Notes under the pieces: generated by a model
The model's input: the letters and a program-made list of their open reading frames with translations, nothing else
Database searches by the model: none
What the model was told of the DNA's origin: nothing
Source of the DNA: Heptranchias perlo
Taxonomy: Eukaryota
Direction of reading: 5' to 3'
Length of the DNA: 64,000 nucleotides
NCBI RefSeq assembly: GCF_035084215.1
Contig: NW_027139217.1
Coordinates: 124,001-188,000, forward strand
Part shown: piece after piece, positions 1 to 64,000 of the stretch
Position numbering within the stretch: position 1 is the first letter of the stretch
Layout of the letters: each line of letters begins with the position of its first letter
Made by a program: the position numbers and the translations under genes

Positions 1-160
1 TCGAGTTAAACCCTGGAGACATGAGCCCTGTCACTCTGAGTACTGATCGAGTTAAACCCTGGAGACATGAGCCCTGTCACTCTGAGAGTACTGATCGAGT
101 TACACCCTGGAGACATGAGCCCTGTCACTCTGAGTACTGATTGAGTTAAACCCTGGAGAC
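1..160. repeat. 46-bp tandem repeat (about 3.5 copies, cut by window edge)
   Basis: Unit TCGAGTTAAACCCTGGAGACATGAGCCCTGTCACTCTGAGTACTGA at 1 and 47 and following; a partial copy near 338-352. Confidence 0.9.
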
Positions 161-185
161 CCTGTAAACTGTAATGACCACACTT

Positions 186-277
186 GGTGCAGCCGAGATC
201 AGCACAGAGACTGAACTTGGAGTGTTGCTGGTCTGTTGAGCTCAGTCACACGCTGCATTGTGCACTTACCGACTGAA
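186..277 (-). mobile_element. Possible degenerate tRNA-derived SINE head
   Basis: Minus strand TCAGTCGGTAAGTGCAC...CAGACCAG...AAGTTCAGTCTCTGTGCTGATCTCGGCTG resembles A-box/B-box SINE heads; recognised from memory only and very degenerate. Confidence 0.3.
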
Positions 278-385
278 GGACTGTGTGAGCTCGCAGAACA
301 GGTACCCAGCAGACCTTTGGAGAAATTGCTCAGATGCCCTGTCACTCTGAGTCATTCTGTTTTTTGGTCAGCCGGGTGTCTGACC

Positions 386-3300
386 GAATTTATTTAATGA
401 TGTAGCTTCCACAGCTTCCTGGGGCAGCAAATTCCACAGACCTACTACCCTCTGAGTGAAGAAGTTTCTCCTTATCTCAGTTTTGAAAGAACAACCCCTT
501 GTTCTAAGATTATGCCCCTAGTTCTAGTTTCACCCATCCTTGGGAACATCCTTACCACATCCACCCGATCAAGCCCCTTCACAATCTTATATGTTTCAAT
601 AAGATCGCCTCTCAATCTTCTGAACTCCAATAAGTGGAGTCCCAATCTACTCAACCTCTCCTCATATGTCCGCCCCCTCATCCCAGGGATTAACCGAGTG
701 AACCTTCTTTGTACTGCCTCGAGAGCAAGTATGTCTTTTCTTAAGTATGGAGACCAAAACTGTATGCAGTATTCCAGGTGCGGTCTCACCAATACCTTAT
801 ATAACTGCAGCAATACCTCCCTGTTTCTTTATTCTATCCCCCAAGCAATAAAAGCCAACATTCCGTTGGCCTTCTTGATCACCTGCTGCACCTGCATACT
901 AACTTTTTGATTTTCTTGCACTAAGACCCCCAGATCCCTTTGTACTGCAGTACTTTCCAGTTTCTCGCCATTAAGATAATAACTTGCTCTCTGATTTTTC
1001 CTGCCAAAGTGCATAACCTCACATTTTCCAATATTGTATTGCATCTGCCAAATCTCCGCCCACTCACCCAGCCTGTCTATATCCCCCTGTAGGTTTTTTA
1101 TGTCCTCCTCACTCTCCACTTTCCCTCCCATCTTTGTATCATCTGCAAACTTTGATATGTTACACTCGGTCACCTCCTCCAAATCGTTAATATAGATTGT
1201 AAAGAGTTGGGGACCCAGCACCGACCCCTGCGGAACACCACTGGCTACTGGTTACCAGTCCGAGGATGAACCATTTATCCCAACTCTCTGCTTCCTGTTA
1301 GATAACCAATCCTCCACCCATGCCAGAATATTACCCCCAATCCAGTGATTCTTTATCTTGAGCAATAATCTTTTATGTGGCACCTTGTCAAATGCCTTCT
1401 GGAAGTCTAAATGCACTACGTCCACTGGTTCCCCTTTATCCACCCTGTACGTTATGTCCTCAAAGAACTCAAGCAAATTTGTCAGACATGACTTCCCCTT
1501 CGTAAAGCCATGCTGACTTTGTCCTATTAAATTATGTTTATCCAAATGTTCCACTACTGTCTCCTTAATAATAGATTCCAAAATGTTACCCACCACAGAT
1601 GTTCGGCTAACTGGTCTGTAATTTCCAGCCTTCTGCCCACTCCCATTTCAAATAAGGGTGTTACATTGGCAGTTTTCCAATCTGCCGGGACCTTTGCCGA
1701 GTCCAGAGAATTTTGGAAAATTATTACCAAAGCATCCACAATCCCTACTGCCACTTCCCTCAAGACCCTAGGATGTAAGCCATCAGGTCCAGGGGATTTA
1801 TCCGCCTTGAGTCCCATTATTTTACTGAGTACCAATTCCTTAGTGATTTTAATCGTATTTAGCTCCTCCCCCCCTAGTGCCCCCTGTTTGTCCAATGTTG
1901 GGATATTCTTAGTGTCCTCTACCGTAAAGACTGAAACAAAATATTTGTTCAGCATTTTTGCCATCTCCATGTTTCCCACCATTAATTTCCCGGTCTCATC
2001 CTCTAAGGGACCTATGTTTGCCTTTGCCACCCTTTTTCTTTTTATATAACTAAAGAAACTCTTGCTATCTGTTTTTATATTTTTTGCTAATTTATTTTCA
2101 TAATCTATCTTCCCTTTCTTAATCAATCCTTTAGTTACTTTTTGCTGTCTTTTGAAGACTTCCCAATCTTCTATCCTCCCACTAAGTTTGGCTACCTTAT
2201 ATGTCCTTGTTTTTAGTCGGATACTATCCTTAATTTCCTTACTTAGCCACGGATGGCTGTCATTTCTTTTACACCCTTTTTTCCTCAGTGGAATATATTC
2301 TTTTTGAAAGTTGTAAAATAACTCCTGAAATGAACACCACTGCTCGTGTACCGTCTTACCCTTTAATCTATTTTCCCAGTCCACTTTAATCAATTCCGCT
2401 CTCATACCATCACAGTCTCCTTTATTCAAGCTCAGTACGCTTGTTTGAGAACCAACCTTCTCACCATCTAATTGGATATGGAATGTAACCATGTTATGGT
2501 CACTCATTCCAAGGGGATCCTTAACTAGGACATTATTAATTAATCCTGGCTCATTACACAGGACCAGGTCCAAGGTTGCTTGCCCCCTTGTAGGATCAGT
2601 TACATACTGCTCAAGAAATCCATCCCTAATACACTCTTCCTCAAGGCTGCCCTGCCCAATTTGATTTGTCCAGTTAATATGATAGTTAAAATCCCCCATA
2701 ATTATAGCTGTTCCCTTATTACATGCCCCGACTATTTCCTGATTAATACTTCTTCCAGCAGAGTTGCAACTATTAGGAGGCCTATATACTACGCCCACGA
2801 GTGTTTTTTCCCCCTTATTATTCCTTATCTCTGCCCAAACTGTTTCATTATCCTGATCCTTTGTCCCAATATCATTTCTCTGTGTTACAGTGATTCATTC
2901 CTTTATTAACAGACCCACCCCACCTCCCCTTCCTTCCTGCCTGTCCTTCCTGATTGTTAAATACCCTGGCATATTTAATTCCCAGTCATTGTCACCCTGC
3001 AGCCATGTTTCTGTAATGGCCACAAGATCATACCCATACGTAGCTATTTGTGCCGTTAACTCGTCCATTTTGTTACGAATGCTACGTGCATTCAGATAAA
3101 GAACTTTCAAATATGTTTTGTGACACTTAGTTCCTGCTTTTTCCTTTTTTAACACTTTACCTTTTACTCCATACCTTCTGTCCCTTCCTGACACGCTTTC
3201 CTCTGTCTCCCTGCTCAGGTTCCCAACCCCCTGCCACAGCTTTGATGCTGGGTTAATCGCCTTACGCCTTCTAGTTTTTATTTTATCTGTCGTGCCTAAT

Positions 3301-3473
3301 GTACACTTTCTTTCCGCTGCTCTACGCTTTTCCCTCTCACTTGTACTTGAACAACTGTTTGTACTATCTGTATTGTAGATTTCCCCTGGGTCTTCCCCTC
3401 TCTTGCTGCTCTCAACTTTATTCCCTTCTGACTCCCCACTCAGGTTCCCGTCCCCCTGCCATTCTAGTTTAAA
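386..3473 (-). pseudogene. CR1 ORF2 (endonuclease-reverse transcriptase), disrupted
   Basis: ORF-track pieces 2895-3194, 1554-2798, 1252-1596, 829-1221 and 472-813 are consecutive parts of one EN-RT protein. Confidence 0.9.
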
Positions 3474-4414
3474 CCTTCCCCAACAGCACTAGCAAACACC
3501 CCCGCGAGGACATTGGTCCCGGTCCTGCTCGGGTGTAACCCGTCACGCTTGTACAGGTCCCACCTTCCCCAGAACTGGTCCCAATGTCCCAGGAATCGAA
3601 ATCACTCCCTCCTACACCATCCCTGCAGCCACGCATTCATCCTGTCTGTTCTCCTGTTCCTATACTCACTAGCACGTGGCACTGGTAGTAATCCTGAGAT
3701 CACTACCTTTGAAGTCCTGCTTTTTAATTTATCTCCTAACTCCTTAAATTCACCTTGCAGGACCTCATCCCTTTTTTTACCTATGTCGTTGGTACCAATA
3801 TGGACAACGACTACTGGCTGTTCACCCTCCCCCTCCAGAATGCCCTGCAGCCGCTCCGTGACATCCTTGACCCGAGCACCAGGGAGGCAACATACCATCC
3901 TGGAGTCACGTTTGCGGCCGCAGAAACACCTATCTGTTCCCCTTACAATTGAATCCCCTATCACTATAGCCCTGCCACTCTTCTTCCTCCCCTCCTGTGG
4001 AGCAGAGCCACCCGTGGTGCCCCGAACCTGGCTCTTGCTGCATTCCCCTGATAAACCATCTCCCCCAACAGTATCTAAAGCAGAATATCTGTTTGAGAGG
4101 GAGATGGCCCCAGGGGACTCCTGCTCTACCTGCCGAGTCCTTTTACTCTGCCTGGCGGTCACCCATTTCCTTTCTGCCTGTGTAATCTTTACCTGCGGTG
4201 TGACCACCTCACTGAACGTGCTATCCATGATAGTCTCAGCATCGCGGATGCTCCACAGTGAATCCACCCGCAGCTCCAGCTCCGAAATGCGGTTAGCCAG
4301 TAGCTGCAGCTGGACACACTTCCTGCACACATGGTCGCCAGGGACACTGGTAGTGTCCATGACTTCCCACATAGTGCAGGAGGAGCATATCACGGGTGCG
4401 AGCTGTGCTGCCAT
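3464..4414 (-). pseudogene. CR1 ORF1 (CxxC..CxxC zinc finger, coiled coil, SGNH esterase)
   Basis: ATG 4414; CSSC/CRKC, VIGDSIVRG, HIGTND; one premature TGA at 3602-3604; frame continues to EGLN-TAG at 3464-3466. Confidence 0.9.
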
Positions 4415-4982
4415 GACTTGCCTTAGACTCTCAGACTCTCCTCCCGCTCTCGGTCTCTCCTTTTATACTGTGCTCACCTCTCGGACTCTCCTGCTTCACT
4501 GGTGACGTCGCACAGTAGTTGTCTCTTTTTGCAGGTCTGCTGCTGCTTTTATTCCCCAATCTCAGTCTTCTACTCTCAGGCCCACTGCCGCTCTGGGGAA
4601 AAAGTTAGGAAAAGCAAGGCAAAGCAGCACCTCCTTCCCCCAACTCCCTCACGTATCAAACTCTCCGTTCACACTGTGTATCCGCACACCGTGCTGTTCG
4701 CACTGACAGGCCCCTGTATTTCTACAGTTTGTGACTCAGATGAGTCAGGCCTGCCCCACCCTCAGGTACCAGTTTAATCTAGCCAACCAATTAACTTGCT
4801 ACAGCAGCTCTCTCTGCTGAAGCCTGACAGAAACTTAAAAATTTAAACTTTAAAATTGAACTTAAACAGTTAATAGCAATTGAACTTAAAGAGTTGAAAG
4901 CAATATGCACTAGATTTTAAAGAGATTAACCCTTAAACTCCCACACGTACCAAACTCTCCATTCACACTGTGTTGTCCGCAC

Positions 4983-6128
4983 ATTCATTAATTGATAATA
5001 GATTCATCAATTGAGATCTGTTTCATTAATTGATATCAGTTTCATCAATTGATATCAGATTCATTAATTGATACCAGATTCATTAATTGATATCAGTTTC
5101 ATTAATTGATATCAGATTCATTAATTGATACCAAATTCATTAATTGAGATCAGTTTCATTAATTGATATCAGATTCATTAATTGATCTCAGATTCATTAA
5201 TTGATATCAGATTCATTAATTGATCTCAGATTCATTAATTGATACCAAATTCATTAATTGAGATCAGTTTCATTAATTGATACCAGATTCATTAATTGAT
5301 ATCAGATTCATTAATTGATACCAGATTCATTAATTGAGATCAGTTTCATTAATTGATACCAGATTCATTAATTGATATCAGTTTCATTAATTGATATCAG
5401 ATTCATTAATTGATACCAGATTCATTAATTGATATCAGTTTCATCAATTGATACCAGATTCATTAATTGATACCAGATTCATTAATTGATATCAGTTTCA
5501 TTAATTGATACCAGATTCATTAATTGAGATCAGTTTCATCAATTGATACCAGATTCATTAATTGATACCAGATTCATTAATTGATCTCAGATTCATTAAT
5601 TGATACCAGATTCATTAATTGAGATCAGTTTCATTAATTGATACCAGATTCATTAATTGATCTCAGATTCATTAATTGATACCAGATTCATTAATTGAGA
5701 TCAGTTTCATTAATTGATACCAGATTCATTAATTGATACCAGATTCATTAATTGAGATCAGTTTCATTAATTGATCTCAGATTCATTAATTGATACCAGA
5801 TTCATTAATTGAGATCAGTTTAATTAATTGATACCAGATTCATTAATTGATACCAGATTCATTAATTGAGATCAGTTTCATCAATTGATATCAGATTCAT
5901 TAATTGATACCAGATTCATTAATTGATATCAGTTTCATTAATTGATATCAGATTCATTAATTGATCTCAGATTCATTAATTGATACCAGATTCATTAATT
6001 GATATCAGTTTCATTAATTGATACCAGATTCATTAATTGATACCAGATTCATTAATTGAGATCAGTTTCATTAATTGATACCAGATTCATTAATTGATCA
6101 GATTCATTAATTGATACCAGATTCATTA
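4983..6128. repeat. AT-rich 19-bp minisatellite (TTCATTAATTGATACCAGA and variants), about 60 copies
   Basis: Visible periodicity; variants GATACCAGA, GATATCAGT, GAGATCAGT, GATCTCAGA. Confidence 0.95.
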
Positions 6129-7149
6129 AGGGGACAGGACTCCTTTTCCCAGCCTCTCTCCTGAAGTTTTTTCCCAGTGGAGAGGGGCAGGTGACCAAAG
6201 TAACGGGATTTGGTGAATTGTCTGTCGCGCTCCTTGGTGACCTGGTGTTAGAATTGGGCGCACTCACCGCCCGGTCCGATTCTCACTCAGGGAATTAACT
6301 TTACAAAACTGTCGTCAACCTATTTAATGAATGACATGAAACTAATTAAAGTCTATGAAAAGATGAACCATTTTTGGAATCCCCATGAATCAACCTGTAA
6401 CTTTGTGTTGCGGACTGAAGGAAACGCTGACCTGGTTACCGAGTGAGGGGAAAATGTAAGAATGTTTGTGTTTTGTTTGTGAGACACTTTCCCGACTGTA
6501 TTTAGGAGTCGGGTTAAAAATGCTGAGTCTTTCTGACCCCAGGGATGTGTTAAATGAAGAGGAACAGCCGATTGCCGCCCGCTTTCCAGAGGAGAAGGAA
6601 CTCTCCCCGGAGCAAGTTGCAACATAATGAAAGATTTGCACCCGAATCAAATCAAGGAGCTTTGAGGAGTGAGGCCAGAGTGAGAATCGTTCGAGTCCGG
6701 AAAGCTCAGCATCTTCAGTGTTTGTAGAAATGGTCAGTGTTTCTCAGCCCAGGAATCTGGGGCAACCTTTGTTCAATTGAACAGGAGCGGGGCTTTGGAT
6801 CAAACAAGAGTTTAGCAGCAAACAGTGTTCTTACTGGGAGTGGTGGGACTGAGAAATCCTTAAACAGCGGCAACCCTGGAAAGCAGAGCTCCAAATCTCG
6901 GCTTCAATAAAGTGCTGAACTGAGAGAGCGGAGGGCAGATGGGCATTGGATTCAATCCCAACTCACTGGATCGAAACAAGGCAGTGAGTGTGGGCGGAGT
7001 GGGATTCCGGGACCTGTGTCTGAGCTGCACCTCGATCCGTCCCGTTCAGTAAAGAGAGAGCGGCAGACGGCTCCCAGACACGGCCCAGACCGGGAGCGGG
7101 AGCGGGAGCGGCTGCATTGGAGAGCGGGGATCCTGCGCTGGGGTTGCGG

Positions 7150-7383
7150 CTGGCTGGCTGTCTGAGTCTGTGTCTGGCTGGTCTGTCTCTGTCTGGTCTC
7201 TCTGTCTGTCTGTCTGAGTCTGGCTGTCTGAGTCTGTGTCTGTCTCTGTCTGTCTGTGTCTGTGTCTGTCTGGTCTCTCTCTCTGTCTGTCTGTCTGAGT
7301 CTGTGTCTGTCTGTCTGAGTCTGTCTGTCTGTCTGAGTCTGAGTCTGTCTGTATCTGTCTGGTCTCTCTGTCTGTCTGTCTGC
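7150..7383. repeat. Compound (TCTG)n / (TCTGAG)n microsatellite
   Basis: Direct reading. Confidence 0.9.
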
Positions 7384-7399
7384 TCCAGCTTCCCCCCCC

Positions 7400-10300
7400 A
7401 CCCCCCCCGGGGAGACCCGGCCAATGCCCAAGTGATGATCGCCCTGGTGGAGCGACAACTCGCTGACGAGCTTTGGTCAGATCTCCGACGTTCCCCAGGC
7501 TGTGTAACCCTGGGCGACCCCCGAGTCCGAAGAACGGGATCGAATTTCCAGCCGATAATAAAATCAACCAGGGAGCGGAGGGAGGATAAAGCAAGAGGCC
7601 GGAGGGAGGAGGAGCCCAGAGCTTTAGGAGGGGACCAGACCCTATTCCCTCTGCTTCTCCACCCCCAGTGATGGAGCCAGGGCCTGGGACAGAGGGAAGA
7701 TCCTCCGGGCTGCCTCCCAGGAGAGCACGGGCTCAATTTCGAGGGACTCAATGTGGATCTTTCAGACTTCCAACAGGAGCAGATAAATGATGCAGTCCTC
7801 CAAATCATAAAACAAGAGGTAGTAGTGAGAAGTGGGCACCCCACTGAGGGTAAAACAAAAGGTGCGGGGCCTTATTATCCGGTAAAGAATGACCTTCTAT
7901 ACTGGGAGAGTGCGGGGCAGCAGCAGCAAGTTGACCAGTTGCTGGTGCCACGGACACAGAGGCAGATAGTCCTTGACTTGGCCACAAGCAACTATTCAGA
8001 GCTCACCTGGGGACAGAGCAAACTCGGGAGGGGCTGTTGAGGTGGGTCTTGTGGCCAGGGGTGGATGAAGTGATCCGGGGGTTCTGTCCCTCCTGTCCAC
8101 AGTGTCAGCTGTGTGGGCCCAGGCCTCACTATCACGCTCCATTAATCCCTCTCCCCGGAATTGAGGGGCCTTTCGAAAGGATCGGGATGGACCAGTGGGC
8201 CCGCTGGAGGGGTCAGCGCGAGGTCACCAATATATGTTGGGAGTTGTTGCCTGTTCCAGGCCCGATCCTGAGGCGATTCCACCGAGGATCACGGCCCCTA
8301 AAACCATAGCGGGCGGGTCAGTGAGAGCGTTCCCCGGGGTAGGGATCCCAAAGGACCAGGGACTCGCTCTGTGTCCACACTGATGAAGGGCCTCTGTCCC
8401 CTCCTCCATATTAAAAGTCTGAGGCCCTCCGTGGATCAACCCTCAAACCGAGGGCCGTGTGGAGAGGGTCAGTGGGACCCGCGAGTATGTTCAAAAAGGC
8501 CCGGCATAAAGATGGGTCAAATCGGGATCCTTCACTGCCCCGTCTCAGGCCTGCAGTCGGGGACGGGCCTCGGTCAGGGAGGGAGGGGCCTCGGTCAGGG
8601 AGGGAGGGGCCTCGGTCGGGGAGGGAGGGGCCTCGTTCGGGAGGGGCCTCGGTCGGGGAGGGAGGGGCCTCGGTCGGGGAGGGAGGGGCCTCGGGCGGGG
8701 AGGGAGGGGCCTCGGTCGGGGAGGGAGGGGCCTCGGTCGGGGAGGGAGGGGCCTCGGTCGGGGAGGGAGGGGCCTCGGTCGGGGAGGGAGGGGCCTCGGT
8801 CGGGGAGGGAGGGGCCTCGGGCGGGGAGGGAGGGGCCTCGGTCCTCCAATAATATTATTGAGCACAGAGTGAAGATGGGGCGCGGATTGAGGCGGTTCCC
8901 CCCATAGTGAGGGCTCATTTAGAGAGGGTGCAGGAAGAGCAGAGAGCCCAGTGTAAGAGAGGCTGCAGTCAGGAGGTTCCGACCAGGAGACCGAGTTACG
9001 GTCCTCGTTCCCACACCTGAAACAAGCTCTTTGCAGGGTGGCAGGGACTTTAGGAGGTTCTAGAGGCTGTGGGCCCAGTGAACTATAAGGTCAGGCAACC
9101 TCAGAGAAGGAAGCCTGACCAGAAAGACCATGTGCCCCTCCTGAAGCCATGGAGAGAGAGAGGCCCTCGCAGTGATGGAGAAAGCACTAGGGGGGCCCTG
9201 GCTCCAAGGTACAAAGCCCAGTTCACCTCTCCAGTGAGCTGCCTGAGGATCAGTGCAGGCAGGCTCAGCACCTGGGAGATGGAACCTGCAATGTATTCAC
9301 ATCTGGGCCTGGGAGGACGGGGGCCATCTGCTCTCACCTGGTGACACCACCAGGAGTGACAATAAAGGTCAGACCGGACCGAATCCCAGAAGCCAAACGG
9401 AGGGAGGTTCGCCAGGAGATTCCGAGGGTGTTGATCTTCGGGGTGATTGAAGAATCACGGTGAACGGAGCAGCCCCATTGTGTTGGTTCTGAATCCCGAT
9501 GGGAATTGGCGATTCTGAAATGACTTTCGGAAACTGAATGAGGATTGAAATCCGATGCTTTCCCGATGCCCCGGGGGGATGAGTTGATTGAGAGATTGGC
9601 GAAGGCCCCTTTGATCTTACCCCCTTCGATCTGACCAAGGGGTGCTGGCAGATCCCTTTAACAGAGGCTGCAAAAGGAAACCCGTGTTTCGGGGTTCCCG
9701 AGGGGCTCTCCCATTCACCGTCATGGCATTTGGATTCCATGGGGGCCCAGTCACCTTCCAAAGGCTCATGGACCAAGTGTTGGGACCCCCATACCCGGGG
9801 TGCAGCCTCATATCTGGATGATGCCATTATTTATAGTACAGACTGGTGATCCCATTTACCTGGAGTAGAGGCTGGATTACACAGCCTAAGAAAGATTGGG
9901 CTCACGGCAAACCCGGCCAAGGGCCACCTGGTGTTGTCGGAGGCCGACTACCGAGGGTGGGCTGTAGGAGGAGGGGTGGTGAAGTCTCAGGTAAATAGAG
10001 TTGAACCTATAAAAGCCTGGCCCCGACCGAGGAATAAGCAAGTCGGGACTTTCTTGGGCATCGTTGGTTACTCCTGCCGCTTTATTCCTGCCTTTCTCCC
10101 CGAGCCGCGCCCCCCACTTACCGAGCGGAGTAAAGCAGAGGCACTGAACCTTGTACGGTGGGACCCTGAGGCGGAGACTGCTTTCAGGGACCTGAACTAA
10201 ACACTGTGAATGATCTGAGCTCATGGTCCCAGACTTTAGTCCAAAATTTGTCTTGCAAACCGCTGCCTCCGAGGTGGGTTTGGGGGCCGTCCTCTCTCAA

Positions 10301-10760
10301 ATGGTGAAGGGGGAGGAAATCCTGTGCTCGACCTGAACAGAAAGCTGTTGCCCAGGGGGCAGCGACACGCTACGGCAGAGAAGGAGTGCCCACCAATTAA
10401 ATGGGCGGTAGAAACCCTTAAAACACCACCTGTTGGGGTACCAGCTTCTCCTCGTGACCAATCACGTGCCCCTCAAATGGATGTGGTCCAACAGTGAGAA
10501 AAATGCCCGGGTTACCCGGTGGATTTCGTCACTCCAGCCCGATTGTTTCGGGGTGGAACACCGGGCGGGAGTGGCACACGGTAACTCCGATGCCCTCTCC
10601 CGGGGGTATTGCCTCGCGGAGCGAGCAGCTGGAGCCGAGGGGTCTATGATGGGGGGGAGGATGTGTAAGGGAGGGCCCTGATCCCCAAATAAGGGTGTGG
10701 CCCTTTTAAGGAGACCTCCCCATTAAGAGGAAGGGTGTGGTCCTTTTAATGGGAACACCA
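7400..10760 (+). mobile_element. Degenerate Ty3/Gypsy LTR retrotransposon of the Gmr1-like type (integrase upstream of RT-RNase H)
   Basis: Integrase zinc finger (QLLVP..WPG..FCPSCPQCQ) and core start (PLP..PFERIGMD) at 7930-8500; GPVNYKV..HVPLLKPW at ~9070-9150; RT (DFRKLN, DLTKG.WQIPL, TFQRLMD, YLDD at 9811); RNase H (ASEVGLGAVLSQ, EKEC..IKWAVE, TNH.PL.W, DALSR) to ~10605; polypurine tract 10651-10661 followed by TGT. Confidence 0.85.
8566..8843. repeat. 21-bp G-rich minisatellite (GGGGCCTCGGTCGGGGAGGGA), about 13 copies, inside the Gypsy integrase
   Basis: Direct reading; source of the REGPRSG and PRPLPPR ORF artefacts. Confidence 0.92.
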
Positions 10761-10769
10761 CCACCCGCA

Positions 10770-11005
10770 CGTTCCCCTCCAAATCACACACCATCCCGAC
10801 TTGGAAATATATCGCCGTTCCTTCATCGTCACTGGGTCAAAATCCTGGAACTCCCTCCCTAACAGCACTGTGGGAGAACCTTCACCACACGGACTGCAGT
10901 GGTTCAAGAAGGCGGCTCACCACCACCGTCTCAAGGGGCAATTAACGATGGGCAATAAATGCCGGCCTCGCCAGCGATGCCCACATCCCATGAATGAATT
11001 TTTTT
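10770..11005 (+). mobile_element. 3' end of a non-LTR retroelement (LINE/SINE tail)
   Basis: GSKSWNSLP..FKKAAHHH coding remnant, AATAAA, GCCCACATCCCATGAATGAA terminus; family not determined. Confidence 0.55.
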
Positions 11006-11019
11006 TAAAAGCACGGAAG

Positions 11020-11285
11020 ACCATTTGACCCTTCTGCCTCTGGAAACAGTTTCTCTTTATTTACTCTCTCAAAACCCTTCATGATTTTGAACACCTCTAT
11101 TAAATCTCCCCTTAACCTTCTCTGCTCGAAGGAGAACAATCCCAGCTTCTCCAGTCTCTCCACATAATTGAAGTCCCTCATCCCTGGAACCATTCCAGTA
11201 AATCTCCTCTGCACCCTCTCTGAGGCCTTCACATCCTTCCTAAAGTGCGGTGCCCAGAATTGGACACAATACTCCAGCTGAGGTT
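11020..11285 (-). mobile_element. CR1 ORF2 C-terminal fragment
   Basis: PQLEYCVQFWAPHFRKD..RRLRGDLIEVFK. Confidence 0.88.
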
Positions 11286-11299
11286 TTATAAAGGTTTTG

Positions 11300-11667
11300 G
11301 TTGAGGGGTTTATAATGTTCACAGGATTCGATAGGGTGAGACGGAGAAACTATTTCCTCTGGTGGGGGAGTCAAGAACGAGGGGACATCATCTTAAAATT
11401 AGAGTGAGGTCATTTAGGAGGGAAATCAGGAATCCCATTTTCACACAAAGGGAAGTGGAAATCTGGAACTCTCTCCCCAAAAGGCTGTGGATGTCGGGAC
11501 AATTGGAGCTTTTAAGACTGCGATTGATCAGAGTTTTGTTGGGTAACGGGATCAAGGGACACGGAGCAAAGCGGGAAAATGGAGATGAGGTACAGATCAG
11601 CCATGATCTGATTGAATGGAGGAGCAGGCTCGAGGGGCTGAATGGCCTCCTCCTGTTCCTATGTTCT
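11300..11667 (+). mobile_element. CR1 3' end fragment with tail, abutting the MHC promoter
   Basis: KLFPLVGESRTRGH..FTQR..WNSLP, then 3'UTR GAGGGGCTGAATGGCCTCCTCCTGTTCCTATGTTC. Confidence 0.88.
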
Positions 11668-11694
11668 TCTCTCTGTCACTTTCTGCAACAAACT

Positions 11695-11887
11695 ACTTTC
11701 AGTTCCTTGTTTATTGATCAAATCCTGTTCAGTTCATTCTCCCTGGCAACTGAACATGTACCGAGCAGTATTTCTCTGATTGGACGGTTCAGGATATTTG
11801 GACAGTTTATTTTTACACCGACACAAACTCTCTGGGACTACTCTGGCCGGAGTTTGCTGATTCACAGGCTGCTTTCATTCTGATTGG
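11695..11887 (+). promoter_or_regulatory. MHC promoter module: ISRE-like 11695-11706, X1 box 11742-11755, Y box 11776-11783, second inverted CCAAT 11880-11887
   Basis: ACTTTCAGTTCC (IRF-type); CCTGGCAACTGAAC resembles RFX X1 CCTAGCAACAGATG; CTGATTGG lies 20 bp downstream, the canonical X-Y spacing; possible S box AATCCTG at 11721-11727. Confidence 0.75.
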
Positions 11888-11934
11888 GCACAAACTGACT
11901 GTCGAAGCAAACAACATGGAGGTGACTGAGTGAG

Positions 11935-14900
11935 AGGGAGAGACCAGGAGGTACAGTGTTAGCACAGGGACAGAGAGAGGGAGAGACCAGGAGGTACAGT
12001 GTTAGCACAGGGACAGAGAGAGGGAGAGACCAGGAGGTACAGTGTTAGCACAGGGACAGAGAGAGGGAGAGACCAGGAGGTACAGTGTTAGCACAGGGAC
12101 AGAGAGAGGGAGAGACCAGGAGGTACAGTGTTAGCACAGGGACAGAGGGAGGGAGAGACCAGGAGGTACAGTGTTAGCACAGGGACAGAGGGAGGGAGAG
12201 ACCAGGAGGTACAGTGTTAGCACAGGGACAGAGAGAGAGAGAGACCAGGAGGTACAGTGTTAGCACAGGGACAGAGAGAGAGAGAGACCAGGAGGTACAG
12301 TGTTAGCACAGGGACAGAGAGAGAGAGAGACCAGGAGGTACAGTGTTAGCACAGGGACAGAGAGAGGGAGAGACCAGGAGGTACAGTGTTAGCACAGGGA
12401 CAGAGAGAGGGAGAGAGACCAGGAGGTACAGTGTTAGCACAGGGACAGAGAGAGGGAGGGACCAGGAGGTACAGTGTTAGCACAGGGACAGAGAGAGGGA
12501 GAGACCAGGAGGTACAGTGTTAGCACAGGGACAGAGAGAGGGAGAGACCAGGAGGTACAGTGTTAGCACAGGGACAGAGAGAGGGAGAGACCAGGAGGTA
12601 CAGTGTTAGCACAGGGACAGAGAGAGGGAGAGAGACCAGGAGGTACAGTGTTAGCACAGGGACAGAGAGAGGGAGAGACCAGGAGGTACAGTGTTAGCAC
12701 AGGGACAGAGAGAGGGAGAGACCAGGAGGTACAGTGTTAGCACAGGGACAGAGAGAGGGAGAGACCAGGAGGTACAGTGTTAGCACAGGGACAGAGAGAG
12801 GGAGAGAGACCAGGAGGTACAGTGTTAGCACAGGGACAGAGAGAGGGAGAGACCAGGAGGTACAGTGTTAGCACAGGGACAGAGAGAGGGAGGGACCAGG
12901 AGGTACAGTGTTAGCACAGGGACAGAGAGAGGTAGAGACCAGGAGGTACAGTGTTAGCACAGGGACAGAGAGAGGGAGAGACCAGGAGGTACAGTGTTAG
13001 CACAGGGACAGAGAGAGGGAGAGACCAGGAGGTACGGTGTTAGCACAGGGACAGAGAGAGGGAGGGACCAGGAGGTACAGTGTTAGCACAGGGACAGAGA
13101 GAGGGAGAGACCAGGAGGTACAGTGTTAGCACAGGGACAGAGAGAGGGAGAGACCAGGAGGTACAGTGTGAGCACAGGGACAGAGAGAGGGAGAGACCAG
13201 GAGGTACAGTGTTAGCACAGGGACAGAGAGAGGGAGAGACCAGGAGGTACAGTGTTAGCACAGGGACAGAGAGAGGGAGAGACCAGGAGGTACAGTGTTC
13301 GCACAGGGACAGAGAGAGGGAGAGACCAGGAGGTACAGTGTTAGCACAGGGACAGAGAGAGGGAGAGACCAGGAGGTACAGTGTTAGCACAGGGACAGAG
13401 AGAGGGAGAGACCAGGAGGTACAGTGTTAGCACAGGGACAGAGAGAGGGAGAGACCAGGAGGTACAGTGTTAGCACAGGGACAGAGAGAGGGCGAGACCA
13501 GGAGGTACAGTGTTAGCACAGGGACAGAGAGAGGGAGAGACCAGGAGGGACAGTGTTAGCACAGGGACAGAGAGAGGGAGAGACCAGGAGGTACAGTGTT
13601 AGCACAGGGACAGAGGGAGGGAGGGACCAGGAGGTACAGTGTTAGCACAGGGACAGAGAGAGGGAGAGACCAGGAGGTACAGTGTTAGCACAGGGACAGA
13701 GAGAGGGAGAGACCAGGAGGTACAGTGTTAGCACAGGGACAGAGAGAGGGCGAGACCAGGAGGTACAGTGTTCGCACAGGGACAGAGGGAGGGAGAGACC
13801 AGGAGGTACAGTGTGAGCACAGGGACAGAGAGAGCGAGAGACCAGGAGGTACAGTGTTAGCACAGGGACAGAGAGAGGGAGAGACCAGGAGGTACAGTGT
13901 TAGCACAGGGACAGAGAGAGGGAGAGACCAGGAGGTACAGTGTTAGCACAGGGACAGAGAGAGGGAGGGACCAGAGGTACAGTGTTAGCACAGGGACAGA
14001 GAGAGAGAGAGACCAGGAGGTACAGTGTTAGCACAGGGACAGAGAGAGGGAGAGACCAGGAGGTACAGTGTTAGCACAGGGACAGAGAGAGGGAGAGACC
14101 AGGAGGTACAGTGTTAGCACAGGGACAGAGAGAGGGAGAGACCAGGAGGTACAGTGTTAGCACAGGGACAGAGAGAGGGAGGGACCAGGAGGTACAGTGT
14201 TAGCACAGGGACAGAGAGAGAGAGAGACCAGGAGGTACAGTGTTAGCACAGGGACAGAGAGAGGGAGAGACCAGGAGGTACAGTGTTAGCACAGGGACAG
14301 AGAGAGGGAGAGAGACCAGGAGGTACAGTGTTAGCACAGGGACAGAGAGAGGGAGGGACCAGGAGGTACAGTGTTAGCACAGGGACAGAGAGAGGGAGAG
14401 ACCAGGAGGTACAGTGTGAGCACAGGGACAGAGAGAGGGAGAGAGACCAGGAGGTACAGTGTTAGCACAGGGACAGAGAGAGAGAGAGACCAGGAGGTAC
14501 AGTGTTAGCACAGGGACAGAGAGAGGGAGAGACCAGGAGGTACAGTGTTAGCACAGGGACAGAGAGAGGGAGAGACCAGGAGGTACAGTGTTAGCACAGG
14601 GACAGAGAGAGGGAGAGACCAGGAGGTACAGTGTTAGCACAGGGACAGAGAGAGGGAGAGACCAGGAGGTACAGTGTTAGCACAGGGACAGAGAGAGGGA
14701 GAGACCAGGAGGTACAGTGTTAGCACAGGGACAGAGAGAGGGAGAGACCAGGAGGTACAGTGTTAGCACAGGGACAGAGAGAGGGAGAGAGACCAGGAGG
14801 TACAGTGTTAGCACAGGGACAGAGAGAGGGAGAGACCAGGAGGTACAGTGTTAGCACAGGGACAGAGAGAGGGAGGGACCAGGAGGTACAGTGTTAGCAC

Positions 14901-15555
14901 AGGGACAGAGAGAGGGAGAGACCAGGAGGTACAGTGTTAGCACAGGGACAGAGAGAGGGAGAGACCAGGAGGTACAGTGTTAGCACAGGGACAGAGAGAG
15001 GGAGAGACCAGGAGGTACGGTGTTAGCACAGGGACAGAGAGAGGGAGGGACCAGGAGGTACAGTGTTAGCACAGGGACAGAGAGAGGGAGAGACCAGGAG
15101 GTACAGTGTTAGCACAGGGACAGAGAGAGGGAGAGACCAGGAGGTACAGTGTGAGCACAGGGACAGAGAGAGGGAGAGACCAGGAGGTACAGTGTTAGCA
15201 CAGGGACAGAGAGAGGGAGAGACCAGGAGGTACAGTGTTAGCACAGGGACAGAGAGAGGGAGAGACCAGGAGGTACAGTGTTAGCACAGGGACAGAGAGA
15301 GGGAGAGACCAGGAGGTACAGTGTTAGCACAGGGACAGAGAGAGGGAGAGACCAGGAGGTACAGTGTTAGCACAGGGACAGAGAGAGGGAGAGACCAGGA
15401 GGTACAGTGTTAGCACAGGGACAGAGAGAGGGAGAGACCAGGAGGTACAGTGTTAGCACAGGGACAGAGAGAGGGAGGGACCAGGAGGTACAGTGTTAGC
15501 ACAGGGACAGAGAGAGGGAGAGACCAGGAGGTACAGTGTTAGCACAGGGACAGAG
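11935..15555. repeat. 43-bp minisatellite, about 84 copies, between promoter and start codon
   Basis: Unit AGACCAGGAGGTACAGTGTTAGCACAGGGACAGAGAGAGGGAG, highly homogeneous. Confidence 0.97.
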
Positions 15556-15620
15556 GAGACCGTCTCCTGGAAAAGGATTTCCCACAAACTGCTCATCCCA
15601 GCCTGTCGAGGGAAGCAGCA

Positions 15621-15669
15621 ATGATTGGACTGATAGTTCTGGTCGTTCTGTGTGGAGGGGTCTCTGCAG
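15621..15669 (+). CDS. MHC class I exon 1, signal peptide MIGLIVLVVLCGGVSA
   Basis: ATG 15621, hydrophobic core, CAG/GTGAGT donor, phase 1 matches exon 2. Confidence 0.9.
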
Positions 15670-18600
15670 GTGAGTAATGGGGTCTGAGAGGGGCTCAGTG
15701 CCAGGCTGGGTATTGGGGCATTAACCCTCGGTCAGTGGGTAATGGGGTCTGAGAGGGGCTCAGTGCCAGGCTGGGTATTGGGGCATTAACCCTCGGTCAG
15801 TGGGTAATGGGGTCTGAGAGGGGCTCAGTGCCAGGCTGGGTATTGGGACATTAACCCTCGGTCAGTGGGTAATGGGGTCTGAGAGGGGCTCAGTGCCAGG
15901 CTGGGTATTGGGGCATTAACCCTCGGTCAGTGGGTAATGGGGTCTGAGAGGGGCTCAGTGCCAGGCTGGGTATTGGGGCATTAACCCTCGGTCAGTGGGT
16001 AATGGGGTCTGAGAGGGGCTCAGTGCCAGGCTGGGTATTGGGGCATTAACCCTCGGTCAGTGAGTAATGGGGTCTGAGAGGGGCTCAGTGCCAGGCTGGG
16101 TATTGGGGCATTAACCCTCGGTCAGTGGGTAATGGGGTCTGAGAGGGGCTCAGTGCCAGGCTGGGTATTGGGGCATTAACCCTCGGTCAGTGGGTAATGG
16201 GGTCTGAGAGGGGCTCAGTGCCAGGCTGGGTATTGGGGCATTAACCCTCGGTCAGTGGGTAATGGGGTCTGAGAGGGGCTCAGTGCCAGGCTGGGTATTG
16301 GGGCATTAACCCTCGGTCAGTGGGAAATGGGGTCTGAGAGGGGCTCAGTGCCAGGCTGGGTATTGGAGAGAGAGAGACCATGATTGAAGGGGTGCTGGAA
16401 ACAGTGTGATAGAGGGAGAGACCATGGGGTGGAGTGAGGAATGGGGGGACACGGACACACGCAGCACAACTCCATTTTCCCCCTTTGCTCCATATCCCTT
16501 GATGTCCTGACCCAACAAAAATCGATCAATCTCAGTTTTGAAAGCTCCAACGAACCCCCAGAATGCTCAGCCTTTTGGGGGAGAGAGTTCCAGATTCCCA
16601 CCACCCTTTGTGTGAAGAAATGCTTCCTGGTTTCACCCCTGAACGGCCTGGCTCGAATTTGAAGATTCCGTCCTCTTGTTCTTGTCTCCCCGACTAGACG
16701 AAGTAGTTTCTCCGTATCTACCCTATCAAATCCTTTTAACATTTTAAACACCCTCGATCAGATCACCCCTCAATCTTCTAAACTCGAGGGAATACAAGCC
16801 TCGTCTGTACAACCTGTCCTCGTAATTTAACCCTTTTAGCCCCGGGATCATTCTGGTGAATCTGGGCTGCACCCCCTCCAAGGCCAATCTATCCTTCCTG
16901 AGGTGCGGTGCCCAGAACTGAACACGGTCTCCAGATGTGGTCTGACCAGAGCTCTGCACAGCTGGAACATAACTTCCTCCCCTTTGTATTCCAGCCCCCG
17001 AGATAAAGGCCAACGTTCCATTAGCCTTTCCCAATCCTTTTTGTATCTCTCCACTGGCTTTTAATGATTTCTGTACTTGGACTCCCAAATCTCTCTGTTC
17101 CTCTCCAGTTCCTAGTTTCTCACCGTGTAGAAAATACTCTGATTTATCTTTCTTCGGTCTAAAGTCGATGACCTCACACTTTCCCACATTGAACTCCATC
17201 TGCCACAGTTTTGCCCACTCACTTAATCTGTCTCTGTCCCTTCACAACTCCCTGCTCCCGTCTACACTATTTCCTGTCCCTCCTAATTTAGTGTCGTCAG
17301 CAAACCCAGGCCCCTCTCCCTCAGTCTGTCAGGGGGTGTGTTACCCCAGGCCCCTCTCCCTCAGTCTGTCAGTGGGTGTGTTACCCCAGGCCCCTCTCCC
17401 TCAGTCTGTCAGGGGGTGTGTTACCCAAGGCCCCTCTCCCTCAGTCCCTGTCAGGGGGTGTGTTACCCCAGGCCCCTCTCCCTCAGTCTGTCAGTGGGTG
17501 TGTTACCCCAGGCCCCTCTCCCTCAGTCTGTCAGGGGGTGTGTTACCCCAGGCCCTTCTCCCTCAGTCCCTCAGTGGGTGTGTTACCCCAGGCCCATCTC
17601 CCTCAGTCTGTCAGTGGGTGTGTTACCCCAGGCCCCTCTCCCTCAGTCCCTCAGTGGGTGTGTTACCCCAGGCCCCTCTCCCTCAGTCTGTCAGTGGGTG
17701 TGTTACCCCAGGCCCCTCTCCCTCAGTCTGTCAGGGGGTGTGTTACCCCAGGCCCCTCTCGCTCAGTCTGTCAGTGGGTGTGTTACCCCAGGCCCCTCTC
17801 CCTCAGTCTGTCAGTGGGTGTGTTACCCCAGGCCCCTCTCCCTCAGTCTGTCAGTGGGTGTGTTACCCCAGGTACCACTCCCTCAGTCTGTCAGGGGGTG
17901 TGTTACCCCCGGCCCCTCTCCCTCAGTCTGTCAGGGGGTGTGATACCCCAGGCCCCTCTCCCTCAGCCTGTGTTGTGTTGATGTGGAGATGCCGGTGATG
18001 GACTGGGGTTGACAATTGTAAACAATTTTACAACACCAAGTTATAGTCCAGCAATTTTATTTTAAATTCACAAGCTTTCGGAGACTTCCTCCTTCCTCAG
18101 GTAAATGTTCAGGGACTCTGTGTTGTGTTGGGGATTATTTACAGGGAGTCTGTGTTATTTTGTTGGTTCATGCCCTGATCTCTCTCTCTCTCTCTCTCTG
18201 GGGTTGGTGTTTTGGGGTTGGTGTTTTGGGGTTCATGCCCTGATCTCTCTCTCTCTGGGGTTGGTGTTTTGGGGTTCATGCCCTGATCTCTCTCTCTCTC
18301 TGGGGTTGGTGTTTTGGGGTTCATGCCCTGATCTCTCTCTCTCTCTGGTGTTGGTGTTTTGGGGTTCATGCCCTGATCTCTCTCTGGGGTTGGTGTTTTG
18401 GGGTTCATGCCCTGATCTCTCTCTCTGGGGTTGGTGTTTTGGGGTTCATGCCCTGATCTCTCTCTCTCTGGGGTTGGTGTTTTGGGGTTCATGCCCTGAT
18501 CTCTCTCTCTCTGGGGTTGGTGTTTTGGGGTTCATGCCCTGATCTCTCTCTCTCTGGGGTTGGTGTTTTGGGGTTCATGCCCTGATCTCTCTCTCTCTGG

Positions 18601-21600
18601 GGTTGGTGTTTTGGGGTTCATGCCCTGATCTCTCTCTCTCTGGGGTTGGTGTTTTGGGGTTCATGCCCTGATCTCTCTCTCTCTCTGGGGTTGGTGTTTT
18701 GGGGTTCATGCCCTGATCTCTCTCTCTCTGGGGTTGGTGTTTTGGGGTTCATGCCCTGATCTCTCTCTCTGGGGTTGGTGTTTTGGGGTTCATGCCCTGA
18801 TCTCTCTCTCTCTGGGGTTGGTGTTTTGGGGTTCATGCCCTGATCTCTCTCTCTGGGGTTGGTGTTTTGGGGTTCATGCCCTGATCTCTCTCTCTCTCTG
18901 GGGTTGGTGTTTTGGGGTTCATGCCCTGATCTCTCTCTCTCTCTGGGGTTGGTGTTTTGGGGTTCATGCCCTGATCTCTCTCTCTCTGGGGTTGGTGTTT
19001 TGGGGTTCATGCCCTGATCTCTCTCTCTCTGTGTTTCAGGCTCTCACTCTCTCCGGTATTTTCTGACCGCAATGACCCCGATCCCTGGTCTGCCGCAGTT
19101 TGTTGCTGTCGGGTATGTGGACGAGGCCCAGTTTGTGATGTACGACAGCGAGCGGAGGGAGTTGATCCCACGGCGGTCCTGGATGGAGGAGAGGGAGGGG
19201 CCCGAGAACTGGGAGCGGAAGAAACAGCTGGTGCGAGGCGAGGAACAGTGGATGAAGGATTATATTCAGATCCTCCTGACCCGGACCAACCAGTCGGTCG
19301 GTGAGTTCACTCCCTCCCAACGCACTCGGGCTCTTCCTGCGGAGTCAGGGGGCGGAGAGCGGGGTCAGGGAGCGGGGAGCGGGGAGCGGGGTCAGGGAGC
19401 GGGGTCAGGGAGCGGGGAGCGGGGTCAGGGAGCGGGGAGCGGGGTCAGGGAGCGGGGAGCGGGGTCAGGGAGCGGGGAGCGGGGTCAGGGAGCGTGTCGG
19501 GGAGCAGGGTCGGGGCGGGGAGCGGGGTCAGGGGTCGTGGTCGGGGAGCGGGGTCGGGGCGGGGTCAGGGGTCAGGGAGCTGGGGCGGGGAGATGGGTCG
19601 GGGAGTGGGGTCGGGGTGGGGAGCGGCGTCAGGGGGCGGGGAGTGGGGTCAGGGGGCATGGAGTGGGGTCAGGGAGTGAGGTCAGGGGCAGGGAGCGGGG
19701 TCAGGGAGCGGGGTCAGGGGGCGGGTAGTGGGTCAGGGAGCGAGGTCAGGGTGCAGGGAGCGAGGTCAGGGGGCAGGGAGCGGGGTCAGGGGGCGGGGAG
19801 TGGGGTCAGGGGGCATGGAGCGGGGTCAGGGAGCGAGGTCAGGGGGCAGGGAGCGGGGTCAGGGGGCAGGGAGCGGGGTCAGGGGGCGGGGCCAGGGGTT
19901 GACATGCGATATTCTGACGGTCATGGACTCGGACCAACCAGTCGGGCGGTGAGTCCTCGGCCTCAAACCGCACTCGGGCTGATCCCGGGGTCAGGAGTGG
20001 GCAGGGCTGCTCCCCCTGGAAGTGAGGAAGTTCCACCCCCTCCCCCACTGTGTGACATAAGAACATAAGAAATAGGAGCAGGAGTAGGCCATCCGGCCCC
20101 TCGAGCCTGCTCCGCCATTCATAGAATCATAGAATTATAGAATCGTAGAAAATTTATGGCACAGAAGGAGGCCATTCGACCCATCGTGTCCGTGCCGGCC
20201 AAAAATGTGCCACCCAGCCTAATCCCACTTTCCAGCACTTGGTCCGTAGCCCTGTAGGTTATGGCACTTCAGGAGCACATCCAGGTACTTTTTAAATGAG
20301 TTGAGGGTTTCTGCCTCTCCCACCCTCTCAGGCGGTGAGTTCCAGACCCCCACCACCCTCTGGGTGAAAAAAATTCACCTCAGCTCCCCTCTAATCCTTC
20401 TACCAATTACTTTAAATCCATGCCCCCTGGGCATTGACCTCTCTGCTAAGGGAAATAGGTCCTTGCCCCTCATAATTTTATACACCGGGGAACATAGGAA
20501 CATAGGAACAGGAGTAGGCCATTCAGCCCCTCGAGCCTGCTCCACCATTTGATAAGATCATGGCTGATCTGTGATCTCACTCCATATACCTGCCTTTGGC
20601 CCATATCCCTTAATACCTTTGGTTGCCAAAAAGCTATCCATCTCAGATTTAAAATTAGCAATTGAGCTAGTATCAATTGCCGTTTGCAGAAGAGAGTTCC
20701 AAACTTCTACCACCCTTTGTGTGTAGAAATGTTTTCTAATCTCACTCCTGAAAGGTCTGGCTCTAATTTTTAGACTGTGCCCCCTACTCCTAGAATCCCC
20801 AACCAGCGGAAATAGTTTCTCTCTATCCACCCTATCTGTTCCTTTTAATATCTTATAAACTTCGATCAGATCACCCCTTAACCTTCGAAACTCTAGAGAA
20901 TACAACCCCAATTTGTGTAATCTCTCCTCGTAACTTAACCCTTGAAGTCCGGGTATCATTCTAGTAAACCTACGCTGCACTCCCTCCAAGGCCAATATGT
21001 CCTTCCGAAGGTGCGGTGCCCAGAACTGCTCACAGTACCTCAATTAAATCTCCCCTCAGCCTCCTTTGTTCAAAAGAAAACAACCCCAGCCCATCCAATC
21101 TTTCCTCAGAGCTAAAATTCTCCAGTCCTGGCAACATCCTCGCAAATCTCCTCTGTACCCTCTCTAGTGCAATCACATCTTTCCTGTAATGTGGTGACCA
21201 GAACTGTACACAGTACTCAAGCTGTGGCCTAACCAATGTTTTATACAGTTCCAGCATAACCTCCCTGCACTTATATTCGATGCCTTGGCCTAATAAAGGA
21301 AAGTATTCCATCTGCCTTCTTAACCACCTTATCTGTCCTACTACCTCGGGGATCTGTGGACATGCACTCCAAGGTCCCTCTGTTCCTCGACACCTCTCAG
21401 TATCCTCCCATTTATTGTGTGCTCCCTTGCCTTGTTTGCCCTCCCCAAAGGCACTACCTCACACTTCTCTGGATTGAATTCCATTTGTCACTTTTCTGCC
21501 CACCTGACCAGTCCATTGATATCTTCCTGCAGTCTACAGCTTTCCTCCTCACTAGCAACCACACGGCCAATTTTTGTATCATCTGCAAACTTCTTAATCA

Positions 21601-24600
21601 TGGCCCTACATTTAAGTCCAAATCATTAATATATATCAAAAAAAGCAAGAGACCCAGTATTGAGCCTTGTGGAACCCCACTGGAAACAGCCTTCCAGTCA
21701 CAAAAACACCCGTCGACCATTTCCCTTTGCTTCCTGCCACTGAGCCAATTTTGGATACAATTTGCCACTTTCCCTTGGATCCCATGAGCTTGTACTTTTT
21801 TGACCAGTCTGCCATGTGGGACCTTGTCAAAAGCCTTGCTAAAATCCATGTATTCTACATCAAACGCACTACCCTCATCGACCCTCCTTGTTACCTCCTC
21901 AAAAAATTCAATCAAGTTGGTCAGACATGACCTTCCCTTAACAAATCCATGCTGACTGTCCTTGATTAACCCGTGCCTTTCTAAGTGACGGTTTATCCTG
22001 TCCCTCACAATTGATACCAATAATTTGCCCACCACTGAGGTTAGACTGACTGGCCTATAATTACTCGGTCTCTCTCTTTCTCCCTTTTTAAACAACAGTA
22101 GAACGTTAGCAGTCCTCCAATCCTCTGGCATCACGCCTGTATCCAGGGAGGATTGGAAAATGATGGTCAGAGCCTCCGCTATTTCCTCTCTTGCTTCTTT
22201 TAACAACCTGGGATACATTTCATCCGGGCCTGGTGATTTGTTTACTTTCAAAGATGCTAATCCCCTTAATATTTCCTCTCTCACTGTTTATCCCATCCAA
22301 TATTTCACACTCCTCCTCCTTAACTACAATCTCTGCATCGTCCCTCTCCTTTGTGAAGACAGACGCAAAGTATTCATTAAGAACCAAACCCACATCTTCC
22401 ACCTCCACACACAGGTTACCTTTTTGGTCTCAATCAGATCATGACTGATCTTCGACCTCAACTCCACTTTGCCGCCCGATCCCCATATCCCTTGTTTCCA
22501 TCCCAGCCTCGAATATATTCAATGACTGACCATCCACAGCTCTCTGGGGGAGAGAATTCCAAAGATTCACAGCCCTCTGAGTGAAGAAATTCCTCCTCAT
22601 CTCAGTCTTGAATGGCCGACCCTAAATCCTGCGACAATGCCCCCGAGTTCTAGACTCTCACAGGGGGAAACAATCTCTCAGCATCGACACTGTCAAACTC
22701 CCTCTACTCCCCACCCCCCCCGCAGCCCGTGTCTCTCTATTCCCCCTGTGTCTCTCTATTCCCCCCCGTGTCTCTCTATTCCCCCCCCGTGTCTCTCTAT
22801 TCCCCCCCCGTGTCTCTCTATTCCCCCCCCGTGTCTCTCTATTCCCCCCCCCCGTGTCTCTCTATTCCCCCCCCCGTGTCTCTCTGTTCCCCCCCGTGTC
22901 TCTCTGTTCCCCCCCGTGTCTCTCTATTCCCCCCGTGTCTCTCTATTCCCCCCCCGTGTCTCTCTATTCCCCCCCCCGTGTCTCTCTATTCCCCCCGTGT
23001 CTCTCTATTCCCCCCCGTGTCTCTCTATTCCCCCCCCGTGTCTCTCTATTCCCCCCCGTGTCTCTCTATTCCCCCCCCGTGTCTCTCTATTCCCCCCCCC
23101 CGTGTCTCTCTATTCCCCCCCCCGTGTCTCTCTATTCCCCCCCCCGTGTCTCTCTATTCCCCCCCCCGTGTCTCTCTATTCCCCCCCCCGTGTCTCTCTA
23201 TTCCCCCCGTGTCTCTCTATTCCCCCCCGTGTCTCTCTATTCCCCCCCCGTGTCTCTCTATTCCCCCCGTGTCTCTCTATTCCCCCCCCGTGTCTCTCTA
23301 TTCCCCCCCCGTGTCTCTCTATTCCCCCCGTGTCTCTCTATTCCCCCCCGTGTCTCTCTATTCCCCCCCCGTGTCTCTCTATTCCCCCCCGTGTCTCTCT
23401 ATTCCCCCCGTGTCTCTCTATTCCCCCCCCGTGTCTCTCTATTCCCCCCCCGTGTCTCTCTATTCCCCCCCCGTGTCTCTCTATTCCCCCCCCCGTGTCT
23501 CTCTATTCCCCCCCCCGTGTCTCTCTATTCCCCCCCCCGTGTCTCTCTATTCCCCCCCCCGTGTCTCTCTATTCCCCCCCCGTGTCTCTCTATTCCCCCC
23601 CCCGTGTCTCTCTATTTCCCCCCCCCCCCGTGTCTCTCTATTTCCCCCCCCCGTGTCTCTCTATTTCCCCCCCCCGTGTCTCTCTATTTCCCCCCCCCCC
23701 GTGTCTCTCTATTCCCCCCCCGTGTCTCTCTATTCCCCCCCCCCGTGTCTCTCTATTCCCCCCCCCGTGTCTCTCTATTCCCCCCCCTTGTCTCTCTATT
23801 CCCCCCCCGTGTCTCTCTATTTCCCCCCCCCCCCGTGTCTCTCTATTTCCCCCCCCCGTGTCTCTCTATTTCCCCCCCCCGTGTCTCTCTATTTCCCCCC
23901 CCCCCGTGTCTCTCTATTCCCCCCCCGTGTCTCTCTATTCCCCCCCCCCGTGTCTCTCTATTCCCCCCCCGTGTCTCTCTATTCCCCCCCGTGTCTCTCT
24001 ATTCCCCCCCCCCGTGTCTCTAATTCCCCCCCCGTGTCTCTCTATTCCCCCCCCGTGTCTCTCTATTCCCCCACCCCGTGAAGTTAAGAAACACTTCGAC
24101 ACTCAAAGGGTGGGAGAAGTTTGGAAACTCTCCTCCGCAAATGGCAGTTGGTGCGAGCTCAATTCGTAATTTTAAATCTGAGATTGATAGATTTTTGTTC
24201 ACCAAAGATATTAAGGGATGTGGGGCTAAGGCGGGGATATGGACTCAGGTCACAGATCAGCCATGATCTCATCGAATGGCGGAACAGGCTCGAGGGGCCA
24301 AATGGCCTCGTCCTGTTCCTTTGTTCCTGTAATAAAGTTTCAATACTCTACAGGGAGCGGGCTGGTTTAGTTGACAGGCAACAGCAAGGGCACTGGCGAA
24401 GTGGCAGGGATGGGACAGGAGTGCTGTCATCCTGAGAGTGGACACTCGGTTCATGTTCCATGGAGCCACTGCCACTTGTTGTCTCCTGTTATGCACCACC
24501 TTCTCCTGCAAGAAAGCGGGACGTGTGTCGGTGAGTGTCCTGCAAGATGTTTGGGTGATGAGCCTGTCATGGTTGAATAGCTAGTGCGTGTGGCCTGTGA

Positions 24601-27600
24601 GTTGTGGGTGGGCGGCTTGCAGCAGTGGTAATGTGTGAGGGTGAGAGGAAGCTTCTGATGGGAAGAGTTGAGTACTGCTGGAAAGAGTTTGTTGGTATGT
24701 GGGTGATGGGGGTGTCGTGTGTGGGGCAGTTGGTTGGAGACACCACTTGACAGTTGACCTCACTCACCTTGACCACTCATGTCAGAGCATTGAACTTCTT
24801 CCTGCACTGCGTCCATGTTCGTGATGCTGTGGGCCTGGCATTGACTTCGTCCCCCGCTGCCTTGGGAGCATATATCTGGAGGGCCTCTTGACCCCCCGCG
24901 GATATAGGATGTCCCTCCTTCTGTCCACCTCTTGCACCAAGGCCTCTCGTGCATCATCAGAGAACCTTGGTGCACGCACTCTCACAGGCCTGGTACCAAC
25001 TCAGATCGGCAGATTGGTGAGGTCTGACCTGCAGATTGGAGGATGTGGGATTTAGTAGTGTGCAACCTTTATTCAATGTTTTAACATAACTCAACAGTTT
25101 GTAAACATAGGGAGGGGACCTGTATCTGTGTTTTACGTGTGCGATGTCTGATCTCCGTTCAGACTCTGTCCGAACCCGTATCTTATATTTTGCAAATATC
25201 AGAGTCCCTCAAACGTTGAGCAGCCCAGTTGTTGCTCATTAAAAATTCCACAGTTCCCATCATCATCGTGTTTCACGATATTGCAGCACAGATTCACTTC
25301 ACCATTGACTTCCTCCACTTCCTGCAGACACACTGCACCTTCCCTTTAAGAGGTGCAGGCTGCCTTTAAGTGGTGCGAGCCACTCGTGATATCTGGGCCC
25401 CTGCTGGTGAGCAGCCACTCACAGTGCAGGGAGTGCTGGCTGGACGCAGCAATCAGGTAAATCACCAGGCAGCACGAATGTTACGTTCTTCCCACATCTC
25501 ACCGACCGGGCACGGGTTCATCACGACCCGTGGAAGTGGTTTTCTCGGGCGGACCGAAAACACACCTCTTACTATAAGTTCAGGAACGATCGGGACACTC
25601 GCTGGGAGCACGGGGGGTCCTTTAAATACACAGATTGTGGTCCAGGGGGTCCTTTAAATATATAGATTGAGGTTCGGGGGTCCTTTAAATACACTGATCG
25701 GGGTCCGGGGGTCCTTTAAATACACTGATCGGGGTCCGGTGGGGGGGGTCCTTAAATACCCAGGCCGGGGTCCGGGGGTCCTTGAAATACACTGATCGGG
25801 GTCCGGGGGGTCCTTTAAATACACTGATCGGGGTCCGGGGGATCCTTTAAATACACTGATCGGGGTCCGGGGGGTTCCTTTAAATACACTGATCGGGGTC
25901 CGGGGGGTCCTTTAAATACACAGATCGGGGTCCGGGGATCCTTTAAATACACAGATCGGGGTCCGGGGGTCCTTTAAATACACAGATCGGGGTCCGGGGG
26001 TCCTTTAAATACACTGATCGGGGTCCGGGGATCCTTTAAATACACTGATCGGGGTCCGGGGGGGGGTCCTTAAATACCCAGGCCGGGGTCCAGGGGTCCT
26101 TTAAATACACTGATCGGGCTCCAGGGATCCTTAAAATACACTGATCGGGGTCCGGGGGATCCTTTAAATACACTGATCGGGGTCCGGGGGGTCCTTTAAA
26201 TACACAGATCGTGGTCCGGGGGTACTTTAAATACACTGATCGGGGTCCGGGGGGTCCTTTAAATACACAGATCGTGGTCCGGGGGTCCTTTAAATACACT
26301 GATCGGGGTCCGGGGGGTCCTTTAAATACACTGATCGGGGTCCGGGGGTCGTTTAAATACACTGATCGGGGTCCGGGGTCCTTTAAATACACTGATCGGG
26401 GTCCGGGGGTCCTTTAAATATACTGATCGGGGTCCGGGGGGTCCTTTAAATACACTGATCGGGGTCCGGGGGTCGTTTAAATACACTGATCGGGGTCCGG
26501 GGGTCCTTTAAATACACTGATCGGGGTCCGGGGGGTCCTTTAAATATACTGATCGTGGTCCGGGGGGTCCTTTAAATACACTGATCGGGGTCCGGGGGTC
26601 CTTTAAATACACTGATCGGGGTCCGGGGGGTCCTTTAAATACACTGATCGGGGTCCGGGGGTCCTTTAAATACACTGATCGGGGTCCCGGGGTCCTTTAA
26701 ATACACTGATCGGGGTCCGGGGGTCCTTTAAATACACTGATCGGGGTCCGGGGATCCTTTAAATACACTGATCGGGGTCCGGGGGGTCCTTTAAATACAC
26801 TGATCAGGGTCCGGGGGTCCTTTAAATACACTGGTTGGGGTCCGGGGGTCCTTTAAATACACTGATCGGGGTCCGGGGGTCCTTTAAATACACTGGTTGG
26901 GGTCCGGGGGGTCCTTTAAATACACTGATTGTCTCCGTAACCCATCTGCCCACTTCCCCCCTCCCCCCACCCCCGGCTTCCCAGGTGATTTCCGACTGTG
27001 AGCTGGGTGGTGATGGGATGGTGGACGGGGTCTCGGACTGGGTCTGACTGACCCCCTGTGTTTGATTGACAGGAATCCACATGATCCAGCAGATGACCGG
27101 CTGTGATCTGGGGGATGATGGGATCACCAGTGGGTTCTTTCAGTACGCCTGGGACGGGGAGGATTTCATCAACTTCGACAGGGATCAGATGGTGTGGGTA
27201 ACACCGGTACAGTGGGGAGAGATCACCAAGAACAAGTGGGACCAGGACACGCCCCGGAACCAAGGGGTGAAGGGATACCTGGAGGGGGAGTGCATCGAGT
27301 GGCTGAGGAAATACCTGGAGTACGGAGAGAGGGAACTGAGGGCCGGTGAGTGAGGGGGGAGTGAGAGTCGGTGAGTGAGGGGGGACTGAGAGTCGGTGAG
27401 TGAGGGGGGGAGTGAGAGTCAGTGAATGAGGGGGGACTGAGAGTCGGTGAGTGAAGGGGGGGACTGAGAGTCGGTGAGTGAGGGGGGAGTGAGAGTCGGT
27501 GAGTGAGGGGAGGAGTGAGAGTCGGTGAGTGAGGGGAGGAGTGAGAGTCGGGGAGTGAGGGGAGGAGTGAGAGTCAGTGAATGAGGGGGGACTGAGAGTT

Positions 27601-30600
27601 GGTGAGTGAAGGGGGGACTGAGAGTCGGTGGGTGAGGGGGGGAGTGAGAGTCAGTGAATGAGGGGGGACTGAGAGTCGGTGAGTGAAGGGGGGGACTGAG
27701 AGTCGGTGAGTGAGGGGGGAGTGAGAGTCGGTGAGTGAGGGGACGAGTGAGAGTCGGTGAGTGGGGGGGGGGAGTGAGAGTCGGTGAGTGAGGGGGGGAG
27801 TGAGAGTCGGTGAGTGATGGGACGAGTGAGAGTCGGTGAGTGAGGGGAGGAGTGAGAGTCGGTGAGTGAGGGGAGGAGTGAGAGTCGGGGAGTGAGGGGA
27901 GGAGTGAGAGTCGGTGAGTGAGGGGGGGAGTGAGAGTCGGTGAGTGAGGGGAGGAGTGAGAGTCGGGGAGTGAGGGGAGGAGTGAGAGTCGGTGAGTGAG
28001 GGGGGGGAGTGAGAGTCGGGGAGTGAGGGAGGGGACAGAGTCGGTGAGTGAGGGGGGAGTGAGAGTCGGTGAGTGATGGGACGAGTGAGAGTCGGGGAGT
28101 GAAGGGAGGAGTGAGAGTCGGTGAGTGAAGGGGGGGACTGAGAGTCGGTGAGTGATGGGACGAGTGAGAGTCGGTGAGTGAGGGGAGGAGTGAGAGTCGG
28201 TGAGTGAGGGGAGGAGTGAGAGTCGGGGAGTGAGGGGAGGAGTGAGAGTCGGTGAGTGAGGGGGGGAGTGAGTCGGTGAGTGAGGGGAGGAGTGAGAGTC
28301 GGGGAGTGAGGGGAGGAGTGAGAGTCGGTGAGTGAGGGGGGGGAGTGAGAGTCGGGGAGTGAGGGGGGAGTGAGAGTCGGTGAGTGATGGGACGAGTGAG
28401 AGTCGGTGAGTGAGGGGAGGAGTGAGAGTCGGTGAGTGAGGGGAGGAGTGAGAGTCGGGGAGTGAGGGGAGGAGTGAGAGTCGGTGAGTGAGGGGGGGAG
28501 TGAGAGTCGGTGAGTGAGGGGAGGAGTGAGAGTCGGGGAGTGAGGGGAGGAGTGAGAGTCGGTGAGTGAGGGGGGGAGTGAGAGTCGGGGAGTGAGGGAG
28601 GGGACTGAGAGTCGGTGAGTGAGGGGGGAGTGAGAGTCGGTGAGTGAGGGGGGGAATGGGGTCTAATCCCCAGTTTAAAGGGGTTTGTCCCGTTCCCTGG
28701 GGTCTAATCCCCAGTTTAAAGGGGTTTGTCCCGTTCCCTGGGGTCTAATCCCCAGTTTAAAGGGGTTTGTCCCGTTCCCTGGGGTCTAATCCCCAGTTTA
28801 AAGGGGTTTGCACCGTTCCCTGTCTCACACTGACTCGGCTCTGATCTGTTTTACTCTCAGTTACTCCCCAAGTGTTTCTTTCTGTGGACAAGGCCTCAGA
28901 CACTAAACCGGCCCAACTCTCCTGCCTGGTCACGGGGTTTTACCCTCGAGATATCGAACTCACCCTCCTGAGAAATGGACGGCCGATCTCAGACACTGAT
29001 TCCACTGGCATCCTGCCCAACCACGATGGCACCTACCAGATCAAGAGATGGGTTGAGATCGGGCCCGAGGACGGAGCCACCTACTCCTGTCAGGTGGATC
29101 ACAGCAGCAAAGCAGGAGTGGAGACCCGAGACTGGGGTAAGAGGATCAGTGAGTGCAGGGGGAGAGTCTGAGGCTGAGGATTAAAGATGTTTCTATTGCC
29201 TCTCCTCATTCTTCCTTCCAAAATACATCACTTCACACTTCTCTGTGTTAAATTTCATCTGCCATGTGTCTGCCCATTTCACCAGTCTGTCTGTGTCCTC
29301 CTGAACTCTGTTACTATCCTCCACATTGTTTACTACATTTCCGAGTTTCATGTCAGCTGCAAACTTTGAAATTATACCCTCTATACCTGTGACGGGGAAA
29401 TTTTATTCAGAAATACAAGAGATTTCCAAACCTGCCTGTCTATAATGAGCAGCACCATATATCTGGGTTACACTGAGTTATTGACTGGCTGGGATCTGTG
29501 TGTCAGGTGAAGGAGGCCGTTAGTCCATTGAACTCCTCAACCTTCCATAGAAAGGCCGTATCACCCATCACTGTACTTCCACCAGCCGACTCTGAGACTG
29601 TGCTGGGGATTCATCACTTGTGGAGGGGACTAGTAATGACTTTGGACTGATGGGTAATTCCAATATCTGCAGACAAGCAACAACTTGTATTTATAAAGTG
29701 CCTTTAATGGAGAGAAACGTCCCAAAGTGCTTCCCAGGAGTGGAATCAAAGCCACGCTGAACTTTCTAACCTCCAACTTGCTCTGATCAGACTGCCCATC
29801 ACATCGCAGACTCGAATCGAACTCAGTCTCAGGCACAGCTTTGGTCTCATTACTTCCTAATCAGCAGCGACTGTCGTTATTCATTTCTCTCCTCCTCCTT
29901 ATTCCCCCCACAGATGGGACGTTCCGAGTGACTCCGGGATCTTCAGAGGGACCGAATCTGGGTTTAATTGTTGGAATTGTTCTTGCTGCCGTCGTCCTGA
30001 TTGCTCTCGTCATTGGTGCCGTTGTCTGGAAGAAGAGAGGTAGGAAATGAGGACAGGATCTGTCCCACACGGGGATGAGCAGGTTCAAATGTTACAGCAC
30101 AAATGGCAGAACATTAGAGACTTCCCATCGACATGTGGGAAACTCCGACACAGTCCAGTGATGGACAGGGACCCGTACAGGGAGTGAAGGGACCGGGGCC
30201 CCGTACGGGGAGTGAAGGGACCGGGGCCCCGTACGGGGAGTGAAGGGACCGGGGCCCCGTACGGGGAGTGAAGGGACCGGGGCCCCGTACGGGGAGTGAA
30301 GGGACCGGGGCCCCGTACGGGGAGTGAAGGGACCGGGGCCCCGTACGGGGAGTGAAGGGACCGGGGCCCCGTACGGGGAGTGAAGGGACCGGGGCCCCGT
30401 ACGGGGAGTGAAGGGACCGGGGCCCCGTACGGGGAGTGAAGGGACCGGGGCCCCGTACGGGGAGTGAAGGGACCGGGGCCCCGTACGGGGAGTGAAGGGA
30501 CTGGGCCTGATTGGGGAGTGAAGGGACCGGGTGAAGAGAGGATATTGTCCGATGCCTGTTTCTCAGTGAGCCTCCTGTGAGTGCCCACAGGGAAATCTGG

Positions 30601-30736
30601 TCATTGCCCCTGTTTCTGGAGTAAGTTTGTGTCGGCGAGGGGCTGTGCTGATCGAGGAGCTGTTTGTAACTGAAGTTCCGTCTGTTTCTGTCTCTTGTAG
30701 GAGGAGAGAAAAAATCTGGTTACAGCCCAGCAAATC
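15621..30736 (+). CDS. MHC class I alpha chain, cartilaginous-fish UAA-like; 6 exons visible, 3' end outside window: join(15621..15669,19040..19300,27073..27345,28861..29136,29914..30039,30701..30736)
   Basis: All GT-AG phase-1 introns; 1021 nt spliced open frame; GSHSLRYF start, NQS glycosylation site at 86, C101-C164, Ig C1 alpha3, TM, GYSPA tail motif. Confidence 0.95.
15670..16365. repeat. 65-bp minisatellite starting exactly at the intron 1 donor, about 10.7 copies
   Basis: Units start at 15670, 15735, 15800 and so on; GTGAGT in copies 1 and 7 (16060), GTGGG in the others. Confidence 0.95.
16465..17304 (-). mobile_element. CR1 ORF2 3' fragment in intron 1
   Basis: FADD remnant, MEFNVGKCEV, QFWAPHLRKD, FFTQRVVGIWNSLP, with frameshifts. 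Confidence 0.9.
17305..17968. repeat. 40-bp minisatellite (CCCAGGCCCCTCTCCCTCAGTCTGTCAGTGGGTGTGTTAC), about 16 copies
   Basis: Direct reading. Confidence 0.95.
17979..18107 (-). mobile_element. Penelope-like element terminal fragment
   Basis: GATGTGGAGATGCCGG..GGACTGGGG..ACAACACCAAG..AGTCCA..AGCTTTCGGAG..CCTTCCTCAGG layout plus the hammerhead motif typical of Penelope terminal repeats. Confidence 0.6.
18066..18106 (-). ncRNA. Minimal type I hammerhead ribozyme-like motif
   Basis: Minus strand AUUUAC-CUGAGGA-A-GGAG(GAAGU)CUCC-GAAA-GC-UU-GUGAAU: stem I 6 bp, stem II 4 bp, palindromic AGCU in place of stem III. Confidence 0.6.
18165..19030. repeat. ~41-bp minisatellite GGGGTTGGTGTTTTGGGGTTCATGCCCTGAT(CT)n, about 21 copies, ending at the exon 2 acceptor
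   Basis: The last unit runs directly into GTGTTTCAG/exon 2. Confidence 0.95.
19040..19300 (+). CDS. MHC class I exon 2, alpha1 domain
   Basis: GSHSLRYFLTAMTPIPGLPQFVAVGYVDEAQFVMYDSERRELIPRRSWMEEREGPENWERKKQLVRGEEQWMKDYIQILLTRTNQSV; 261 nt. Confidence 0.97.
19345..19893. repeat. G-rich degenerate repeat (GGGAGCGGGGTCA-type)
   Basis: Direct reading; dense GGGG runs. Confidence 0.9.
19908..20008 (+). pseudogene. Relic 3' end of a second alpha1 exon plus the start of its intron 2
   Basis: GAT ATT CTG ACG GTC ATG (G) ACT CGG ACC AAC CAG TCG GGC G/GTGAGT, then CGCACTCGGGCT as found after the real exon 2. Confidence 0.85.
20054..22705 (-). mobile_element. Three nested CR1 insertions: A (20054-20120 and 22431-22705) contains B (20121-20487 and 21037-22430), which contains C (20489-21036)
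   Basis: Three separate CR1 tails (ACATAAGA, ATCATAGA, ACATAGGA types); the interrupted halves join into continuous CR1 sequence; RT ORF 21598-22284. Confidence 0.82.
22727..24075. repeat. C-rich ~21-bp minisatellite GTGTCTCTCTATT(C)6-11, about 60 copies
   Basis: Direct reading. Confidence 0.96.
24078..24330 (+). mobile_element. CR1 3' end fragment
   Basis: EVKKHF.TQRV.EVW..NFKSEIDRFL, 3'UTR ending CCTGTTCCTTTGTTCC. Confidence 0.85.
24380..24990 (-). mobile_element. Relic Myb/SANT-like gene of a PIF/Harbinger DNA transposon (two exons)
   Basis: RAPRFSDDAREALVQEVDRRRDILYP..EVNA..RTWTQCRKKFNAL..VVK/GTGAGT, then TTGCAG/EKVVHNRRQ; frameshift and stop present; element ends not identified. Confidence 0.7.
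25611..26929. repeat. ~31-bp minisatellite GGGGTCCGGGGGTCCTTTAAATACACTGATC, about 40 copies
   Basis: Direct reading; ends ~140 nt upstream of exon 3. Confidence 0.95.
27073..27345 (+). CDS. MHC class I exon 3, alpha2 domain
   Basis: GIHMIQQMTGCD..YAWDGEDFI..ITKNKW..YLEGECIEWLRKYLEYG; 273 nt; ACAG acceptor and GTGAGT donor. Confidence 0.97.
27346..28654. repeat. ~25-bp minisatellite GTGAGTGAGGGGGGAGTGAGAGTCG starting at the intron 3 donor, about 50 copies
   Basis: Most units recreate CG/GTGAGT. Confidence 0.95.
28658..28821. repeat. 41-bp repeat, 4 copies, just upstream of the exon 4 acceptor
   Basis: GGGGTCTAATCCCCAGTTTAAAGGGGTTTGTCCCGTTCCCT. Confidence 0.95.
28861..29136 (+). CDS. MHC class I exon 4, alpha3 Ig C1 domain
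   Basis: VTPQVF..LSCLVTGFYPRDI..ILPNHDGTYQ..YSCQVDHSS..W; 276 nt. Confidence 0.97.
29205..29390 (-). mobile_element. Small CR1 RT fragment in intron 4
   Basis: Minus strand ISKFAAD..WADTWQMKFNTEKCEVM. Confidence 0.75.
29675..29745 (-). mobile_element. Probable L2/SINE 3' tail fragment
   Basis: CAACAACTTGTATTTATAAAGTGCCTTT..AAACGTCCCAAAGTGCTT is the reverse complement of a typical L2-type terminus; recognised from memory. Confidence 0.45.
29914..30039 (+). CDS. MHC class I exon 5, connecting peptide and transmembrane segment
   Basis: DGTFRVTPGSSEGPNLGLIVGIVLAAVVLIALVIGAVVWKKR; pyrimidine tract with CAG acceptor, GTAGGA donor. Confidence 0.93.
30172..30530. repeat. 28-bp palindrome-rich minisatellite CCGTACGGGGAGTGAAGGGACCGGGGCC, about 12 copies
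   Basis: Direct reading. Confidence 0.95.
30701..30736 (+). CDS. MHC class I exon 6, cytoplasmic GGEKKSGYSPAN
   Basis: TCTCTTGTAG acceptor, GTAAGT donor, 36 nt, phase 1, YxxA motif as in class I tails. Confidence 0.88.
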
Positions 30737-30759
30737 GTAAGTGTGCAAATAGTGCAAGG

Positions 30760-33700
30760 GTGGGTGTGTCTGTGGGTGTCTCTGTCTGTCTGTGTGTGTC
30801 TCTGTCTGTGTGCGTCTCTGTGTGTGTCTCTCTGTGCATCTTTATCGATGTGTGTGTGTGTGTCCCTCTCTCTCTCTCTCTGAGTGTGTGTCTCTCTCTG
30901 TGTGTCTCTCTCTCTCTCTCTGAGTGTGTGTCTCTTTGTGCCTCTCTCTCTCTTTGTGCCCCTCTCTCTCTGCGTGCGCCTCTCTTTCTCTCTGTGTGCC
31001 TCTCTCTCTCTCTGCGTGCGCCTCTCTTTCTCTCTGTGTGCGCCTCTCTTTCTCTCTGTGTGTGTCTCTCTCTCTCTCTGAGTGTGTGTCTCTTTGTGCC
31101 TCTCTCTCTCTTTGTGCCCCTCTCTCTCTGCGTGCGCCTCTCTTTCTCTCTGTGTGCCTCTCTCTCTCTCTGCGTGCGCCTCTCTTTCTCTCTGTGTGCG
31201 CCTCTCTTTCTCTCTGTGTGTGTCTCTCTCTCTCTCTGAGTGTGTGTCTCTTTGTGCCTCTCTCTCTCTTTGTGCCCCTCTCTCTCTGCGTGCGCCTCTC
31301 TTTCTCTCTGCGTGCGCCTCTCTCTCTCTCTCTGTGTGCGCCTCTCTCTCTCTCTGTGTCCGCCTCTCTTTCTCTCTGTGTGTGCCTCTCTTTCTCTCTG
31401 TGTGCGCCTCTCTTTCTCTCTGTGTGCGCCTCTCTCTCTCTCTGTGTCCGCCTCTCTTTCTCTCTGTGTGTGCCTCTCTTTCTCTCTGCGTGCGCCTCTC
31501 TTTCTCTCTGTGTGCGCCTCTCTTTCTCTCTGTGTGCGCCTCTCTCTCTCTCTCTGTGTCCGCCTCTCTCTCTCTCTGTGTCCGCCTCTCTTTCTCTCTG
31601 TGTGTGCCTCTCTTTCTCTCTGTGTGTGCCTCTCTCTCTCTTTGTGCCCCTCTCTCTCTGCGTGCGCCTCTCTCTCTCTCTGCGTGCCCCTCTCTCTCTG
31701 CGTGCGCCTCTCTCTCTCTCTGCGTGCGCCTCTCTCTCTCTCTGCGTGCGCCTCTCTCTCTCTCTGTGTGCGCCTCTCTCTGTGTGTGCGCCTCTCTTTC
31801 TCTCTGTGTGCGCCTCTCTCTCTCTCTGTGTGCGCCTCTCTCTCTCTCTGTGTGCGCCTCTCTCTCTCTCTGTGTGCGCCTCTCTCTCTCTCTGTGTGCG
31901 CCTCTCTCTCTGTGTGCGCCTCTCTCTCCCTCTGCGTGCGCCTCTCTCTCTCTCTGTATGCGCCTCTCTCTCTCTCTCTGTGTGCGCCTCTCTTTCTCTC
32001 TGTGTGCGCCTCTCTTTCTCTCTGTGTGCGCCTCTCTCTCTCTCTGTGTGCGCCTCTCTTTCTCTCTGTGTGCGCCTCTCTTTCTCTCTGTGTGCCCCTC
32101 TCTTTCTCTCTGTGTGCCCCTCTCTCTCTGTGTGCGCCTCTCTCTCTCTCTGTGTGCGCCTCTCTTTCTCTGTGTGCGCCTCTCTTTCCCTCTGTGTGCG
32201 CCTCTCTCTCTCTTTGTGCCCCTCTCTTTCCCTCTGTGTGCGCCTCTCTCTCTCTGCGTGCGCCTCTTTCTCTGTGTGCGCCTCTCTCTCTCTGTGTGCG
32301 CCTCTCTTTCCCTCTGTGTGCGCCTCTCTCTCTCTTTGTGCCCCTCTCTTTCCCTCTGTGTGCGCCTCTCTCTCTCTGCGTGCGCCTCTTTCTCTGTGTG
32401 CGCCTCTCTCTCTCTGCGTGCGCCTCTCTTTCCCTCTGTGTGCGCCTCTCTCTCTCTCTGCGTGCGCCTCTCTCTCTCTCTGTGTGCGCCTCTCTTTCTC
32501 TCTGTGTGCGCCTCTCTTTCTCTCTGCGTGCGCCTCTCTCTCTCTCTGTGTGCGCCTCTCTCTCTCTCTGTGTGCGCCTCTCTCTCTCTCTGTGTGCGCC
32601 TCTCTCTCTCTCTCTGTGTGCGCCTCTCTCTCTCTCTGTGTGCGCCTCTCTTTCTCTCTGTGTGCGCCTCTCTCTCTCTCTGTGTGCGCCTCTCTCTCTC
32701 TCTGTGTGCGCCTCTCTCTCTCTCTGCGTGCGCCTCTCTTTCTCTCTGCGTGCGCCTCTCTCTCTCTCTCTGCGTGCGCCTCTCTCTCTGCGTGCGCCTC
32801 TCTTTCTCTCTGTGTGCGCCTCTCTCTCTCTCTGCGTGCGCCTCTCTCTCTCTCTGCGCGCGCCTCTCTTTCTCTCTGTGTGCGCCTCTCTTTCTCTCTG
32901 TGTGCGCCTCTCTCTCGCTCTGCGCGCGCCTCTCTTTCTCTCTGTGTGCGCCTCTCTCTCTCTCTGCGCGCGCCTCTCTTTCTCTCTGTGTGCGCCTCTC
33001 TCTCTCTCTGTGTGCGCCTCTCTTTCTCTCTGCGTGCGCCTCTCTCTCTCTCTGCGTGCGCCTTTCTTTCTCTCTGTGTGCGCCTCTCTCTCTCTCTGCG
33101 TGCGCCTCTCTTTCTCTCTGCGTGCGCCTCTCTCTTTCTCTCTGCGTGCGCCTCTCTCTCTCTCTGCGTGCGCCTCTCTCTTTCTCTCTGTGTGCGCCTC
33201 TCTCTCTCTCTGCGTGCGCCTCTCTTTCTCTCTGCGTGCGCCTCTCTCTCTCTCTGTGTGCGCCTCTCTCTCTCTGCGCGCGCCTTTCTTTCTCTCTGTG
33301 TGTGCCTCTCTTTCTCTCTGTGTGCGCCTCTCTCTCTCTCTGCGTGCGCCTCTCTCTCTCTGTGTGCGCCTCTCTTTCTCTCTGCGCGCGCCTCTCTTTC
33401 TCTCTGCGTGCGCCTCTCTTTGTCTCTGCGTGCGCCTCTCTTTGTCTCTGTGTGCCCCTCTCTCTCTCTGTGCGCCTCTCTTTCTCTGCGTGCGCCTCTC
33501 TCTCTCTGTGTGCGCCTCTCTCTCTCTCTGTGTGCGCCTCTCTTTCTCTCTGCTTGTGCCTCTCTCTCTCTGTGTGCGCCTCTCTCTCTGTGTGCGCCTC
33601 TCTCTCTCTGCGTGTGCGTCTCTCTCTCTCTGTGTGCGCCTCTCTTTCTCTCTGTGTGCGCCTCTCTTTCTCTCTGTGTGCGCCTCTCTTTCCCTCTGTG

Positions 33701-35124
33701 TGCGCCTCTCTTTCTCTGCGTGCGCCTCTCTTTCTCTGCGTGCGCCTCTCTTTCTCTGCGTGCGCCTCTCTCTCTGTGTGCGCCTCTCTCTCCCTCTGCG
33801 TGCGCCTCTCTCTCTCTCTGTGTGCGCCTCTCTCTCTCTCTGTGTGCGCCTCTCTCTCTCTCTGTGTGCGCCTCTCTTTCTCTCTGTGTGCGCCTCTCTC
33901 TCTCTCTGTGTGCGCCTCTCTCTCTCTCTGTGTGCGCCTCTCTTTCTCTCTGTGTGTGCCTCTCTTTCTCTCTGTGTGTGCCTCTCTTTCTCTCTGTGTG
34001 CGCCTCTCTCTCTCTGCGTGCGCCTCTCTCTCTCTCTGTGTGCGCCTCTCTCTCTCTCTGCGTGCGCCTCTCTCTCTCTCTGTGTGCGTCTCTCTCTCTC
34101 TGTGTGCGCCTCTCTTTCCCTCTATGTGCGCCTCTCTCTCTCTTTGTGCCCCTCTCTTTCCCTCTGTGTGCGCCTCTCTCTCTCTGCGTGCGCCTCACTC
34201 TCTCTGTGTGCGCCTCTCTTTCCCTCTGTGTGCGCCTCTCTCTCTCTGCGTGCGCCTCTCTCTCTCTCTGTGTGCGCCTCTCTCTCTCTGTGTGCGCCTC
34301 TCTTTCTCTCTGCGTGCGCCTCTCTTTCTCTCTGCGTGCGCCTCTCTTTCTCTCTGCGTGCGCCTCTCTCTCTCTCTGTGTGCGCCTCTCTTTCTCTCTG
34401 CGTGCGCCTCTCTTTCTCTCTGCGTGCGCCTCTCTTTCTCTCTGCGCGCGCCTCTCTTTCTCTCTGTGTGCGCCTCTCCTTGTCTCTGTGTGCGCCTCTC
34501 TCTCTCTGCGTGCGCCTCTCTCTCTCTCTGTGTGCGCCTCTCTTTCTCTCTGTGTGCGCCTCTCTCTCTCTGCGTGCGCCTCTCTCTCTCTCTGTGTGCG
34601 CCTCTCTTTCTCTCTGTGTGCGCCTCTCTTTCCCTCTGTGTGCGCCTCTCTTTCTCTGCGTGCGCCTCTCTCTCTCTCTGCGCGCGCCGCTCTCTCTCTC
34701 TGCGCGCGCCTCTCTCTCTCTCTGCGCGCGCCTCTCTCTCTCTCTGCGCGCGCCTCTCTTTCTCTCTGCGTGCGCCTCTCTTTCTCTCTGCGTGCGCCTC
34801 TCTTTCTCTCTGCGTGCGCCTCTCTTTCTCTCTGCGTGCGCCTCTCTTTCTCTCTGCGTGCGCCTCTCTTTCTCTCTGCGTGCGCCTCTCTGTCTCTCTG
34901 CGTGCGCCTCTCTTTCTCTCTGCGTGCGCCTCTCTCTTTCTCTCTGCGTGCGCCTCTCTTTCTCTCTGCGTGCGCCTCTCTCTCTCTCTGCGTGCGCCTC
35001 TCTTTCTCTCTGCGTGCGCCTCTCTTTCTCTCTGCGTGCGCCTCTCTCTTTCTCTCTGCGTGCGCCTCTCTTTCTCTCTGCGTGCGCCTCTCTTTCTGCA
35101 TGCGCCTCTCTTTCTCTCTGCGTT
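30760..35124. repeat. ~20-24-bp satellite (CT)n-GYGTGCGC, block 1
   Basis: Grades from TG/TC microsatellite into a regular unit. Confidence 0.97.
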
Positions 35125-38100
35125 CATCTCCCTCCAAAACAGGTATACCGTTTTGGATACTGTTGGCGGAGATGGCTTACCAGGGGAAGGTGGCAGTGGC
35201 CAGGTTCATGGCACCGTGGCTGGCTCTGCTGCACAGGAGGGCAGGAAAAAGAGTGGCAGAGCTATAGTGATAGGGGACTCGATTGTAAGGGGAATAGACA
35301 GGCGTTTCTGCGGACGCAACCGAGACTCTAGGATGGTATGTTGCCTCCCTGGTGCAAGGGTCAAGGATGTCTCGGAGCGGCTGCAGGACATTCTGGAGGG
35401 GGAGGGTGAACAGCCAGTTGTCGTGGTGCATATAGGCACCAACGATATAGGTAAAAAACAGGATGAGGTCCTACAAGCTGAATTTAGGGAGTTAGGAGTT
35501 AAACTAAAGAGTAGGACCTCAAAGGTAGTAATCTCAGGATTGCTACCAGTGCCACGGGCAAGTCAGAGTAGGAATGACAGGATAGCTAAGATGAATACGT
35601 GGCTTGAGAGATGGTGCAAGAGGGAGGGATTCAAATTCCTGGGCCATTGGAACCGGTTCTGGGGGAGGTGGGACCAGTACAAATTGGACGGTCTGCATCT
35701 GGGCAGGACTGGAACCAATGTCCTAGGGGGAGTGTTTGCCAGTGCTGTTGGGGAGGGTTTAAACTAATGTGGCAGGGGGATGGGAACCGATGCAGGAAGT
35801 CAGTGGGAAATAAAGTGGTGACAGAAACAAAAGGCAGTAAGGGAGAGTGTACAGAACATGACCGGACAGATGGTCTGAGAAAGCAGGGCAAAGACCAAGG
35901 GAAGACTAGATTAAACTGCATTTATTTCAATGCAAGAAGTCTGATGGGCAAGGCAGATGAACTCAGGGCATGGATGGGTACATGGGACTGGGATGTTATA
36001 GCTATTACTGAAACATGGCTAAGGGAGGGGCAGGACTGGCAGCTCAATGTTCCAGGGTACAGATGCTATAGGAAAGATAGAGCAGGAGGTAAGAGAGGAG
36101 GGGGAGTTGCGTTCTTGATTAGGGAGAACATCACGGCAGTAGTGAGAGGGGATATATCCGAGGGTTCGCCCACTGAGTCCATATGGGTAGAACTGAAAAA
36201 TAAGAAGGGAGAGATCACTTTGATAGGATTGTACTACAGACCCCCAAATAGTCAACGGGAAATTGAGGAGCAAATATGTAAGGAGATTACAGACAGCTGC
36301 AAGAAAAATAGGGTGGTAATAGTAGGGGACTTTAACTTTCCCAACATTGACTGGGACAGCCATAGCATTAGGGGCTTGAATGGAGAGAAATTTGTTGAGT
36401 GTATTCAGGAGGAATTTCTCATTCAGTATGTGGATGGCCCGACTAGAGAGGGGGCAAAACTTGACCTCCTCTTGGGAAATAAGGAAGGGCAGGTGACAGA
36501 AGTGTTAGTGAGGGATCATTTTGGGACCAGTGATCATAATTCCATTAGTTTTAAGATAGCTATGGAGAATGATAAGACCTATCATTCTCCATAGTTAAAA
36601 TTCTAAATTGGGGAAAGTTAAAATTCTAAATTGGGGAAAGGCCAATTTTGATGGTATTAGACAGGAACTTTCAGAAGTTGATTGGGAGAGTCTGTTGGCA
36701 GGCAAAGGGACGTCTGGTAAGTGGGAGGCTTTCAAAAGTGTGTTAACCAGGGTTCAGTGTAAGCACATTCCTTATAAAGTGAAGGGCAAGGCTGGTAGAA
36801 GTAGGGAACCTTGGATGACTCGGGAGATTGAGGCACTAGTCAAAAATAAGAAGGAGGCATATGACATGCATAGGCAGCTGGGATCAAGTGGATCCCTTGA
36901 AGAGTATAGAGATTGCCGGAGTAGAGTTAAGAGAGAAATCAGGAGGGCAAAAAGGGGATATGAGATTGCTTTGGCAGATCAGGCAAAGGTGAATCCAAAG
37001 AGCTTCTACAAATACATAAAGGGCAAAAGGGTAACAAGGGAGAGAGTAGGGCCTCTTAAGGATCAACAAGGTCATCTATGTGCGGAACCACAAGAGATGG
37101 GTGAGATCCTGAATGAATATTTCACATCGGTATTTACGGTTGAGAAAGGCATGGATGTTAGGGAACTTGGGGAAATAAATAGTGATGTCTTGAGGAGTGT
37201 ACATATTACAGAGAGGGAGGTGCTGGAAGTCTTAACGCGCATCAAGGTAGATAAATCTCCGGGACCTGATGAAATGTATCCCAGGACGTTATGGGAGGTT
37301 AGGGAGGAAATTGCGGGTCCCCTAGCAGAGATATTTGAATCATCCACCGCTACAGGTGAGGTGCCTGAAGATTGGAGGGTAGCAAATGTTGTGCCTTTGT
37401 TTAAGAAGGGCGGCAGGGAAAAGCCTGGGAACTACAGACCAGTGAGCCTGACATCTGTAGTGGGTAAGTTGTTAGAGGGTATTCTGAGGGACAGAATCTA
37501 CAGGCATTTGGAGAGGCAGGGACTAATTAGGAACAGTCAGCATGGTTTTGTGAGAGGAAAATCATGTCTCACGAATTTGATTGAGTTTTTTGAAGGGGTA
37601 ACCAAGAAGATAGATGAGGGCTGTGCAGTAGACGTGGTCTACATGGACTTCAGCAAAGCATTTGACAAGGTACCGCATGGTAGGTTGTTACATAAGGTTA
37701 AATCTCATGGGATCCAAGGTGAGGTAGCCAATTGGATACAAAATTGGCTTGACGACAGAAGACAGAGGGTGGTTGTCGAGGGTTGTTTTTCAAACTGGAT
37801 GCCTGTGTCCAGCGGTGTGCCTCAGGGATCGGTGCTGGGTCCGCTGTTATTTGTTATTTATATTAATGATTTGGATGAGAATTTAGGAGGCATGGTTAGT
37901 AAGTTTGCAGATGACACCAAGATTGGTGGCATTGTGGACAGTGAAGAAGGTTATCTAGGATTGCAACGGGATCTTGATAAATTGGGCCAGTGGGCCGATG
38001 AATGGCAGATGGAGTTTAATTTAGATAAATGTGAGGTGATGCATTTTGGTAGATCGAATCGGGCCAGGACCTACTCCGTTAATGGTAGGGCGTTGGGGAG

Positions 38101-38835
38101 AGTTATAGAACAAAGAGATCTCGGAGTACAGATTCATAGCTCCTTGAAAGTGGAGTCACAGGTGGATAGGGTGGTGAAGAAGGCATTCAGCATGCTTGGT
38201 TTCATTGGTCAGAACATTGAATGCAGGAGTTGGGATGTCTTGTTGAAGTTGTACAGGGCATTGGTGAGGCCACACTTGGAGTACTGTGTACAGTTCTGGT
38301 CACCCTATTATAGAAAGGATATTATTAAACTAGAAAGAGTGCAGAAAAGATTTACTAGGATGCTACCGGGACTTGATGGTTTGACTTACAGGGAGAGGTT
38401 AGACAGACTGGGACTTTATTCCCTGGAGAGTAGGAGGTTAAGGGGTGATCTTATAGAAGTCTATAAAATAATGAGGGGCATAGATAAGGTCGACAGTCAA
38501 AATCTTTTCCCAAAGGTAGGGGAGTCTATAACGAGGGGACATAGATTTAAGGTGAGAGGGGAGAGATACAAAAGGATCCAGAGGGGCAATTTTTTCACTC
38601 AAAGGGTGGTGAGTGTCTGGAACGAGCTGCCAGAGGCAGTAGTAGAGGCGGGTACAATTTTGTCTTTTAAAAAGCATTTGGACAGTTACATGGGGAAGAT
38701 GGGTATCGAGGGATATGGGCCAAGTGCAGGCAATTGGGACTAGCTTAGTGGTATAAACTGGGCGACATGGACATGTTGGGCCGAAGGGCCTGTTTCCATG
38801 TTGTAACTTCTATGATTCTATGATTCTATGATTCT
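35125..38835 (+). mobile_element. 5'-truncated young CR1 LINE, copy 1 (ORF1 esterase part to 35767, ORF2 ~35758-38743 broken at 36575-36615, (TTCTATGA)3 tail)
   Basis: GDS/GTND/DGLH esterase; EN motifs in 35611-36594; uninterrupted RT frame 36608-38743; octamer tail 38808-38835. Confidence 0.97.
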
Positions 38836-41800
38836 CTCTTTCTCTCTGCGTGCGCCTCTCTTTCTCTCTGCGTGCGCCTCTCTTTCTCTCTGCGTGCGCC
38901 TCTCTTTCTCTCTGTGTGCGCCTCTCTCTCTCTCTGTGTCCGCCTCTCTTTCTCTCTGTGTGTGCCTCTCTTTCTCTCTGCGTGCGCCTCTCTTTCTCTC
39001 TGTGTGTGCCTCTCTTTCTCTCTGTGTGCGCCTCTCTCTCTCTCTCTCTGTCCGCCTCTCTCTCTCTCTGTGTCCGCCTCTCTTTCTCTCTGTGTGTGCC
39101 TCTCTTTCTCTCTGTGTGTGCCTCTCTCTCTCTTTGTGCCCCTCTCTCTCTGCGTGCGCCTCTCTCTCTCTCTGCGTGCCCCTCTCTCTCTGCGTGCGCC
39201 TCTCTCTCTCTCTGCGTGCGCCTCTCTCTCTCTCTGCGTGCGCCTCTCTCTCTCTCTGTGTGCCCCTCTCTTTCTCTCTGTGTGCGCCTCTCTCTCTCTC
39301 TGTGTGCGCCTCTCTCTCTCTCTGTGTGCGCCTCTCTCTCCCTCTGCGTGCGCCTCTCTCTCTCTCTGTGTGCGCCTCTCTCTCTCTCTGTGTGCGCCTC
39401 TCTTTCTCTCTGTGTGCGCCTCTCTTTCGCTCTGTGTGCGCCTCTCTCTCTCTCTGTGTGCGCCTCTCTTTCTCTCTCTGTGTGCGCCTCTCTTTCTCTC
39501 TGTGTGCGCCTCTCTTTCTCTCTGTGTGTGCCTCTCTTTCTCTCTGTGTGCGCCTCTCTCTCTCTCTGTGTGCGCCTCTCTCTCTCTCTGTGTGCGCCTC
39601 TCTTTCTCTCTGTGTGCGCCTCTCTTTCTCTCTGTGTGCGCCTCTCTCTCTCTCTGTGTCCGCCTCTCTCTCTCGACGTGTGCCTCTCTTTCTCTCTGCG
39701 TGCGCCTCTCTTTCTCTCTGCGTGCGCCTCTCTTTCTCTCTGCGTGCGCCTCTCTTTCTCTCTGCGTGCGCCTCTCTTTCTCTCTGTGTGCGCCTCTCTC
39801 TCTCTCTGTGTGCGCCTCTCTCTCTCTCTGTGTGCGCCTCTCTTTCTCTCTGTGTGCGCCTCTCTTTCTCTCTGTGTGTGCCTCTCTTTCTCTCTGTGTG
39901 CGCCTCTCTCTCTCTCTGTGTGCGCCTCTCTCTCTCTCTGTGTGCGCCTCTCTTTCTCTCTGTGTGCGCCTCTCTTTCTCTCTGTGTGCGCCTCTCTTTC
40001 TCTCTGTGTGCGCCTCTCTCTCTCTCTGTGTGCGCCTCTCTCTCTCTCTGTGTGCGCCTCTCTTTCTCTCTGTGTGCGCCTCTCTCTCTCTCTGTGTGCG
40101 CCTCTCTCTCTGTGTGCGCCTCTCTTTCTCTCTGTGTGCGCCTCTCTCTCTGTGTGCGCCTCTCTTTCTCTCTGTGTGCGCCTCTCTCTCTCTCTGCGTG
40201 CGCCTCTCTTTCTCTCTGTGTGCGCCTCTCTCTCTCTCTGTGTGCGCCTCTCTCTCTCTCTGTGTGCGCCTCTCTCTCTCTCTGTGTGCGCCTCTCTTTC
40301 TCTCTGTGTGCGCCTCTCTCTCTCTCTGTGTGCGCCTCTCTCTCTGTGTGCGCCTCTCTTTCTCTCTGTGTGCGCCTCTCTCTCTGTGTGCGCCTCTCTT
40401 TCTCTCTGTGTGCGCCTCTCTCTCTCTCTGCGTGCGCCTCTCTTTCTCTCTGTGTGCGCCTCTCTCTCTCTCTGTGTGCGCCTCTCTCTCTCTCTGTGTG
40501 CGCCTCTCTCTCTCTCTGCGTGCGCCTCTCTTTCTCTCTGCGTGCGCCTCTCTCTCTCTCTGTGTGCGCCTCTCTCTCTCTCTGTGTGCGCCTCTCTCTC
40601 TCTCTGTGTGCGCCTCTCTCTCTCTCTGTGTGCGCCTCTCTCTCTCTCTGCGTGCGCCTCTCTCTCTCTCTGCGTGCGCCTCTCTCTCTCTCTGCGTGCG
40701 CCTCTCTGTCTCTCTGCGTGCGCCTCTCTCTCTCTCTGCGTGCGCCTCTCTCTCTCTGTGTGCGCCTCTCTTTCTCTCTGTGTGCGCCTCTCTCTCTCTC
40801 TCTGTGTGCGCCTCTCTTTCTCTCTGTGTGCGCCTCTCTCTCTCTCTCTGTGTGCGCCTCTCTTTCTCTCTGTGTGCGCCTCTCTCTCTCTGTGTGCGCC
40901 TCTCTTTCTCTCTGTGTGCGCCTCTCTCTCTCTCTCTGTGTGCGCCTCTCTCTCTCTGTGTGCGCCTCTCTTTCTCTCTGTGTGCGCCTCTCTCTCTCTC
41001 TCTCTGTGTGCGCCTCTCTCTCTCTCTGTGTGCGCCTCTCTCTCTCTGTGTGCGCCTCTCTCTCTCTGTGTGCGCCTCTCTTTCTCTCTGTGTGCGCCTC
41101 TCTCTCTCTCTCTGTGTGCGCCTCTCTCTCTCTCTCTGTGTGCGCCTCTCTCTCTCTCTCTGTGTGCGCCTCTCTTTCTCTCTGTGTGCGCCTCTCTCTC
41201 TCTCTCTGTGTGCGCCTCTCTTTCTCTCTGTGTGCGCCTCTCTCTCTCTCTCTGTGTGCGCCTCTCTTTCTCTCTGTGTGCGCCTCTCTCTCTCTCTCTG
41301 TGTGCGCCTCTCTCTCTCTCTCTGTGTGCGCCTCTCTTTCTCTCTGTGTGCGCCTCTCTCTCTCTCTCTGTGTGCGCCTCTCTTTCTCTCTGTGTGCGCC
41401 TCTCTCTCTCTCTCTGTGTGCGCCTCTCTTTCTCTCTGTGTGCGCCTCTCTCTCTCTGTGTGCGCCTCTCTTTCTCTCTGTGTGCGCCTCTCTCTCTCTC
41501 TGTGTGCGCCTCTCTCTCTCTCTCTGTGTGCGCCTCTCTCTCTCTCTCTGTGTGCGCCTCTCTCTCTCTCTCTGTGTGCGCCTCTCTTTCTCTCTGTGTG
41601 CGCCTCTCTCTCTCTGTGTGCGCCTCTCTTTCTCTCTGTGTGCGCCTCTCTCTCTCTCTCTGTGTGCGCCTCTCTTTCTCTCTGTGTGCGCCTCTCTCTC
41701 TCTGTGTGCGCCTCTCTTTCTCTCTGTGTGCGCCTCTCTCTCTCTCTGTGTGCGCCTCTCTCTCTCTCTCTGTGTGCGCCTCTCTCTCTCTCTCTGTGTG

Positions 41801-44800
41801 CGCCTCTCTCTCTCTCTCTGTGTGCGCCTCTCTTTCTCTCTGTGTGCGCCTCTCTCTCTCTCTGTGTGCGCCTCTCTCTCTCTGTGTGCGCCTCTCTTTC
41901 TCTCTGTGTGCGCCTCTCTCTCTCTCTCTGTGTGCGCCTCTCTCTCTCTCTGTGTGCGCCTCTCTCTCTCTCTCTGTGTGCGCCTCTCTTTCTCTCTGTG
42001 TGCGCCTCTCTCTCTCTCTCTGTGTGCGCCTCTCTTTCTCTCTGTGTGCGCCTCTCTCTCTCTCTGTGTGCGCCTCTCTCTCTCTCTGTGTGCGCCTCTC
42101 TCTCTCTCTCTGTGTGCGCCTCTCTCTCTCTCTGTGTGCGCCTCTCTCTCTCTCTCTGTGTGCGCCTCTCTCTCTCTCTGTGTGCGCCTCTCTCTCTCTC
42201 TGTGTGCGCCTCTCTCTCTCTCTCTGTGTGCGCCTCTCTCTCTCTCTGTGTGCGCCTCTCTCTCTCTCTGTGTGCGCCTCTCTTTCTCTCTGTGTGCGCC
42301 TCTCTCTCTCTCTCTGTGTGCGCCTCTCTCTCTCTCTGTGTGCGCCTCTCTCTCTCTCTCTGTGTGCGCCTCTCTCTCTCTCTGCGTGCGCCTCTCTTTC
42401 TCTCTGCGTGCGCCTCTCTCTCTCTCTGTGTGCGCCTCTCTCTCTCTCTGTGTGCGCCTCTCTCTCCCTCTGCGTGCGCCTCTCTCTCTCTCTGTGTGCG
42501 CCTCTCTCTCTCTCTGTGTGCGCCTCTCTTTCTCTCTGTGTGCGCCTCTCTTTCGCTCTGTGTGCGCCTCTCTCTCTCTCTGTGTGCGCCTCTCTTTCTC
42601 TCTCTGTGTGCGCCTCTCTTTCTCTCTGTGTGCGCCTCTCTTTCTCTCTGTGTGTGCCTCTCTTTCTCTCTGTGTGCGCCTCTCTCTCTCTCTGTGTGCG
42701 CCGCTCTCTCTCTCTGTGTGCGCCTCTCTTTCTCTCTGTGTGCGCCTCTCTTTCTCTCTGTGTGCGCCTCTCTCTCTCTCTGTGTCCGCCTCTCTCTCTC
42801 GACGTGTGCCTCTCTTTCTCTCTGCGTGCGCCTCTCTTTCTCTCTGCGTGCGCCTCTCTTTCTCTCTGCGTGCGCCTCTCTTTCTCTCTGCGTGCGCCTC
42901 TCTTTCTCTCTGTGTGCGCCTCTCTCTCTCTCTGTGTGCGCCTCTCTCTCTCTCTGTGTGCGCCTCTCTTTCTCTCTGTGTGCGCCTCTCTTTCTCTCTG
43001 TGTGTGCCTCTCTTTCTCTCTGTGTGCGCCTCTCTCTCTCTCTGTGTGCGCCTCTCTCTCTCTCTGTGTGCGCCTCTCTTTCTCTCTGTGTGCGCCTCTC
43101 TTTCTCTCTGTGTGCGCCTCTCTTTCTCTCTGTGTGCGCCTCTCTCTCTCTCTGTGTGCGCCTCTCTCTCTCTCTGTGTGCGCCTCTCTTTCTCTCTGTG
43201 TGCGCCTCTCTCTCTCTCTGTGTGCGCCTCTCTCTCTGTGTGCGCCTCTCTTTCTCTCTGTGTGCGCCTCTCTCTCTGTGTGCGCCTCTCTTTCTCTCTG
43301 TGTGCGCCTCTCTCTCTCTCTGCGTGCGCCTCTCTTTCTCTCTGTGTGCGCCTCTCTCTCTCTCTGTGTGCGCCTCTCTCTCTCTCTGTGTGCGCCTCTC
43401 TTTCTCTCTGTGTGCGCCTCTCTCTCTCTCTGTGTGCGCCTCTCTCTCTGTGTGCGCCTCTCTTTCTCTCTGTGTGCGCCTCTCTCTCTGTGTGCGCCTC
43501 TCTTTCTCTCTGTGTGCGCCTCTCTCTCTCTCTGCGTGCGCCTCTCTTTCTCTCTGTGTGCGCCTCTCTCTCTCTCTGTGTGCGCCTCTCTCTCTCTCTG
43601 TGTGCGCCTCTCTCTCTCTCTGCGTGCGCCTCTCTTTCTCTCTGCGTGCGCCTCTCTCTCTCTCTGTGTGCGCCTCTCTCTCTCTCTGTGTGCGCCTCTC
43701 TCTCTCTCTGTGTGCGCCTCTCTCTCTCTCTGTGTGCGCCTCTCTCTCTCTCTGCGTGCGCCTCTCTCTCTCTCTGCGTGCGCCTCTCTCTCTCTCTGCG
43801 TGCGCCTCTCTGTCTCTCTGCGTGCGCCTCTCTCTCTCTCTGCGTGCGCCTCTCTCTCTCTGTGTGCGCCTCTCTTTCTCTCTGTGTGCGCCTCTCTCTC
43901 TCTCTCTGTGTGCGCCTCTCTTTCTCTCTGTGTGCGCCTCTCTCTCTCTCTCTGTGTGCGCCTCTCTTTCTCTCTGTGTGCGCCTCTCTCTCTCTGTGTG
44001 CGCCTCTCTTTCTCTCTGTGTGCGCCTCTCTCTCTCTCTCTGTGTGCGCCTCTCTCTCTCTGTGTGCGCCTCTCTTTCTCTCTGTGTGCGCCTCTCTCTC
44101 TCTCTCTCTGTGTGCGCCTCTCTCTCTCTCTGTGTGCGCCTCTCTCTCTCTGTGTGCGCCTCTCTCTCTCTGTGTGCGCCTCTCTTTCTCTCTGTGTGCG
44201 CCTCTCTCTCTCTCTCTGTGTGCGCCTCTCTCTCTCTCTCTGTGTGCGCCTCTCTCTCTCTCTCTGTGTGCGCCTCTCTTTCTCTCTGTGTGCGCCTCTC
44301 TCTCTCTCTCTGTGTGCGCCTCTCTTTCTCTCTGTGTGCGCCTCTCTCTCTCTCTCTGTGTGCGCCTCTCTTTCTCTCTGTGTGCGCCTCTCTCTCTCTC
44401 TCTGTGTGCGCCTCTCTCTCTCTCTCTGTGTGCGCCTCTCTTTCTCTCTGTGTGCGCCTCTCTCTCTCTCTCTGTGTGCGCCTCTCTTTCTCTCTGTGTG
44501 CGCCTCTCTCTCTCTCTCTGTGTGCGCCTCTCTTTCTCTCTGTGTGCGCCTCTCTCTCTCTGTGTGCGCCTCTCTTTCTCTCTGTGTGCGCCTCTCTCTC
44601 TCTCTGTGTGCGCCTCTCTCTCTCTCTCTGTGTGCGCCTCTCTCTCTCTCTCTGTGTGCGCCTCTCTCTCTCTCTCTGTGTGCGCCTCTCTTTCTCTCTG
44701 TGTGCGCCTCTCTCTCTCTGTGTGCGCCTCTCTTTCTCTCTGTGTGCGCCTCTCTCTCTCTCTCTGTGTGCGCCTCTCTTTCTCTCTGTGTGCGCCTCTC

Positions 44801-47800
44801 TCTCTCTGTGTGCGCCTCTCTTTCTCTCTGTGTGCGCCTCTCTCTCTCTCTGTGTGCGCCTCTCTCTCTCTCTCTGTGTGCGCCTCTCTCTCTCTCTCTG
44901 TGTGCGCCTCTCTCTCTCTCTCTGTGTGCGCCTCTCTTTCTCTCTGTGTGCGCCTCTCTCTCTCTCTGTGTGCGCCTCTCTCTCTCTGTGTGCGCCTCTC
45001 TTTCTCTCTGTGTGCGCCTCTCTCTCTCTCTCTGTGTGCGCCTCTCTCTCTCTCTGTGTGCGCCTCTCTCTCTCTCTCTGTGTGCGCCTCTCTTTCTCTC
45101 TGTGTGCGCCTCTCTCTCTCTCTCTGTGTGCGCCTCTCTTTCTCTCTGTGTGCGCCTCTCTCTCTCTCTGTGTGCGCCTCTCTCTCTCTCTGTGTGCGCC
45201 TCTCTCTCTCTCTCTGTGTGCGCCTCTCTCTCTCTCTGTGTGCGCCTCTCTCTCTCTCTCTGTGTGCGCCTCTCTCTCTCTCTGTGTGCGCCTCTCTCTC
45301 TCTCTGTGTGCGCCTCTCTCTCTCTCTCTGTGTGCGCCTCTCTCTCTCTCTGTGTGCGCCTCTCTCTCTCTCTGTGTGCGCCTCTCTTTCTCTCTGTGTG
45401 CGCCTCTCTCTCTCTCTCTGTGTGCGCCTCTCTCTCTCTCTGTGTGCGCCTCTCTCTCTCTCTCTGTGTGCGCCTCTCTTTCTCTCTGTGTGCGCCTCTC
45501 TCTCTCTCTCTGTGTGCGCCTCTCTCTCTCTCTCTGTGTGCGCCTCTCTCTCTCTCTGTGTGCGCCTCTCTCTCTCTCTCTGTGTGCGCCTCTCTTTCTC
45601 TCTGTGTGCGCCTCTCTCTCTCTCTCTGTGTGCGCCTCTCTTTCTCTCTGTGTGCGCCTCTCTCTCTCTGTGTGCGCCTCTCTTTCTCTCTGTGTGCGCC
45701 TCTCTCTCTCTCTGTGTGCGCCTCTCTCTCTCTCTGTGTGCGCCTCTCTCTCTCTCTCTGCGTGCGCCTCTCTTTCTCTCTGTGTGCGCCTCTCTCTCTC
45801 TGTGTGCGCCTCTCTTTCTCTCTGCGTGCGCCTCTCTCTCTCTCTGCGTGCGCCTCTCTCTCTCTCTGTGTGCGCCTCTCTTTCTCTCTGTGTGCGCCTC
45901 TCTCTCTCTCTCTGTGTGCGCCTCTCTTTCTCTCTGTGTGCGCCTCTCTCTCTCTGTGTGCGCCTCTCTTTCTCTCTGTGTGCGCCTCTCTCTCTCTCTG
46001 TGTGCGCCTCTCTCTCTCTCTGTGTGCGCCTCTCTCTCTCTCTCTGTGTGCGCCTCTCTTTCTCTCTGTGTGCGCCTCTCTCTCTCTCTCTGTGTGCGCC
46101 TCTCTTTCTCTCTGTGTGCGCCTCTCTCTCTCTGTGTGCGCCTCTCTTTCTCTCTGTGTGCGCCTCTCTCTCTCTCTGTGTGCGCCTCTCTCTCTCTCTG
46201 TGTGCGCCTCTCTCTCTCTCTCTGCGTGCGCCTCTCTTTCTCTCTGTGTGCGCCTCTCTCTCTCTGTGTGCGCCTCTCTTTCTCTCTGCGTGCGCCTCTC
46301 TCTCTCTCTGCGTGCGCCTCTCTCTCTCTCTGTGTGCGCCTCTCTTTCTCTCTGCGTGCGCCTCTCTCTCTCTCTGTGTGCGCCTCTCTCTCTCTCTGTG
46401 TGCGCCTCTCTCTCTCTCTGTGCGCCTCTCTCTCTCTCTGTGTGCGCCTCTCTCTCTCTCTGTGTGCGCCTCTCTCTCTCTCTGTGCGCCTCTCTCTCTC
46501 TCTGCGTGCGCCTCTCTCTCTCTCTCTGTGTGCGCCTCTCTTTCTCTCTGCGTGCGCCTCTCTCTCTCTCTGCGTGCGCCTCTCTCTCTGTGTGCGCCTC
46601 TCTCTCTCTCTGCGTGCGCCTCTCTCTCTCTCTCTGTGTGCGCCTCTCTTTCTCTCTGCGTGCGCCTCTCTCTCTCTCTGTGTGCGCCTCTCTCTCTCTC
46701 TCTGCGTGCGCCTCTCTTTCTCTCTGCGTGCGCCTCTCTCTCTCTCTGTGTGCGCCTCTCTTTCTCTCTGCGTGCGCCTCTCTCTCTCTCTGTGTGCGCC
46801 TCTCTCTCTCTCTGTGTGCGCCTCTCTCTTTCTCTCTGTGTGCGCCTCTCTCTCTCTCTGTGTGCGCCTCTCTCTCTCTCTGCGTGCGCCTCTCTCTCTC
46901 TCTGTGTGCGCCTCTCTTTCCCTCTGCGTGCGCCTCTCTCTCTCTCTGTGTGCGCCTCTCTCTCTCTCTGCGCGCGCCTCTCTCTCTCTCTCTGTGTGCG
47001 CCTCTCTCTCTCTCTGTGTGCGCCTCTCTCTCTCTCTGTGTGCGCCTCTCTCTCTCTCTGCGTGCGCCTCTCTCTCTCTCTGTGTGCGCCTCTCTCTCTC
47101 TCTGCGTGCGCCTCTCTTTCTCTCTGCGTGCGCCTCTCTCTCTCTCTGTGTGCGCCTCTCTTTCTCTCTGCGTGCGCCTCTCTCTCTCTCTGTGTGCGCC
47201 TCTCTTTCCCTCTGCGTGCGCCTCTCTCTCTCTCTGTGTGCGCCTCTCTCTCTCTCTGCGCGCGCCTCTCTCTCTCTCTCTGTGTGCGCCTCTCTCTCTC
47301 TCTGCGCGCGCCTCTCTCTTTCTCTCTGTGTGCGCCTCTCTCTCTCTCTCTGTGCGCCTCTCTTTCCCTCTGCGTGCGCCTCTCTCTCTCTCTGTGTGCG
47401 CCTCTCTCTCTCTCTGCGCGCGCCTCTCTCTTTCTCTCTGTGTGCGCCTCTCTCTCTCTCTGTGTGCGCCTCTCTCTCTCTCTGTGTGCGCCTCTCTCTC
47501 TGTGTGCGCCTCTCTCTCTCTCTGTGTGCGCCTCTCTCTCTCTCTGCGCGCGCCTCTCTCTTTCTCTCTGTGTGCGCCTCTCTCTCTCTCTGTGTGCGCC
47601 TCTCTCTCTCTCTGTGTGCGCCTCTCTCTCTCTCTGTGTGCGCCTCTCTCTCTCTCTGTGTGCCCCTCTCTCTCTCTGCGTGCGCCTCTCTCTCTCTCTG
47701 CGTGCGCCTCTCTCTCTCTCTGTGTGCGCCTCTCTTTCTCTCTGCGTGCGCCTCTCTCTCTCTCTGCGTGCGCCTCTCTCTCTCTCTCTGCGTGCGCCTC

Positions 47801-50800
47801 TCTCTCTCTCTGCGTGCGCCTCTCTCTCTCTCTGCGTGCGCCTCTCTCTCTCTCTGCGTGCGCCTCTCTCTCTCTCTCTGCGTGCGCCTCTCTGTCTCTC
47901 TGTGTGCGCCTCTCTCTCTCTCTCTGCGTGCGCCTCTCTCTCTCTCTCTGCGTGCGCCTCTCTGTCTCTCTGCGTGCGCCTCTCTCTCTCTCTGTGTGCG
48001 CCTCTCTCTCTGCGTGCGCCTCTCTCCCTCTCTCTGTGCGCCTCTCTCTCTCTCTCTGTGTGCGCCTCTCTTTCTCTCTGTGTGCGCCTCTCTCTCTCTC
48101 TGTGTGCGCCTCTCTCTCTCTCTGTGTGCGCCTCTCTTTCTCTCTGTGTGCGCCTCTCTCTCTCTCTGTGTGCGCCTCTCTCTCTCTCTGTGTGCGCCTC
48201 TCTTTCTCTCTGTGTGCGCCTCTCTTTCTCTCTGTGTGTGCCTCTCTTTCTCTCTGTGTGCGCCTCTCTCTCTCTGCATGCGCCTCTCTCTCTCTCTGTG
48301 TGCGCCTCTCTCTCTCTCTCTGTGCGCCTCTCTCTCTCTCTGCGTGCGCCTCTCTCTCTCTCTGCGTGCGCCTCTCTCTCTCTCTGTGTGCGCCTCTCTC
48401 TCTCTCTGTGTGCGCCTCTCTTTCTCTCTGTGTGCGCCTCTCTTTCTCTCTGCGTGCGCCTCTCTCTCTCTCTGCGTGCGCCTCTCTCTCTCTCTGCGTG
48501 CGCCTCTCTCTCTCTCTGTGTGCGCCTCTCTTTCTCTCTGTGTGCGCCTCTCTCTCTCTCTGCGTGCGCCTCTCTCTCTCTCTGTGTGCGCCTCTCTTTC
48601 TCTCTGCGTGCGCCTCTCTTTCTGCATGCGCCTCTCTTTCTCTCTGCGTGCGCCTCTCTTTCTCTCTGCGTGCGCCTCTCTTTCTCTCTGCGTGCGCCTC
48701 TCTCTTTCTCTCTGCGTGCGCCTCTCTTTCTCTCTGCGTGCGCCTCTCTTTCTCTCTGCGCGCGCCTCTCTTTCTCTCTGTGTGCGCCTCTCTTTCCCTC
48801 TGTGTGCGTCTCTCTCTCTCTGTGTGCGCCTCTCTTTCCCTCTGTGTGCGTCTCTCTCTCTCTTTGTGCCCCTCTCTTTCCCTCTGTGTGCGCCTCTCTC
48901 TCTCTTTGTGCCCCTCTCTTTCTCTCTGTGTGCGCCTCTCTCTCTCTGTGTGCGCCTCTCTCTCTCTCTGTGCGCCTCTCTTTCCCTCTGTGTGCGCCTC
49001 TCTCCCTCTGCGTGTGCCTCTCTTTCTCTCGGCGTGCGCCTCTCTTTCTCTCTGCGTGCGCCTCTCTTTCTCTCTGCGTGCGCCTCTCTCTCTCTCTGTG
49101 TGCGCCTCTCTTTCTCTCTGCGTGCGCCTCTCTCTCTGTGTGCGCCTCTCTTTGTCTCTGCGTGCGCCTCTCTCTCTCTGTGTGCGCCTCTCTTTCTCTC
49201 TGTGTGCGCCTCTCTCTCTGCGTGTGCCTCTCTTTCTCTCTGCGCGCGCCTCTCTTTCTCTCTGCGTGCGCCTCTCTTTGTCTCTGTGTGCCCCTCTCTC
49301 TCTCTGTGTGCGCCTCTCTCTCTCTGCGTGTGCCTCTCTCTCTCTCTGTGTGCGCCTCTCTCTCTCTCTGTGTGCGCCTCTCTTTCTCTCTGTGTGCGCC
49401 TCTCTTTCCCTCTGTGTGCGCCTCTCTTTCTCTGCGTGCGCCTCTCTTTCTCTGCGTGCGCCTCTCTCTCTCTCTCTCTGTGCGCCTCTCTTTCTCTCTG
49501 TGTGCGCCTCTCTCTCTCTGCGTGCGCCTCTCTCTCTCTCTGTGTGCGCCTCTCTTTCTCTCTGTGTGCGCCTCTCTTTCTCTCTGTGTGCGCCTCTCTC
49601 TCTCTCTGTGTGCGCCTCTCTTTCTCTCTGTGTGCGCCTCTCTCTCTCTCTGTGTGCGCCTCTCTTTCTCTCTGTGTGCGCCTCTCTTTCTCTCTGTGTG
49701 CGCCTCTCTTTCTCTCTGTGTGCGCCTCTCTTTCTCTCTGTGTGCGCCTCTCTTTGTCTCTGCGTGCGCCTCTCTTTCCCTCTGCGTGCGCCTCTCTTTC
49801 TCTGCGTGCGCCTCTCTCTCTCTCTGCGCGCGCCTCTCTCTCTCTCTGCGCGCGCCTCTCTCTCTCTCTGCGCGCGCCTCTCTCTCTCTCTGCGCGCGCC
49901 TCTCTTTCTCTCTGCGTGCGCCTCTCTGTCTCTCTGCGTGCGCCTCTCTTTCTCTCTGCGTGCGCCTCTCTTTCTCTCTGCGTGCGCCTCTCTCCTTCTC
50001 TCTGCGTGCGCCTCTCTTTCTCTCTGCGTGCGCCTCTCTTTCTGCATGCGCCTCTCTTTCTCTCTGCGTGCGCCTCTCTTTCTCTCTGCGTGCGCCTCTC
50101 TTTCTCTCTGCGTGCGCCTCTCTTTCTCTCTGCGTGCGCCTCTCTCTTTCTCTCTGCGTGCGCCTCTCTTTCTCTCTGCGTGCGCCTCTCTTTCTCTCTG
50201 CGTGCGCCTCTCTTTCTCTCTGCGTGCGCCTCTCTTTCTCTCTGCGTGCGCCTCTCTTTCTCTCTGCGTGCGCCTCTCTTTCTCTCTGCGTGCGCCTCTC
50301 TCTTTCTCTCTGCGTGCGCCTCTCTTTCTCTCTGCGTGCGCCTCTCTCTTTCTCTCTGCGTGCGCCTCTCTTTCTCTCTGCGTGCGCCTCTCTGTCTCTC
50401 TGCGTGCGCCTCTCTTTCTTTCTGCGTGCGCCTCTCTTTCTCTCTGCGTGCGCCTCTCTTTCTCTCTGCGTGCGCCTCTCTTTCTCTCTGCGTTCGCCTC
50501 TCTCTTTCTCTCTGCGTGCGCCTCTCTCTCTCTGTGTGCGCCTCTCTCTCTCTCTGTGCGCCTCTCTTTCTCTCTGCGTGCGCCTCTCTCTCTCTGTGTG
50601 CGCCTCTCTTTCTCTCTGCGTGCGCCTCTCTCTCTCTGCGTGCGCCTCTCTCTCTCTCTCTGCATGCGCCTCTCTTTCTCTCTGCGTGCGCCTCTCTCTC
50701 TCTGCGTGCGCCTCTCTCTCTCTGCGTGCGCCTCTCTCTCTGCGTGTGCCTCTCTCTCTGCGTGCGCCTCTCTCTCTCTGCGTGTGCCTCTCTCTCTGTG

Positions 50801-53800
50801 TGCGCCTCTCTCTCTGCGTGCGCCTCTCTCTCTCTGCGTGCGCCTCTCTCTTTCTGCGTGCGCCTCTCTTTCTCTCTGCGTGCGCCTCTCTTTCTCTCTG
50901 CGTGCGCCTCTCTCTTTCTCTCTGCGTGCGCCTCTCTCTCTCTGTGTGCGCCTCTCTCTCTCTCTGTGCGCCTCTCTTTCTCTCTGCGTGCGCCTCTCTC
51001 TCTCTGTGTGCGCCTCTCTTTCTCTCTGCGTGCGCCTCTCTCTCTCTGCGTGCGCCTCTCTCTCTCTCTCTGCATGCGCCTCTCTTTCTCTCTGTGTGCG
51101 CCTCTCTCTCTCTGCGTGCGCCTCTCTCTCTCTCTGTGTGCGCCTCTCTTTCTCTCTGTGTGCGCCTCTCTTTCTCTCTGCGTGCGCCTCTCTGTCTCTC
51201 TGCGTGCGCCTCTCTTTCTTTCTGCGTGCGCCTCTCTTTCTCTCTGCGTGCGCCTCTCTTTCTCTCTGCGTGCGCCTCTCTTTCTCTCTGCGTTCGCCTC
51301 TCTCTTTCTCTCTGCGTGCGCCTCTCTCTCTCTGTGTGCGCCTCTCTCTCTCTCTGTGCGCCTCTCTCTCTCTCTGCGTGCGCCTCTCTCTCTCTGTGTG
51401 CGCCTCTCTTTCTCTCTGCGTGCGCCTCTCTCTCTCTGCGTGCGCCTCTCTCTCTCTGCGTGCGCCTCTCTCTCTCTCTCTGCATGCGCCTCTCTTTCTC
51501 TCTGCGTGCGCCTCTCTCTCTCTGCGTGCGCCTCTCTCTCTCTGCGTGCGCCTCTCTCTCTGCGTGTGCCTCTCTCTCTGCGTGCGCCTCTCTCTCTCTG
51601 CGTGTGCCTCTCTCTCTGTGTGCGCCTCTCTCTCTGCGTGCGCCTCTCTCTCTCTGCGTGCGCCTCTCTCTTTCTGCGTGCGCCTCTCTTTCTCTCTGCG
51701 TGCGCCTCTCTTTCTCTCTGCGTGCGCCTCTCTTTCTCTCTGCGTTCGCCTCTCTCTTTCTCTCTGCGTGCGCCTCTCTCTCTCTGTGTGCGCCTCTCTC
51801 TCTCTCTGTGCGCCTCTCTTTCTCTCTGCGTGCGCCTCTCTCTCTCTGTGTGCGCCTCTCTTTCTCTCTGCGTGCGCCTCTCTCTCTCTGCGTGCGCCTC
51901 TCTCTCTCTCTCTGCATGCGCCTCTCTTTCTCTCTGTGTGCGCCTCTCTCTCTCTGCGTGCGCCTCTCTCTCTCTCTGTGTGCGCCTCTCTTTCTCTCTG
52001 TGTGCGCCTCTCTTTCTCTCTGTGTGCGCCTCTCTCTCTCTCTGTGTGCGCCTCTCTCTCTCTCTGTGTGCGCCTCTCTTTCTCTCTGTGTGCGCCTCTC
52101 TCTCTCTCTGTGTGCGCCTCTCTTTCTCTCTGTGTGCGCCTCTCTTTCTCTCTGTGTGCGCCTCTCTTTCTCTCTGTGTGCGCCTCTCTTTGTCTCTGCG
52201 TGCGCCTCTCTTTCCCTCTGTGTGCGCCTCTCTTTCTCTGCGTGCGCCTCTCTCTCTGCGCGCGCCTCTCTCTCTCTCTGCGCGCGCCTCTCTCTCTCTC
52301 TGCGCGCGCCTCTCTTTCTCTCTGCGCGCGCCTCTCTTTCTCTCTGCGCGCGCCTCTCTGTCTCTCTGCGTGCGCCTCTCTTTCTCTCTGCGTGCGCCTC
52401 TCTTTCTCTCTGCGTGCGCCTCTCTCCTTCTCTCTGCGTGCGCCTCTCTTTCTCTCTGCGTGCGCCTCTCTTTCTGCATGCGCCTCTCTTTCTCTCTGCG
52501 TGCGCCTCTCTTTCTCTCTGCGTGCGCCTCTCTTTCTCTCTGCGTGCGCCTCTCTCTTTCTCTCTGCGTGCGCCTCTCTTTCTCTCTGCGTGCGCCTCTC
52601 TTTCTCTCTGCGTGCGCCTCTCTTTCTCTCTGCGTGCGCCTCTCTTTCTCTCTGCGTGCGCCTCTCTCTTTCTCTCTGCGTGCGCCTCTCTTTCTCTCTG
52701 CGTGCGCCTCTCTCTTTCTCTCTGCGTGCGCCTCTCTTTCTCTCTGCGTGCGCCTCTCTGTCTCTCTGCGTGCGCCTCTCTTTCTTTCTGCGTGCGCCTC
52801 TCTTTCTCTCTGCGTGCGCCTCTCTTTCTCTCTGCGTGCGCCTCTCTTTCTCTCTGCGTTCGCCTCTCTCTTTCTCTCTGCGTGCGCCTCTCTCTCTCTG
52901 TGTGCGCCTCTCTCTCTCTCTGTGCGCCTCTTTCTCTCTGCGTGCGCCTCTCTCTCTCTGTGTGCGCCTCTCTTTCTCTCTGCGTGCGCCTCTCTCTCTC
53001 TGCGTGCGCCTCTCTCTCTCTCTCTGCATGCGCCTCTCTTTCTCTCTGCGTGCGCCTCTCTCTCTCTGCGTGCGCCTCTCTCTCTCTGCGTGCGCCTCTC
53101 TCTCTGCGTGTGCCTCTCTCTCTGCGTGCGCCTCTCTCTCTCTGCGTGTGCCTCTCTCTCTGTGTGCGCCTCTCTCTCTGCGTGCGCCTCTCTCTCTCTG
53201 CGTGCGCCTCTCTCTTTCTGCGTGCGCCTGTCTCTCTCTCTGCGTGCGCCTCTCTCTTTCTGCGTGCGCCTGTCTCTCTCTCTGCGTGCGCCTGTCTCTC
53301 TCTCTGCGTGCGCCTGTCTCTCTCTGCGTGCGCCTCTCTCTCTCTGCGTGCGCCTCTCTCTCTGCGTGCGCATCTCTTTCTCTCTGTGTGCGCCTCTCGC
53401 TCTGTGCGCCTCTCTCTCTCTCTCTGCTTGCGCCTCTCTCTCTCTCTGCGTGCGCCTCCCTCTCTGCGTGCGCATCTCTTTCTCTCTGCGTGCGCCTCTC
53501 TCTCTGTGCGCCTCTCTCTCTCTCTCTGCGTGCGCCTCTCTCTCTCTCTGCGTGCGCCTCTCTCTATCTCTCTGCGTGCGCCTCTCTCTCTCTCTCTCTG
53601 CGTGCGCCTCTCTCTCTGCGTGCGCCTCTCTCTCTCTCTGCGTGCGCCTCTCTCTCTCTGCGTGCGCCTCGCTCTCTCTCTCTGCGTGCGCCTCTCTCTC
53701 TCTCTGCGTGCGCCTCTCTCTGCGTGCGCCTCTCTCTCTCTCTCTGCGTGCGCCTCTCTCTCTGCGTGCGCCTCTCTCTCTCTCTCTCTGCATGCGCCTC

Positions 53801-55680
53801 TCTCTCTCTCTGCGTGCGCCTCTCTTTCTCTCTGTGTGCGCCTCTCTCTCTCTGCGCGCGCCTTTCTTTCTCTCTGTGTGTGCCTCTCTTTCTCTCTGTG
53901 TGCGCCTCTCTCTCTCTCTGCGTGCGCCTCTCTCTCTCTGTGTGCGCCTCTCTTTCTCTCTGCGCGCGCCTCTCTTTCTCTCTGCGTGCGCCTCTCTTTG
54001 TCTCTGCGTGCGCCTCTCTTTGTCTCTGTGTGCCCCTCTCTCTCTCTGTGCGCCTCTCTTTCTCTGCGTGCGCCTCTCTCTCTCTGTGTGCGCCTCTCTC
54101 TCTCTCTGTGTGCGCCTCTCTTTCTCTCTGCTTGTGCCTCTCTCTCTCTGTGTGCGCCTCTCTCTCTGTGTGCGCCTCTCTCTCTCTGCGTGTGCGTCTC
54201 TCTCTCTCTGTGTGCGCCTCTCTTTCTCTCTGTGTGCGCCTCTCTTTCTCTCTGTGTGCGCCTCTCTTTCCCTCTGTGTGCGCCTCTCTTTCTCTGCGTG
54301 CGCCTCTCTTTCTCTGCGTGCGCCTCTCTTTCTCTGCGTGCGCCTCTCTCTCTGTGTGCGCCTCTCTCTCCCTCTGCGTGCGCCTCTCTCTCTCTCTGTG
54401 TGCGCCTCTCTCTCTCTGTGTGCGCCTCTCTTTCTCTCTGTGTGCGCCTCTCTCTCTCTCTGTGTGCGCCTCTCTCTCTCTGTGTGCGCCTCTCTTTCTC
54501 TCTGTGTGTGCCTCTCTTTCTCTGTGTGTGCCTCTCTTTCTCTCTGTGTGCGCCTCTCTCTCTCTGCGTGCGCCTCTCTCTCTCTCTGTGTGCGCCTCTC
54601 TCTCTCTCTGCGTGCGCCTCTCTCTCTCTCTGTGTGCGTCTCTCTCTCTCTGTGTGCGCCTCTCTTTCCCTCTATGTGCGCCTCTCTCTCTCTTTGTGCC
54701 CCTCTCTTTCCCTCTGTGTGCGCCTCTCTCTCTCTGCGTGCGCCTCTCTCTCTCTGTGTGCGCCTCTCTTTCCCTCTGTGTGCGCCTCTCTCTCTCTGCG
54801 TGTGCCTCTCTTTCTCTCTGCGTGCGCCTCTCTTTCTCTCTGCGTGCGCCTCTCTTTCTCTCTGCGTGCGCCTCTCTCTCTCTCTGTGTGCGCCTCTCTT
54901 TCTCTCTGCGTGCGCCTCTCTTTCTCTCTGCGTGCGCCTCTCTTTCTCTCTGCGTGCGCCTCTCTTTCTCTCTGCGCGCGCCTCTCTTTCTCTCTGTGTG
55001 CGCCTCTCCTTGTCTCTGTGTGCGCCTCTCTCTCTCTGCGTGCGCCTCTCTCTCTCTCTCTCTGTGTGCGCCTCTCTTTCTCTCTGTGTGCGCCTCTCTC
55101 TCTCTGCGTGCGCCTCTCTCTCTCTCTGTGTGCGCCTCTCTTTCTCTCTGTGTGCGCCTCTCTTTCCCTCTGTGTGCGCCTCTCTTTCTCTGCGTGCGCC
55201 TCTCTCTCTCTGCGCGCGCCGCTCTCTCTCTCTGCGCGCGCCTCTCTCTCTCTCTGCGCGCGCCTCTCTCTCTCTCTGCGCGCGCCTCTCTTTCTCTCTG
55301 CGTGCGCCTCTCTTTCTCTCTGCGTGCGCCTCTCTTTCTCTCTGCGTGCGCCTCTCTTTCTCTCTGCGTGCGCCTCTCTTTCTCTCTGCGTGCGCCTCTC
55401 TTTCTCTCTGCGTGCGCCTCTCTGTCTCTCTGCGTGCGCCTCTCTTTCTCTCTGCGTGCGCCTCTCTCTTTCTCTCTGCGTGCGCCTCTCTTTCTCTCTG
55501 CGTGCGCCTCTCTCTCTCTCTGCGTGCGCCTCTCTTTCTCTCTGCGTGCGCCTCTCTTTCTCTCTGCGTGCGCCTCTCTCTTTCTCTCTGCGTGCGCCTC
55601 TCTCTTTCTCTCTGCGTGCGCCTCTCTTTCTCTCTGCGTGCGCCTCTCTTTCTGCATGCGCCTCTCTTTCTCTCTGCGTT
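38836..55680. repeat. ~20-24-bp satellite, block 2 (16.8 kb) with internal higher-order duplications
   Basis: Direct reading; rare variants recur at ~3.1 kb spacing. Confidence 0.97.
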
Positions 55681-58600
55681 CATCTCCCTCCAAAACAGGT
55701 ATACCGTTTTGGATACTGTTGGCGGAGATGGCTTACCAGGGGAAGGTGGCAGTGGCCAGGTTCATGGCACCGTGGCTGGCTCTGCTGCACAGGAGGGCAG
55801 GAAAAAGAGTGGCAGAGCTATAGTGATAGGGGACTCGATTGTAAGGGGAATAGACAGGCGTTTCTGCGGACGCAACCGAGACTCTAGGATGGTATGTTGC
55901 CTCCCTGGTGCAAGGGTCAAGGATGTCTCGGAGCGGCTGCAGGACATTCTGGAGGGGGAGGGTGAACAGCCAGTTGTCGTGGTGCATATAGGCACCAACG
56001 ATATAGGTAAAAAACAGGATGAGGTCCTACAAGCTGAATTTAGGGAGTTAGGAGTTAAACTAAAGAGTAGGACCTCAAAGGTAGTAATCTCAGGATTGCT
56101 ACCAGTGCCACGGGCAAGTCAGAGTAGGAATGACAGGATAGCTAAGATGAATACGTGGCTTGAGAGATGGTGCAAGAGGGAGGGATTCAAATTCCTGGGC
56201 CATTGGAACCGGTTCTGGGGGAGGTGGGACCAGTACAAATTGGACGGTCTGCATCTGGGCAGGACTGGAACCAATGTCCTAGGGGGAGTGTTTGCCAGTG
56301 CTGTTGGGGAGGGTTTAAACTAATGTGGCAGGGGGATGGGAACCGATGCAGGAAGTCAGTGGGAAATAAAGTGGTGACAGAAACAAAAGGCAGTAAGGGA
56401 GAGTGTACAGAACATGACCGGACAGATGGTCTGAGAAAGCAGGGCAAAGACCAAGGGAAGACTAGATTAAACTGCATTTATTTCAATGCAAGAAGTCTGA
56501 TGGGCAAGGCAGATGAACTCAGGGCATGGATGGGTACATGGGACTGGGATGTTATAGCTATTACTGAAACATGGCTAAGGGAGGGGCAGGACTGGCAGCT
56601 CAATGTTCCAGGGTACAGATGCTATAGGAAAGATAGAGCAGGAGGTAAGAGAGGAGGGGGAGTTGCGTTCTTGATTAGGGAGAACATCACGGCAGTAGTG
56701 AGAGGGGATATATCCGAGGGTTCGCCCACTGAGTCCATATGGGTAGAACTGAAAAATAAGAAGGGAGAGATCACTTTGATAGGATTGTACTACAGACCCC
56801 CAAATAGTCAACGGGAAATTGAGGAGCAAATATGTAAGGAGATTACAGACAGCTGCAAGAAAAATAGGGTGGTAATAGTAGGGGACTTTAACTTTCCCAA
56901 CATTGACTGGGACAGCCATAGCATTAGGGGCTTGAATGGAGAGAAATTTGTTGAGTGTATTCAGGAGGAATTTCTCATTCAGTATGTGGATGGCCCGACT
57001 AGAGAGGGGGCAAAACTTGACCTCCTCTTGGGAAATAAGGAAGGGCAGGTGACAGAAGTGTTAGTGAGGGATCATTTTGGGACCAGTGATCATAATTCCA
57101 TTAGTTTTAAGATAGCTATGGAGAATGATAAGACCTATCATTCTCCATAGTTAAAATTCTAAATTGGGGAAAGTTAAAATTCTAAATTGGGGAAAGGCCA
57201 ATTTTGATGGTATTAGACAGGAACTTTCAGAAGTTGATTGGGAGAGTCTGTTGGCAGGCAAAGGGACGTCTGGTAAGTGGGAGGCTTTCAAAAGTGTGTT
57301 AACCAGGGTTCAGTGTAAGCACATTCCTTATAAAGTGAAGGGCAAGGCTGGTAGAAGTAGGGAACCTTGGATGACTCGGGAGATTGAGGCACTAGTCAAA
57401 AATAAGAAGGAGGCATATGACATGCATAGGCAGCTGGGATCAAGTGGATCCCTTGAAGAGTATAGAGATTGCCGGAGTAGAGTTAAGAGAGAAATCAGGA
57501 GGGCAAAAAGGGGATATGAGATTGCTTTGGCAGATCAGGCAAAGGTGAATCCAAAGAGCTTCTACAAATACATAAAGGGCAAAAGGGTAACAAGGGAGAG
57601 AGTAGGGCCTCTTAAGGATCAACAAGGTCATCTATGTGCGGAACCACAAGAGATGGGTGAGATCCTGAATGAATATTTCACATCGGTATTTACGGTTGAG
57701 AAAGGCATGGATGTTAGGGAACTTGGGGAAATAAATAGTGATGTCTTGAGGAGTGTACATATTACAGAGAGGGAGGTGCTGGAAGTCTTAACGCGCATCA
57801 AGGTAGATAAATCTCCGGGACCTGATGAAATGTATCCCAGGACGTTATGGGAGGTTAGGGAGGAAATTGCGGGTCCCCTAGCAGAGATATTTGAATCATC
57901 CACCGCTACAGGTGAGGTGCCTGAAGATTGGAGGGTAGCAAATGTTGTGCCTTTGTTTAAGAAGGGCGGCAGGGAAAAGCCTGGGAACTACAGACCAGTG
58001 AGCCTGACATCTGTAGTGGGTAAGTTGTTAGAGGGTATTCTGAGGGACAGAATCTACAGGCATTTGGAGAGGCAGGGACTAATTAGGAACAGTCAGCATG
58101 GTTTTGTGAGAGGAAAATCATGTCTCACGAATTTGATTGAGTTTTTTGAAGGGGTAACCAAGAAGATAGATGAGGGCTGTGCAGTAGACGTGGTCTACAT
58201 GGACTTCAGCAAAGCATTTGACAAGGTACCGCATGGTAGGTTGTTACATAAGGTTAAATCTCATGGGATCCAAGGTGAGGTAGCCAATTGGATACAAAAT
58301 TGGCTTGACGACAGAAGACAGAGGGTGGTTGTCGAGGGTTGTTTTTCAAACTGGATGCCTGTGTCCAGCGGTGTGCCTCAGGGATCGGTGCTGGGTCCGC
58401 TGTTATTTGTTATTTATATTAATGATTTGGATGAGAATTTAGGAGGCATGGTTAGTAAGTTTGCAGATGACACCAAGATTGGTGGCATTGTGGACAGTGA
58501 AGAAGGTTATCTAGGATTGCAACGGGATCTTGATAAATTGGGCCAGTGGGCCGATGAATGGCAGATGGAGTTTAATTTAGATAAATGTGAGGTGATGCAT

Positions 58601-59391
58601 TTTGGTAGATCGAATCGGGCCAGGACCTACTCCGTTAATGGTAGGGCGTTGGGGAGAGTTATAGAACAAAGAGATCTCGGAGTACAGATTCATAGCTCCT
58701 TGAAAGTGGAGTCACAGGTGGATAGGGTGGTGAAGAAGGCATTCAGCATGCTTGGTTTCATTGGTCAGAACATTGAATGCAGGAGTTGGGATGTCTTGTT
58801 GAAGTTGTACAGGGCATTGGTGAGGCCACACTTGGAGTACTGTGTACAGTTCTGGTCACCCTATTATAGAAAGGATATTATTAAACTAGAAAGAGTGCAG
58901 AAAAGATTTACTAGGATGCTACCGGGACTTGATGGTTTGACTTACAGGGAGAGGTTAGACAGACTGGGACTTTATTCCCTGGAGAGTAGGAGGTTAAGGG
59001 GTGATCTTATAGAAGTCTATAAAATAATGAGGGGCATAGATAAGGTCGATAGTCAAAATCTTTTCCCAAAGGTAGGGGAGTCTATAACGAGGGGACATAG
59101 ATTTAAGGTGAGAGGGGAGAGATACAAAAGGATCCAGAGGGGCAATTTTTTCACTCAAAGGGTGGTGAGTGTCTGGAACGAGCTGCCAGAGGCAGTAGTA
59201 GAGGCGGGTACAATTTTGTCTTTTAAAAAGCATTTGGACAGTTACATGGGGAAGATGGGTATCGAGGGATATGGGCCAAGTGCAGGCAATTGGGACGAGC
59301 TTAGTGGTATAAACTGGGCGACATGGACATGTTGGGCCGAAGGGCCTGTTTCCATGTTGTAACTTCTATGATTCTATGATTCTATGATTCT
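55681..59391 (+). mobile_element. CR1 LINE copy 2, near-identical to copy 1 at a constant 20556-bp offset
   Basis: Same 5' junction, internal lesion and tail; differences noticed at 59050 (C>T) and 59297 (TAG>GAG). Confidence 0.97.
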
Positions 59392-62300
59392 CTCTTTCTC
59401 TCTGCGTGCGCCTCTCTTTCTCTCTGCGTGCGCCTCTCTTTCTCTCTGTGTGCGCCTCTCTCTCTCTCTGTGTCCGCCTCTCTTTCTCTCTGTGTGTGCC
59501 TCTCTTTCTCTCTGCGTGCGCCTCTCTTTCTCTCTGTGTGTGCCTCTCTTTCTCTCTGTGTGCGCCTCTCTCTCTCTCTCTCTGTCCGCCTCTCTCTCTC
59601 TCTGTGTCCGCCTCTCTTTCTCTCTGTGTGTGCCTCTCTTTCTCTCTGTGTGTGCCTCTCTCTCTCTTTGTGCCCCTCTCTCTCTGCGTGCGCCTCTCTC
59701 TCTCTCTGCGTGCCCCTCTCTCTCTGCGTGCGCCTCTCTCTCTCTCTGCGTGCGCCTCTCTCTCTCTCTGCGTGCGCCTCTCTCTCTCTCTGCGTGCCCC
59801 TCTCTTTCTCTCTGCGTGCGCCTCTCTCTCTCTCTGCGTGCGCCTCTCTCTCTCTCTGTGTGCGCCTCTCTCTCTGTGTGCGCCTCTCTCTCCCTCTGCG
59901 TGCGCCTCTCTCTCTCTCTGCGTGCGCCTCTCTCTCTCTCTGTGTGCGCCTCTCTTTCTCTCTGTGTGCGCCTCTCTTTCACTCTGTGTGCGCCTCTCTC
60001 TCTCTCTGTGTGCGCCTCTCTTTCTCTCTCTGTGTGCGCCTCTCTTTCTCTCTGTGTGCGCCTCTCTCTCTCTCTGTGTGCGCCTCTCTTTCTCTCTGTG
60101 TGCGCCTCTCTCTCTCTCTGTGTGCGCCTCTCTTTCTCTCTGCGTGCGCCTCTCTCTCTCTCTGTGTGCGCCTCTCTCTCTGTGTGCGCCTCTCTTTCTC
60201 TCTGTGTGCGCCTCTCTTTCTCTGCGTGCGCCTCTCTCTCCCTGCGCGCGCCTCTCTCTCCCTGCGCGCGCCTCTCTTTCTCTGCGCGCGCCTCTCTCTC
60301 TCTGCGTGCGCCTCTCTCTTTCTCTGTGTGCGCCTCTCTCTCTGTCCGCCTCTCTCTCTCTCTCTGTGTCCGCCTCTCTCTCTCTCTCTGTCCGCCTCTC
60401 TCTCTCTCTCTGTGTCCGCCTCTCTCTCTCTCTCTGTGTCCGCCTCTCTCTCTCTCTGTGTGCGCCTCTCTCTCTCTCTGTGTGCGCCTCTCTTTCTCTG
60501 CGTGCGCCTCTCTCTCTCTCTGTGTGCGCCTCTCTCTCTCTCTCTGTCCGCCTCTCTCTCTCTCTGTGTGCGCCTCTCTCTCTCTCTGTGTGCGCCTCTC
60601 TTTCTCTGCGTGCGCCTCTCTCTTTCTCTGTGTGCGCCTCTCTCTCTGCATGCGCCTCTCTTTCTCTCTCTGTCCGCCTCTCTCTCTCTCTCTGTGTCCG
60701 CCTCTCTCTCTCTCTCTGTCCGCCTCTCTCTCTCTCTCTGTGTCCGCCTCTCTCTCTCTCTCTGTCCGCCTCTCTCTCTCTCTGCGTGCGCCTCTCTCTC
60801 TCTCTGCGTGCGCCTCTCTCTCTCTCTGCATGCGCCTCTCTCTCTCTCTGTGTGCGCCTCTCTCTCTCTCCGTGTGCGCCTCTCTCTCTCTGCGTGTGCG
60901 CCTCTCTCTCTGTGTGCGCCTCTCTCTCTCTGTGTGCGCCTCTCTCTCTCTGTGTGCGCCTCTCTCTCTCTCTGCGTGTGCCTCTCTCTCTCTGTGTGCG
61001 CCTCTCTCTCTCTGTGTGCGCCTCTCTCTCTCTGCGTGCGCCTGTCTCTCTCTCTGTGTGCGCCTCTCTCTCTCTGTGTGCGCCTCTCTCTCTCTGTGTG
61101 CGCCTCTCTCTCTGCGTGTGCCTCTCTCTCTCTGTGTGCGCCTCTCTCTCTCTGTGTGCGCCTCTCTCTCTCTCTGCGTGCGCCTCTCTCTTTCTGTGTG
61201 CGCCTCTCTCTCTCTCTGCGTGTGCCTCTCTCTCTCTGTGTGCCCCTCTCTCTTTCTGTGTGCGCCTCTCTCTCTCTCTGCGTGCGCCTCTCTTTCTCTC
61301 TGTGTGCGCCTCTCTCTCTCTCTGTGTGCGCCTCTCTCTCTCTGTGTGCGCCTCTCTCTCTCTCTGCGTGCGCCTCTCTCTCTCTGTGTGCGCCTCTCTC
61401 TCTCTCTGTGTGCGCCTCTCTTTCTCTCTGTGTGCGCCTCTCTCTCTCTCTGTGTGCGCCTCTCTCTCTCTCTGTGTGCGCCTCTCTCTCTCTCTGTGTG
61501 CGCCTCTCTCTCTCTCTGCGTGCGCCTCTCTCTCTCTCTGTGTGCGCCTCTCTCTCTCTCTGTGTGCGCCTCTCTCTCTCTCTGTGTGCGCCTCTCTTTC
61601 TCTCTGTGTGCGCCTCTCTTTCTCTCTGTGTGCGCCTCTCTTTCTCTCTGTGTGCGCCTCTCTCTCTCTCTGTGTGCGCCTCTCTTTCTCTCTGTGTGCG
61701 CCTCTCTCTCTCTCTGTGTGCGCCTCTCTCTCTCTGTGTGCGCCTCTCTCTCTCTCTGTGTGCGCCTCTCTCTCTCTCTCTGTGTGCGCCTCTCTCTCTC
61801 TCTCTGTGTGCGCCTCTCTTTCTCTCTGTGTGCGCCTCTCTCTCTCTCTGTGTGCGCCTCTCTTTCTCTCTGCGTGCGCCTCTCTCTCTCTCTGCGTGCG
61901 CCTCTCTCTCTCTCTCTGTGTGCGCCTCTCTTTCTCTCTGTGTGCGCCTCTCTCTCTCTCTGTGTGCGCCTCTCTTTCTCTCTGTGTGCGCCTCTCTTTC
62001 TCTCTGTGTGCGCCTCTCTCTCTCTCTGTGTGCGCCTCTCTTTCTCTCTGTGTGCGCCTCTCTCTCTCTCTGTGTGCGCCTCTCTTTCTCTCTGTGTGCG
62101 CCTCTCTCTCTCTCTGTGTGCGCCTCTCTTTCTCTCTGTGTGCGCCTCTCTCTCTCTCTGTGTGCGCCTCTCTTTCTCTCTGTGTGCGCCTCTCTTTCTC
62201 TCTGTGTGCGCCTCTCTCTCTCTCTGTGTGCGCCTCTCTCTCTCTCTCTGTGTGCGCCTCTCTCTCTCTCTGTGTGCGCCTCTCTCTCTCTCTGTGTGCG

Positions 62301-64000
62301 CCTCTCTTTCTCTCTGTGTGCGCCTCTCTCTCTCTCTGTGTGCGCCTCTCTCTCTCTCTGCGTGCGCCTCTCTCTCTCTCTGTGCGCCTCTCTCTCTCTC
62401 TGTGTGCGCCTCTCTCTCTCTCTCTGCGTGCGCCTCTCTCTCTCTCTCTGCGTGCGCCTCTCTCTCTCTCTCTGCGTGCGCCTCTCTCTCTCTCTGTGTG
62501 CGCCTCTCTCTTTCTCTCTGTGTGCGCCTCTCTCTCTCTCTGTGTGCGCCTCTCTCTCTCTCTGTGTGCGCCTCTCTCTCTCTCTGTGTGCGCCTCTCTC
62601 TCTCTCTGTGTGCGCCTCTCTTTCTCTGCGTGCGCCTCTCTCTCTCTCTCTGTGTGCGCCTCTCTCTCTCTCTCTGTGTGCGCCTCTCTCTCTCTCTGCG
62701 TGCGCCTCTCTTTCTCTCTGTGTGCGCCTCTCTCTCTCTGTGTGCGCCTCTCTTTCTCTCTGTGTGCGCCTCTCTCTCTCTGCGTGCGCCTCTCTTTCTC
62801 TCTGCGTGCGCCTCTCTCTCTCTCTGCGTGCGCCTCTCTCTCTGTGTGCGCCTCTCTCTCTCTGCGTGCGCCTCTCTCTCTCTCTGTGTGCGCCTCTCTC
62901 TCTCTCTCTGTGTGCGCCTCTCTTTCTCTCTGTGTGCGCCTCTCTTTCTCTGCGTGCGCCTCTCTCTCTCTGTGTGCGCCTCTCTCTCTCTCTCTGCGTG
63001 CGCCTGTCTCTCTCTCTGTGTGCGCCTCTCTTTCTCTCTGTGTGCGCCTCTCTCTCTCTCTGTGTGCGCCTCTCTCTCTCTCTCTGTGTGCGCCTCTCTC
63101 TCTCTCTGTGTGCGCCTCTCTTTCTCTCTGTGTGCGCCTCTCTCTCTCTCTGTGTGCGCCTCTCTCTCTCTCTGTGTGCGCCTCTCTCTCTCTCTGTGTG
63201 CGCCTCTCTCTCTCTCTGTGTGCGCCTCTCTTTCTCTCTGTGTGCGCCTCTCTTTCTCTCTGCGTGCGCCTCTCTCTCTCTCTGCGCGCGCCTCTCTCTC
63301 TCTCTGCGCGCGCCTCTCTCTCTCTCTGCGTGCGCCTCTCTCTCTCTCTGTGTGCGCCTCTCTCTCTCTCTGTGTGCGCCTCTCTCTCTCTCTGCGCGCG
63401 CCTCTCTCTCTCTCTGCGTGCGCCTCTCTCTCTCTCTGTGTGCGCCTCTCTTTCTCTCTGTGTGCGCCTCTCTCTCTCTGTGTGCGCCTCTCTTTCCCTC
63501 TGTGTGCGCCTCTCTCTTTCTCTCTGCGTGCGCCTCTCTCTCTCTCTGCGTGCGCCTCTCTCTCTGTGTGCGCCTCTCTTTCTCTCTGCGTGCGCCTCTC
63601 TCTCTCTCTGTGTGCGCCTCTCTCTCTGTGTGCGCCTCTCTTTCTCTCTGCGTGCGCCTCTCTCTCTCTCTGTGTGCGCCCCTCTCTCTCTCTGCGCGCG
63701 CCTCTCTCTCTCTCTGTGTGCGCCTCTCTTTCTCTCTGTGTGCGCCTCTCTCTCTCTCTCTGTGCGCCTCTCTCTCTCTGTGTGCGCCTCTCTCTCTCTC
63801 TGTGTGCGCCTCTCTCTCTCTCTGTGTGCGCCTCTCTTTCTCTCTGTGTGCGCCTCTCTCTCTCTCTGTGTGCGCCTCTCTCTCTCTGTGTGCGCCTCTC
63901 TTTCTCTCTGTGTGCGCCTCTCTCTCTCTCTGTGTGTGCCTCTCTCTCTCTCTGCGCGCGCCTCTCTCTCTCTCTGTGTGCGCCTCTCTCTCTCTCTGCG
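59392..64000. repeat. ~20-24-bp satellite, block 3 (runs off window)
   Basis: Direct reading. Confidence 0.97.

Follow-up and report, generated by a model that had tools for sequence, protein, structure and literature searches.

How two-ORF LINEs translate their second open reading frame has been called an open question (PMC3894237). CR1, described in PMC13343379 as dominant among retrotransposons in most vertebrates, raises that question in a specific form in the window analysed here, a 64,000-nucleotide stretch of Heptranchias perlo DNA. In the copy designated E1, ORF1 starts with the ATG at 4414 and ends GGT TTA AAC TAG. The first-pass annotation had noticed this ending, with a heptamer in phase at 3467-3473, and had reported that the -1 frame leads into the endonuclease with no ATG before the residues RNKM; both observations were borne out. 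Starting 22 nt 5' of the stop, the -1 frame stays open to 2895; it reads FKLEWQ..., reaches YLNARS at 3098-3081, and has its first ATG at 3068 (RNKM), inside the endonuclease. Since the second gene resumes one base back at a slippery site, ribosomes likely slip there, and the best reading of the junction, from sequence comparison, is quite probably programmed -1 frameshifting that produces a rare ORF1-ORF2 fusion.

By this mechanism the Leu and Asn tRNAs would slip in tandem on U_UUA_AAC. Most ribosomes would terminate at the adjacent UAG, releasing free ORF1p, and a small share would move back one base to make a fusion that carries endonuclease and reverse transcriptase (RT) on the ORF1 protein, resembling Gag-Pol minus the protease. 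Slippage efficiency may be low, and the pause might come from the adjacent stop together with a G-rich stretch located 7-9 nt beyond it, rather than from a pseudoknot.

The element and its copies in the window

The junction is the ORF1/ORF2 boundary of an abundant CR1 LINE with an esterase ORF1. Pfam recognizes PF13472 in ORF1, PF03372/PF14529 in E1 and in a second copy, E2, and PF00078 in E2; the RT region of E1 was recognized by tblastn. A profile search with ORF1 matched the zebrafish ZfL2-1 esterase 4c1b (E 2.5e-46). Sharks and rays supply the closest named proteins, at 84-87% to proteins of Pristiophorus japonicus, and a protein search with the N-terminal part of ORF1 gave four matches only. 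In an endonuclease tree built without named CR1-clade references, E1 and E2 group with ray and stork proteins and the external loci L022, L032 and L033 (SH-aLRT 95), apart from L2-type loci. A 3' octamer repeat tail of the CR1 type is present in E2; the 3' end of E1 is absent. Canonical CR1 elements with esterase ORF1 (type IVB in PMC4120745, Canonical-CR1 in PMC13343379) have the same zinc-finger-like motif and SGNH esterase in ORF1 and share with E1 and E2 an ORF2 of APE endonuclease and RT. Exchange of ORF1 between lineages is described for them. In the main texts of both papers the terms "frameshift", "overlap" and "stop codon" have zero occurrences; what the junction adds to those descriptions is the recoding signal. 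No true relative was found among the viral contigs searched.

Positions of junction features in the window
Feature	Position	Strand	Remarks
E1 ORF1	3464..4414	-	CX2CX16CX2C N-terminal motif and SGNH esterase; C-terminal end GEGLN-stop
E1 slippery heptamer U_UUA_AAC	3467..3473	-	in phase with ORF1 (X XXY YYZ)
E1 ORF1 stop UAG	3464..3466	-	immediately 3' of the heptamer
E1 AUG-less linker, -1 frame	3099..3473	-	~125 codons, heptamer to endonuclease motif
E1 paired G-tract, candidate stimulator	3447..3456	-	7 nt past the stop
E1 second copy of post-heptamer block	3214..3245	-	ORF2 frame, without heptamer; 30/35 nt identical
E1 ORF2 remnant (APE endonuclease and RT)	386..3110	-	stops and frame changes; 3' tail absent
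E2 ORF1 fragment	35126..35767	+	5'-truncated; esterase, C-terminal end GEGLN-TAA
E2 heptamer U_UUA_AAC, then UAAUG stop-start	35758-35764, 35765-35769	+	AUG in ORF2 frame
E2 ORF2	35758..38835	+	endonuclease, RT; frame break near 36560-36600
E2 octamer tail, CR1-type	about 38808-38835	+	
E3 heptamer and UAAUG	56314..56325	+	duplicate of E2

The E1 copy is decayed, with a premature TGA in ORF1 at 3604-3602 and breaks in ORF2, and at position 3604 about 99% of the depth of sequencing run X1 shows another base. The repeated block at 3214..3245 is possibly a relic of an older junction.

An 11-mer spanning the site has three exact matches in the window against 0.14 expected: 3465-3475(-), 35756-35766(+) and 56312-56322(+). 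The latter two were first reported as a different CR1 family with the same in-phase heptamer. The heptamers at 35758 and 56314 are indeed present, but they do not amount to independent evidence. Only 2 of 3720 bases distinguish E2 from E3, which lie in a single duplication offset by about 20.6 kb, and they are counted once because they are near-identical copies within it. Against E1, E2 has 82.9% identity over 709 nt of ORF1 and ~65 nt past the site, and 64.5% in RT. Identical codons specify 125 of the 173 residues that the two share, and the chance of three identical codons is 0.38, so the window alone gives no demonstration of constraint; the shared heptamer was dropped as independent evidence, the ORF1 module being common to both. 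In E2 and E3 the TAA stop overlaps an in-frame ATG (at 35767 and 56323) that had been overlooked and that fits reinitiation.

Junctions, tails and linkers beyond the window

External DNA was collected with an esterase-core pattern that does not touch the junction. The 48 loci obtained comprised 23 chance matches with no esterase reading, 10 that were dropped (7 stop short of the junction and 3 are decayed, L008 counting as both) and 15 that were scored; two only of the vertebrate junctions were examined as DNA. All six loci with the endonuclease in the -1 frame (E1, E2, L022, L032, L033 and L036, of which L036 is distant and may not be CR1) have an in-phase canonical heptamer, lying in an overlap of ORF1 and the -1 frame of 7-52 codons. 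Four kinds occur among them: U_UUA_AAC, G_GGA_AAC, A_AAA_AAC and A_AAU_UUU. L021 has G_GGA_AAC-UAG too, but its sequence ends 5' of the endonuclease. G_GGA_AAC and A_AAA_AAC had been forecast from protein tails before the relevant DNA was obtained. The background is 6 in-phase heptamers per 3034 upstream codons, and by arithmetic chance accounts for a heptamer at 1.4-10% per locus and for four distinct kinds at about 6e-6. The last figure is too optimistic, because 2 of 10 in-frame control loci, more than the background predicts, have an in-phase C_CCA_AAC 5' of the stop; there the -1 frame runs into a stop within 41 nt.

The ORF1 proteins provide a larger sample. The tail could be scored in 136, and N is the last residue in 100 of these (84 end in LN, 9 in GN); of the 36 without a terminal N, some are L2-type or broken. 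The residue before the terminal LN or GN covaries as canonical heptamers demand: before LN, 27 residues have NNY-only codons and 1 has NNR-only codons, whereas none of the residues before GN is NNY-only and 8 are NNR-only (Fisher p 3e-7). The pattern persists when the proteins are dereplicated at 65%, with 12 NNY-only and 0 NNR-only of 27 before LN, and 0 and 7 of 8 before GN (p 2e-5). At the comparison positions -4 and -5 of LN tails, NNR-only residues number 38/84 and 30/84.

It might be argued that ORF1p simply needs a C-terminal L-N, that TTA AAC is inherited, and that ORF2p comes from an internal start or a shorter transcript. LN does lie where the last helix region of the esterase ends, the sharing of codons by E1 and E2 is within chance (0.38), and heptamer-compatible tripeptides in a tail window, at 0.87 against background values of up to 0.79, gave no separation. 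On the esterase tree, the starred branches force at least 7 changes of tail type for LN, at least 6 for GN and 3 for KN, with noisy labels, and this repeated interchange argues against a fixed requirement of the protein for LN. Fish L2 esterases have tails other than LN, and the third base of the preceding codon follows the heptamer class, which a purely protein-level constraint leaves unaccounted for. This explanation appears improbable, the more so as variation in the linker leaves little space for a later start.

That variation comes from run X1, perhaps from the window's own source, in which 20,938 contigs were aligned and variants were taken from 40 of 226 rows; other runs gave little (14 reads in X21, 53 contigs in X11, zero in X22). 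In those 40 rows the linker has nine variants. Read in the -1 frame, eight of them are third-position changes (p about 0.001), compared with 1/9 and 0/9 for the other two frames; seven are synonymous in the -1 frame and none creates an in-frame ATG. The pattern supports coding constraint in the -1 frame of the AUG-less linker. Synonymous variation starts at 3462, the first codon past the stop, and hence there is little room for a later ORF2 start. The same 40 of 226 rows (751 nt) hold no variant in 3463-3475, which was set aside as evidence because the odds of this by chance are about even. The residues F-K-L stand at the junction in four database proteins, two from a stingray and one from a stork among them, whose sequences run through it in the frame of ORF2. 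The out-of-window heptamers, the covariation of ORF1 residues and the constraint on the linker thus lend support to the frameshifting first proposed for E1.

Reinitiation, RNA joining and the downstream sequence

The most serious competitor, though an unlikely one, is termination followed by reinitiation near the ORF1 stop, at an AUG such as that of UAAUG in E2/E3, a stop-start also known from SART1 and influenza B, or at a near-cognate codon, with the heptamer as a by-product. Reinitiation is used by SART1 and LINE-1, and non-AUG codons are tolerated in tethered restart, according to PMC5972666 and PMC3894237; the E1 linker has a CUG at 3443. An in-frame AUG 5' of the endonuclease occurs in three of the six loci: E2, L032 (one 16 nt 5' of the stop and two later) and L036. 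The linkers of proteins P0232, P0233 and P0235 also contain Met. The other three loci (E1, L022 and L033) have no in-frame AUG between the heptamer and the endonuclease motif, and the stop follows the heptamer at a distance of 40 nt in L022 and L033. A conserved in-frame AUG, which would have spoken against frameshifting, is absent: across six vertebrate-type junctions the slot of the E2 AUG reads E, M, D, N, D and G. A stop-overlapping AUG is found in one of seven loci (E2/E3), not in E1. The UAAUG of SART1 coupling is identical to that of E2/E3, but is missing from E1 and five other -1-type loci; SART1 moreover yields separate proteins, not a fusion, and the junctions lack a stable downstream fold of the SART1 type. 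Four loci have a UGGGA, encoded by Trp-Asp or similar, the nearest being 96-108 nt upstream (96 nt in E1 and E2), compared with about 45 nt for the influenza B TURBS region. Reinitiation also leaves unexplained the four kinds of in-phase canonical heptamer in the overlap and the covariation of ORF1 residues. Frameshifting and reinitiation could both operate in E2.

Joining at the RNA level, whether by a small splice, editing or polymerase slippage, could likewise bring ORF2 in frame with ORF1. Nothing speaks for it directly; fused gene models exist, but are explicable by single-base indels in decayed copies or by annotation repairs. Both frames are contiguous in the DNA across the site, U_UUA_AAC contains no long homopolymer, and a joined RNA would be retrocopied and spread as a fused family, whereas six longer proteins only were found. 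This is the least credible of the explanations, and very improbable.

For programmed frameshifting, a stimulator would be expected downstream, and folding of that segment had been suggested at the outset. It revealed no stable 3' structure in the six loci (z -1.7 to +1.0 over 50-120 nt, folding without pseudoknots). A two-tier G-quadruplex is predicted in E1 only and a hairpin, lacking a spacer, in L022 only; the downstream stretches are purine-rich, with few possible stems. A distant-duplex test found no partner common to the loci, and Rfam gave no match of note at the junction. A paired G-tract does lie 7-9 nt past the stop in all four stop-adjacent junctions, against an expected 0.02-0.05 per 35 nt, the pattern being post hoc, set after the data were inspected.

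Known recoding systems and implications for CR1

Viral X_XXY_YYZ sites include U_UUA_AAC of coronaviruses, A_AAA_AAC of astroviruses and the RSV heptamer, which is followed by a stop. The heptamer rule, the phase and the gene order (a structural or RNA-binding protein, then the polymerase) match the CR1 junction. Unlike the viral sites, the latter has no strong hairpin or pseudoknot predicted 5-9 nt downstream (by folding without a pseudoknot model), and CR1 is a nuclear non-LTR element without protease or capsid. TRE5-A and TRE3-A of Dictyostelium have overlapping ORFs as here, and a -1 frameshift is needed for their ORF2, according to a figure legend in a review (PMC5911963); they are L1-clade non-LTR elements, with ORF1 and clade unlike those of CR1. 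For the Dictyostelium TRE elements, PMC5633606 mentions only overlapping ORFs. The literature search found no report of CR1 frameshifting, the primary CR1 papers being outside its reach; matches in the searchable files of the PMC4316615 supplement fall within the 3' end region of ORF2, and the PMC2734521 supplement holds no junction sequence.

The esterase of zebrafish ZfL2-1 (L2 clade) is homologous to E1 ORF1. Kajikawa et al. reportedly proposed in 2012 that ribosomes reach ZfL2-1 ORF2 by suppressing the stop codon of ORF1; the product would again be an ORF1-ORF2 fusion. Ten L2-type loci, from fish relatives, have an in-frame, readthrough-like UGA-C with ORF2 behind it in frame 0, whereas the CR1 type has ORF2 in the -1 frame. 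There is perhaps an even chance that LINEs with an esterase ORF1 fuse ORF1 and ORF2 as a group, in the manner of retroviruses. CR1 of sharks, frogs, birds and distant hosts would do so by -1 frameshifting on interchangeable heptamers with an adjacent stop and G-tract, and fish L2 by UGA-C readthrough; the signal would move with a swapped ORF1 module and decay once left behind.

Slippage that yields a fused protein would explain how these elements produce reverse transcriptase. If it occurs, the start of CR1 ORF2p would be redefined, and annotations that take the first Met as the start would be seen to truncate the endonuclease of E1, L022 and L033. The reverse transcriptase is then predicted to be tethered to a membrane-binding esterase, and CR1 would supply cellular -1 frameshift sites in very large number, a natural collection without an evident pseudoknot.

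The E1 junction and variation in its linker

The CR1 copy E1 is decayed, and the nearest named proteins to its ORF1 recovered by protein search come from sharks and rays, which points to a shark as the likely host. Its ORF1 ends, as the first-pass annotation had reported, with an in-phase slippery heptamer directly before the stop codon (see table). The -1 frame is open from 22 nt 5' of the stop and reaches the endonuclease motif at 3098-3081; the claim that no AUG precedes the endonuclease also held, since the first ATG of this frame (3068) lies within the domain. An 11-mer spanning the heptamer occurs 3 times in the window, versus 0.14 expected. The E1 junction is a real feature that would act like a viral -1 frameshift site.

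Features of the ORF1/ORF2 junction in E1 and in outside loci (L0xx) fetched by an esterase-core pattern
Feature	Position	Strand	Description
E1 ORF1	ATG 4414 to TAG 3466-3464	minus	CX2CX16CX2C motif and SGNH esterase
U_UUA_AAC heptamer of E1	3473-3467	minus	X XXY YYZ phase; from final ORF1 codons GGT TTA AAC
L032 and L021	ORF1 end		G GGA AAC TAG
L022 and L033	40 nt 5' of stop		A AAA AAC; -1 frame opens 9 nt earlier; no Met up to endonuclease motif
L036			A AAU UUU; distant element, contig filed in bacterial MAG

Family variation was read from sequencing run X1 (20,938 contigs placed; possibly the source of the window), and all figures rest on 40 of 226 variant rows. Among these rows, 9 variants lie in the linker (the AUG-less stretch between heptamer and endonuclease motif), and 8 of them change the third base of a -1-frame codon (p about 0.001), versus 1/9 and 0/9 in the other frames; 7/9 are synonymous in the -1 frame, and none creates an in-frame ATG. 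This pattern indicates that the linker evolves as protein despite lying 5' of any in-frame AUG. ORF1 variants in the same rows occupy frame-0 third positions in 15/31 cases (p 0.06). The first linker variant (3462, 46% of depth) affects the codon immediately after the stop and abolishes an out-of-frame AUG. The linker also holds, in frame, a second copy of the post-heptamer block (3214-3245, minus strand) following a non-slippery sequence; it may be an older junction, abandoned in an ORF1 swap, whose heptamer has decayed.

Heptamers in E2/E3 and in distant relatives

The plus-strand copies E2 (35758) and E3 (56314) had been put forward as a second CR1 family with the same heptamer. The heptamer is present, but it is not independent evidence. 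E2 and E3 are identical except for 2 of 3720 bases, and are thus counted as one. E1 and E2 are 82.9% identical over ORF1 and about 65 nt beyond the heptamer, then 64.5% in the RT, with a crossover about 60-65 nt 3' of the heptamer (3400-4106 vs 35125-35833), and the chance of three identical codons at that distance is 0.38. Two ORF2 lineages thus carry the same ORF1 module, consistent with the ORF1 exchange described in PMC4120745. Also overlooked was that directly 3' of the heptamer the stop TAA overlaps an in-frame ATG (UAAUG, 35765-35769 and 56321-56325), the arrangement of SART1 and influenza B; frameshifting and reinitiation could both operate in these copies' family.

These 5'-truncated copies lie in a duplication offset by 20,556 nt (about 34500-38840 and 55056-59396), set in very long C/T-rich arrays nearly A-free on the plus strand (about 30,700-35,100, 38,840-55,700 and 59,400-64,000). 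A short direct duplication between endonuclease and RT (about 36560-36640 in E2, common to E3) breaks the ORF2 frame. At about 5000-5200, 12000-16000 and 16500-22700 the window holds additional tandem repeats, along with several CR1 fragments that consist of RT only and lack the junction.

G_GGA_AAC and A_AAA_AAC were predicted before the relatives' DNA was fetched. Among 48 loci, 23 were chance matches, 10 were truncated or decayed, and 15 were scored. Where the endonuclease is seen in the -1 frame, the overlap carries an in-phase canonical heptamer in 6/6 loci, E1 and E2 included; L021, whose sequence ends before the endonuclease, is not counted. From the upstream background of heptamers (6 in 3034 codons), simple arithmetic puts the chance at 1.4-10% for each locus and at about 6e-6 for the four kinds together, though C_CCA_AAC before the stop in 2/10 in-frame loci, without a useful -1 frame, places the background near the C-terminus above this estimate.

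Protein searches returned 231 ORF1 relatives, of which 136 had a scorable tail; 100 of these end in N (84 LN, 9 GN, 2 KN, 5 other). U_UUA_AAC requires a U-ending codon before L, and G_GGA_AAC a G-ending codon before G. Residues encoded by pyrimidine-ending codons only precede LN in 27 cases, purine-only residues in 1; before GN the counts are 0 and 8 (p 3e-7). Dereplication at 65% leaves 12/0 among 27 LN tails and 0/7 among 8 GN tails (p 2e-5). At positions -4 and -5, purine-only residues number 38/84 and 30/84, so they are otherwise common in this part of the tail. Tail types swap several times on an 85-row esterase tree built without the tail, on which a few labels are wrong since the rule picked up an earlier LN. 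Four proteins crossing the junction (two stingray, one stork, one unnamed) read F-K-L in the ORF2 frame. A broader tripeptide test on ORF1 tails did not separate from background.

At the protein level, the tails of P0095, P0150, P0171, P0172, P0181 and P0199 (SFF, WGF, TFL, SFL, VNF, AGF) are compatible with further heptamers, e.g. U_UUU_UUA, G_GGU_UUU and A_AAU_UUU. The L036 contig (genome_contigs, Saccharicrinis MAG) and protein P0011, labelled Pseudomonas aeruginosa, are eukaryotic LINE sequences in bacterial records, likely contamination.

Proposed mechanism, rivals and stimulators

Programmed -1 frameshifting, proposed in the first-pass annotation in place of reinitiation, is favoured by the covarying heptamers and the AUG-less loci. 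Quite probably, a minority of ribosomes would shift back by one base at the heptamer and go on to translate ORF2 fused to ORF1p, while the remainder would stop at the ORF1 end. Reinitiation at ORF2 draws on the in-frame AUGs of E2, L032 and L036, where it may operate in parallel, but it explains neither the covariation nor the AUG-less loci and is unlikely. Protein constraint alone fits poorly and is improbable; RNA-level joining, also a poor fit, is the most doubtful of all.

Canonical viral sites have a downstream structure, which was not found here: folding of the downstream segment, as the annotation had advised, predicted no stable structure in 6 loci (z -1.7 to +1.0), and no shared distant pairing partner or Rfam family was found for the junctions. 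A paired G-tract begins 7-9 nt after the stop in 4/4 junctions with a stop following the heptamer (0.02-0.05 expected, for a pattern picked post hoc); it could act as RNA or mirror a Gly-x-Gly peptide. A site with little or no stimulation may be enough, since ORF2p is believed to be needed in small numbers of molecules (PMC3894237).

Full-text literature searches found no description of CR1 frameshifting, though an earlier proposal in the primary CR1 papers is possible. 'CR1' is absent from the first 300,000 of 449,034 characters of a 2016 frameshifting review (PMC5009743), 'frameshift' from the main texts of PMC13343379 and PMC4120745, and CR1 frameshifting from passages of PMC2734521, PMC11835228, PMC11203168, PMC13405545, PMC4176376 and PMC3905857; junction sequences may be present in the full supplements of PMC13343379 and PMC4316615, which limits this negative. 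Elsewhere, -1 frameshifting is stated for TRE5-A and TRE3-A in a figure legend (PMC5911963), and +1 frameshifting, reinitiation or readthrough is suggested for Paramecium elements (PMC5405496).

A UGA-C signal in fish-L2-like loci

ORF1 ends in UGA followed by C in 10/10 fish-L2-like esterase loci (L007, L009, L010, L011, L014, L017, L020, L023, L030, L031); the 8 placed on the esterase tree fall within one well-supported clade. ORF2 is in frame up to the endonuclease motif in 9/10, the contig of the other ending early, and 6/9 have no Met between stop and motif. The UGA-C is a candidate for stop-codon readthrough. Stop suppression was reportedly proposed for ZfL2-1 by Kajikawa in 2012, which matches the pattern of these ten loci. 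Related LINEs would arrive at the same ORF1-ORF2 fusion via two recoding routes.

Follow-up and report, generated by a model that had tools for sequence, protein, structure and literature searches.

A 43-bp minisatellite array lies between an ISRE-X-Y promoter module and the start codon of a shark MHC class I gene

In the stretch of DNA analysed here (the window: 64,000 nucleotides of Heptranchias perlo, contig NW_027139217.1), a class I-type promoter module and the start codon of the gene downstream of it are separated by a long tandem array, which raises the question of where transcription would begin and whether the array becomes part of the transcript. The original prediction had described ISRE-like, X1 and Y boxes followed by the repeat units and the ATG, and had placed the array in the 5'UTR, in a 5'UTR intron or between enhancer and core promoter. 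The class I identity and the SXY geometry of the locus were both borne out, with an open class I frame and an X-Y distance of 20 bp. The second CCAAT box, the upstream ORF, the S-like element, the exact left edge of the array and the conserved pre-ATG segment did not figure in that prediction, nor did the minisatellites beside the other exons. The features of the locus are listed in Table 1.

Table 1. Features of the class I locus and its upstream region (positions in the window)
Feature	Position	Strand	Remarks
Retroelement 3' end	11303..11667	+	74-89% identity to five other copies in the window (blastn)
ISRE/IRF-E-like site	11695..11706	+	sequence
Weak S-box-like 7-mer	11720..11726	+	15 bp before X
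X1 (RFX)-like box	11742..11755	+	
Y box (inverted CCAAT)	11776..11785	+	20 bp after X
Second inverted CCAAT box	11880..11889	+	absent from the original prediction
Five-codon upstream ORF	11916..11933	+	A at -3, G at +4 (strong context); overlaps left edge of array
43-bp minisatellite, 84 copies	11924..15555	+	77% purine on the sense strand
Conserved pre-ATG segment, likely 5'UTR	15564..15620	+	back-translation matches
Leader peptide exon	15621..15669	+	same as leader of P0006 and P0007
Alpha1 exon	19040..19300	+	Asn at conserved Tyr59 position
Alpha2 exon	27073..27345	+	best PDB match nurse-shark class I 6lup, E 4.3e-37
Alpha3 exon	28861..29136	+	100% identity to P0006 and P0007
Connecting peptide and transmembrane exon	29914..30039	+	
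First cytoplasmic exon	30701..30736	+	tblastn with P0006 tail; acceptor present

The ATG at 15621 is the start of an open MHC class I frame on the + strand. On joining, exons 1-5 (leader to transmembrane) gave a single open frame with canonical splice sites, and the exon types of a class I heavy chain, namely leader, alpha1-3, transmembrane and cytoplasmic, were found in one frame. Most of this shark MHC class I heavy-chain gene lies inside the window, and its closest named proteins are P0007 (90% over 328 residues) and P0006, both of Heptranchias perlo. The last cytoplasmic exon of P0006 was not found in 30737-64000 and is either outside the window or missing. This region is occupied by a 22-bp CT/GT satellite of more than 30 kb, broken by two 3715-bp retroelement copies (35120-38834 and 55676-59390) with 99.95% identity, and the pair either arose by recent duplication or was duplicated in the assembly. 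Within 28861-30039, the alpha3 and transmembrane exons match two H. perlo paralogues exactly, and alpha1 differs from theirs by 17-34%. Identical alpha3 and transmembrane sequences next to a diverged alpha1 suggest that homogenisation or exon exchange may have occurred among the paralogues.

Eight conserved peptide-anchoring residues, which we take to be the test list for classical class I, were compared, and the gene departs from the classical (UAA) type in that seven of the eight are present and Asn replaces Tyr59, a residue kept in P0006, P0007 and nurse-shark 6LUP. In a tree set of 29 rows, from which two proteins were dropped as their domains were not parsed, alpha1 grouped with multicopy class I of Heterodontus (O19480), Mustelus, Scyliorhinus, Carcharodon and Pristiophorus (support 100/97) and left 6LUP outside this grouping. 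The alpha2 clade of the same analysis had a support of 96/88, no row of the set carrying a lineage label. UBA is a UAA-derived multicopy nonclassical class I family of sharks (PMC12562908; PMC10751288). The gene resembles a UBA-type family in the clustering of alpha1 with multicopy class I genes and in the loss of Tyr59, whereas its alpha3 and transmembrane sequences resemble Squalus Q8HWH7 and H. perlo P0006. The gene probably belongs to the UAA-derived multicopy nonclassical family (UBA type).

The predicted ISRE-like, X1 and Y boxes with their 20-bp X-Y spacing were present at 11695-11785. The combined ISRE-X-Y pattern occurred once in the window versus 0/100 dinucleotide shuffles, a test that is optimistic since the pattern was built from consensus motifs after the sequence had been viewed. 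The 7-mer at 11720-11726 is presumed to resemble an S box. As predicted, a retroelement tail, presumably of the CR1 type, ends near 11667, just before the ISRE and 28 bp upstream of it. Farther upstream of the promoter, a degenerate region at about 7700-10750 looks by eye like the pol region of an LTR retrotransposon. A TATA box was looked for and not found in 11660-15680. According to PMC4374748, mouse NLRC5 modules have S-X distances within 16 bp and X-Y distances of 20-22 bp, and those of NLRC5 target genes occupy positions upstream of the start site in the -500/+50 interval. The shark X-Y distance of 20 bp falls into this range, and at the place of the S box (about 16 bp before X) there is a weak S-like 7-mer at 15 bp, which is substituted in the second promoter copy described below. 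The distance from X to the ATG is 3879 bp as assembled and 247 bp if the array is removed. The array is an insertion, on the 3' side, into a promoter of otherwise normal spacing.

Repeat detection placed the array at 11932-15555 with a period of 43, 84.0 copies and 97% matches, in agreement with the roughly 84 units that had been predicted ahead of the ATG at 15621. Its real left edge lies near 11924, as judged from letters there that recur inside array contigs. With head-to-tail units of 43 bp x 84, the array is a minisatellite (units of 10-100 bp). The units are of 17 types in irregular order, with one repeated block of variants, and each contains a near-palindromic 10-mer. A fold z-score of -7.7 for the array was rejected as a sign of function, since the near-palindrome is repeated and the shuffles destroy the repeat. 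Neither a polyadenylation hexamer nor an AUG was found within the array. The claim that the repeat has no ATG on the sense strand was thus correct, though this is expected by chance (P(no ATG)=0.67), and selection against ATG in the array was rejected on this value; 5 of the 129 single substitutions of the unit would create an ATG, and 10 distinct substitutions were seen. The left and right flanks of the array were also tried as duplicates of one another and rejected, as 316/2000 shuffles scored as high.

Contigs of four sequencing runs from one sample (X5, X7, X8 and a DNA run) were compared with 11668-11995. Runs X5, X7 and X8 are guessed to be RNA and may be DNA, X8 having tagmentation-type adapter letters; the contigs reveal neither start sites nor expression levels. 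On 11668-11995 there were 1382, 568 and 467 contigs in the presumed-RNA runs versus 133 in the DNA run. Array sequence made up most of the contig pieces listed. One X8 contig of 290 letters spans 11671-11961 with one gap and six letter differences, located at 11714, 11724, 11741, 11840, 11846 and 11848. These located differences leave the ISRE, the X core, the Y box, the second CCAAT box and the upstream ATG unchanged, and one substitution falls inside the S-like element. A second promoter copy, a variant from the same sample, is thus also joined to the array, which rules out an assembly error at the left junction. The possibility of a misassembly, which the original prediction had raised, is thereby answered for the left junction, which recurs in the X8 variant copy, and for that junction alone. 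Comparison of the two copies argues for the promoter-array arrangement being a family feature, common to paralogues, rather than a one-off displacement. In three X5 contigs the array leads into 22 letters, 20 of them matching the pre-ATG flank; this variant right junction, a loose end, falls below the bridging rule of 31 letters. The DNA run contained further diverged promoter copies with other flanks. X7 and X5 were without cover on 11668-11920, and the DNA run had contigs on 11668-11839 and a hole at 11844-11920; these gaps prove nothing. In short contigs such as these, all from a single sample, the array is collapsed, and none of the listed pieces spans its length.

The 56 bp directly upstream of the ATG are conserved in four other shark genera, Heterodontus, Carcharodon, Scyliorhinus and Mustelus. 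Among ten N-terminal extensions tested by back-translation, six matched this segment, each with 0/100 shuffles (Heterodontus P0011, P0029 and P0204; Carcharodon P0183; Scyliorhinus P0190; Mustelus P0184). The extension of P0004 matched as well (0/200 shuffles), and those of P0193, P0036, P0207 and P0028 gave no match to the segment. The homology ends 8-9 bp short of the right end of the array, and the P0190 and P0204 models begin at ATGs 51-54 nt upstream of the leader. The reading of other sharks' models through the pre-ATG segment suggests that the segment is exonic and that transcription starts at or upstream of the right end of the array. In the horn-shark model P0011, which aligns to 15528-15671 (E 3.6e-14), 5.5 copies of an 18-residue (54-bp) repeat stand directly before the segment. 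Homology of this 54-bp unit to the 43-mer was rejected (170/300 shuffles scored as high), as was a match of the white-shark extension to the 43-bp unit (133/300 shuffles). A scan of metagenomes with the pre-ATG motif returned three matches, all with unrelated flanks. Downstream of the array, a putative kB-like site lies at 15572-15582, and the matching codons are kept in the extensions of several sharks. The best acceptor candidate in the segment is an AG ending at 15601.

At the left edge of the array, a donor-like GTRAG at 11930 is overlapped by the upstream ORF. The skate protein P0027 and P0028 have an in-frame Met 16 codons before the leader, and their first three residues are those of the upstream ORF in the window. 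Homology of this ORF to the skate N-terminal extension was rejected at the protein level, where 481/5000 shuffles scored as high; the value of 5/300 at the DNA level concerns three codons only, which were chosen after the fact.

Each of the six exons in the window is bordered, on one side or both, by a tandem array no more than 143 bp away, and tandem repeats make up 57% of 11668-30737. The 43-bp array ends 65 bp upstream of the leader exon and, since every exon is flanked by arrays, it probably counts as just another minisatellite in a gene rich in repeats. Unrelated minisatellites adjoin nearly every exon edge and were found at 15670-16366, 18199-19031, 19339-19897 and 25613-26929 as well as at 27337-28655, 28657-28822, 30168-30531 and 30760-35120, and those starting at 15670 and 27337 begin on a splice donor and repeat its sequence. 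Apart from these, an AT-rich 19-bp array of 60 copies with a near-palindromic unit is located at 4983-6129, the arrays elsewhere being GC-rich.

We tentatively favour, at somewhat less than an even chance, transcription from the left edge of the array, which would then form a long AUG-free 5' leader. The SXY-type module is intact and, to judge from its motifs, may bind RFX, NF-Y and NLRC5, and the two CCAAT boxes would set initiation at or just inside the left edge of the array. The array would be retained in the mRNA ahead of the conserved 5'UTR, and the five-codon upstream ORF, if transcribed, would be followed by reinitiation downstream. The array would most likely have originated from the same expansion process as the minisatellites at every exon edge, and a copy-number effect on expression, if any, would be a by-product. 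A start at the left edge is consistent with the normal geometry obtained on removal of the array (247 bp from X to ATG) and, by analogy, with mouse NLRC5 modules, which sit just upstream of start sites (PMC4374748). Retention of the array in the leader is consistent with the P0011 model, which reads through its own repeats into the pre-ATG segment, and with the contigs of the presumed-RNA runs, which cover the array and, in the case of X8, bridge promoter and array. However, the array contigs might derive from pre-mRNA or from other loci, as some have unrelated flanks, and the N-terminal extensions in the other sharks' models may be ab initio predictions. Moreover, the donor at 11930 and the acceptor at 15601 fit an intron, and two intronic arrays also begin at donors. 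A leader of 3.7 kb would be very unusual, which counts against a retained array. Among the three placements originally proposed, the transcribed 5' leader is somewhat favoured, and the enhancer-promoter gap and the intron less so.

Transcription might instead start in the last few units or just after the array, with the SXY module 3.7 kb upstream acting as a looped enhancer or only weakly, and with long-array copies being poorly expressed. The conserved segment begins 8-9 bp past the array and has the kB-like site, and in array-free coordinates the second CCAAT box lies about 45 bp before this segment, which is near the start expected from the usual distance between CCAAT box and start site. 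A right-end start is nevertheless doubtful, given that at mouse NLRC5 targets the distance of SXY modules from the start stays within -500/+50 (PMC4374748) and that the module motifs are intact in two promoter copies; the wide coverage of the array by contigs of the presumed-RNA runs weakly points the same way. Removal of the array as a 5'UTR intron, with a short first exon to 11929 spliced to the AG at 15601, is unlikely. This splice would place the upstream ATG in the leader frame with 11 extra codons, and it has on its side the GTRAG donor at 11930, an acceptor pyrimidine fraction of 0.70 (0.65-0.91 for five true acceptors) and the other arrays of the gene, all of which are intronic and hug exon edges, two from the donor. 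Against it, the annotations of P0006 and P0007, the nearest relatives, begin at the leader Met without extension, whereas the models of other sharks use upstream in-frame ATGs, and conservation reaches about 35 bp upstream of the acceptor into a part that other models call exon. The letters of the donor correspond to a unit variant that also occurs inside arrays, five of the donor/acceptor pairings tried gave an open frame, so that the frame match is weak, and the resemblance to the skate N-terminal extension did not reach significance (481/5000). Among the contigs listed, none ran with a loose end from 11929 into the leader exon, which proves nothing.

Finally, the junctions may be real and the array length an assembly artefact, or the gene a silent duplicate copy whose array has no bearing on expression. 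None of the listed contigs spans the array, the last exon is not in the window, Tyr59 is lost in alpha1, and the 3' region is a satellite of more than 30 kb with a 99.9% identical 3.7-kb duplicate. However, the units of the array are heterogeneous and irregularly ordered (17 types), frame and splice sites are intact over six exons, and the promoter-array junction was found again in the variant copy, which makes this explanation very unlikely.

If the array lies in the leader, as favoured here, or splits the enhancer from the start, a vertebrate class I promoter can take up kilobases of repeat where it is most constrained, and class I expression could then be set by how array length differs between paralogues or alleles. 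An intronic array would be of little consequence, as just another minisatellite in a gene of 57% repeat. A bolder proposal is that shark class I genes have an expandable repeat slot between enhanceosome and conserved 5'UTR, filled independently (43 bp here, 54 bp in horn shark) and kept in the mature mRNA, the length of which would be a heritable expression dial across paralogues and alleles; we consider this quite improbable. The locus also provides a shark ISRE-S-X-Y module with mammalian spacing that is directly testable. The arrangement is a real and apparently undescribed variant of known parts, for which a regulatory role is only possible.

Regulatory VNTRs include the insulin-linked repeat and the repeat in the 5'UTR of thymidylate synthase. 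The shark array resembles them as a 5' tandem repeat whose copy number could alter output, and differs in its length of 3.6 kb and in being common to paralogues. In the open-access literature searched, no report was found of such arrays in shark class I promoters or of shark class I cis-regulation. The mammalian NLRC5-dependent class I SXY promoters, as given in PMC4374748, share with the shark module an X-Y distance of 20 bp, the upstream ISRE and, once the shark array is removed, about 250 bp to the ATG, and the weak S-like element of the shark stands at a similar distance from X (about 15-16 bp). In contrast to these, the shark gene has 3.6 kb of repeat between module and ATG, and its putative module has a second CCAAT box, an upstream ORF and a weak S box. 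The nearest class I precedent found is HLA-C, for which PMC5785035 describes an NK-specific upstream promoter with variable 5' leaders. In both genes, class I expression would be shaped by what lies between the leader exon and a start site upstream of it, as has been demonstrated for HLA-C, which, unlike the shark gene, uses a second promoter and alternative splicing and no tandem repeat (PMC5785035).

What the first reader, a model, noticed from the sequence alone, without database searches (positions are those of the whole stretch)
15670..30760. Intron ends amplified into minisatellites built from splice signals
Seen: distinct arrays begin exactly at donors (65-bp unit at 15670, 25-bp unit at 27346), start within ~25-135 nt of donors (19345, 30172, 30760), or end at or near acceptors (18165-19030, 25611-26929, 28658-28821). 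Their units contain GTGAGT or branch-like CTGAT/CTAAT motifs. The exons stay intact and open. Inference: a local process that expands exon-adjacent sequence, tolerated or selected. Gene-specific arrays could insulate exons from, or promote, inter-locus conversion. It may also simply reflect the repeat-rich GC-rich chromosomes of sharks.
Basis: partly seen in the sequence, partly recalled or inferred. Interest (0 to 1): 0.72.

Follow-up and report, generated by a model that had tools for sequence, protein, structure and literature searches.

The report
Exon-hugging minisatellites in shark MHC gene
Half of the intron DNA of this shark MHC class I gene is tandem repeats, likely grown on the spot and often abutting the exons, and one repeat copies a splice donor 35 extra times while assembled transcripts show only the first in use; it likely reflects the neutral intron 'stuttering' described in birds, not an immune-specific device.

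Summary
The arrays are real, in an open shark MHC class I gene; introns 1-5 are 52% tandem repeat and 6 of 11 splice sites have an array within 40 nt. 'Built from splice signals' is overstated. Only two arrays are: the intron-3 26-mer copies the exon's last 9 nt plus donor (35 extra donors, all behind an in-frame TGA), and the intron-1 43-mer repeats a branch-like motif and pyrimidine tract without AG. Two mid-intron arrays and the flanking arrays were omitted. Edge enrichment is strong under a naive null (p about 1e-4) and weakens once transposon-derived intron interiors are removed. Probable RNA contigs join exon 3 to exon 4 at the first donor. Closest known: human F7-type donor VNTRs, and avian dot-chromosome 'sequence stuttering', whose authors did not find it outside birds and gerbils; their strict exon-copy screen is not met here. 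This scan noted donor arrays before in non-MHC shark and chimaera genes (unchecked), which argues against MHC specificity. No evidence ties the arrays to gene conversion. Verdict: new member of a known kind, with modest interest as a candidate shark case of stuttering.

The parts
11932..15555 (+). 43-bp minisatellite x84 ending 65 nt before the start codon (outside the finding)
   Evidence: TRF; a horn shark model P0011 carries a translated tandem repeat ending at the same position
15621..15669 (+). Exon 1, leader peptide
   Evidence: 17 of 17 residues match P0006
15670..16366 (+). 65-bp minisatellite x10.7 starting exactly at donor 1; GTGAGT in 2 of 11 copies, exon end not copied
16467..17240 (-). 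LINE/SINE-like dispersed repeat pieces in the middle of intron 1
   Evidence: blastn to other copies in the window
17305..17971 (+). 40-bp minisatellite x16.6, mid-intron 1, no splice motif
18165..19031 (+). 43-bp minisatellite x20; each unit has CTGAT plus a (CT)n tract and no AG; last copy gives the likely branch site (-23); 889-nt AG-free zone; ends 8 nt before acceptor
19040..19300 (+). Exon 2, alpha-1 domain
   Evidence: exon 2-exon 3 join in contigs
19339..19897 (+). Degenerate G-rich repeat (13/20/33-bp periods, 78% GC, 18 G4-pattern matches), 38 nt after donor 2
19909..20007 (+). Single diverged copy of the exon 2 end, donor 2 and first 60 nt of intron 2 (spare donor at 19949)
   Evidence: score 93.5 against a maximum of 34 in 200 shuffles; blastn 55 nt, 84%, E 3.6e-11
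20061..22653 (-). LINE/SINE-like dispersed repeat pieces in intron 2
   Evidence: 69% over 1135 nt to the RT-bearing LINE at 35130-38830; RVT_1
22726..24072 (+). 21-bp minisatellite x63, mid-intron 2, also AG-free, no splice motif
25613..26929 (+). 31-bp minisatellite x42 with CTGAT; ends 143 nt before acceptor 3; probably not the branch site used
26981..27019 (+). Weak copy of a 5' part of exon 3 (29 of 39 nt) behind a pyrimidine tract and CAG
   Evidence: score 46 against a maximum of 30 in 200 shuffles; 24.3 bits, so weak
27073..27345 (+). Exon 3, alpha-2 domain
27337..28655 (+). 25-27-bp minisatellite x51 whose first unit is the last 9 nt of exon 3 plus donor 3; 35 extra G|GTGAGT sites; in-frame TGA at 27351-27353 precedes all of them
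   Evidence: first donor used in contigs
28657..28822 (+). 41-bp repeat x4 with CTAAT; ends 38 nt before acceptor 4
28861..29136 (+). Exon 4, alpha-3 domain
   Evidence: 91 of 91 residues identical to P0006 and P0007
29914..30039 (+). Exon 5, transmembrane
30168..30531 (+). 28-bp minisatellite x13 in intron 5 (intron about 325 nt when collapsed), no splice motif
30701..30736 (+). Exon 6, cytoplasmic
30760..64000 (+). GT/CT microsatellite 23 nt after donor 6, grading into a 22-bp satellite that runs to the window end, interrupted by two near-identical 3.8-kb LINE copies

Best explanation
These arrays are likely selectively neutral minisatellites that grew in place from the gene's own intron and exon-border sequence, and they likely survive only where splicing still finds the original sites. 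Steps: (1) a short local stretch is duplicated head to tail and amplified, likely by slippage and unequal exchange in a GC-rich, repeat-prone region (local origin shown for the 26-mer; molecular route inferred). (2) Exons would act as walls because expansions into them are purged (inferred). (3) Closeness to exons is partly geometry: introns 3 and 5 collapse to about 106 and 325 nt, and transposon pieces fill the middles of introns 1 and 2 (shown); a residue of exact abutment (0, -9 and 8 nt) suggests that duplications are also seeded at exon borders (inferred). (4) The donor array is tolerated because the first donor is used (seen in contigs; scanning or exon definition as in human F7 inferred), and any later donor would bring in a stop codon (shown in sequence; decay of such RNA inferred). 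(5) The acceptor-side 43-mer is likely tolerated because it has no AG, so any of its 20 branch-like sites would lead to the same first AG (inferred).
For: Units of ten arrays share nothing beyond short or low-complexity matches in 45 pairwise comparisons (8 pairs at p<0.05 uncorrected). First unit of the 26-mer is the exon 3 junction; 34 of its 35 spare donors read TCG|GTGAGT, the same 9-mer as this gene's real intron-2 donor. Probable RNA runs X5 (4 contigs) and X6 (2 contigs) leave the stretch at 27345 and continue with the first 26 nt of exon 4; summed depth falls from about 70,000 in the last exon bin to 15 and 9 in the next bin. Named models P0006 and P0007 have the same alpha-2/alpha-3 junction without insertion. 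Arrays also lie mid-intron and in both flanks. Short shark chromosomes are richer in simple tandem repeats (PMC10620051). The same picture (intron-confined local arrays, intact exons, occasional copies of exon ends with splice sites) is described for chicken dot chromosomes (PMC12954441); chromosome 16 is one of them and carries the chicken MHC (recalled).
Against: Proximity stays above chance on the mean-log measure after all corrections (p 0.002-0.009), so geometry alone is not enough. The published exon-stuttering screen finds nothing over its thresholds here (best 16 nt, 32.2 bits; shuffles reach 34.2). Unlike avian dot euchromatin these introns hold many interspersed repeats, and coding GC is moderate (56%, GC3 68%). 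Length polymorphism was not tested. A tandem repeat ends at the same upstream position in a horn shark model, which could mean persistence or constraint, not pure turnover. RNA evidence is one sample, guessed as RNA, contigs only, pooled over paralogues, with 22 loose-end rows not shown; X7 shows depth 150 past the donor and no listed join at 27345. AG-freeness is not special to the acceptor: the mid-intron 21-mer is AG-free too.
Confidence: 0.75

Rival explanations
1. Pure geometry: the region is so repeat-rich and the ancestral introns so short that arrays land near exons by chance; there is no border-seeded process.
For: Window 60% tandem repeat; after removing dispersed repeats the 150-nt test is not significant (p 0.13-0.36) and the 50-nt test for all 9 arrays gives p 0.08-0.14; 5 of 9 intron 1-5 arrays carry no splice motif in most units.
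Against: Three arrays abut at 0, -9 and 8 nt; mean-log p 0.002-0.009 in every corrected null; a separate single copy of the exon 2 end exists.
Confidence: 0.12
2. The arrays are kept by selection because they shape exchange between class I loci: as hotspots that set breakpoints around the alpha-1 and alpha-2 exons, or as locus-specific barriers.
For: Alpha-2 groups by species (window plus three Heptranchias proteins, 98/99) while alpha-3 groups by an old lineage shared with horn shark (100/100), and alpha-1 of P0006 groups with P0008, which has the other alpha-3 type: mosaicism with breaks in introns 2 and 3. A recombination event inside the primate DRB intron-2 microsatellite is on record (PMC4629986).
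Against: Arrays also flank the leader, transmembrane and cytoplasmic exons and fill the flanks; donor arrays were noted in non-MHC chondrichthyan genes (unchecked); mosaic trees rest on predicted models of about 90 residues per domain and need no arrays; no breakpoint was mapped.
Confidence: 0.07
3. The donor array is a regulatory device: copy number tunes the share of transcripts spliced at later donors, which are degraded or give a short secreted alpha-1/alpha-2 product.
For: 35 spare donors of functional sequence, all behind a TGA; in human 6-16 and CBS the nearest spare donors are used (PMC1557585 introduction); repeats can modulate splicing (PMC10078293 abstract).
Against: No listed contig leaves the stretch at the second or third donor into exon 4; depth past the first donor is about 1/5000 of the exon in X5 and X6. 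Contigs would hide rare or degraded forms.
Confidence: 0.04
4. The arrays are assembly artefacts.
For: Long near-perfect arrays and a 99.95% identical 3.8-kb duplicate downstream can be inflated in assembly.
Against: Units carry structured variants; in DNA run X1 the unit words are hundreds of times deeper than exon 3 (about 8,000-8,900 against 14; possibly the source sample).
Confidence: 0.02

Closest known systems
Avian dot-chromosome 'sequence stuttering' (Hron et al. 2026, PMC12954441; read: abstract, introduction, results section 7, first part of section 8, discussion, screen methods; supplements not read)
   Same: Several unrelated local arrays per gene, units of tens of bases, confined to introns, exons intact, some units copying an exon end with its splice site; flanks affected too.
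   Different: Shark, not bird (authors report it only in birds and in gerbil GC-rich genes); strict exon-copy screen not met; introns here also hold LINE pieces; GC moderate; length variation unknown.
Donor-spanning VNTRs: human F7 intron 7 (37 bp, 5-9 copies), also 6-16, CBS, lamin B2, PDGF (Borensztajn et al. 2006, PMC1557585; read: abstract, introduction, discussion)
   Same: First unit spans the exon-intron boundary; donor reiterated downstream; the first site is the one seen in use.
   Different: About 51 units and 35 intact spare donors; spare donors differ from the real one at -3; all lie behind a stop codon; applies to one of nine arrays only.
Tandem-repeat-filled introns of GC-rich 'hidden' bird genes (PMC6792250, passages; bioRxiv 10.1101/2025.10.17.683159, passages: tandem repeats over 70% of dot-chromosome introns)
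   Same: Introns largely made of minisatellites, some G4-prone.
   Different: Only 3 of 10 arrays here have three or more G4-pattern matches on the sense strand.
Primate MHC-DRB intron-2 (GT)x(GA)y microsatellite (PMC4629986, passages)
   Same: Repeat next to a peptide-binding exon in an MHC gene, with a suggested role in recombination.
   Different: One conserved dinucleotide repeat, not many unrelated minisatellites; role speculative there too.

Membership tests
Donor-spanning VNTR (F7 type), for the intron-3 26-mer | First unit spans the exon-intron boundary | tested here: met
   Array starts at 27337, 9 nt inside exon 3
Donor-spanning VNTR (F7 type), for the intron-3 26-mer | Donor sequence reiterated in downstream units | tested here: met
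   35 extra G|GTGAGT sites
Donor-spanning VNTR (F7 type), for the intron-3 26-mer | Most upstream donor used | tested here: met
   Join at 27345 to exon 4 in 2 of 3 probable RNA runs; contigs only, one sample, rare forms invisible
Donor-spanning VNTR (F7 type), for the intron-3 26-mer | Variable copy number among individuals | not testable with these tools
   No genome held; all strong holders are one sample
Donor-spanning VNTR (F7 type), for the intron-1 65-mer | Exon end and intact donor in the unit | tested here: not met
   Unit starts at +1; 9 of 11 copies lack GTGAGT and none has the exon's -1 G
Sequence stuttering (Hron et al. 2026) | Introns filled with locally derived, intron-confined repeat clusters; coding sequence intact | tested here: met
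   Cover 66, 41, 97, 0, 55, 99% for introns 1-6 (intron 6 counted to 35130); unrelated units; open frame
Sequence stuttering (Hron et al. 2026) | Extensive intraspecies intron length variation | not testable with these tools
   Needs long reads of several individuals
Exon stuttering by the authors' screen | Exon copy of at least 20 nt and 42.1 bits in the adjacent intron | tested here: not met
   Best hits 16 nt / 32.2 bits and 24 nt / 24.3 bits; shuffled maximum 34.2. Shorter or older copies exist
Sequence stuttering (Hron et al. 2026) | Dot-type context: very small GC-rich chromosome, depleted of interspersed repeats | tested here: inconclusive
   Chromosome unknown; interspersed repeats are present; coding GC 56%, GC3 68%
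MHC class I heavy chain | Leader, alpha-1, alpha-2, C1-set alpha-3, transmembrane exons in phase 1 | tested here: met
Shark class Ib lineage UBA (multicopy, derived from UAA; PMC10751288, PMC12562908 passages) | Orthology to named UBA sequences and position in the UBA cluster | tested here: inconclusive
   Classical-like alpha-1/2 with a distinct old alpha-3 lineage, many expressed variants in one sample; no hit carried a lineage name, so UBA is a guess

The most novel reading that the evidence does not exclude
Sequence stuttering is not a bird speciality but an old property of the small GC-rich chromosomes of jawed vertebrates, the MHC chromosome included, and in sharks the arrays it leaves around the alpha-1 and alpha-2 exons set the breakpoints for exon exchange between class I loci, producing the domain mosaics seen here. 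The first half alone (stuttering active in sharks) I put near 0.45; the probability given is for both halves.
Probability: 0.08. Interest if true: 0.75.

Novelty: new member of a known kind. Interest (0 to 1): 0.4.

Why it matters
The paper that named sequence stuttering found it only in birds and gerbil GC-rich genes and called for similar loci elsewhere. A shark gene with the same look, on the region whose chicken counterpart is a dot chromosome (MHC location recalled), is a direct place to test whether the instability is ancient. The intron-3 array (35 spare donors) and the intron-1 array (20 branch-like sites, 889 nt without AG) are natural tests of splice-site choice in a non-mammal. Practically, such arrays explain why shark MHC genes are hard to assemble and amplify, and could serve as locus markers. 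It does not, on present evidence, reveal a new immune mechanism.

Tried and rejected
Genome-wide or paralogue-level test: not possible, no genome is held. Names of cluster members of the closest proteins could not be looked up. Published exon-stuttering screen: negative at its thresholds. AG-freeness as a sign of selection: rejected as proof, since the unit has only two A and the mid-intron 21-mer and the 22-mer are AG-free or nearly so. CTRAY in 3 of 3 acceptor-side arrays against 1 of 11 others looks suggestive, but two of the three are too far from the AG and have better sites outside the array. Intron 2 stretch 24329-25612 as a transposon: only a weak Myb/SANT-like hit (E 0.033, below cut-off), so its removal is a sensitivity test only. 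Translations of intron arrays in fetched shark proteins: none found except the upstream match in P0011/P0031. No run was on record as RNA; runs X5-X8 are guessed RNA; 4 of 13 listed runs were laid. High unit depth in X1 might mean related units at other loci but is no copy number, so not used. No contig start at the spare acceptor 26985 among listed rows: absence in contigs is not evidence. Literature searches that gave no report of such arrays or of stuttering in sharks: (open-licence library only; the Almeida lineage papers and older shark MHC gene papers were not read and may describe intron repeats; supplements of PMC12954441 not read). PMC13100897 (passages) gave nothing relevant. Earlier-finding look-ups were blank.


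Full report
The gene. The window holds a + strand MHC class I heavy-chain gene with exons at 15621-15669, 19040-19300, 27073-27345, 28861-29136, 29914-30039 and 30701-30736; all introns are GT-AG and phase 1, and the 340 codons have no stop (Pfam MHC_I and C1-set). The alpha-3 domain is identical (91 of 91) to two proteins named Heptranchias perlo, P0006 and P0007, while alpha-1 and alpha-2 are 65-83% identical, so the window likely comes from that shark or a close relative and from a multi-copy family. The last exon expected from P0006 is not in the window. The lineage could not be named; a UBA-like class Ib gene is a guess.

The observation. Tandem Repeats Finder finds every array named. Of 11 splice sites, 6 have an array within 40 nt and 9 within 170 nt; the two of intron 4 have none within 1 kb. 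Introns 1-5 are 52% tandem repeat, but so is the neighbourhood: 35% upstream (16% without the 43-mer before the start codon), 78% after exon 6. Two mid-intron arrays were left out of the finding. The claim that units are built from splice signals holds for two arrays. The intron-3 unit is the last 9 nt of exon 3, the donor and about ten more bases; it yields 35 extra G|GTGAGT sites, 34 of them with the same 9-mer as the real intron-2 donor, and all behind an in-frame TGA at 27351. The intron-1 43-mer has CTGAT and a (CT)n tract but no AG; its last copy puts the branch-like A at -23, and no AG occurs for 889 nt before the acceptor. The 65-mer starts exactly at donor 1 but 9 of 11 copies have lost GTGAGT. 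The 31-mer and 41-mer contain CTRAY but stop 143 and 38 nt short, with better-placed motifs outside them. The G-rich and 28-bp arrays have no such motif. There is also one diverged 100-nt copy of the exon 2 end and donor at 19909-20007 and a weak copy of part of exon 3 at 26981-27019.

More than chance? I collapsed each of the nine arrays in introns 1-5 to one unit and placed units at random. Introns 3 and 5 shrink to 106 and 325 nt and say little. In introns 1-2, 3 of 6 arrays lie within 50 nt against 0.31 expected (p 0.002). The middles of these introns are largely LINE/SINE pieces; with those removed the expectation is 0.81 (p 0.03), the 150-nt test fails (p 0.13), and with a further suspected transposon removed the 50-nt test is p 0.07. 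The mean-log distance, driven by the exact abutments, stays at p 0.002-0.009. So the edge bias is probably real but partly geometric; this is one gene and the test is post hoc.

Splicing. Thirteen runs hold part of 26930-27345; none is on record as RNA, four of one sample are guessed RNA, and the two best hold 0.67 of the words, the exon's share of the stretch. Laying X1, X5, X6 and X7 on 26930-27410: X5 (4 contigs) and X6 (2) leave at 27345 and continue with the first 26 nt of exon 4 (checked); all three probable RNA runs join an exon 2 end to 27073, X7 matching this exon 2 exactly and X5/X6 differing at 2 of 30 letters, none resembling the upstream part of the spare copy. Summed depth drops from about 70,000 to 15 and 9 past the donor in X5 and X6; X7 drops from 4,900 to 150 and has no listed join at 27345. 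No listed loose end goes from the second or third donor to exon 4. Limits: contigs drop rare forms, paralogues are pooled, later donors lay outside the stretch, 22 loose-end rows and 895 pieces were not shown, one sample.

Mechanism. Most likely each array began as a short local duplication and grew by slippage and unequal exchange in a repeat-prone region (inferred; units are unrelated to one another). Exons limit the spread, and arrays persist when splicing is unharmed: the first donor wins, later donors would add a stop, and the acceptor-side array lacks AG. This predicts that donor-side arrays may include the exon end while acceptor-side arrays stop short of the AG, as seen here (0 and -9 against 8, 38, 143), though earlier scan notes of acceptor-copying arrays in other animals (unchecked) show that this is no rule.

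The conversion idea. Domain trees (proteins over 500 residues and poorly aligned domains left out, 22-24 rows each) put alpha-2 of the window with three Heptranchias proteins (98/99) whatever their alpha-3 type, and alpha-3 in an old clade with horn shark proteins (100/100). That is the pattern of exon exchange among loci, but it rests on short domains and predicted models, and nothing ties breakpoints to arrays. Arrays also flank non-variable exons. Earlier notes of this scan report donor arrays in shark GIPC1 and EMILIN1 and chimaera MRPS18C and DCTN1 (not checked by me), which points away from MHC specificity.

Known kinds. The intron-3 array is a member of the donor-spanning VNTRs known from human F7, 6-16, CBS, lamin B2 and PDGF (PMC1557585), polymorphism untested. 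The gene as a whole works like sequence stuttering on chicken dot chromosomes (PMC12954441): local intron-confined arrays, intact exons, over 90% of copied exon pieces at the exon border. [quoted passage not shown] I do not file it there as exon stuttering: their screen is not met, length variation is untested and interspersed repeats are abundant. [quoted passage not shown] Searches found no report of such arrays in shark MHC genes, in an open-licence library only.

One lead outside the finding: horn shark models P0011 and P0031, of the same alpha-3 lineage, begin with a translated 17-residue tandem repeat that ends where the window's upstream 43-mer ends, followed by a matching stretch to the leader (30 of 43 residues, E 3e-16). 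An array thus seems to sit at the same place in two shark orders, with a different unit length; DNA comparison is needed.

Verdict. Observation partly confirmed, interpretation partly supported. New member of a known kind; interest 0.4, mostly as a candidate non-avian case of stuttering and a natural splice-choice test.

Noticed in passing
window 11932-15555 and proteins P0011, P0031: An 84-copy 43-bp array ends 65 nt before the start codon, with CCAAT-like motifs upstream of it near 11770-11890 (read by eye), so it may lie between promoter and coding start. Horn shark models of the same lineage show a tandem repeat (17 residues, about 51 nt) ending at the same position.
   Followed up: partly
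window 35100-38900 and 55656-59448: Two copies of a 3.8-kb LINE (esterase-type ORF1, RT) are 99.95% identical, share a 23-bp internal duplication and sit about 20.5 kb apart in the 22-bp satellite: a recent large tandem duplication or an assembly duplicate.
   Followed up: partly
window 30737-64000: Intron 6 would exceed 33 kb, mostly one 22-bp satellite with almost no A on the sense strand; the last exon is not in the window.
   Followed up: partly
proteins P0006, P0007, P0008 and the window gene: Alpha-1, alpha-2 and alpha-3 trees disagree, suggesting exon exchange between class I loci that carry different alpha-3 lineages.
   Followed up: partly
window 7400-10650: Looks by eye like a decayed Gypsy-type retrotransposon with a 21-bp GC-rich array (8560-8843) inside it; not tested.
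   Followed up: no
window 24780-25000, minus strand: Broken Myb/SANT-like frame (Pfam Myb_DNA-bind_5, E 0.033, below cut-off), perhaps a Harbinger-type transposon relic.
   Followed up: partly
window 4983-6129: AT-rich 19-bp array x60 with near-palindromic units, unlike the GC-rich arrays in the gene.
   Followed up: no

Follow-up and report, generated by a model that had tools for sequence, protein, structure and literature searches.

A second exon 2 junction in an MHC class I gene of the shark Heptranchias perlo: a candidate scar of alpha1 exon replacement

A class I gene with a second exon 2 junction

The stretch of Heptranchias perlo DNA analysed here, 64,000 nt in all and called the window below, carries one MHC class I gene on its plus strand, with leader, alpha1, alpha2, Ig-C1 alpha3, transmembrane and cytoplasmic exons and with GT-AG borders present; a tblastn search of the 64,000 nt returned no second class I gene. 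The gene and the features of its second intron are as follows, P0014 and P0002 being H. perlo class I proteins.

15621..15669, plus strand: exon 1 (leader), 100% by tblastn to P0014 residues 1-17
19040..19300, plus strand: live exon 2 (alpha1), 261 nt, Pfam MHC_I E 4e-23, divergent and UBA-leaning
19301..19338, plus strand: live donor with the conserved first part of intron 2, containing CGCACTCGGGCT, defined from the sequence and aligning to the relic
19339..19897, plus strand: degenerate G-rich tandem array, TRF periods 13/20/33
19908..19948, plus strand: relic 3' end of exon 2, 41 nt, classical UAA-like, with a +1 frameshift
19949..19995, plus strand: donor of the relic with the first part of its intron 2, closing with a single array-core copy at 19986
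27073..27345, plus strand: exon 3 (alpha2), Pfam MHC_I E 1.2e-25
28861..29136, plus strand: exon 4 (alpha3), C1-set, 92/92 identical to P0002 and P0014
29914..30039, plus strand: exon 5 (connecting peptide, transmembrane), 100% by tblastn to P0014 287-329
30701..30736, plus strand: exon 6 (cytoplasmic), 100% by tblastn to P0014 329-340

P0014 has an identical leader, alpha3, transmembrane exon and exon 6; its last cytoplasmic exon was not found within the window. Domain by domain, the gene matches P0014 at 57/87 in alpha1, 73/90 in alpha2 and 92/92 in alpha3, and its alpha2 is equally close to P0002 (73/90) and nearly so to a third H. perlo protein, P0020 (71/90). The top single-domain matches of alpha1 are shark proteins, P0002 standing at 83%. 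Two oddities of the protein set deserve mention. The C-terminus of P0002 (KKRGRK, then a stop) equals a read-through of the exon 5 donor at window positions 30030-30051 and, on that likeness, may be an annotation artefact; the partial class I proteins P0022 and P0024 are labelled Vibrio parahaemolyticus, a label that likely reflects contamination in the source database.

Within intron 2, which is 7,772 nt long, we confirmed the second exon 2 3' end with an intact donor that the earlier note had described. The relic donor (GCG/GTGAGT, at 19948/19949) lies 648 nt beyond the live one (TCG/GTGAGT, at 19300/19301), and CGCACTCGGGCT stands downstream of both. The relic reads DILTVM at 19908-19925 and TRTNQSG at 19927-19947, one extra base between the two making the +1 frameshift. 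From 19927 to 19980 it matches the live junction at 19279-19332 in 45 of 54 nt, ungapped, when the next-best 54-mer anywhere in the window, on either strand, reaches 31/54; a self-BLASTn of the window gives 83.6% over 55 nt (E 7e-9). Upstream of the extra base, where the relic has DILTVM and the live exon YIQILL, the match is 12/18 nt. A 16-nt core occurs exactly twice in the window, and 3 of 100 shuffles gave two matches at up to three mismatches. The claim that relic and live exon differ at groove positions also held, the differences falling at live positions 75, 77, 78, 79, 80 and 87; positions 75, 78 and 79 align to mouse class I residues 77, 80 and 81, which line the F pocket. Directly before the relic, the stretch GTT GAC AT at 19898-19914 holds a V-D as in some classical alleles. 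This codon pair is offset by 7 nt from the DILTVM frame; the relic could extend back to 19898, or the junction may hold a small templated insertion here.

The two junctions are separated, as the earlier note had stated, by a G-rich repeat (19339-19897), which ends 10 nt upstream of the relic. It holds 16 copies of CGG[AG]GTCAGG in 19340-19874, and its G4Hunter-type mean of 1.94, with 90% of 25-nt windows at 1.5 or above, is the highest among the seven arrays scored (the next reaches 1.76). From its sequence the array is predicted to form G-quadruplexes.

We consider it very improbable that the relic is an assembly or sequencing artefact. G-runs and tandem repeats abound in this region, and the two runs that support the relic, X1 and X5, both come from sample S1 and are possibly the window's own source, not an independent animal. 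Contigs of both nevertheless contain the relic plus 23 nt or more from the end of the array, and they agree with the window at every position of 19875-20058 (X1) and 19875-20056 (X5); the extra base is carried unchanged in each, which disfavours a base-calling error. The relic and the live junction are also set apart by 9 of 54 nt and an indel.

Equally improbable, in our judgement, is a working alternative donor that lengthens the transcript or switches it off. The donor consensus is intact, and 648 nt makes 216 codons in the same phase as the live donor; the 216-codon read-through, however, contains three stop codons, no pyrimidine tract precedes the relic as a cassette exon would need, and an intact GT after modest divergence requires no selection. 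Because use of the relic donor would add these stops, the relic is likely inert, as far as its sequence tells. Among the runs guessed to be RNA, X5 covers intronic sequence, and X6-X8 contain 0.24-0.25 of the query words, exon 2 making up 0.24 of the query.

Other repeats crowd the window. A minisatellite at 15670-16366 is built from a 65-bp unit that starts at the exon 1 donor, in 10.7 copies, and one at 27337-28655 from a 26-bp unit with a variant exon 3 end and donor in 51 copies, 35 of them with GGTGAGTGA; together these donor-built arrays after exons 1 and 3 amount to dozens of possible decoy donors. Some 26 kb of a 22-bp CT-rich satellite occupies 30942-63998, interrupted twice by a block of about 3.7 kb (about 35125-38840 and 55681-59399, a period of 20,556 nt), which may be either a real duplication or an assembly artefact. 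Upstream of the gene, at about 7400-10600, lies what looks by eye like decayed coding sequence of a retroelement; a 21-bp G-rich array interrupts it at 8560-8843.

Ancestry of the relic

The peptide evidence on the relic amounts to 13 residues in total, which we scored with 13-column profiles of alpha1 ends from cartilaginous fish, 26 of them UBA-like and 33 not. Membership of the UBA group follows the alpha1 tree and is anchored on P0064, by eye the Gici-UBA labelled in the supplement of PMC10751288. As non-UBA against UBA-like, the relic scores +8.3 bits (+6.7 without the frameshift residue), the live exon -2.8 and P0002 -15.5; on leaving one row out at a time, all 33 non-UBA rows came out positive and 24 of the 26 UBA-like rows came out negative. 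The rows nearest to the relic peptide are two Triakis UAA alleles (11/13), followed by P0020 (9/13), with the live exon at 7/13. Fitting the non-UBA profile better over its last 13 residues, the relic appears to be a classical-type alpha1 end.

For the DNA comparison, 4 of 18 runs, all as contigs, were compared with 19875-20058 at 80% likeness, X9 being covered to about 55%; gaps in contig coverage prove nothing here. Nine contigs lie at these positions, two of them the relic itself and seven other class I junctions. Over spans set by each contig's own best match, a choice that favours the contigs, five of these seven are closer to the relic than the live exon is, and two tie. The five comprise three contigs of sample S1 (35/36 twice, where the live exon has 30/36, and 30/32 against 28/32) and two of organism C (36/39 against 33/39, 32/35 against 30/35); the ties are a contig of organism C at 43/51 and one of organism B at 41/49. 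On the fixed span 19930-19964, four contigs differ from the relic by at most 1, 1, 3 and 3 mismatches and the live exon by 5. At least five of six differences side with the other locus, which gives a binomial 7/64 = 0.11 by hand and is weak alone.

The likeness is divided along the relic. Over 19949-19965 it matches another locus at 16-17 of 17 positions and the live copy at 12 of 17. Beyond 19965 the contigs that reached 35/36 no longer match, where the live copy continues at 13/15, and over the longer span 19930-19980 no contig beats the live exon. One block common to the relic and other loci, next to another common to the relic and the live gene, is the pattern that a separate, paralog-level junction would give. 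The earlier claim that the relic is no fresh local copy was thus borne out over 19930-19964 only, by the four contigs with 1-3 mismatches set against 5 for the live exon.

Contigs over 19875-20058 contained no intact exon 2 before the relic's downstream intron. Positions 19981-20056 are covered by one contig in each of X1 and X5, the junction of array and relic being unbroken in both. A scan of metagenome contigs for the junction pattern returned no match, and a protein search whose query continued from the exon into the intron gave two matches, neither informative. We had also considered the live intron start as a distinct ancient type common to organisms B and C, and do not claim it, since by eye the loose ends fit relic and live copy about equally.

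These comparisons bear on the most substantial alternative to a foreign origin, an old tandem duplication in which the gene copied the donor region of its exon 2 locally, at a time when the exon end was still classical. The array would later have expanded between the copies, and selection and short conversions would have remodelled the live exon, leaving the relic as a same-locus fossil without any wholesale exon swap. The gene offers precedents, with donor-derived arrays of 10 motif copies after exon 1 and 35 after exon 3. Relic and live copy agree in the relative position of CGCACTCGGGCT and of the array core, and no second gene with the relic's downstream intron appears among the contigs. 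Those other arrays, however, are short head-to-tail units matching at 89-99%, whereas here a single copy stands at a 648-nt period with 54 alignable nt, and a dead copy would be expected to drift, yet this one agrees with another locus at 16-17/17 where the live copy has 12/17 (19949-19965). A recent duplication has the further difficulty that the relic is not closest to the adjacent live exon over 19930-19964. The live alpha1 speaks on both sides: its profile, described below, is intermediate, which favours the duplication, and it groups with UBA of other shark orders, which counts against it. We regard the duplication as credible, though unlikely on the whole.

Lineages of the live gene's domains

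Domain trees were built from the window gene and 63 of 130 proteins, namely 60 cartilaginous-fish and 3 sturgeon or paddlefish rows; fused, partial and redundant entries and other vertebrates were left out. The alpha3 tree and the 64-row alpha2 tree are quick trees. AU tests used a 29-row subset, with groups named after the first trees had been seen.

In alpha1, the window gene groups with P0002 as sister of the UBA clade (100/96 on 64 rows, 99/96 on 29), P0014 and P0020 form a clade of their own apart from them (100/98), and a single clade of all four is rejected (p-AU 0.004). In alpha2 the same four form one clade (95/88 with 29 rows; SH 93 in the quick tree), itself sister to UBA (92/82), and a clade of the window gene, P0002 and UBA has a p-AU of 0.355 and so is not rejected. 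In alpha3, the window gene, P0002 and P0014 fall with Squalus Q8HWH7, Pristiophorus and rows that resemble UAA-2, and with no UBA rows (SH 94, quick tree), P0020 lying outside; the UAA-2 likeness was judged by eye against a sequence labelled in the PMC10751288 supplement. We had also considered this alpha3 clade as UDA, which was ruled out on finding that the labelled alignment places UDA in a different lineage. The expected incongruence between domain trees was accordingly found, with alpha1 beside UBA, alpha2 with the H. perlo trio and alpha3 identical to that of a classical-looking paralog.

Residue profiles temper the position of alpha1. When profiled against 26 UBA and 31 non-UBA rows, none of them from H. 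perlo, the live alpha1 falls at +12 bits, in the gap between the two groups (UBA members 61 to 133, non-UBA rows -152 to -77), and it has three of nine UBA-diagnostic residues (L42, K61, L64). It does not show the UBA residue profile despite clustering with Gici-UBA kin, and we dropped an initial assignment as UBA on these two figures; by its residues it reads as UBA-leaning, not as a UBA member. Alpha2 scores -16.6 bits on the UBA profile, and alpha3, at -138 bits and in a separate clade, is not of UBA type. Among the eight classical anchors Y7, Y59, R84, T143, K146, W147, Y159 and Y171 (PMC4364491), the live gene keeps seven, by eye on the alignment; N replaces Y59, where the gene departs from classical UAA. 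The other H. perlo alpha1 domains score +44 (P0002), -51 (P0014) and -63 bits (P0020) on the UBA profile, so that the four H. perlo-type alpha1 look shifted towards UBA relative to the remaining non-UBA rows, as might follow from homogenisation between lineages or from a position near the origin of UBA. Judged from these sequences, H. perlo class I genes read as domain mosaics.

The domain trees also give some room to a reading in which exons 2 and 3 are original partners and the relic is the newcomer, some 100 nt of the junction of a different class I gene, copied in during break repair at the G-rich array. The incongruence would then come from separate homogenisation of alpha2 and alpha3, and within-species homogenisation of alpha3 is described for teleosts in the part of PMC4364491 that we cite. 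This account would cover the foreign look of the relic, the absent parent of its downstream intron and the alpha2 p-AU of 0.355. It requires two junctions, however, the second of which was not located, and a chance landing in the same orientation directly behind the homologous junction, and we judge it distinctly unlikely.

Origin and meaning of the relic

We favour, at about even odds (roughly 0.5), the reading that the relic is what remains of another class I gene's exon 2 junction after two class I genes fused out of register. The divergent, UBA-leaning exon 2, the donor behind it and the G-rich array would come from an upstream gene A. In the simplest single event, a deletion or an unequal exchange between tandem paralogs would have joined a break within that array or at its end to a point in a downstream gene B, some 40-50 nt before the end of a classical-type exon 2; what follows the relic, both the remaining intron 2 and the later exons, would be gene B's. 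With the first donor intact the hybrid gene would still work, and the relic, spliced out from that donor, could decay without cost, as its +1 frameshift suggests. An in-register crossover or conversion should leave no relic, hence the need for an out-of-register join. The parent gene of the downstream half would have been consumed by the event, which fits the absence of an intact gene B from the contigs; the same absence fits the rival readings too.

What is observed in favour of this fusion is the relic, its classical-type peptide, a 35-nt span over which other junctions match it more closely, the incongruence of the trees and the stops in the read-through; from these we infer the two-parent origin, the direction of the event, the breakpoint and any role of G-quadruplexes. 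Against the fusion, the live alpha1 is only partly UBA-like, and donor regions are duplicated locally at exons 1 and 3. Given the alpha2 p-AU of 0.355 and the sister position of H. perlo alpha2 to UBA, alpha1 and alpha2 could be original partners, so alpha2 does not fix the breakpoint; the relic itself points to intron 2 as the crossover site. The array is likely the breakpoint region, and its top G4 score and nearness to the relic are consistent with a break there without demonstrating one. The exon replacement of the earlier note, in which unequal crossover or conversion put a different alpha1 in front of the remnant of the previous one, therefore stands in part: the relic's nearness to other junctions and the incongruent trees bear it out, its direction and breakpoint are inferential, and the suggested G-quadruplex involvement corresponds to a score.

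A wider version of the fusion holds that sharks of the sixgill and sevengill order make new class I genes by putting UBA-type alpha1 domains onto classical bodies through breaks at a G-quadruplex array directly behind exon 2, with the scar kept at this locus. We offer it tentatively, as a rather doubtful extension.

Shuffling of exon 2 through intron 2 is known in salmonids (UBA) and zebrafish (UAA/UEA/UIA), and trout intron 2 exceeds 10 kb (PMC1971071, PMC6523485, PMC4364491, in the parts cited). The H. perlo locus resembles that system in having a long intron 2 and divergent alpha1 domains on shared downstream domains within a species. It differs in that the host is a shark, that the exchange likely ran between nonclassical-leaning and classical loci rather than between alleles, that the alpha2 of the window is only about 80% shared and not identical, and that a physical remnant of the other exon remains, none being mentioned for teleosts in the cited parts of these papers. 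We think it likely, by analogy, that the relic locus works like teleost alpha1 shuffling and differs by its scar and by probably crossing the line between classical and nonclassical genes.

Among shark genes, UBA is multicopy and MHC-linked, in a cluster flanked by c4 and rxrb (PMC10751288), and is reported to derive from UAA (PMC12562908). Classical UAA is marked by strong allelic polymorphism, broad expression and linkage to TAP and PSMB genes. The live alpha1 is like nonclassical UBA (Gici-UBA, AAC60347) in being sister to that clade and in sharing L42, K61 and L64, and unlike it in having three of the nine diagnostic residues, a profile far below that of members and an alpha3 that is not of UBA type. 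To classical UAA the locus is tied by the relic peptide, at 11/13 to Triakis UAA, and by an alpha3 placed among UAA-2-like rows; unlike UAA and UAA-2, the live protein has no Y59, and its alpha1 falls in neither group. With the minisatellites after exons 1 and 3 the relic shares the placing of an exon end and donor copy downstream in the same orientation; unlike their many short, near-identical units, it is one diverged copy 648 nt away.

Our literature search, which had the primary shark class Ib papers and most subscription journals outside its reach, returned no report of such an exon-swap scar in sharks and does not establish its absence from print; pairing Heptranchias perlo with the MHC returned only a mitochondrial-genome paper.

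The finding concerns a single, likely inert remnant at a single locus. If the fusion is true, exon swapping known from bony fish extends to sharks, and the boundary between classical and nonclassical class I genes of sharks is leaky at the level of single domains, with consequences for the naming of lineages. A scar with a mappable junction provides a place to test how and when such exchange happens. Should the wider version, with UBA-type alpha1 domains grafted onto classical bodies, also hold, shuffling of alpha1 through intron 2 would be a route common to jawed vertebrates and not a teleost speciality, and half-UBA genes would show the UBA family arising from, or still trading with, UAA.
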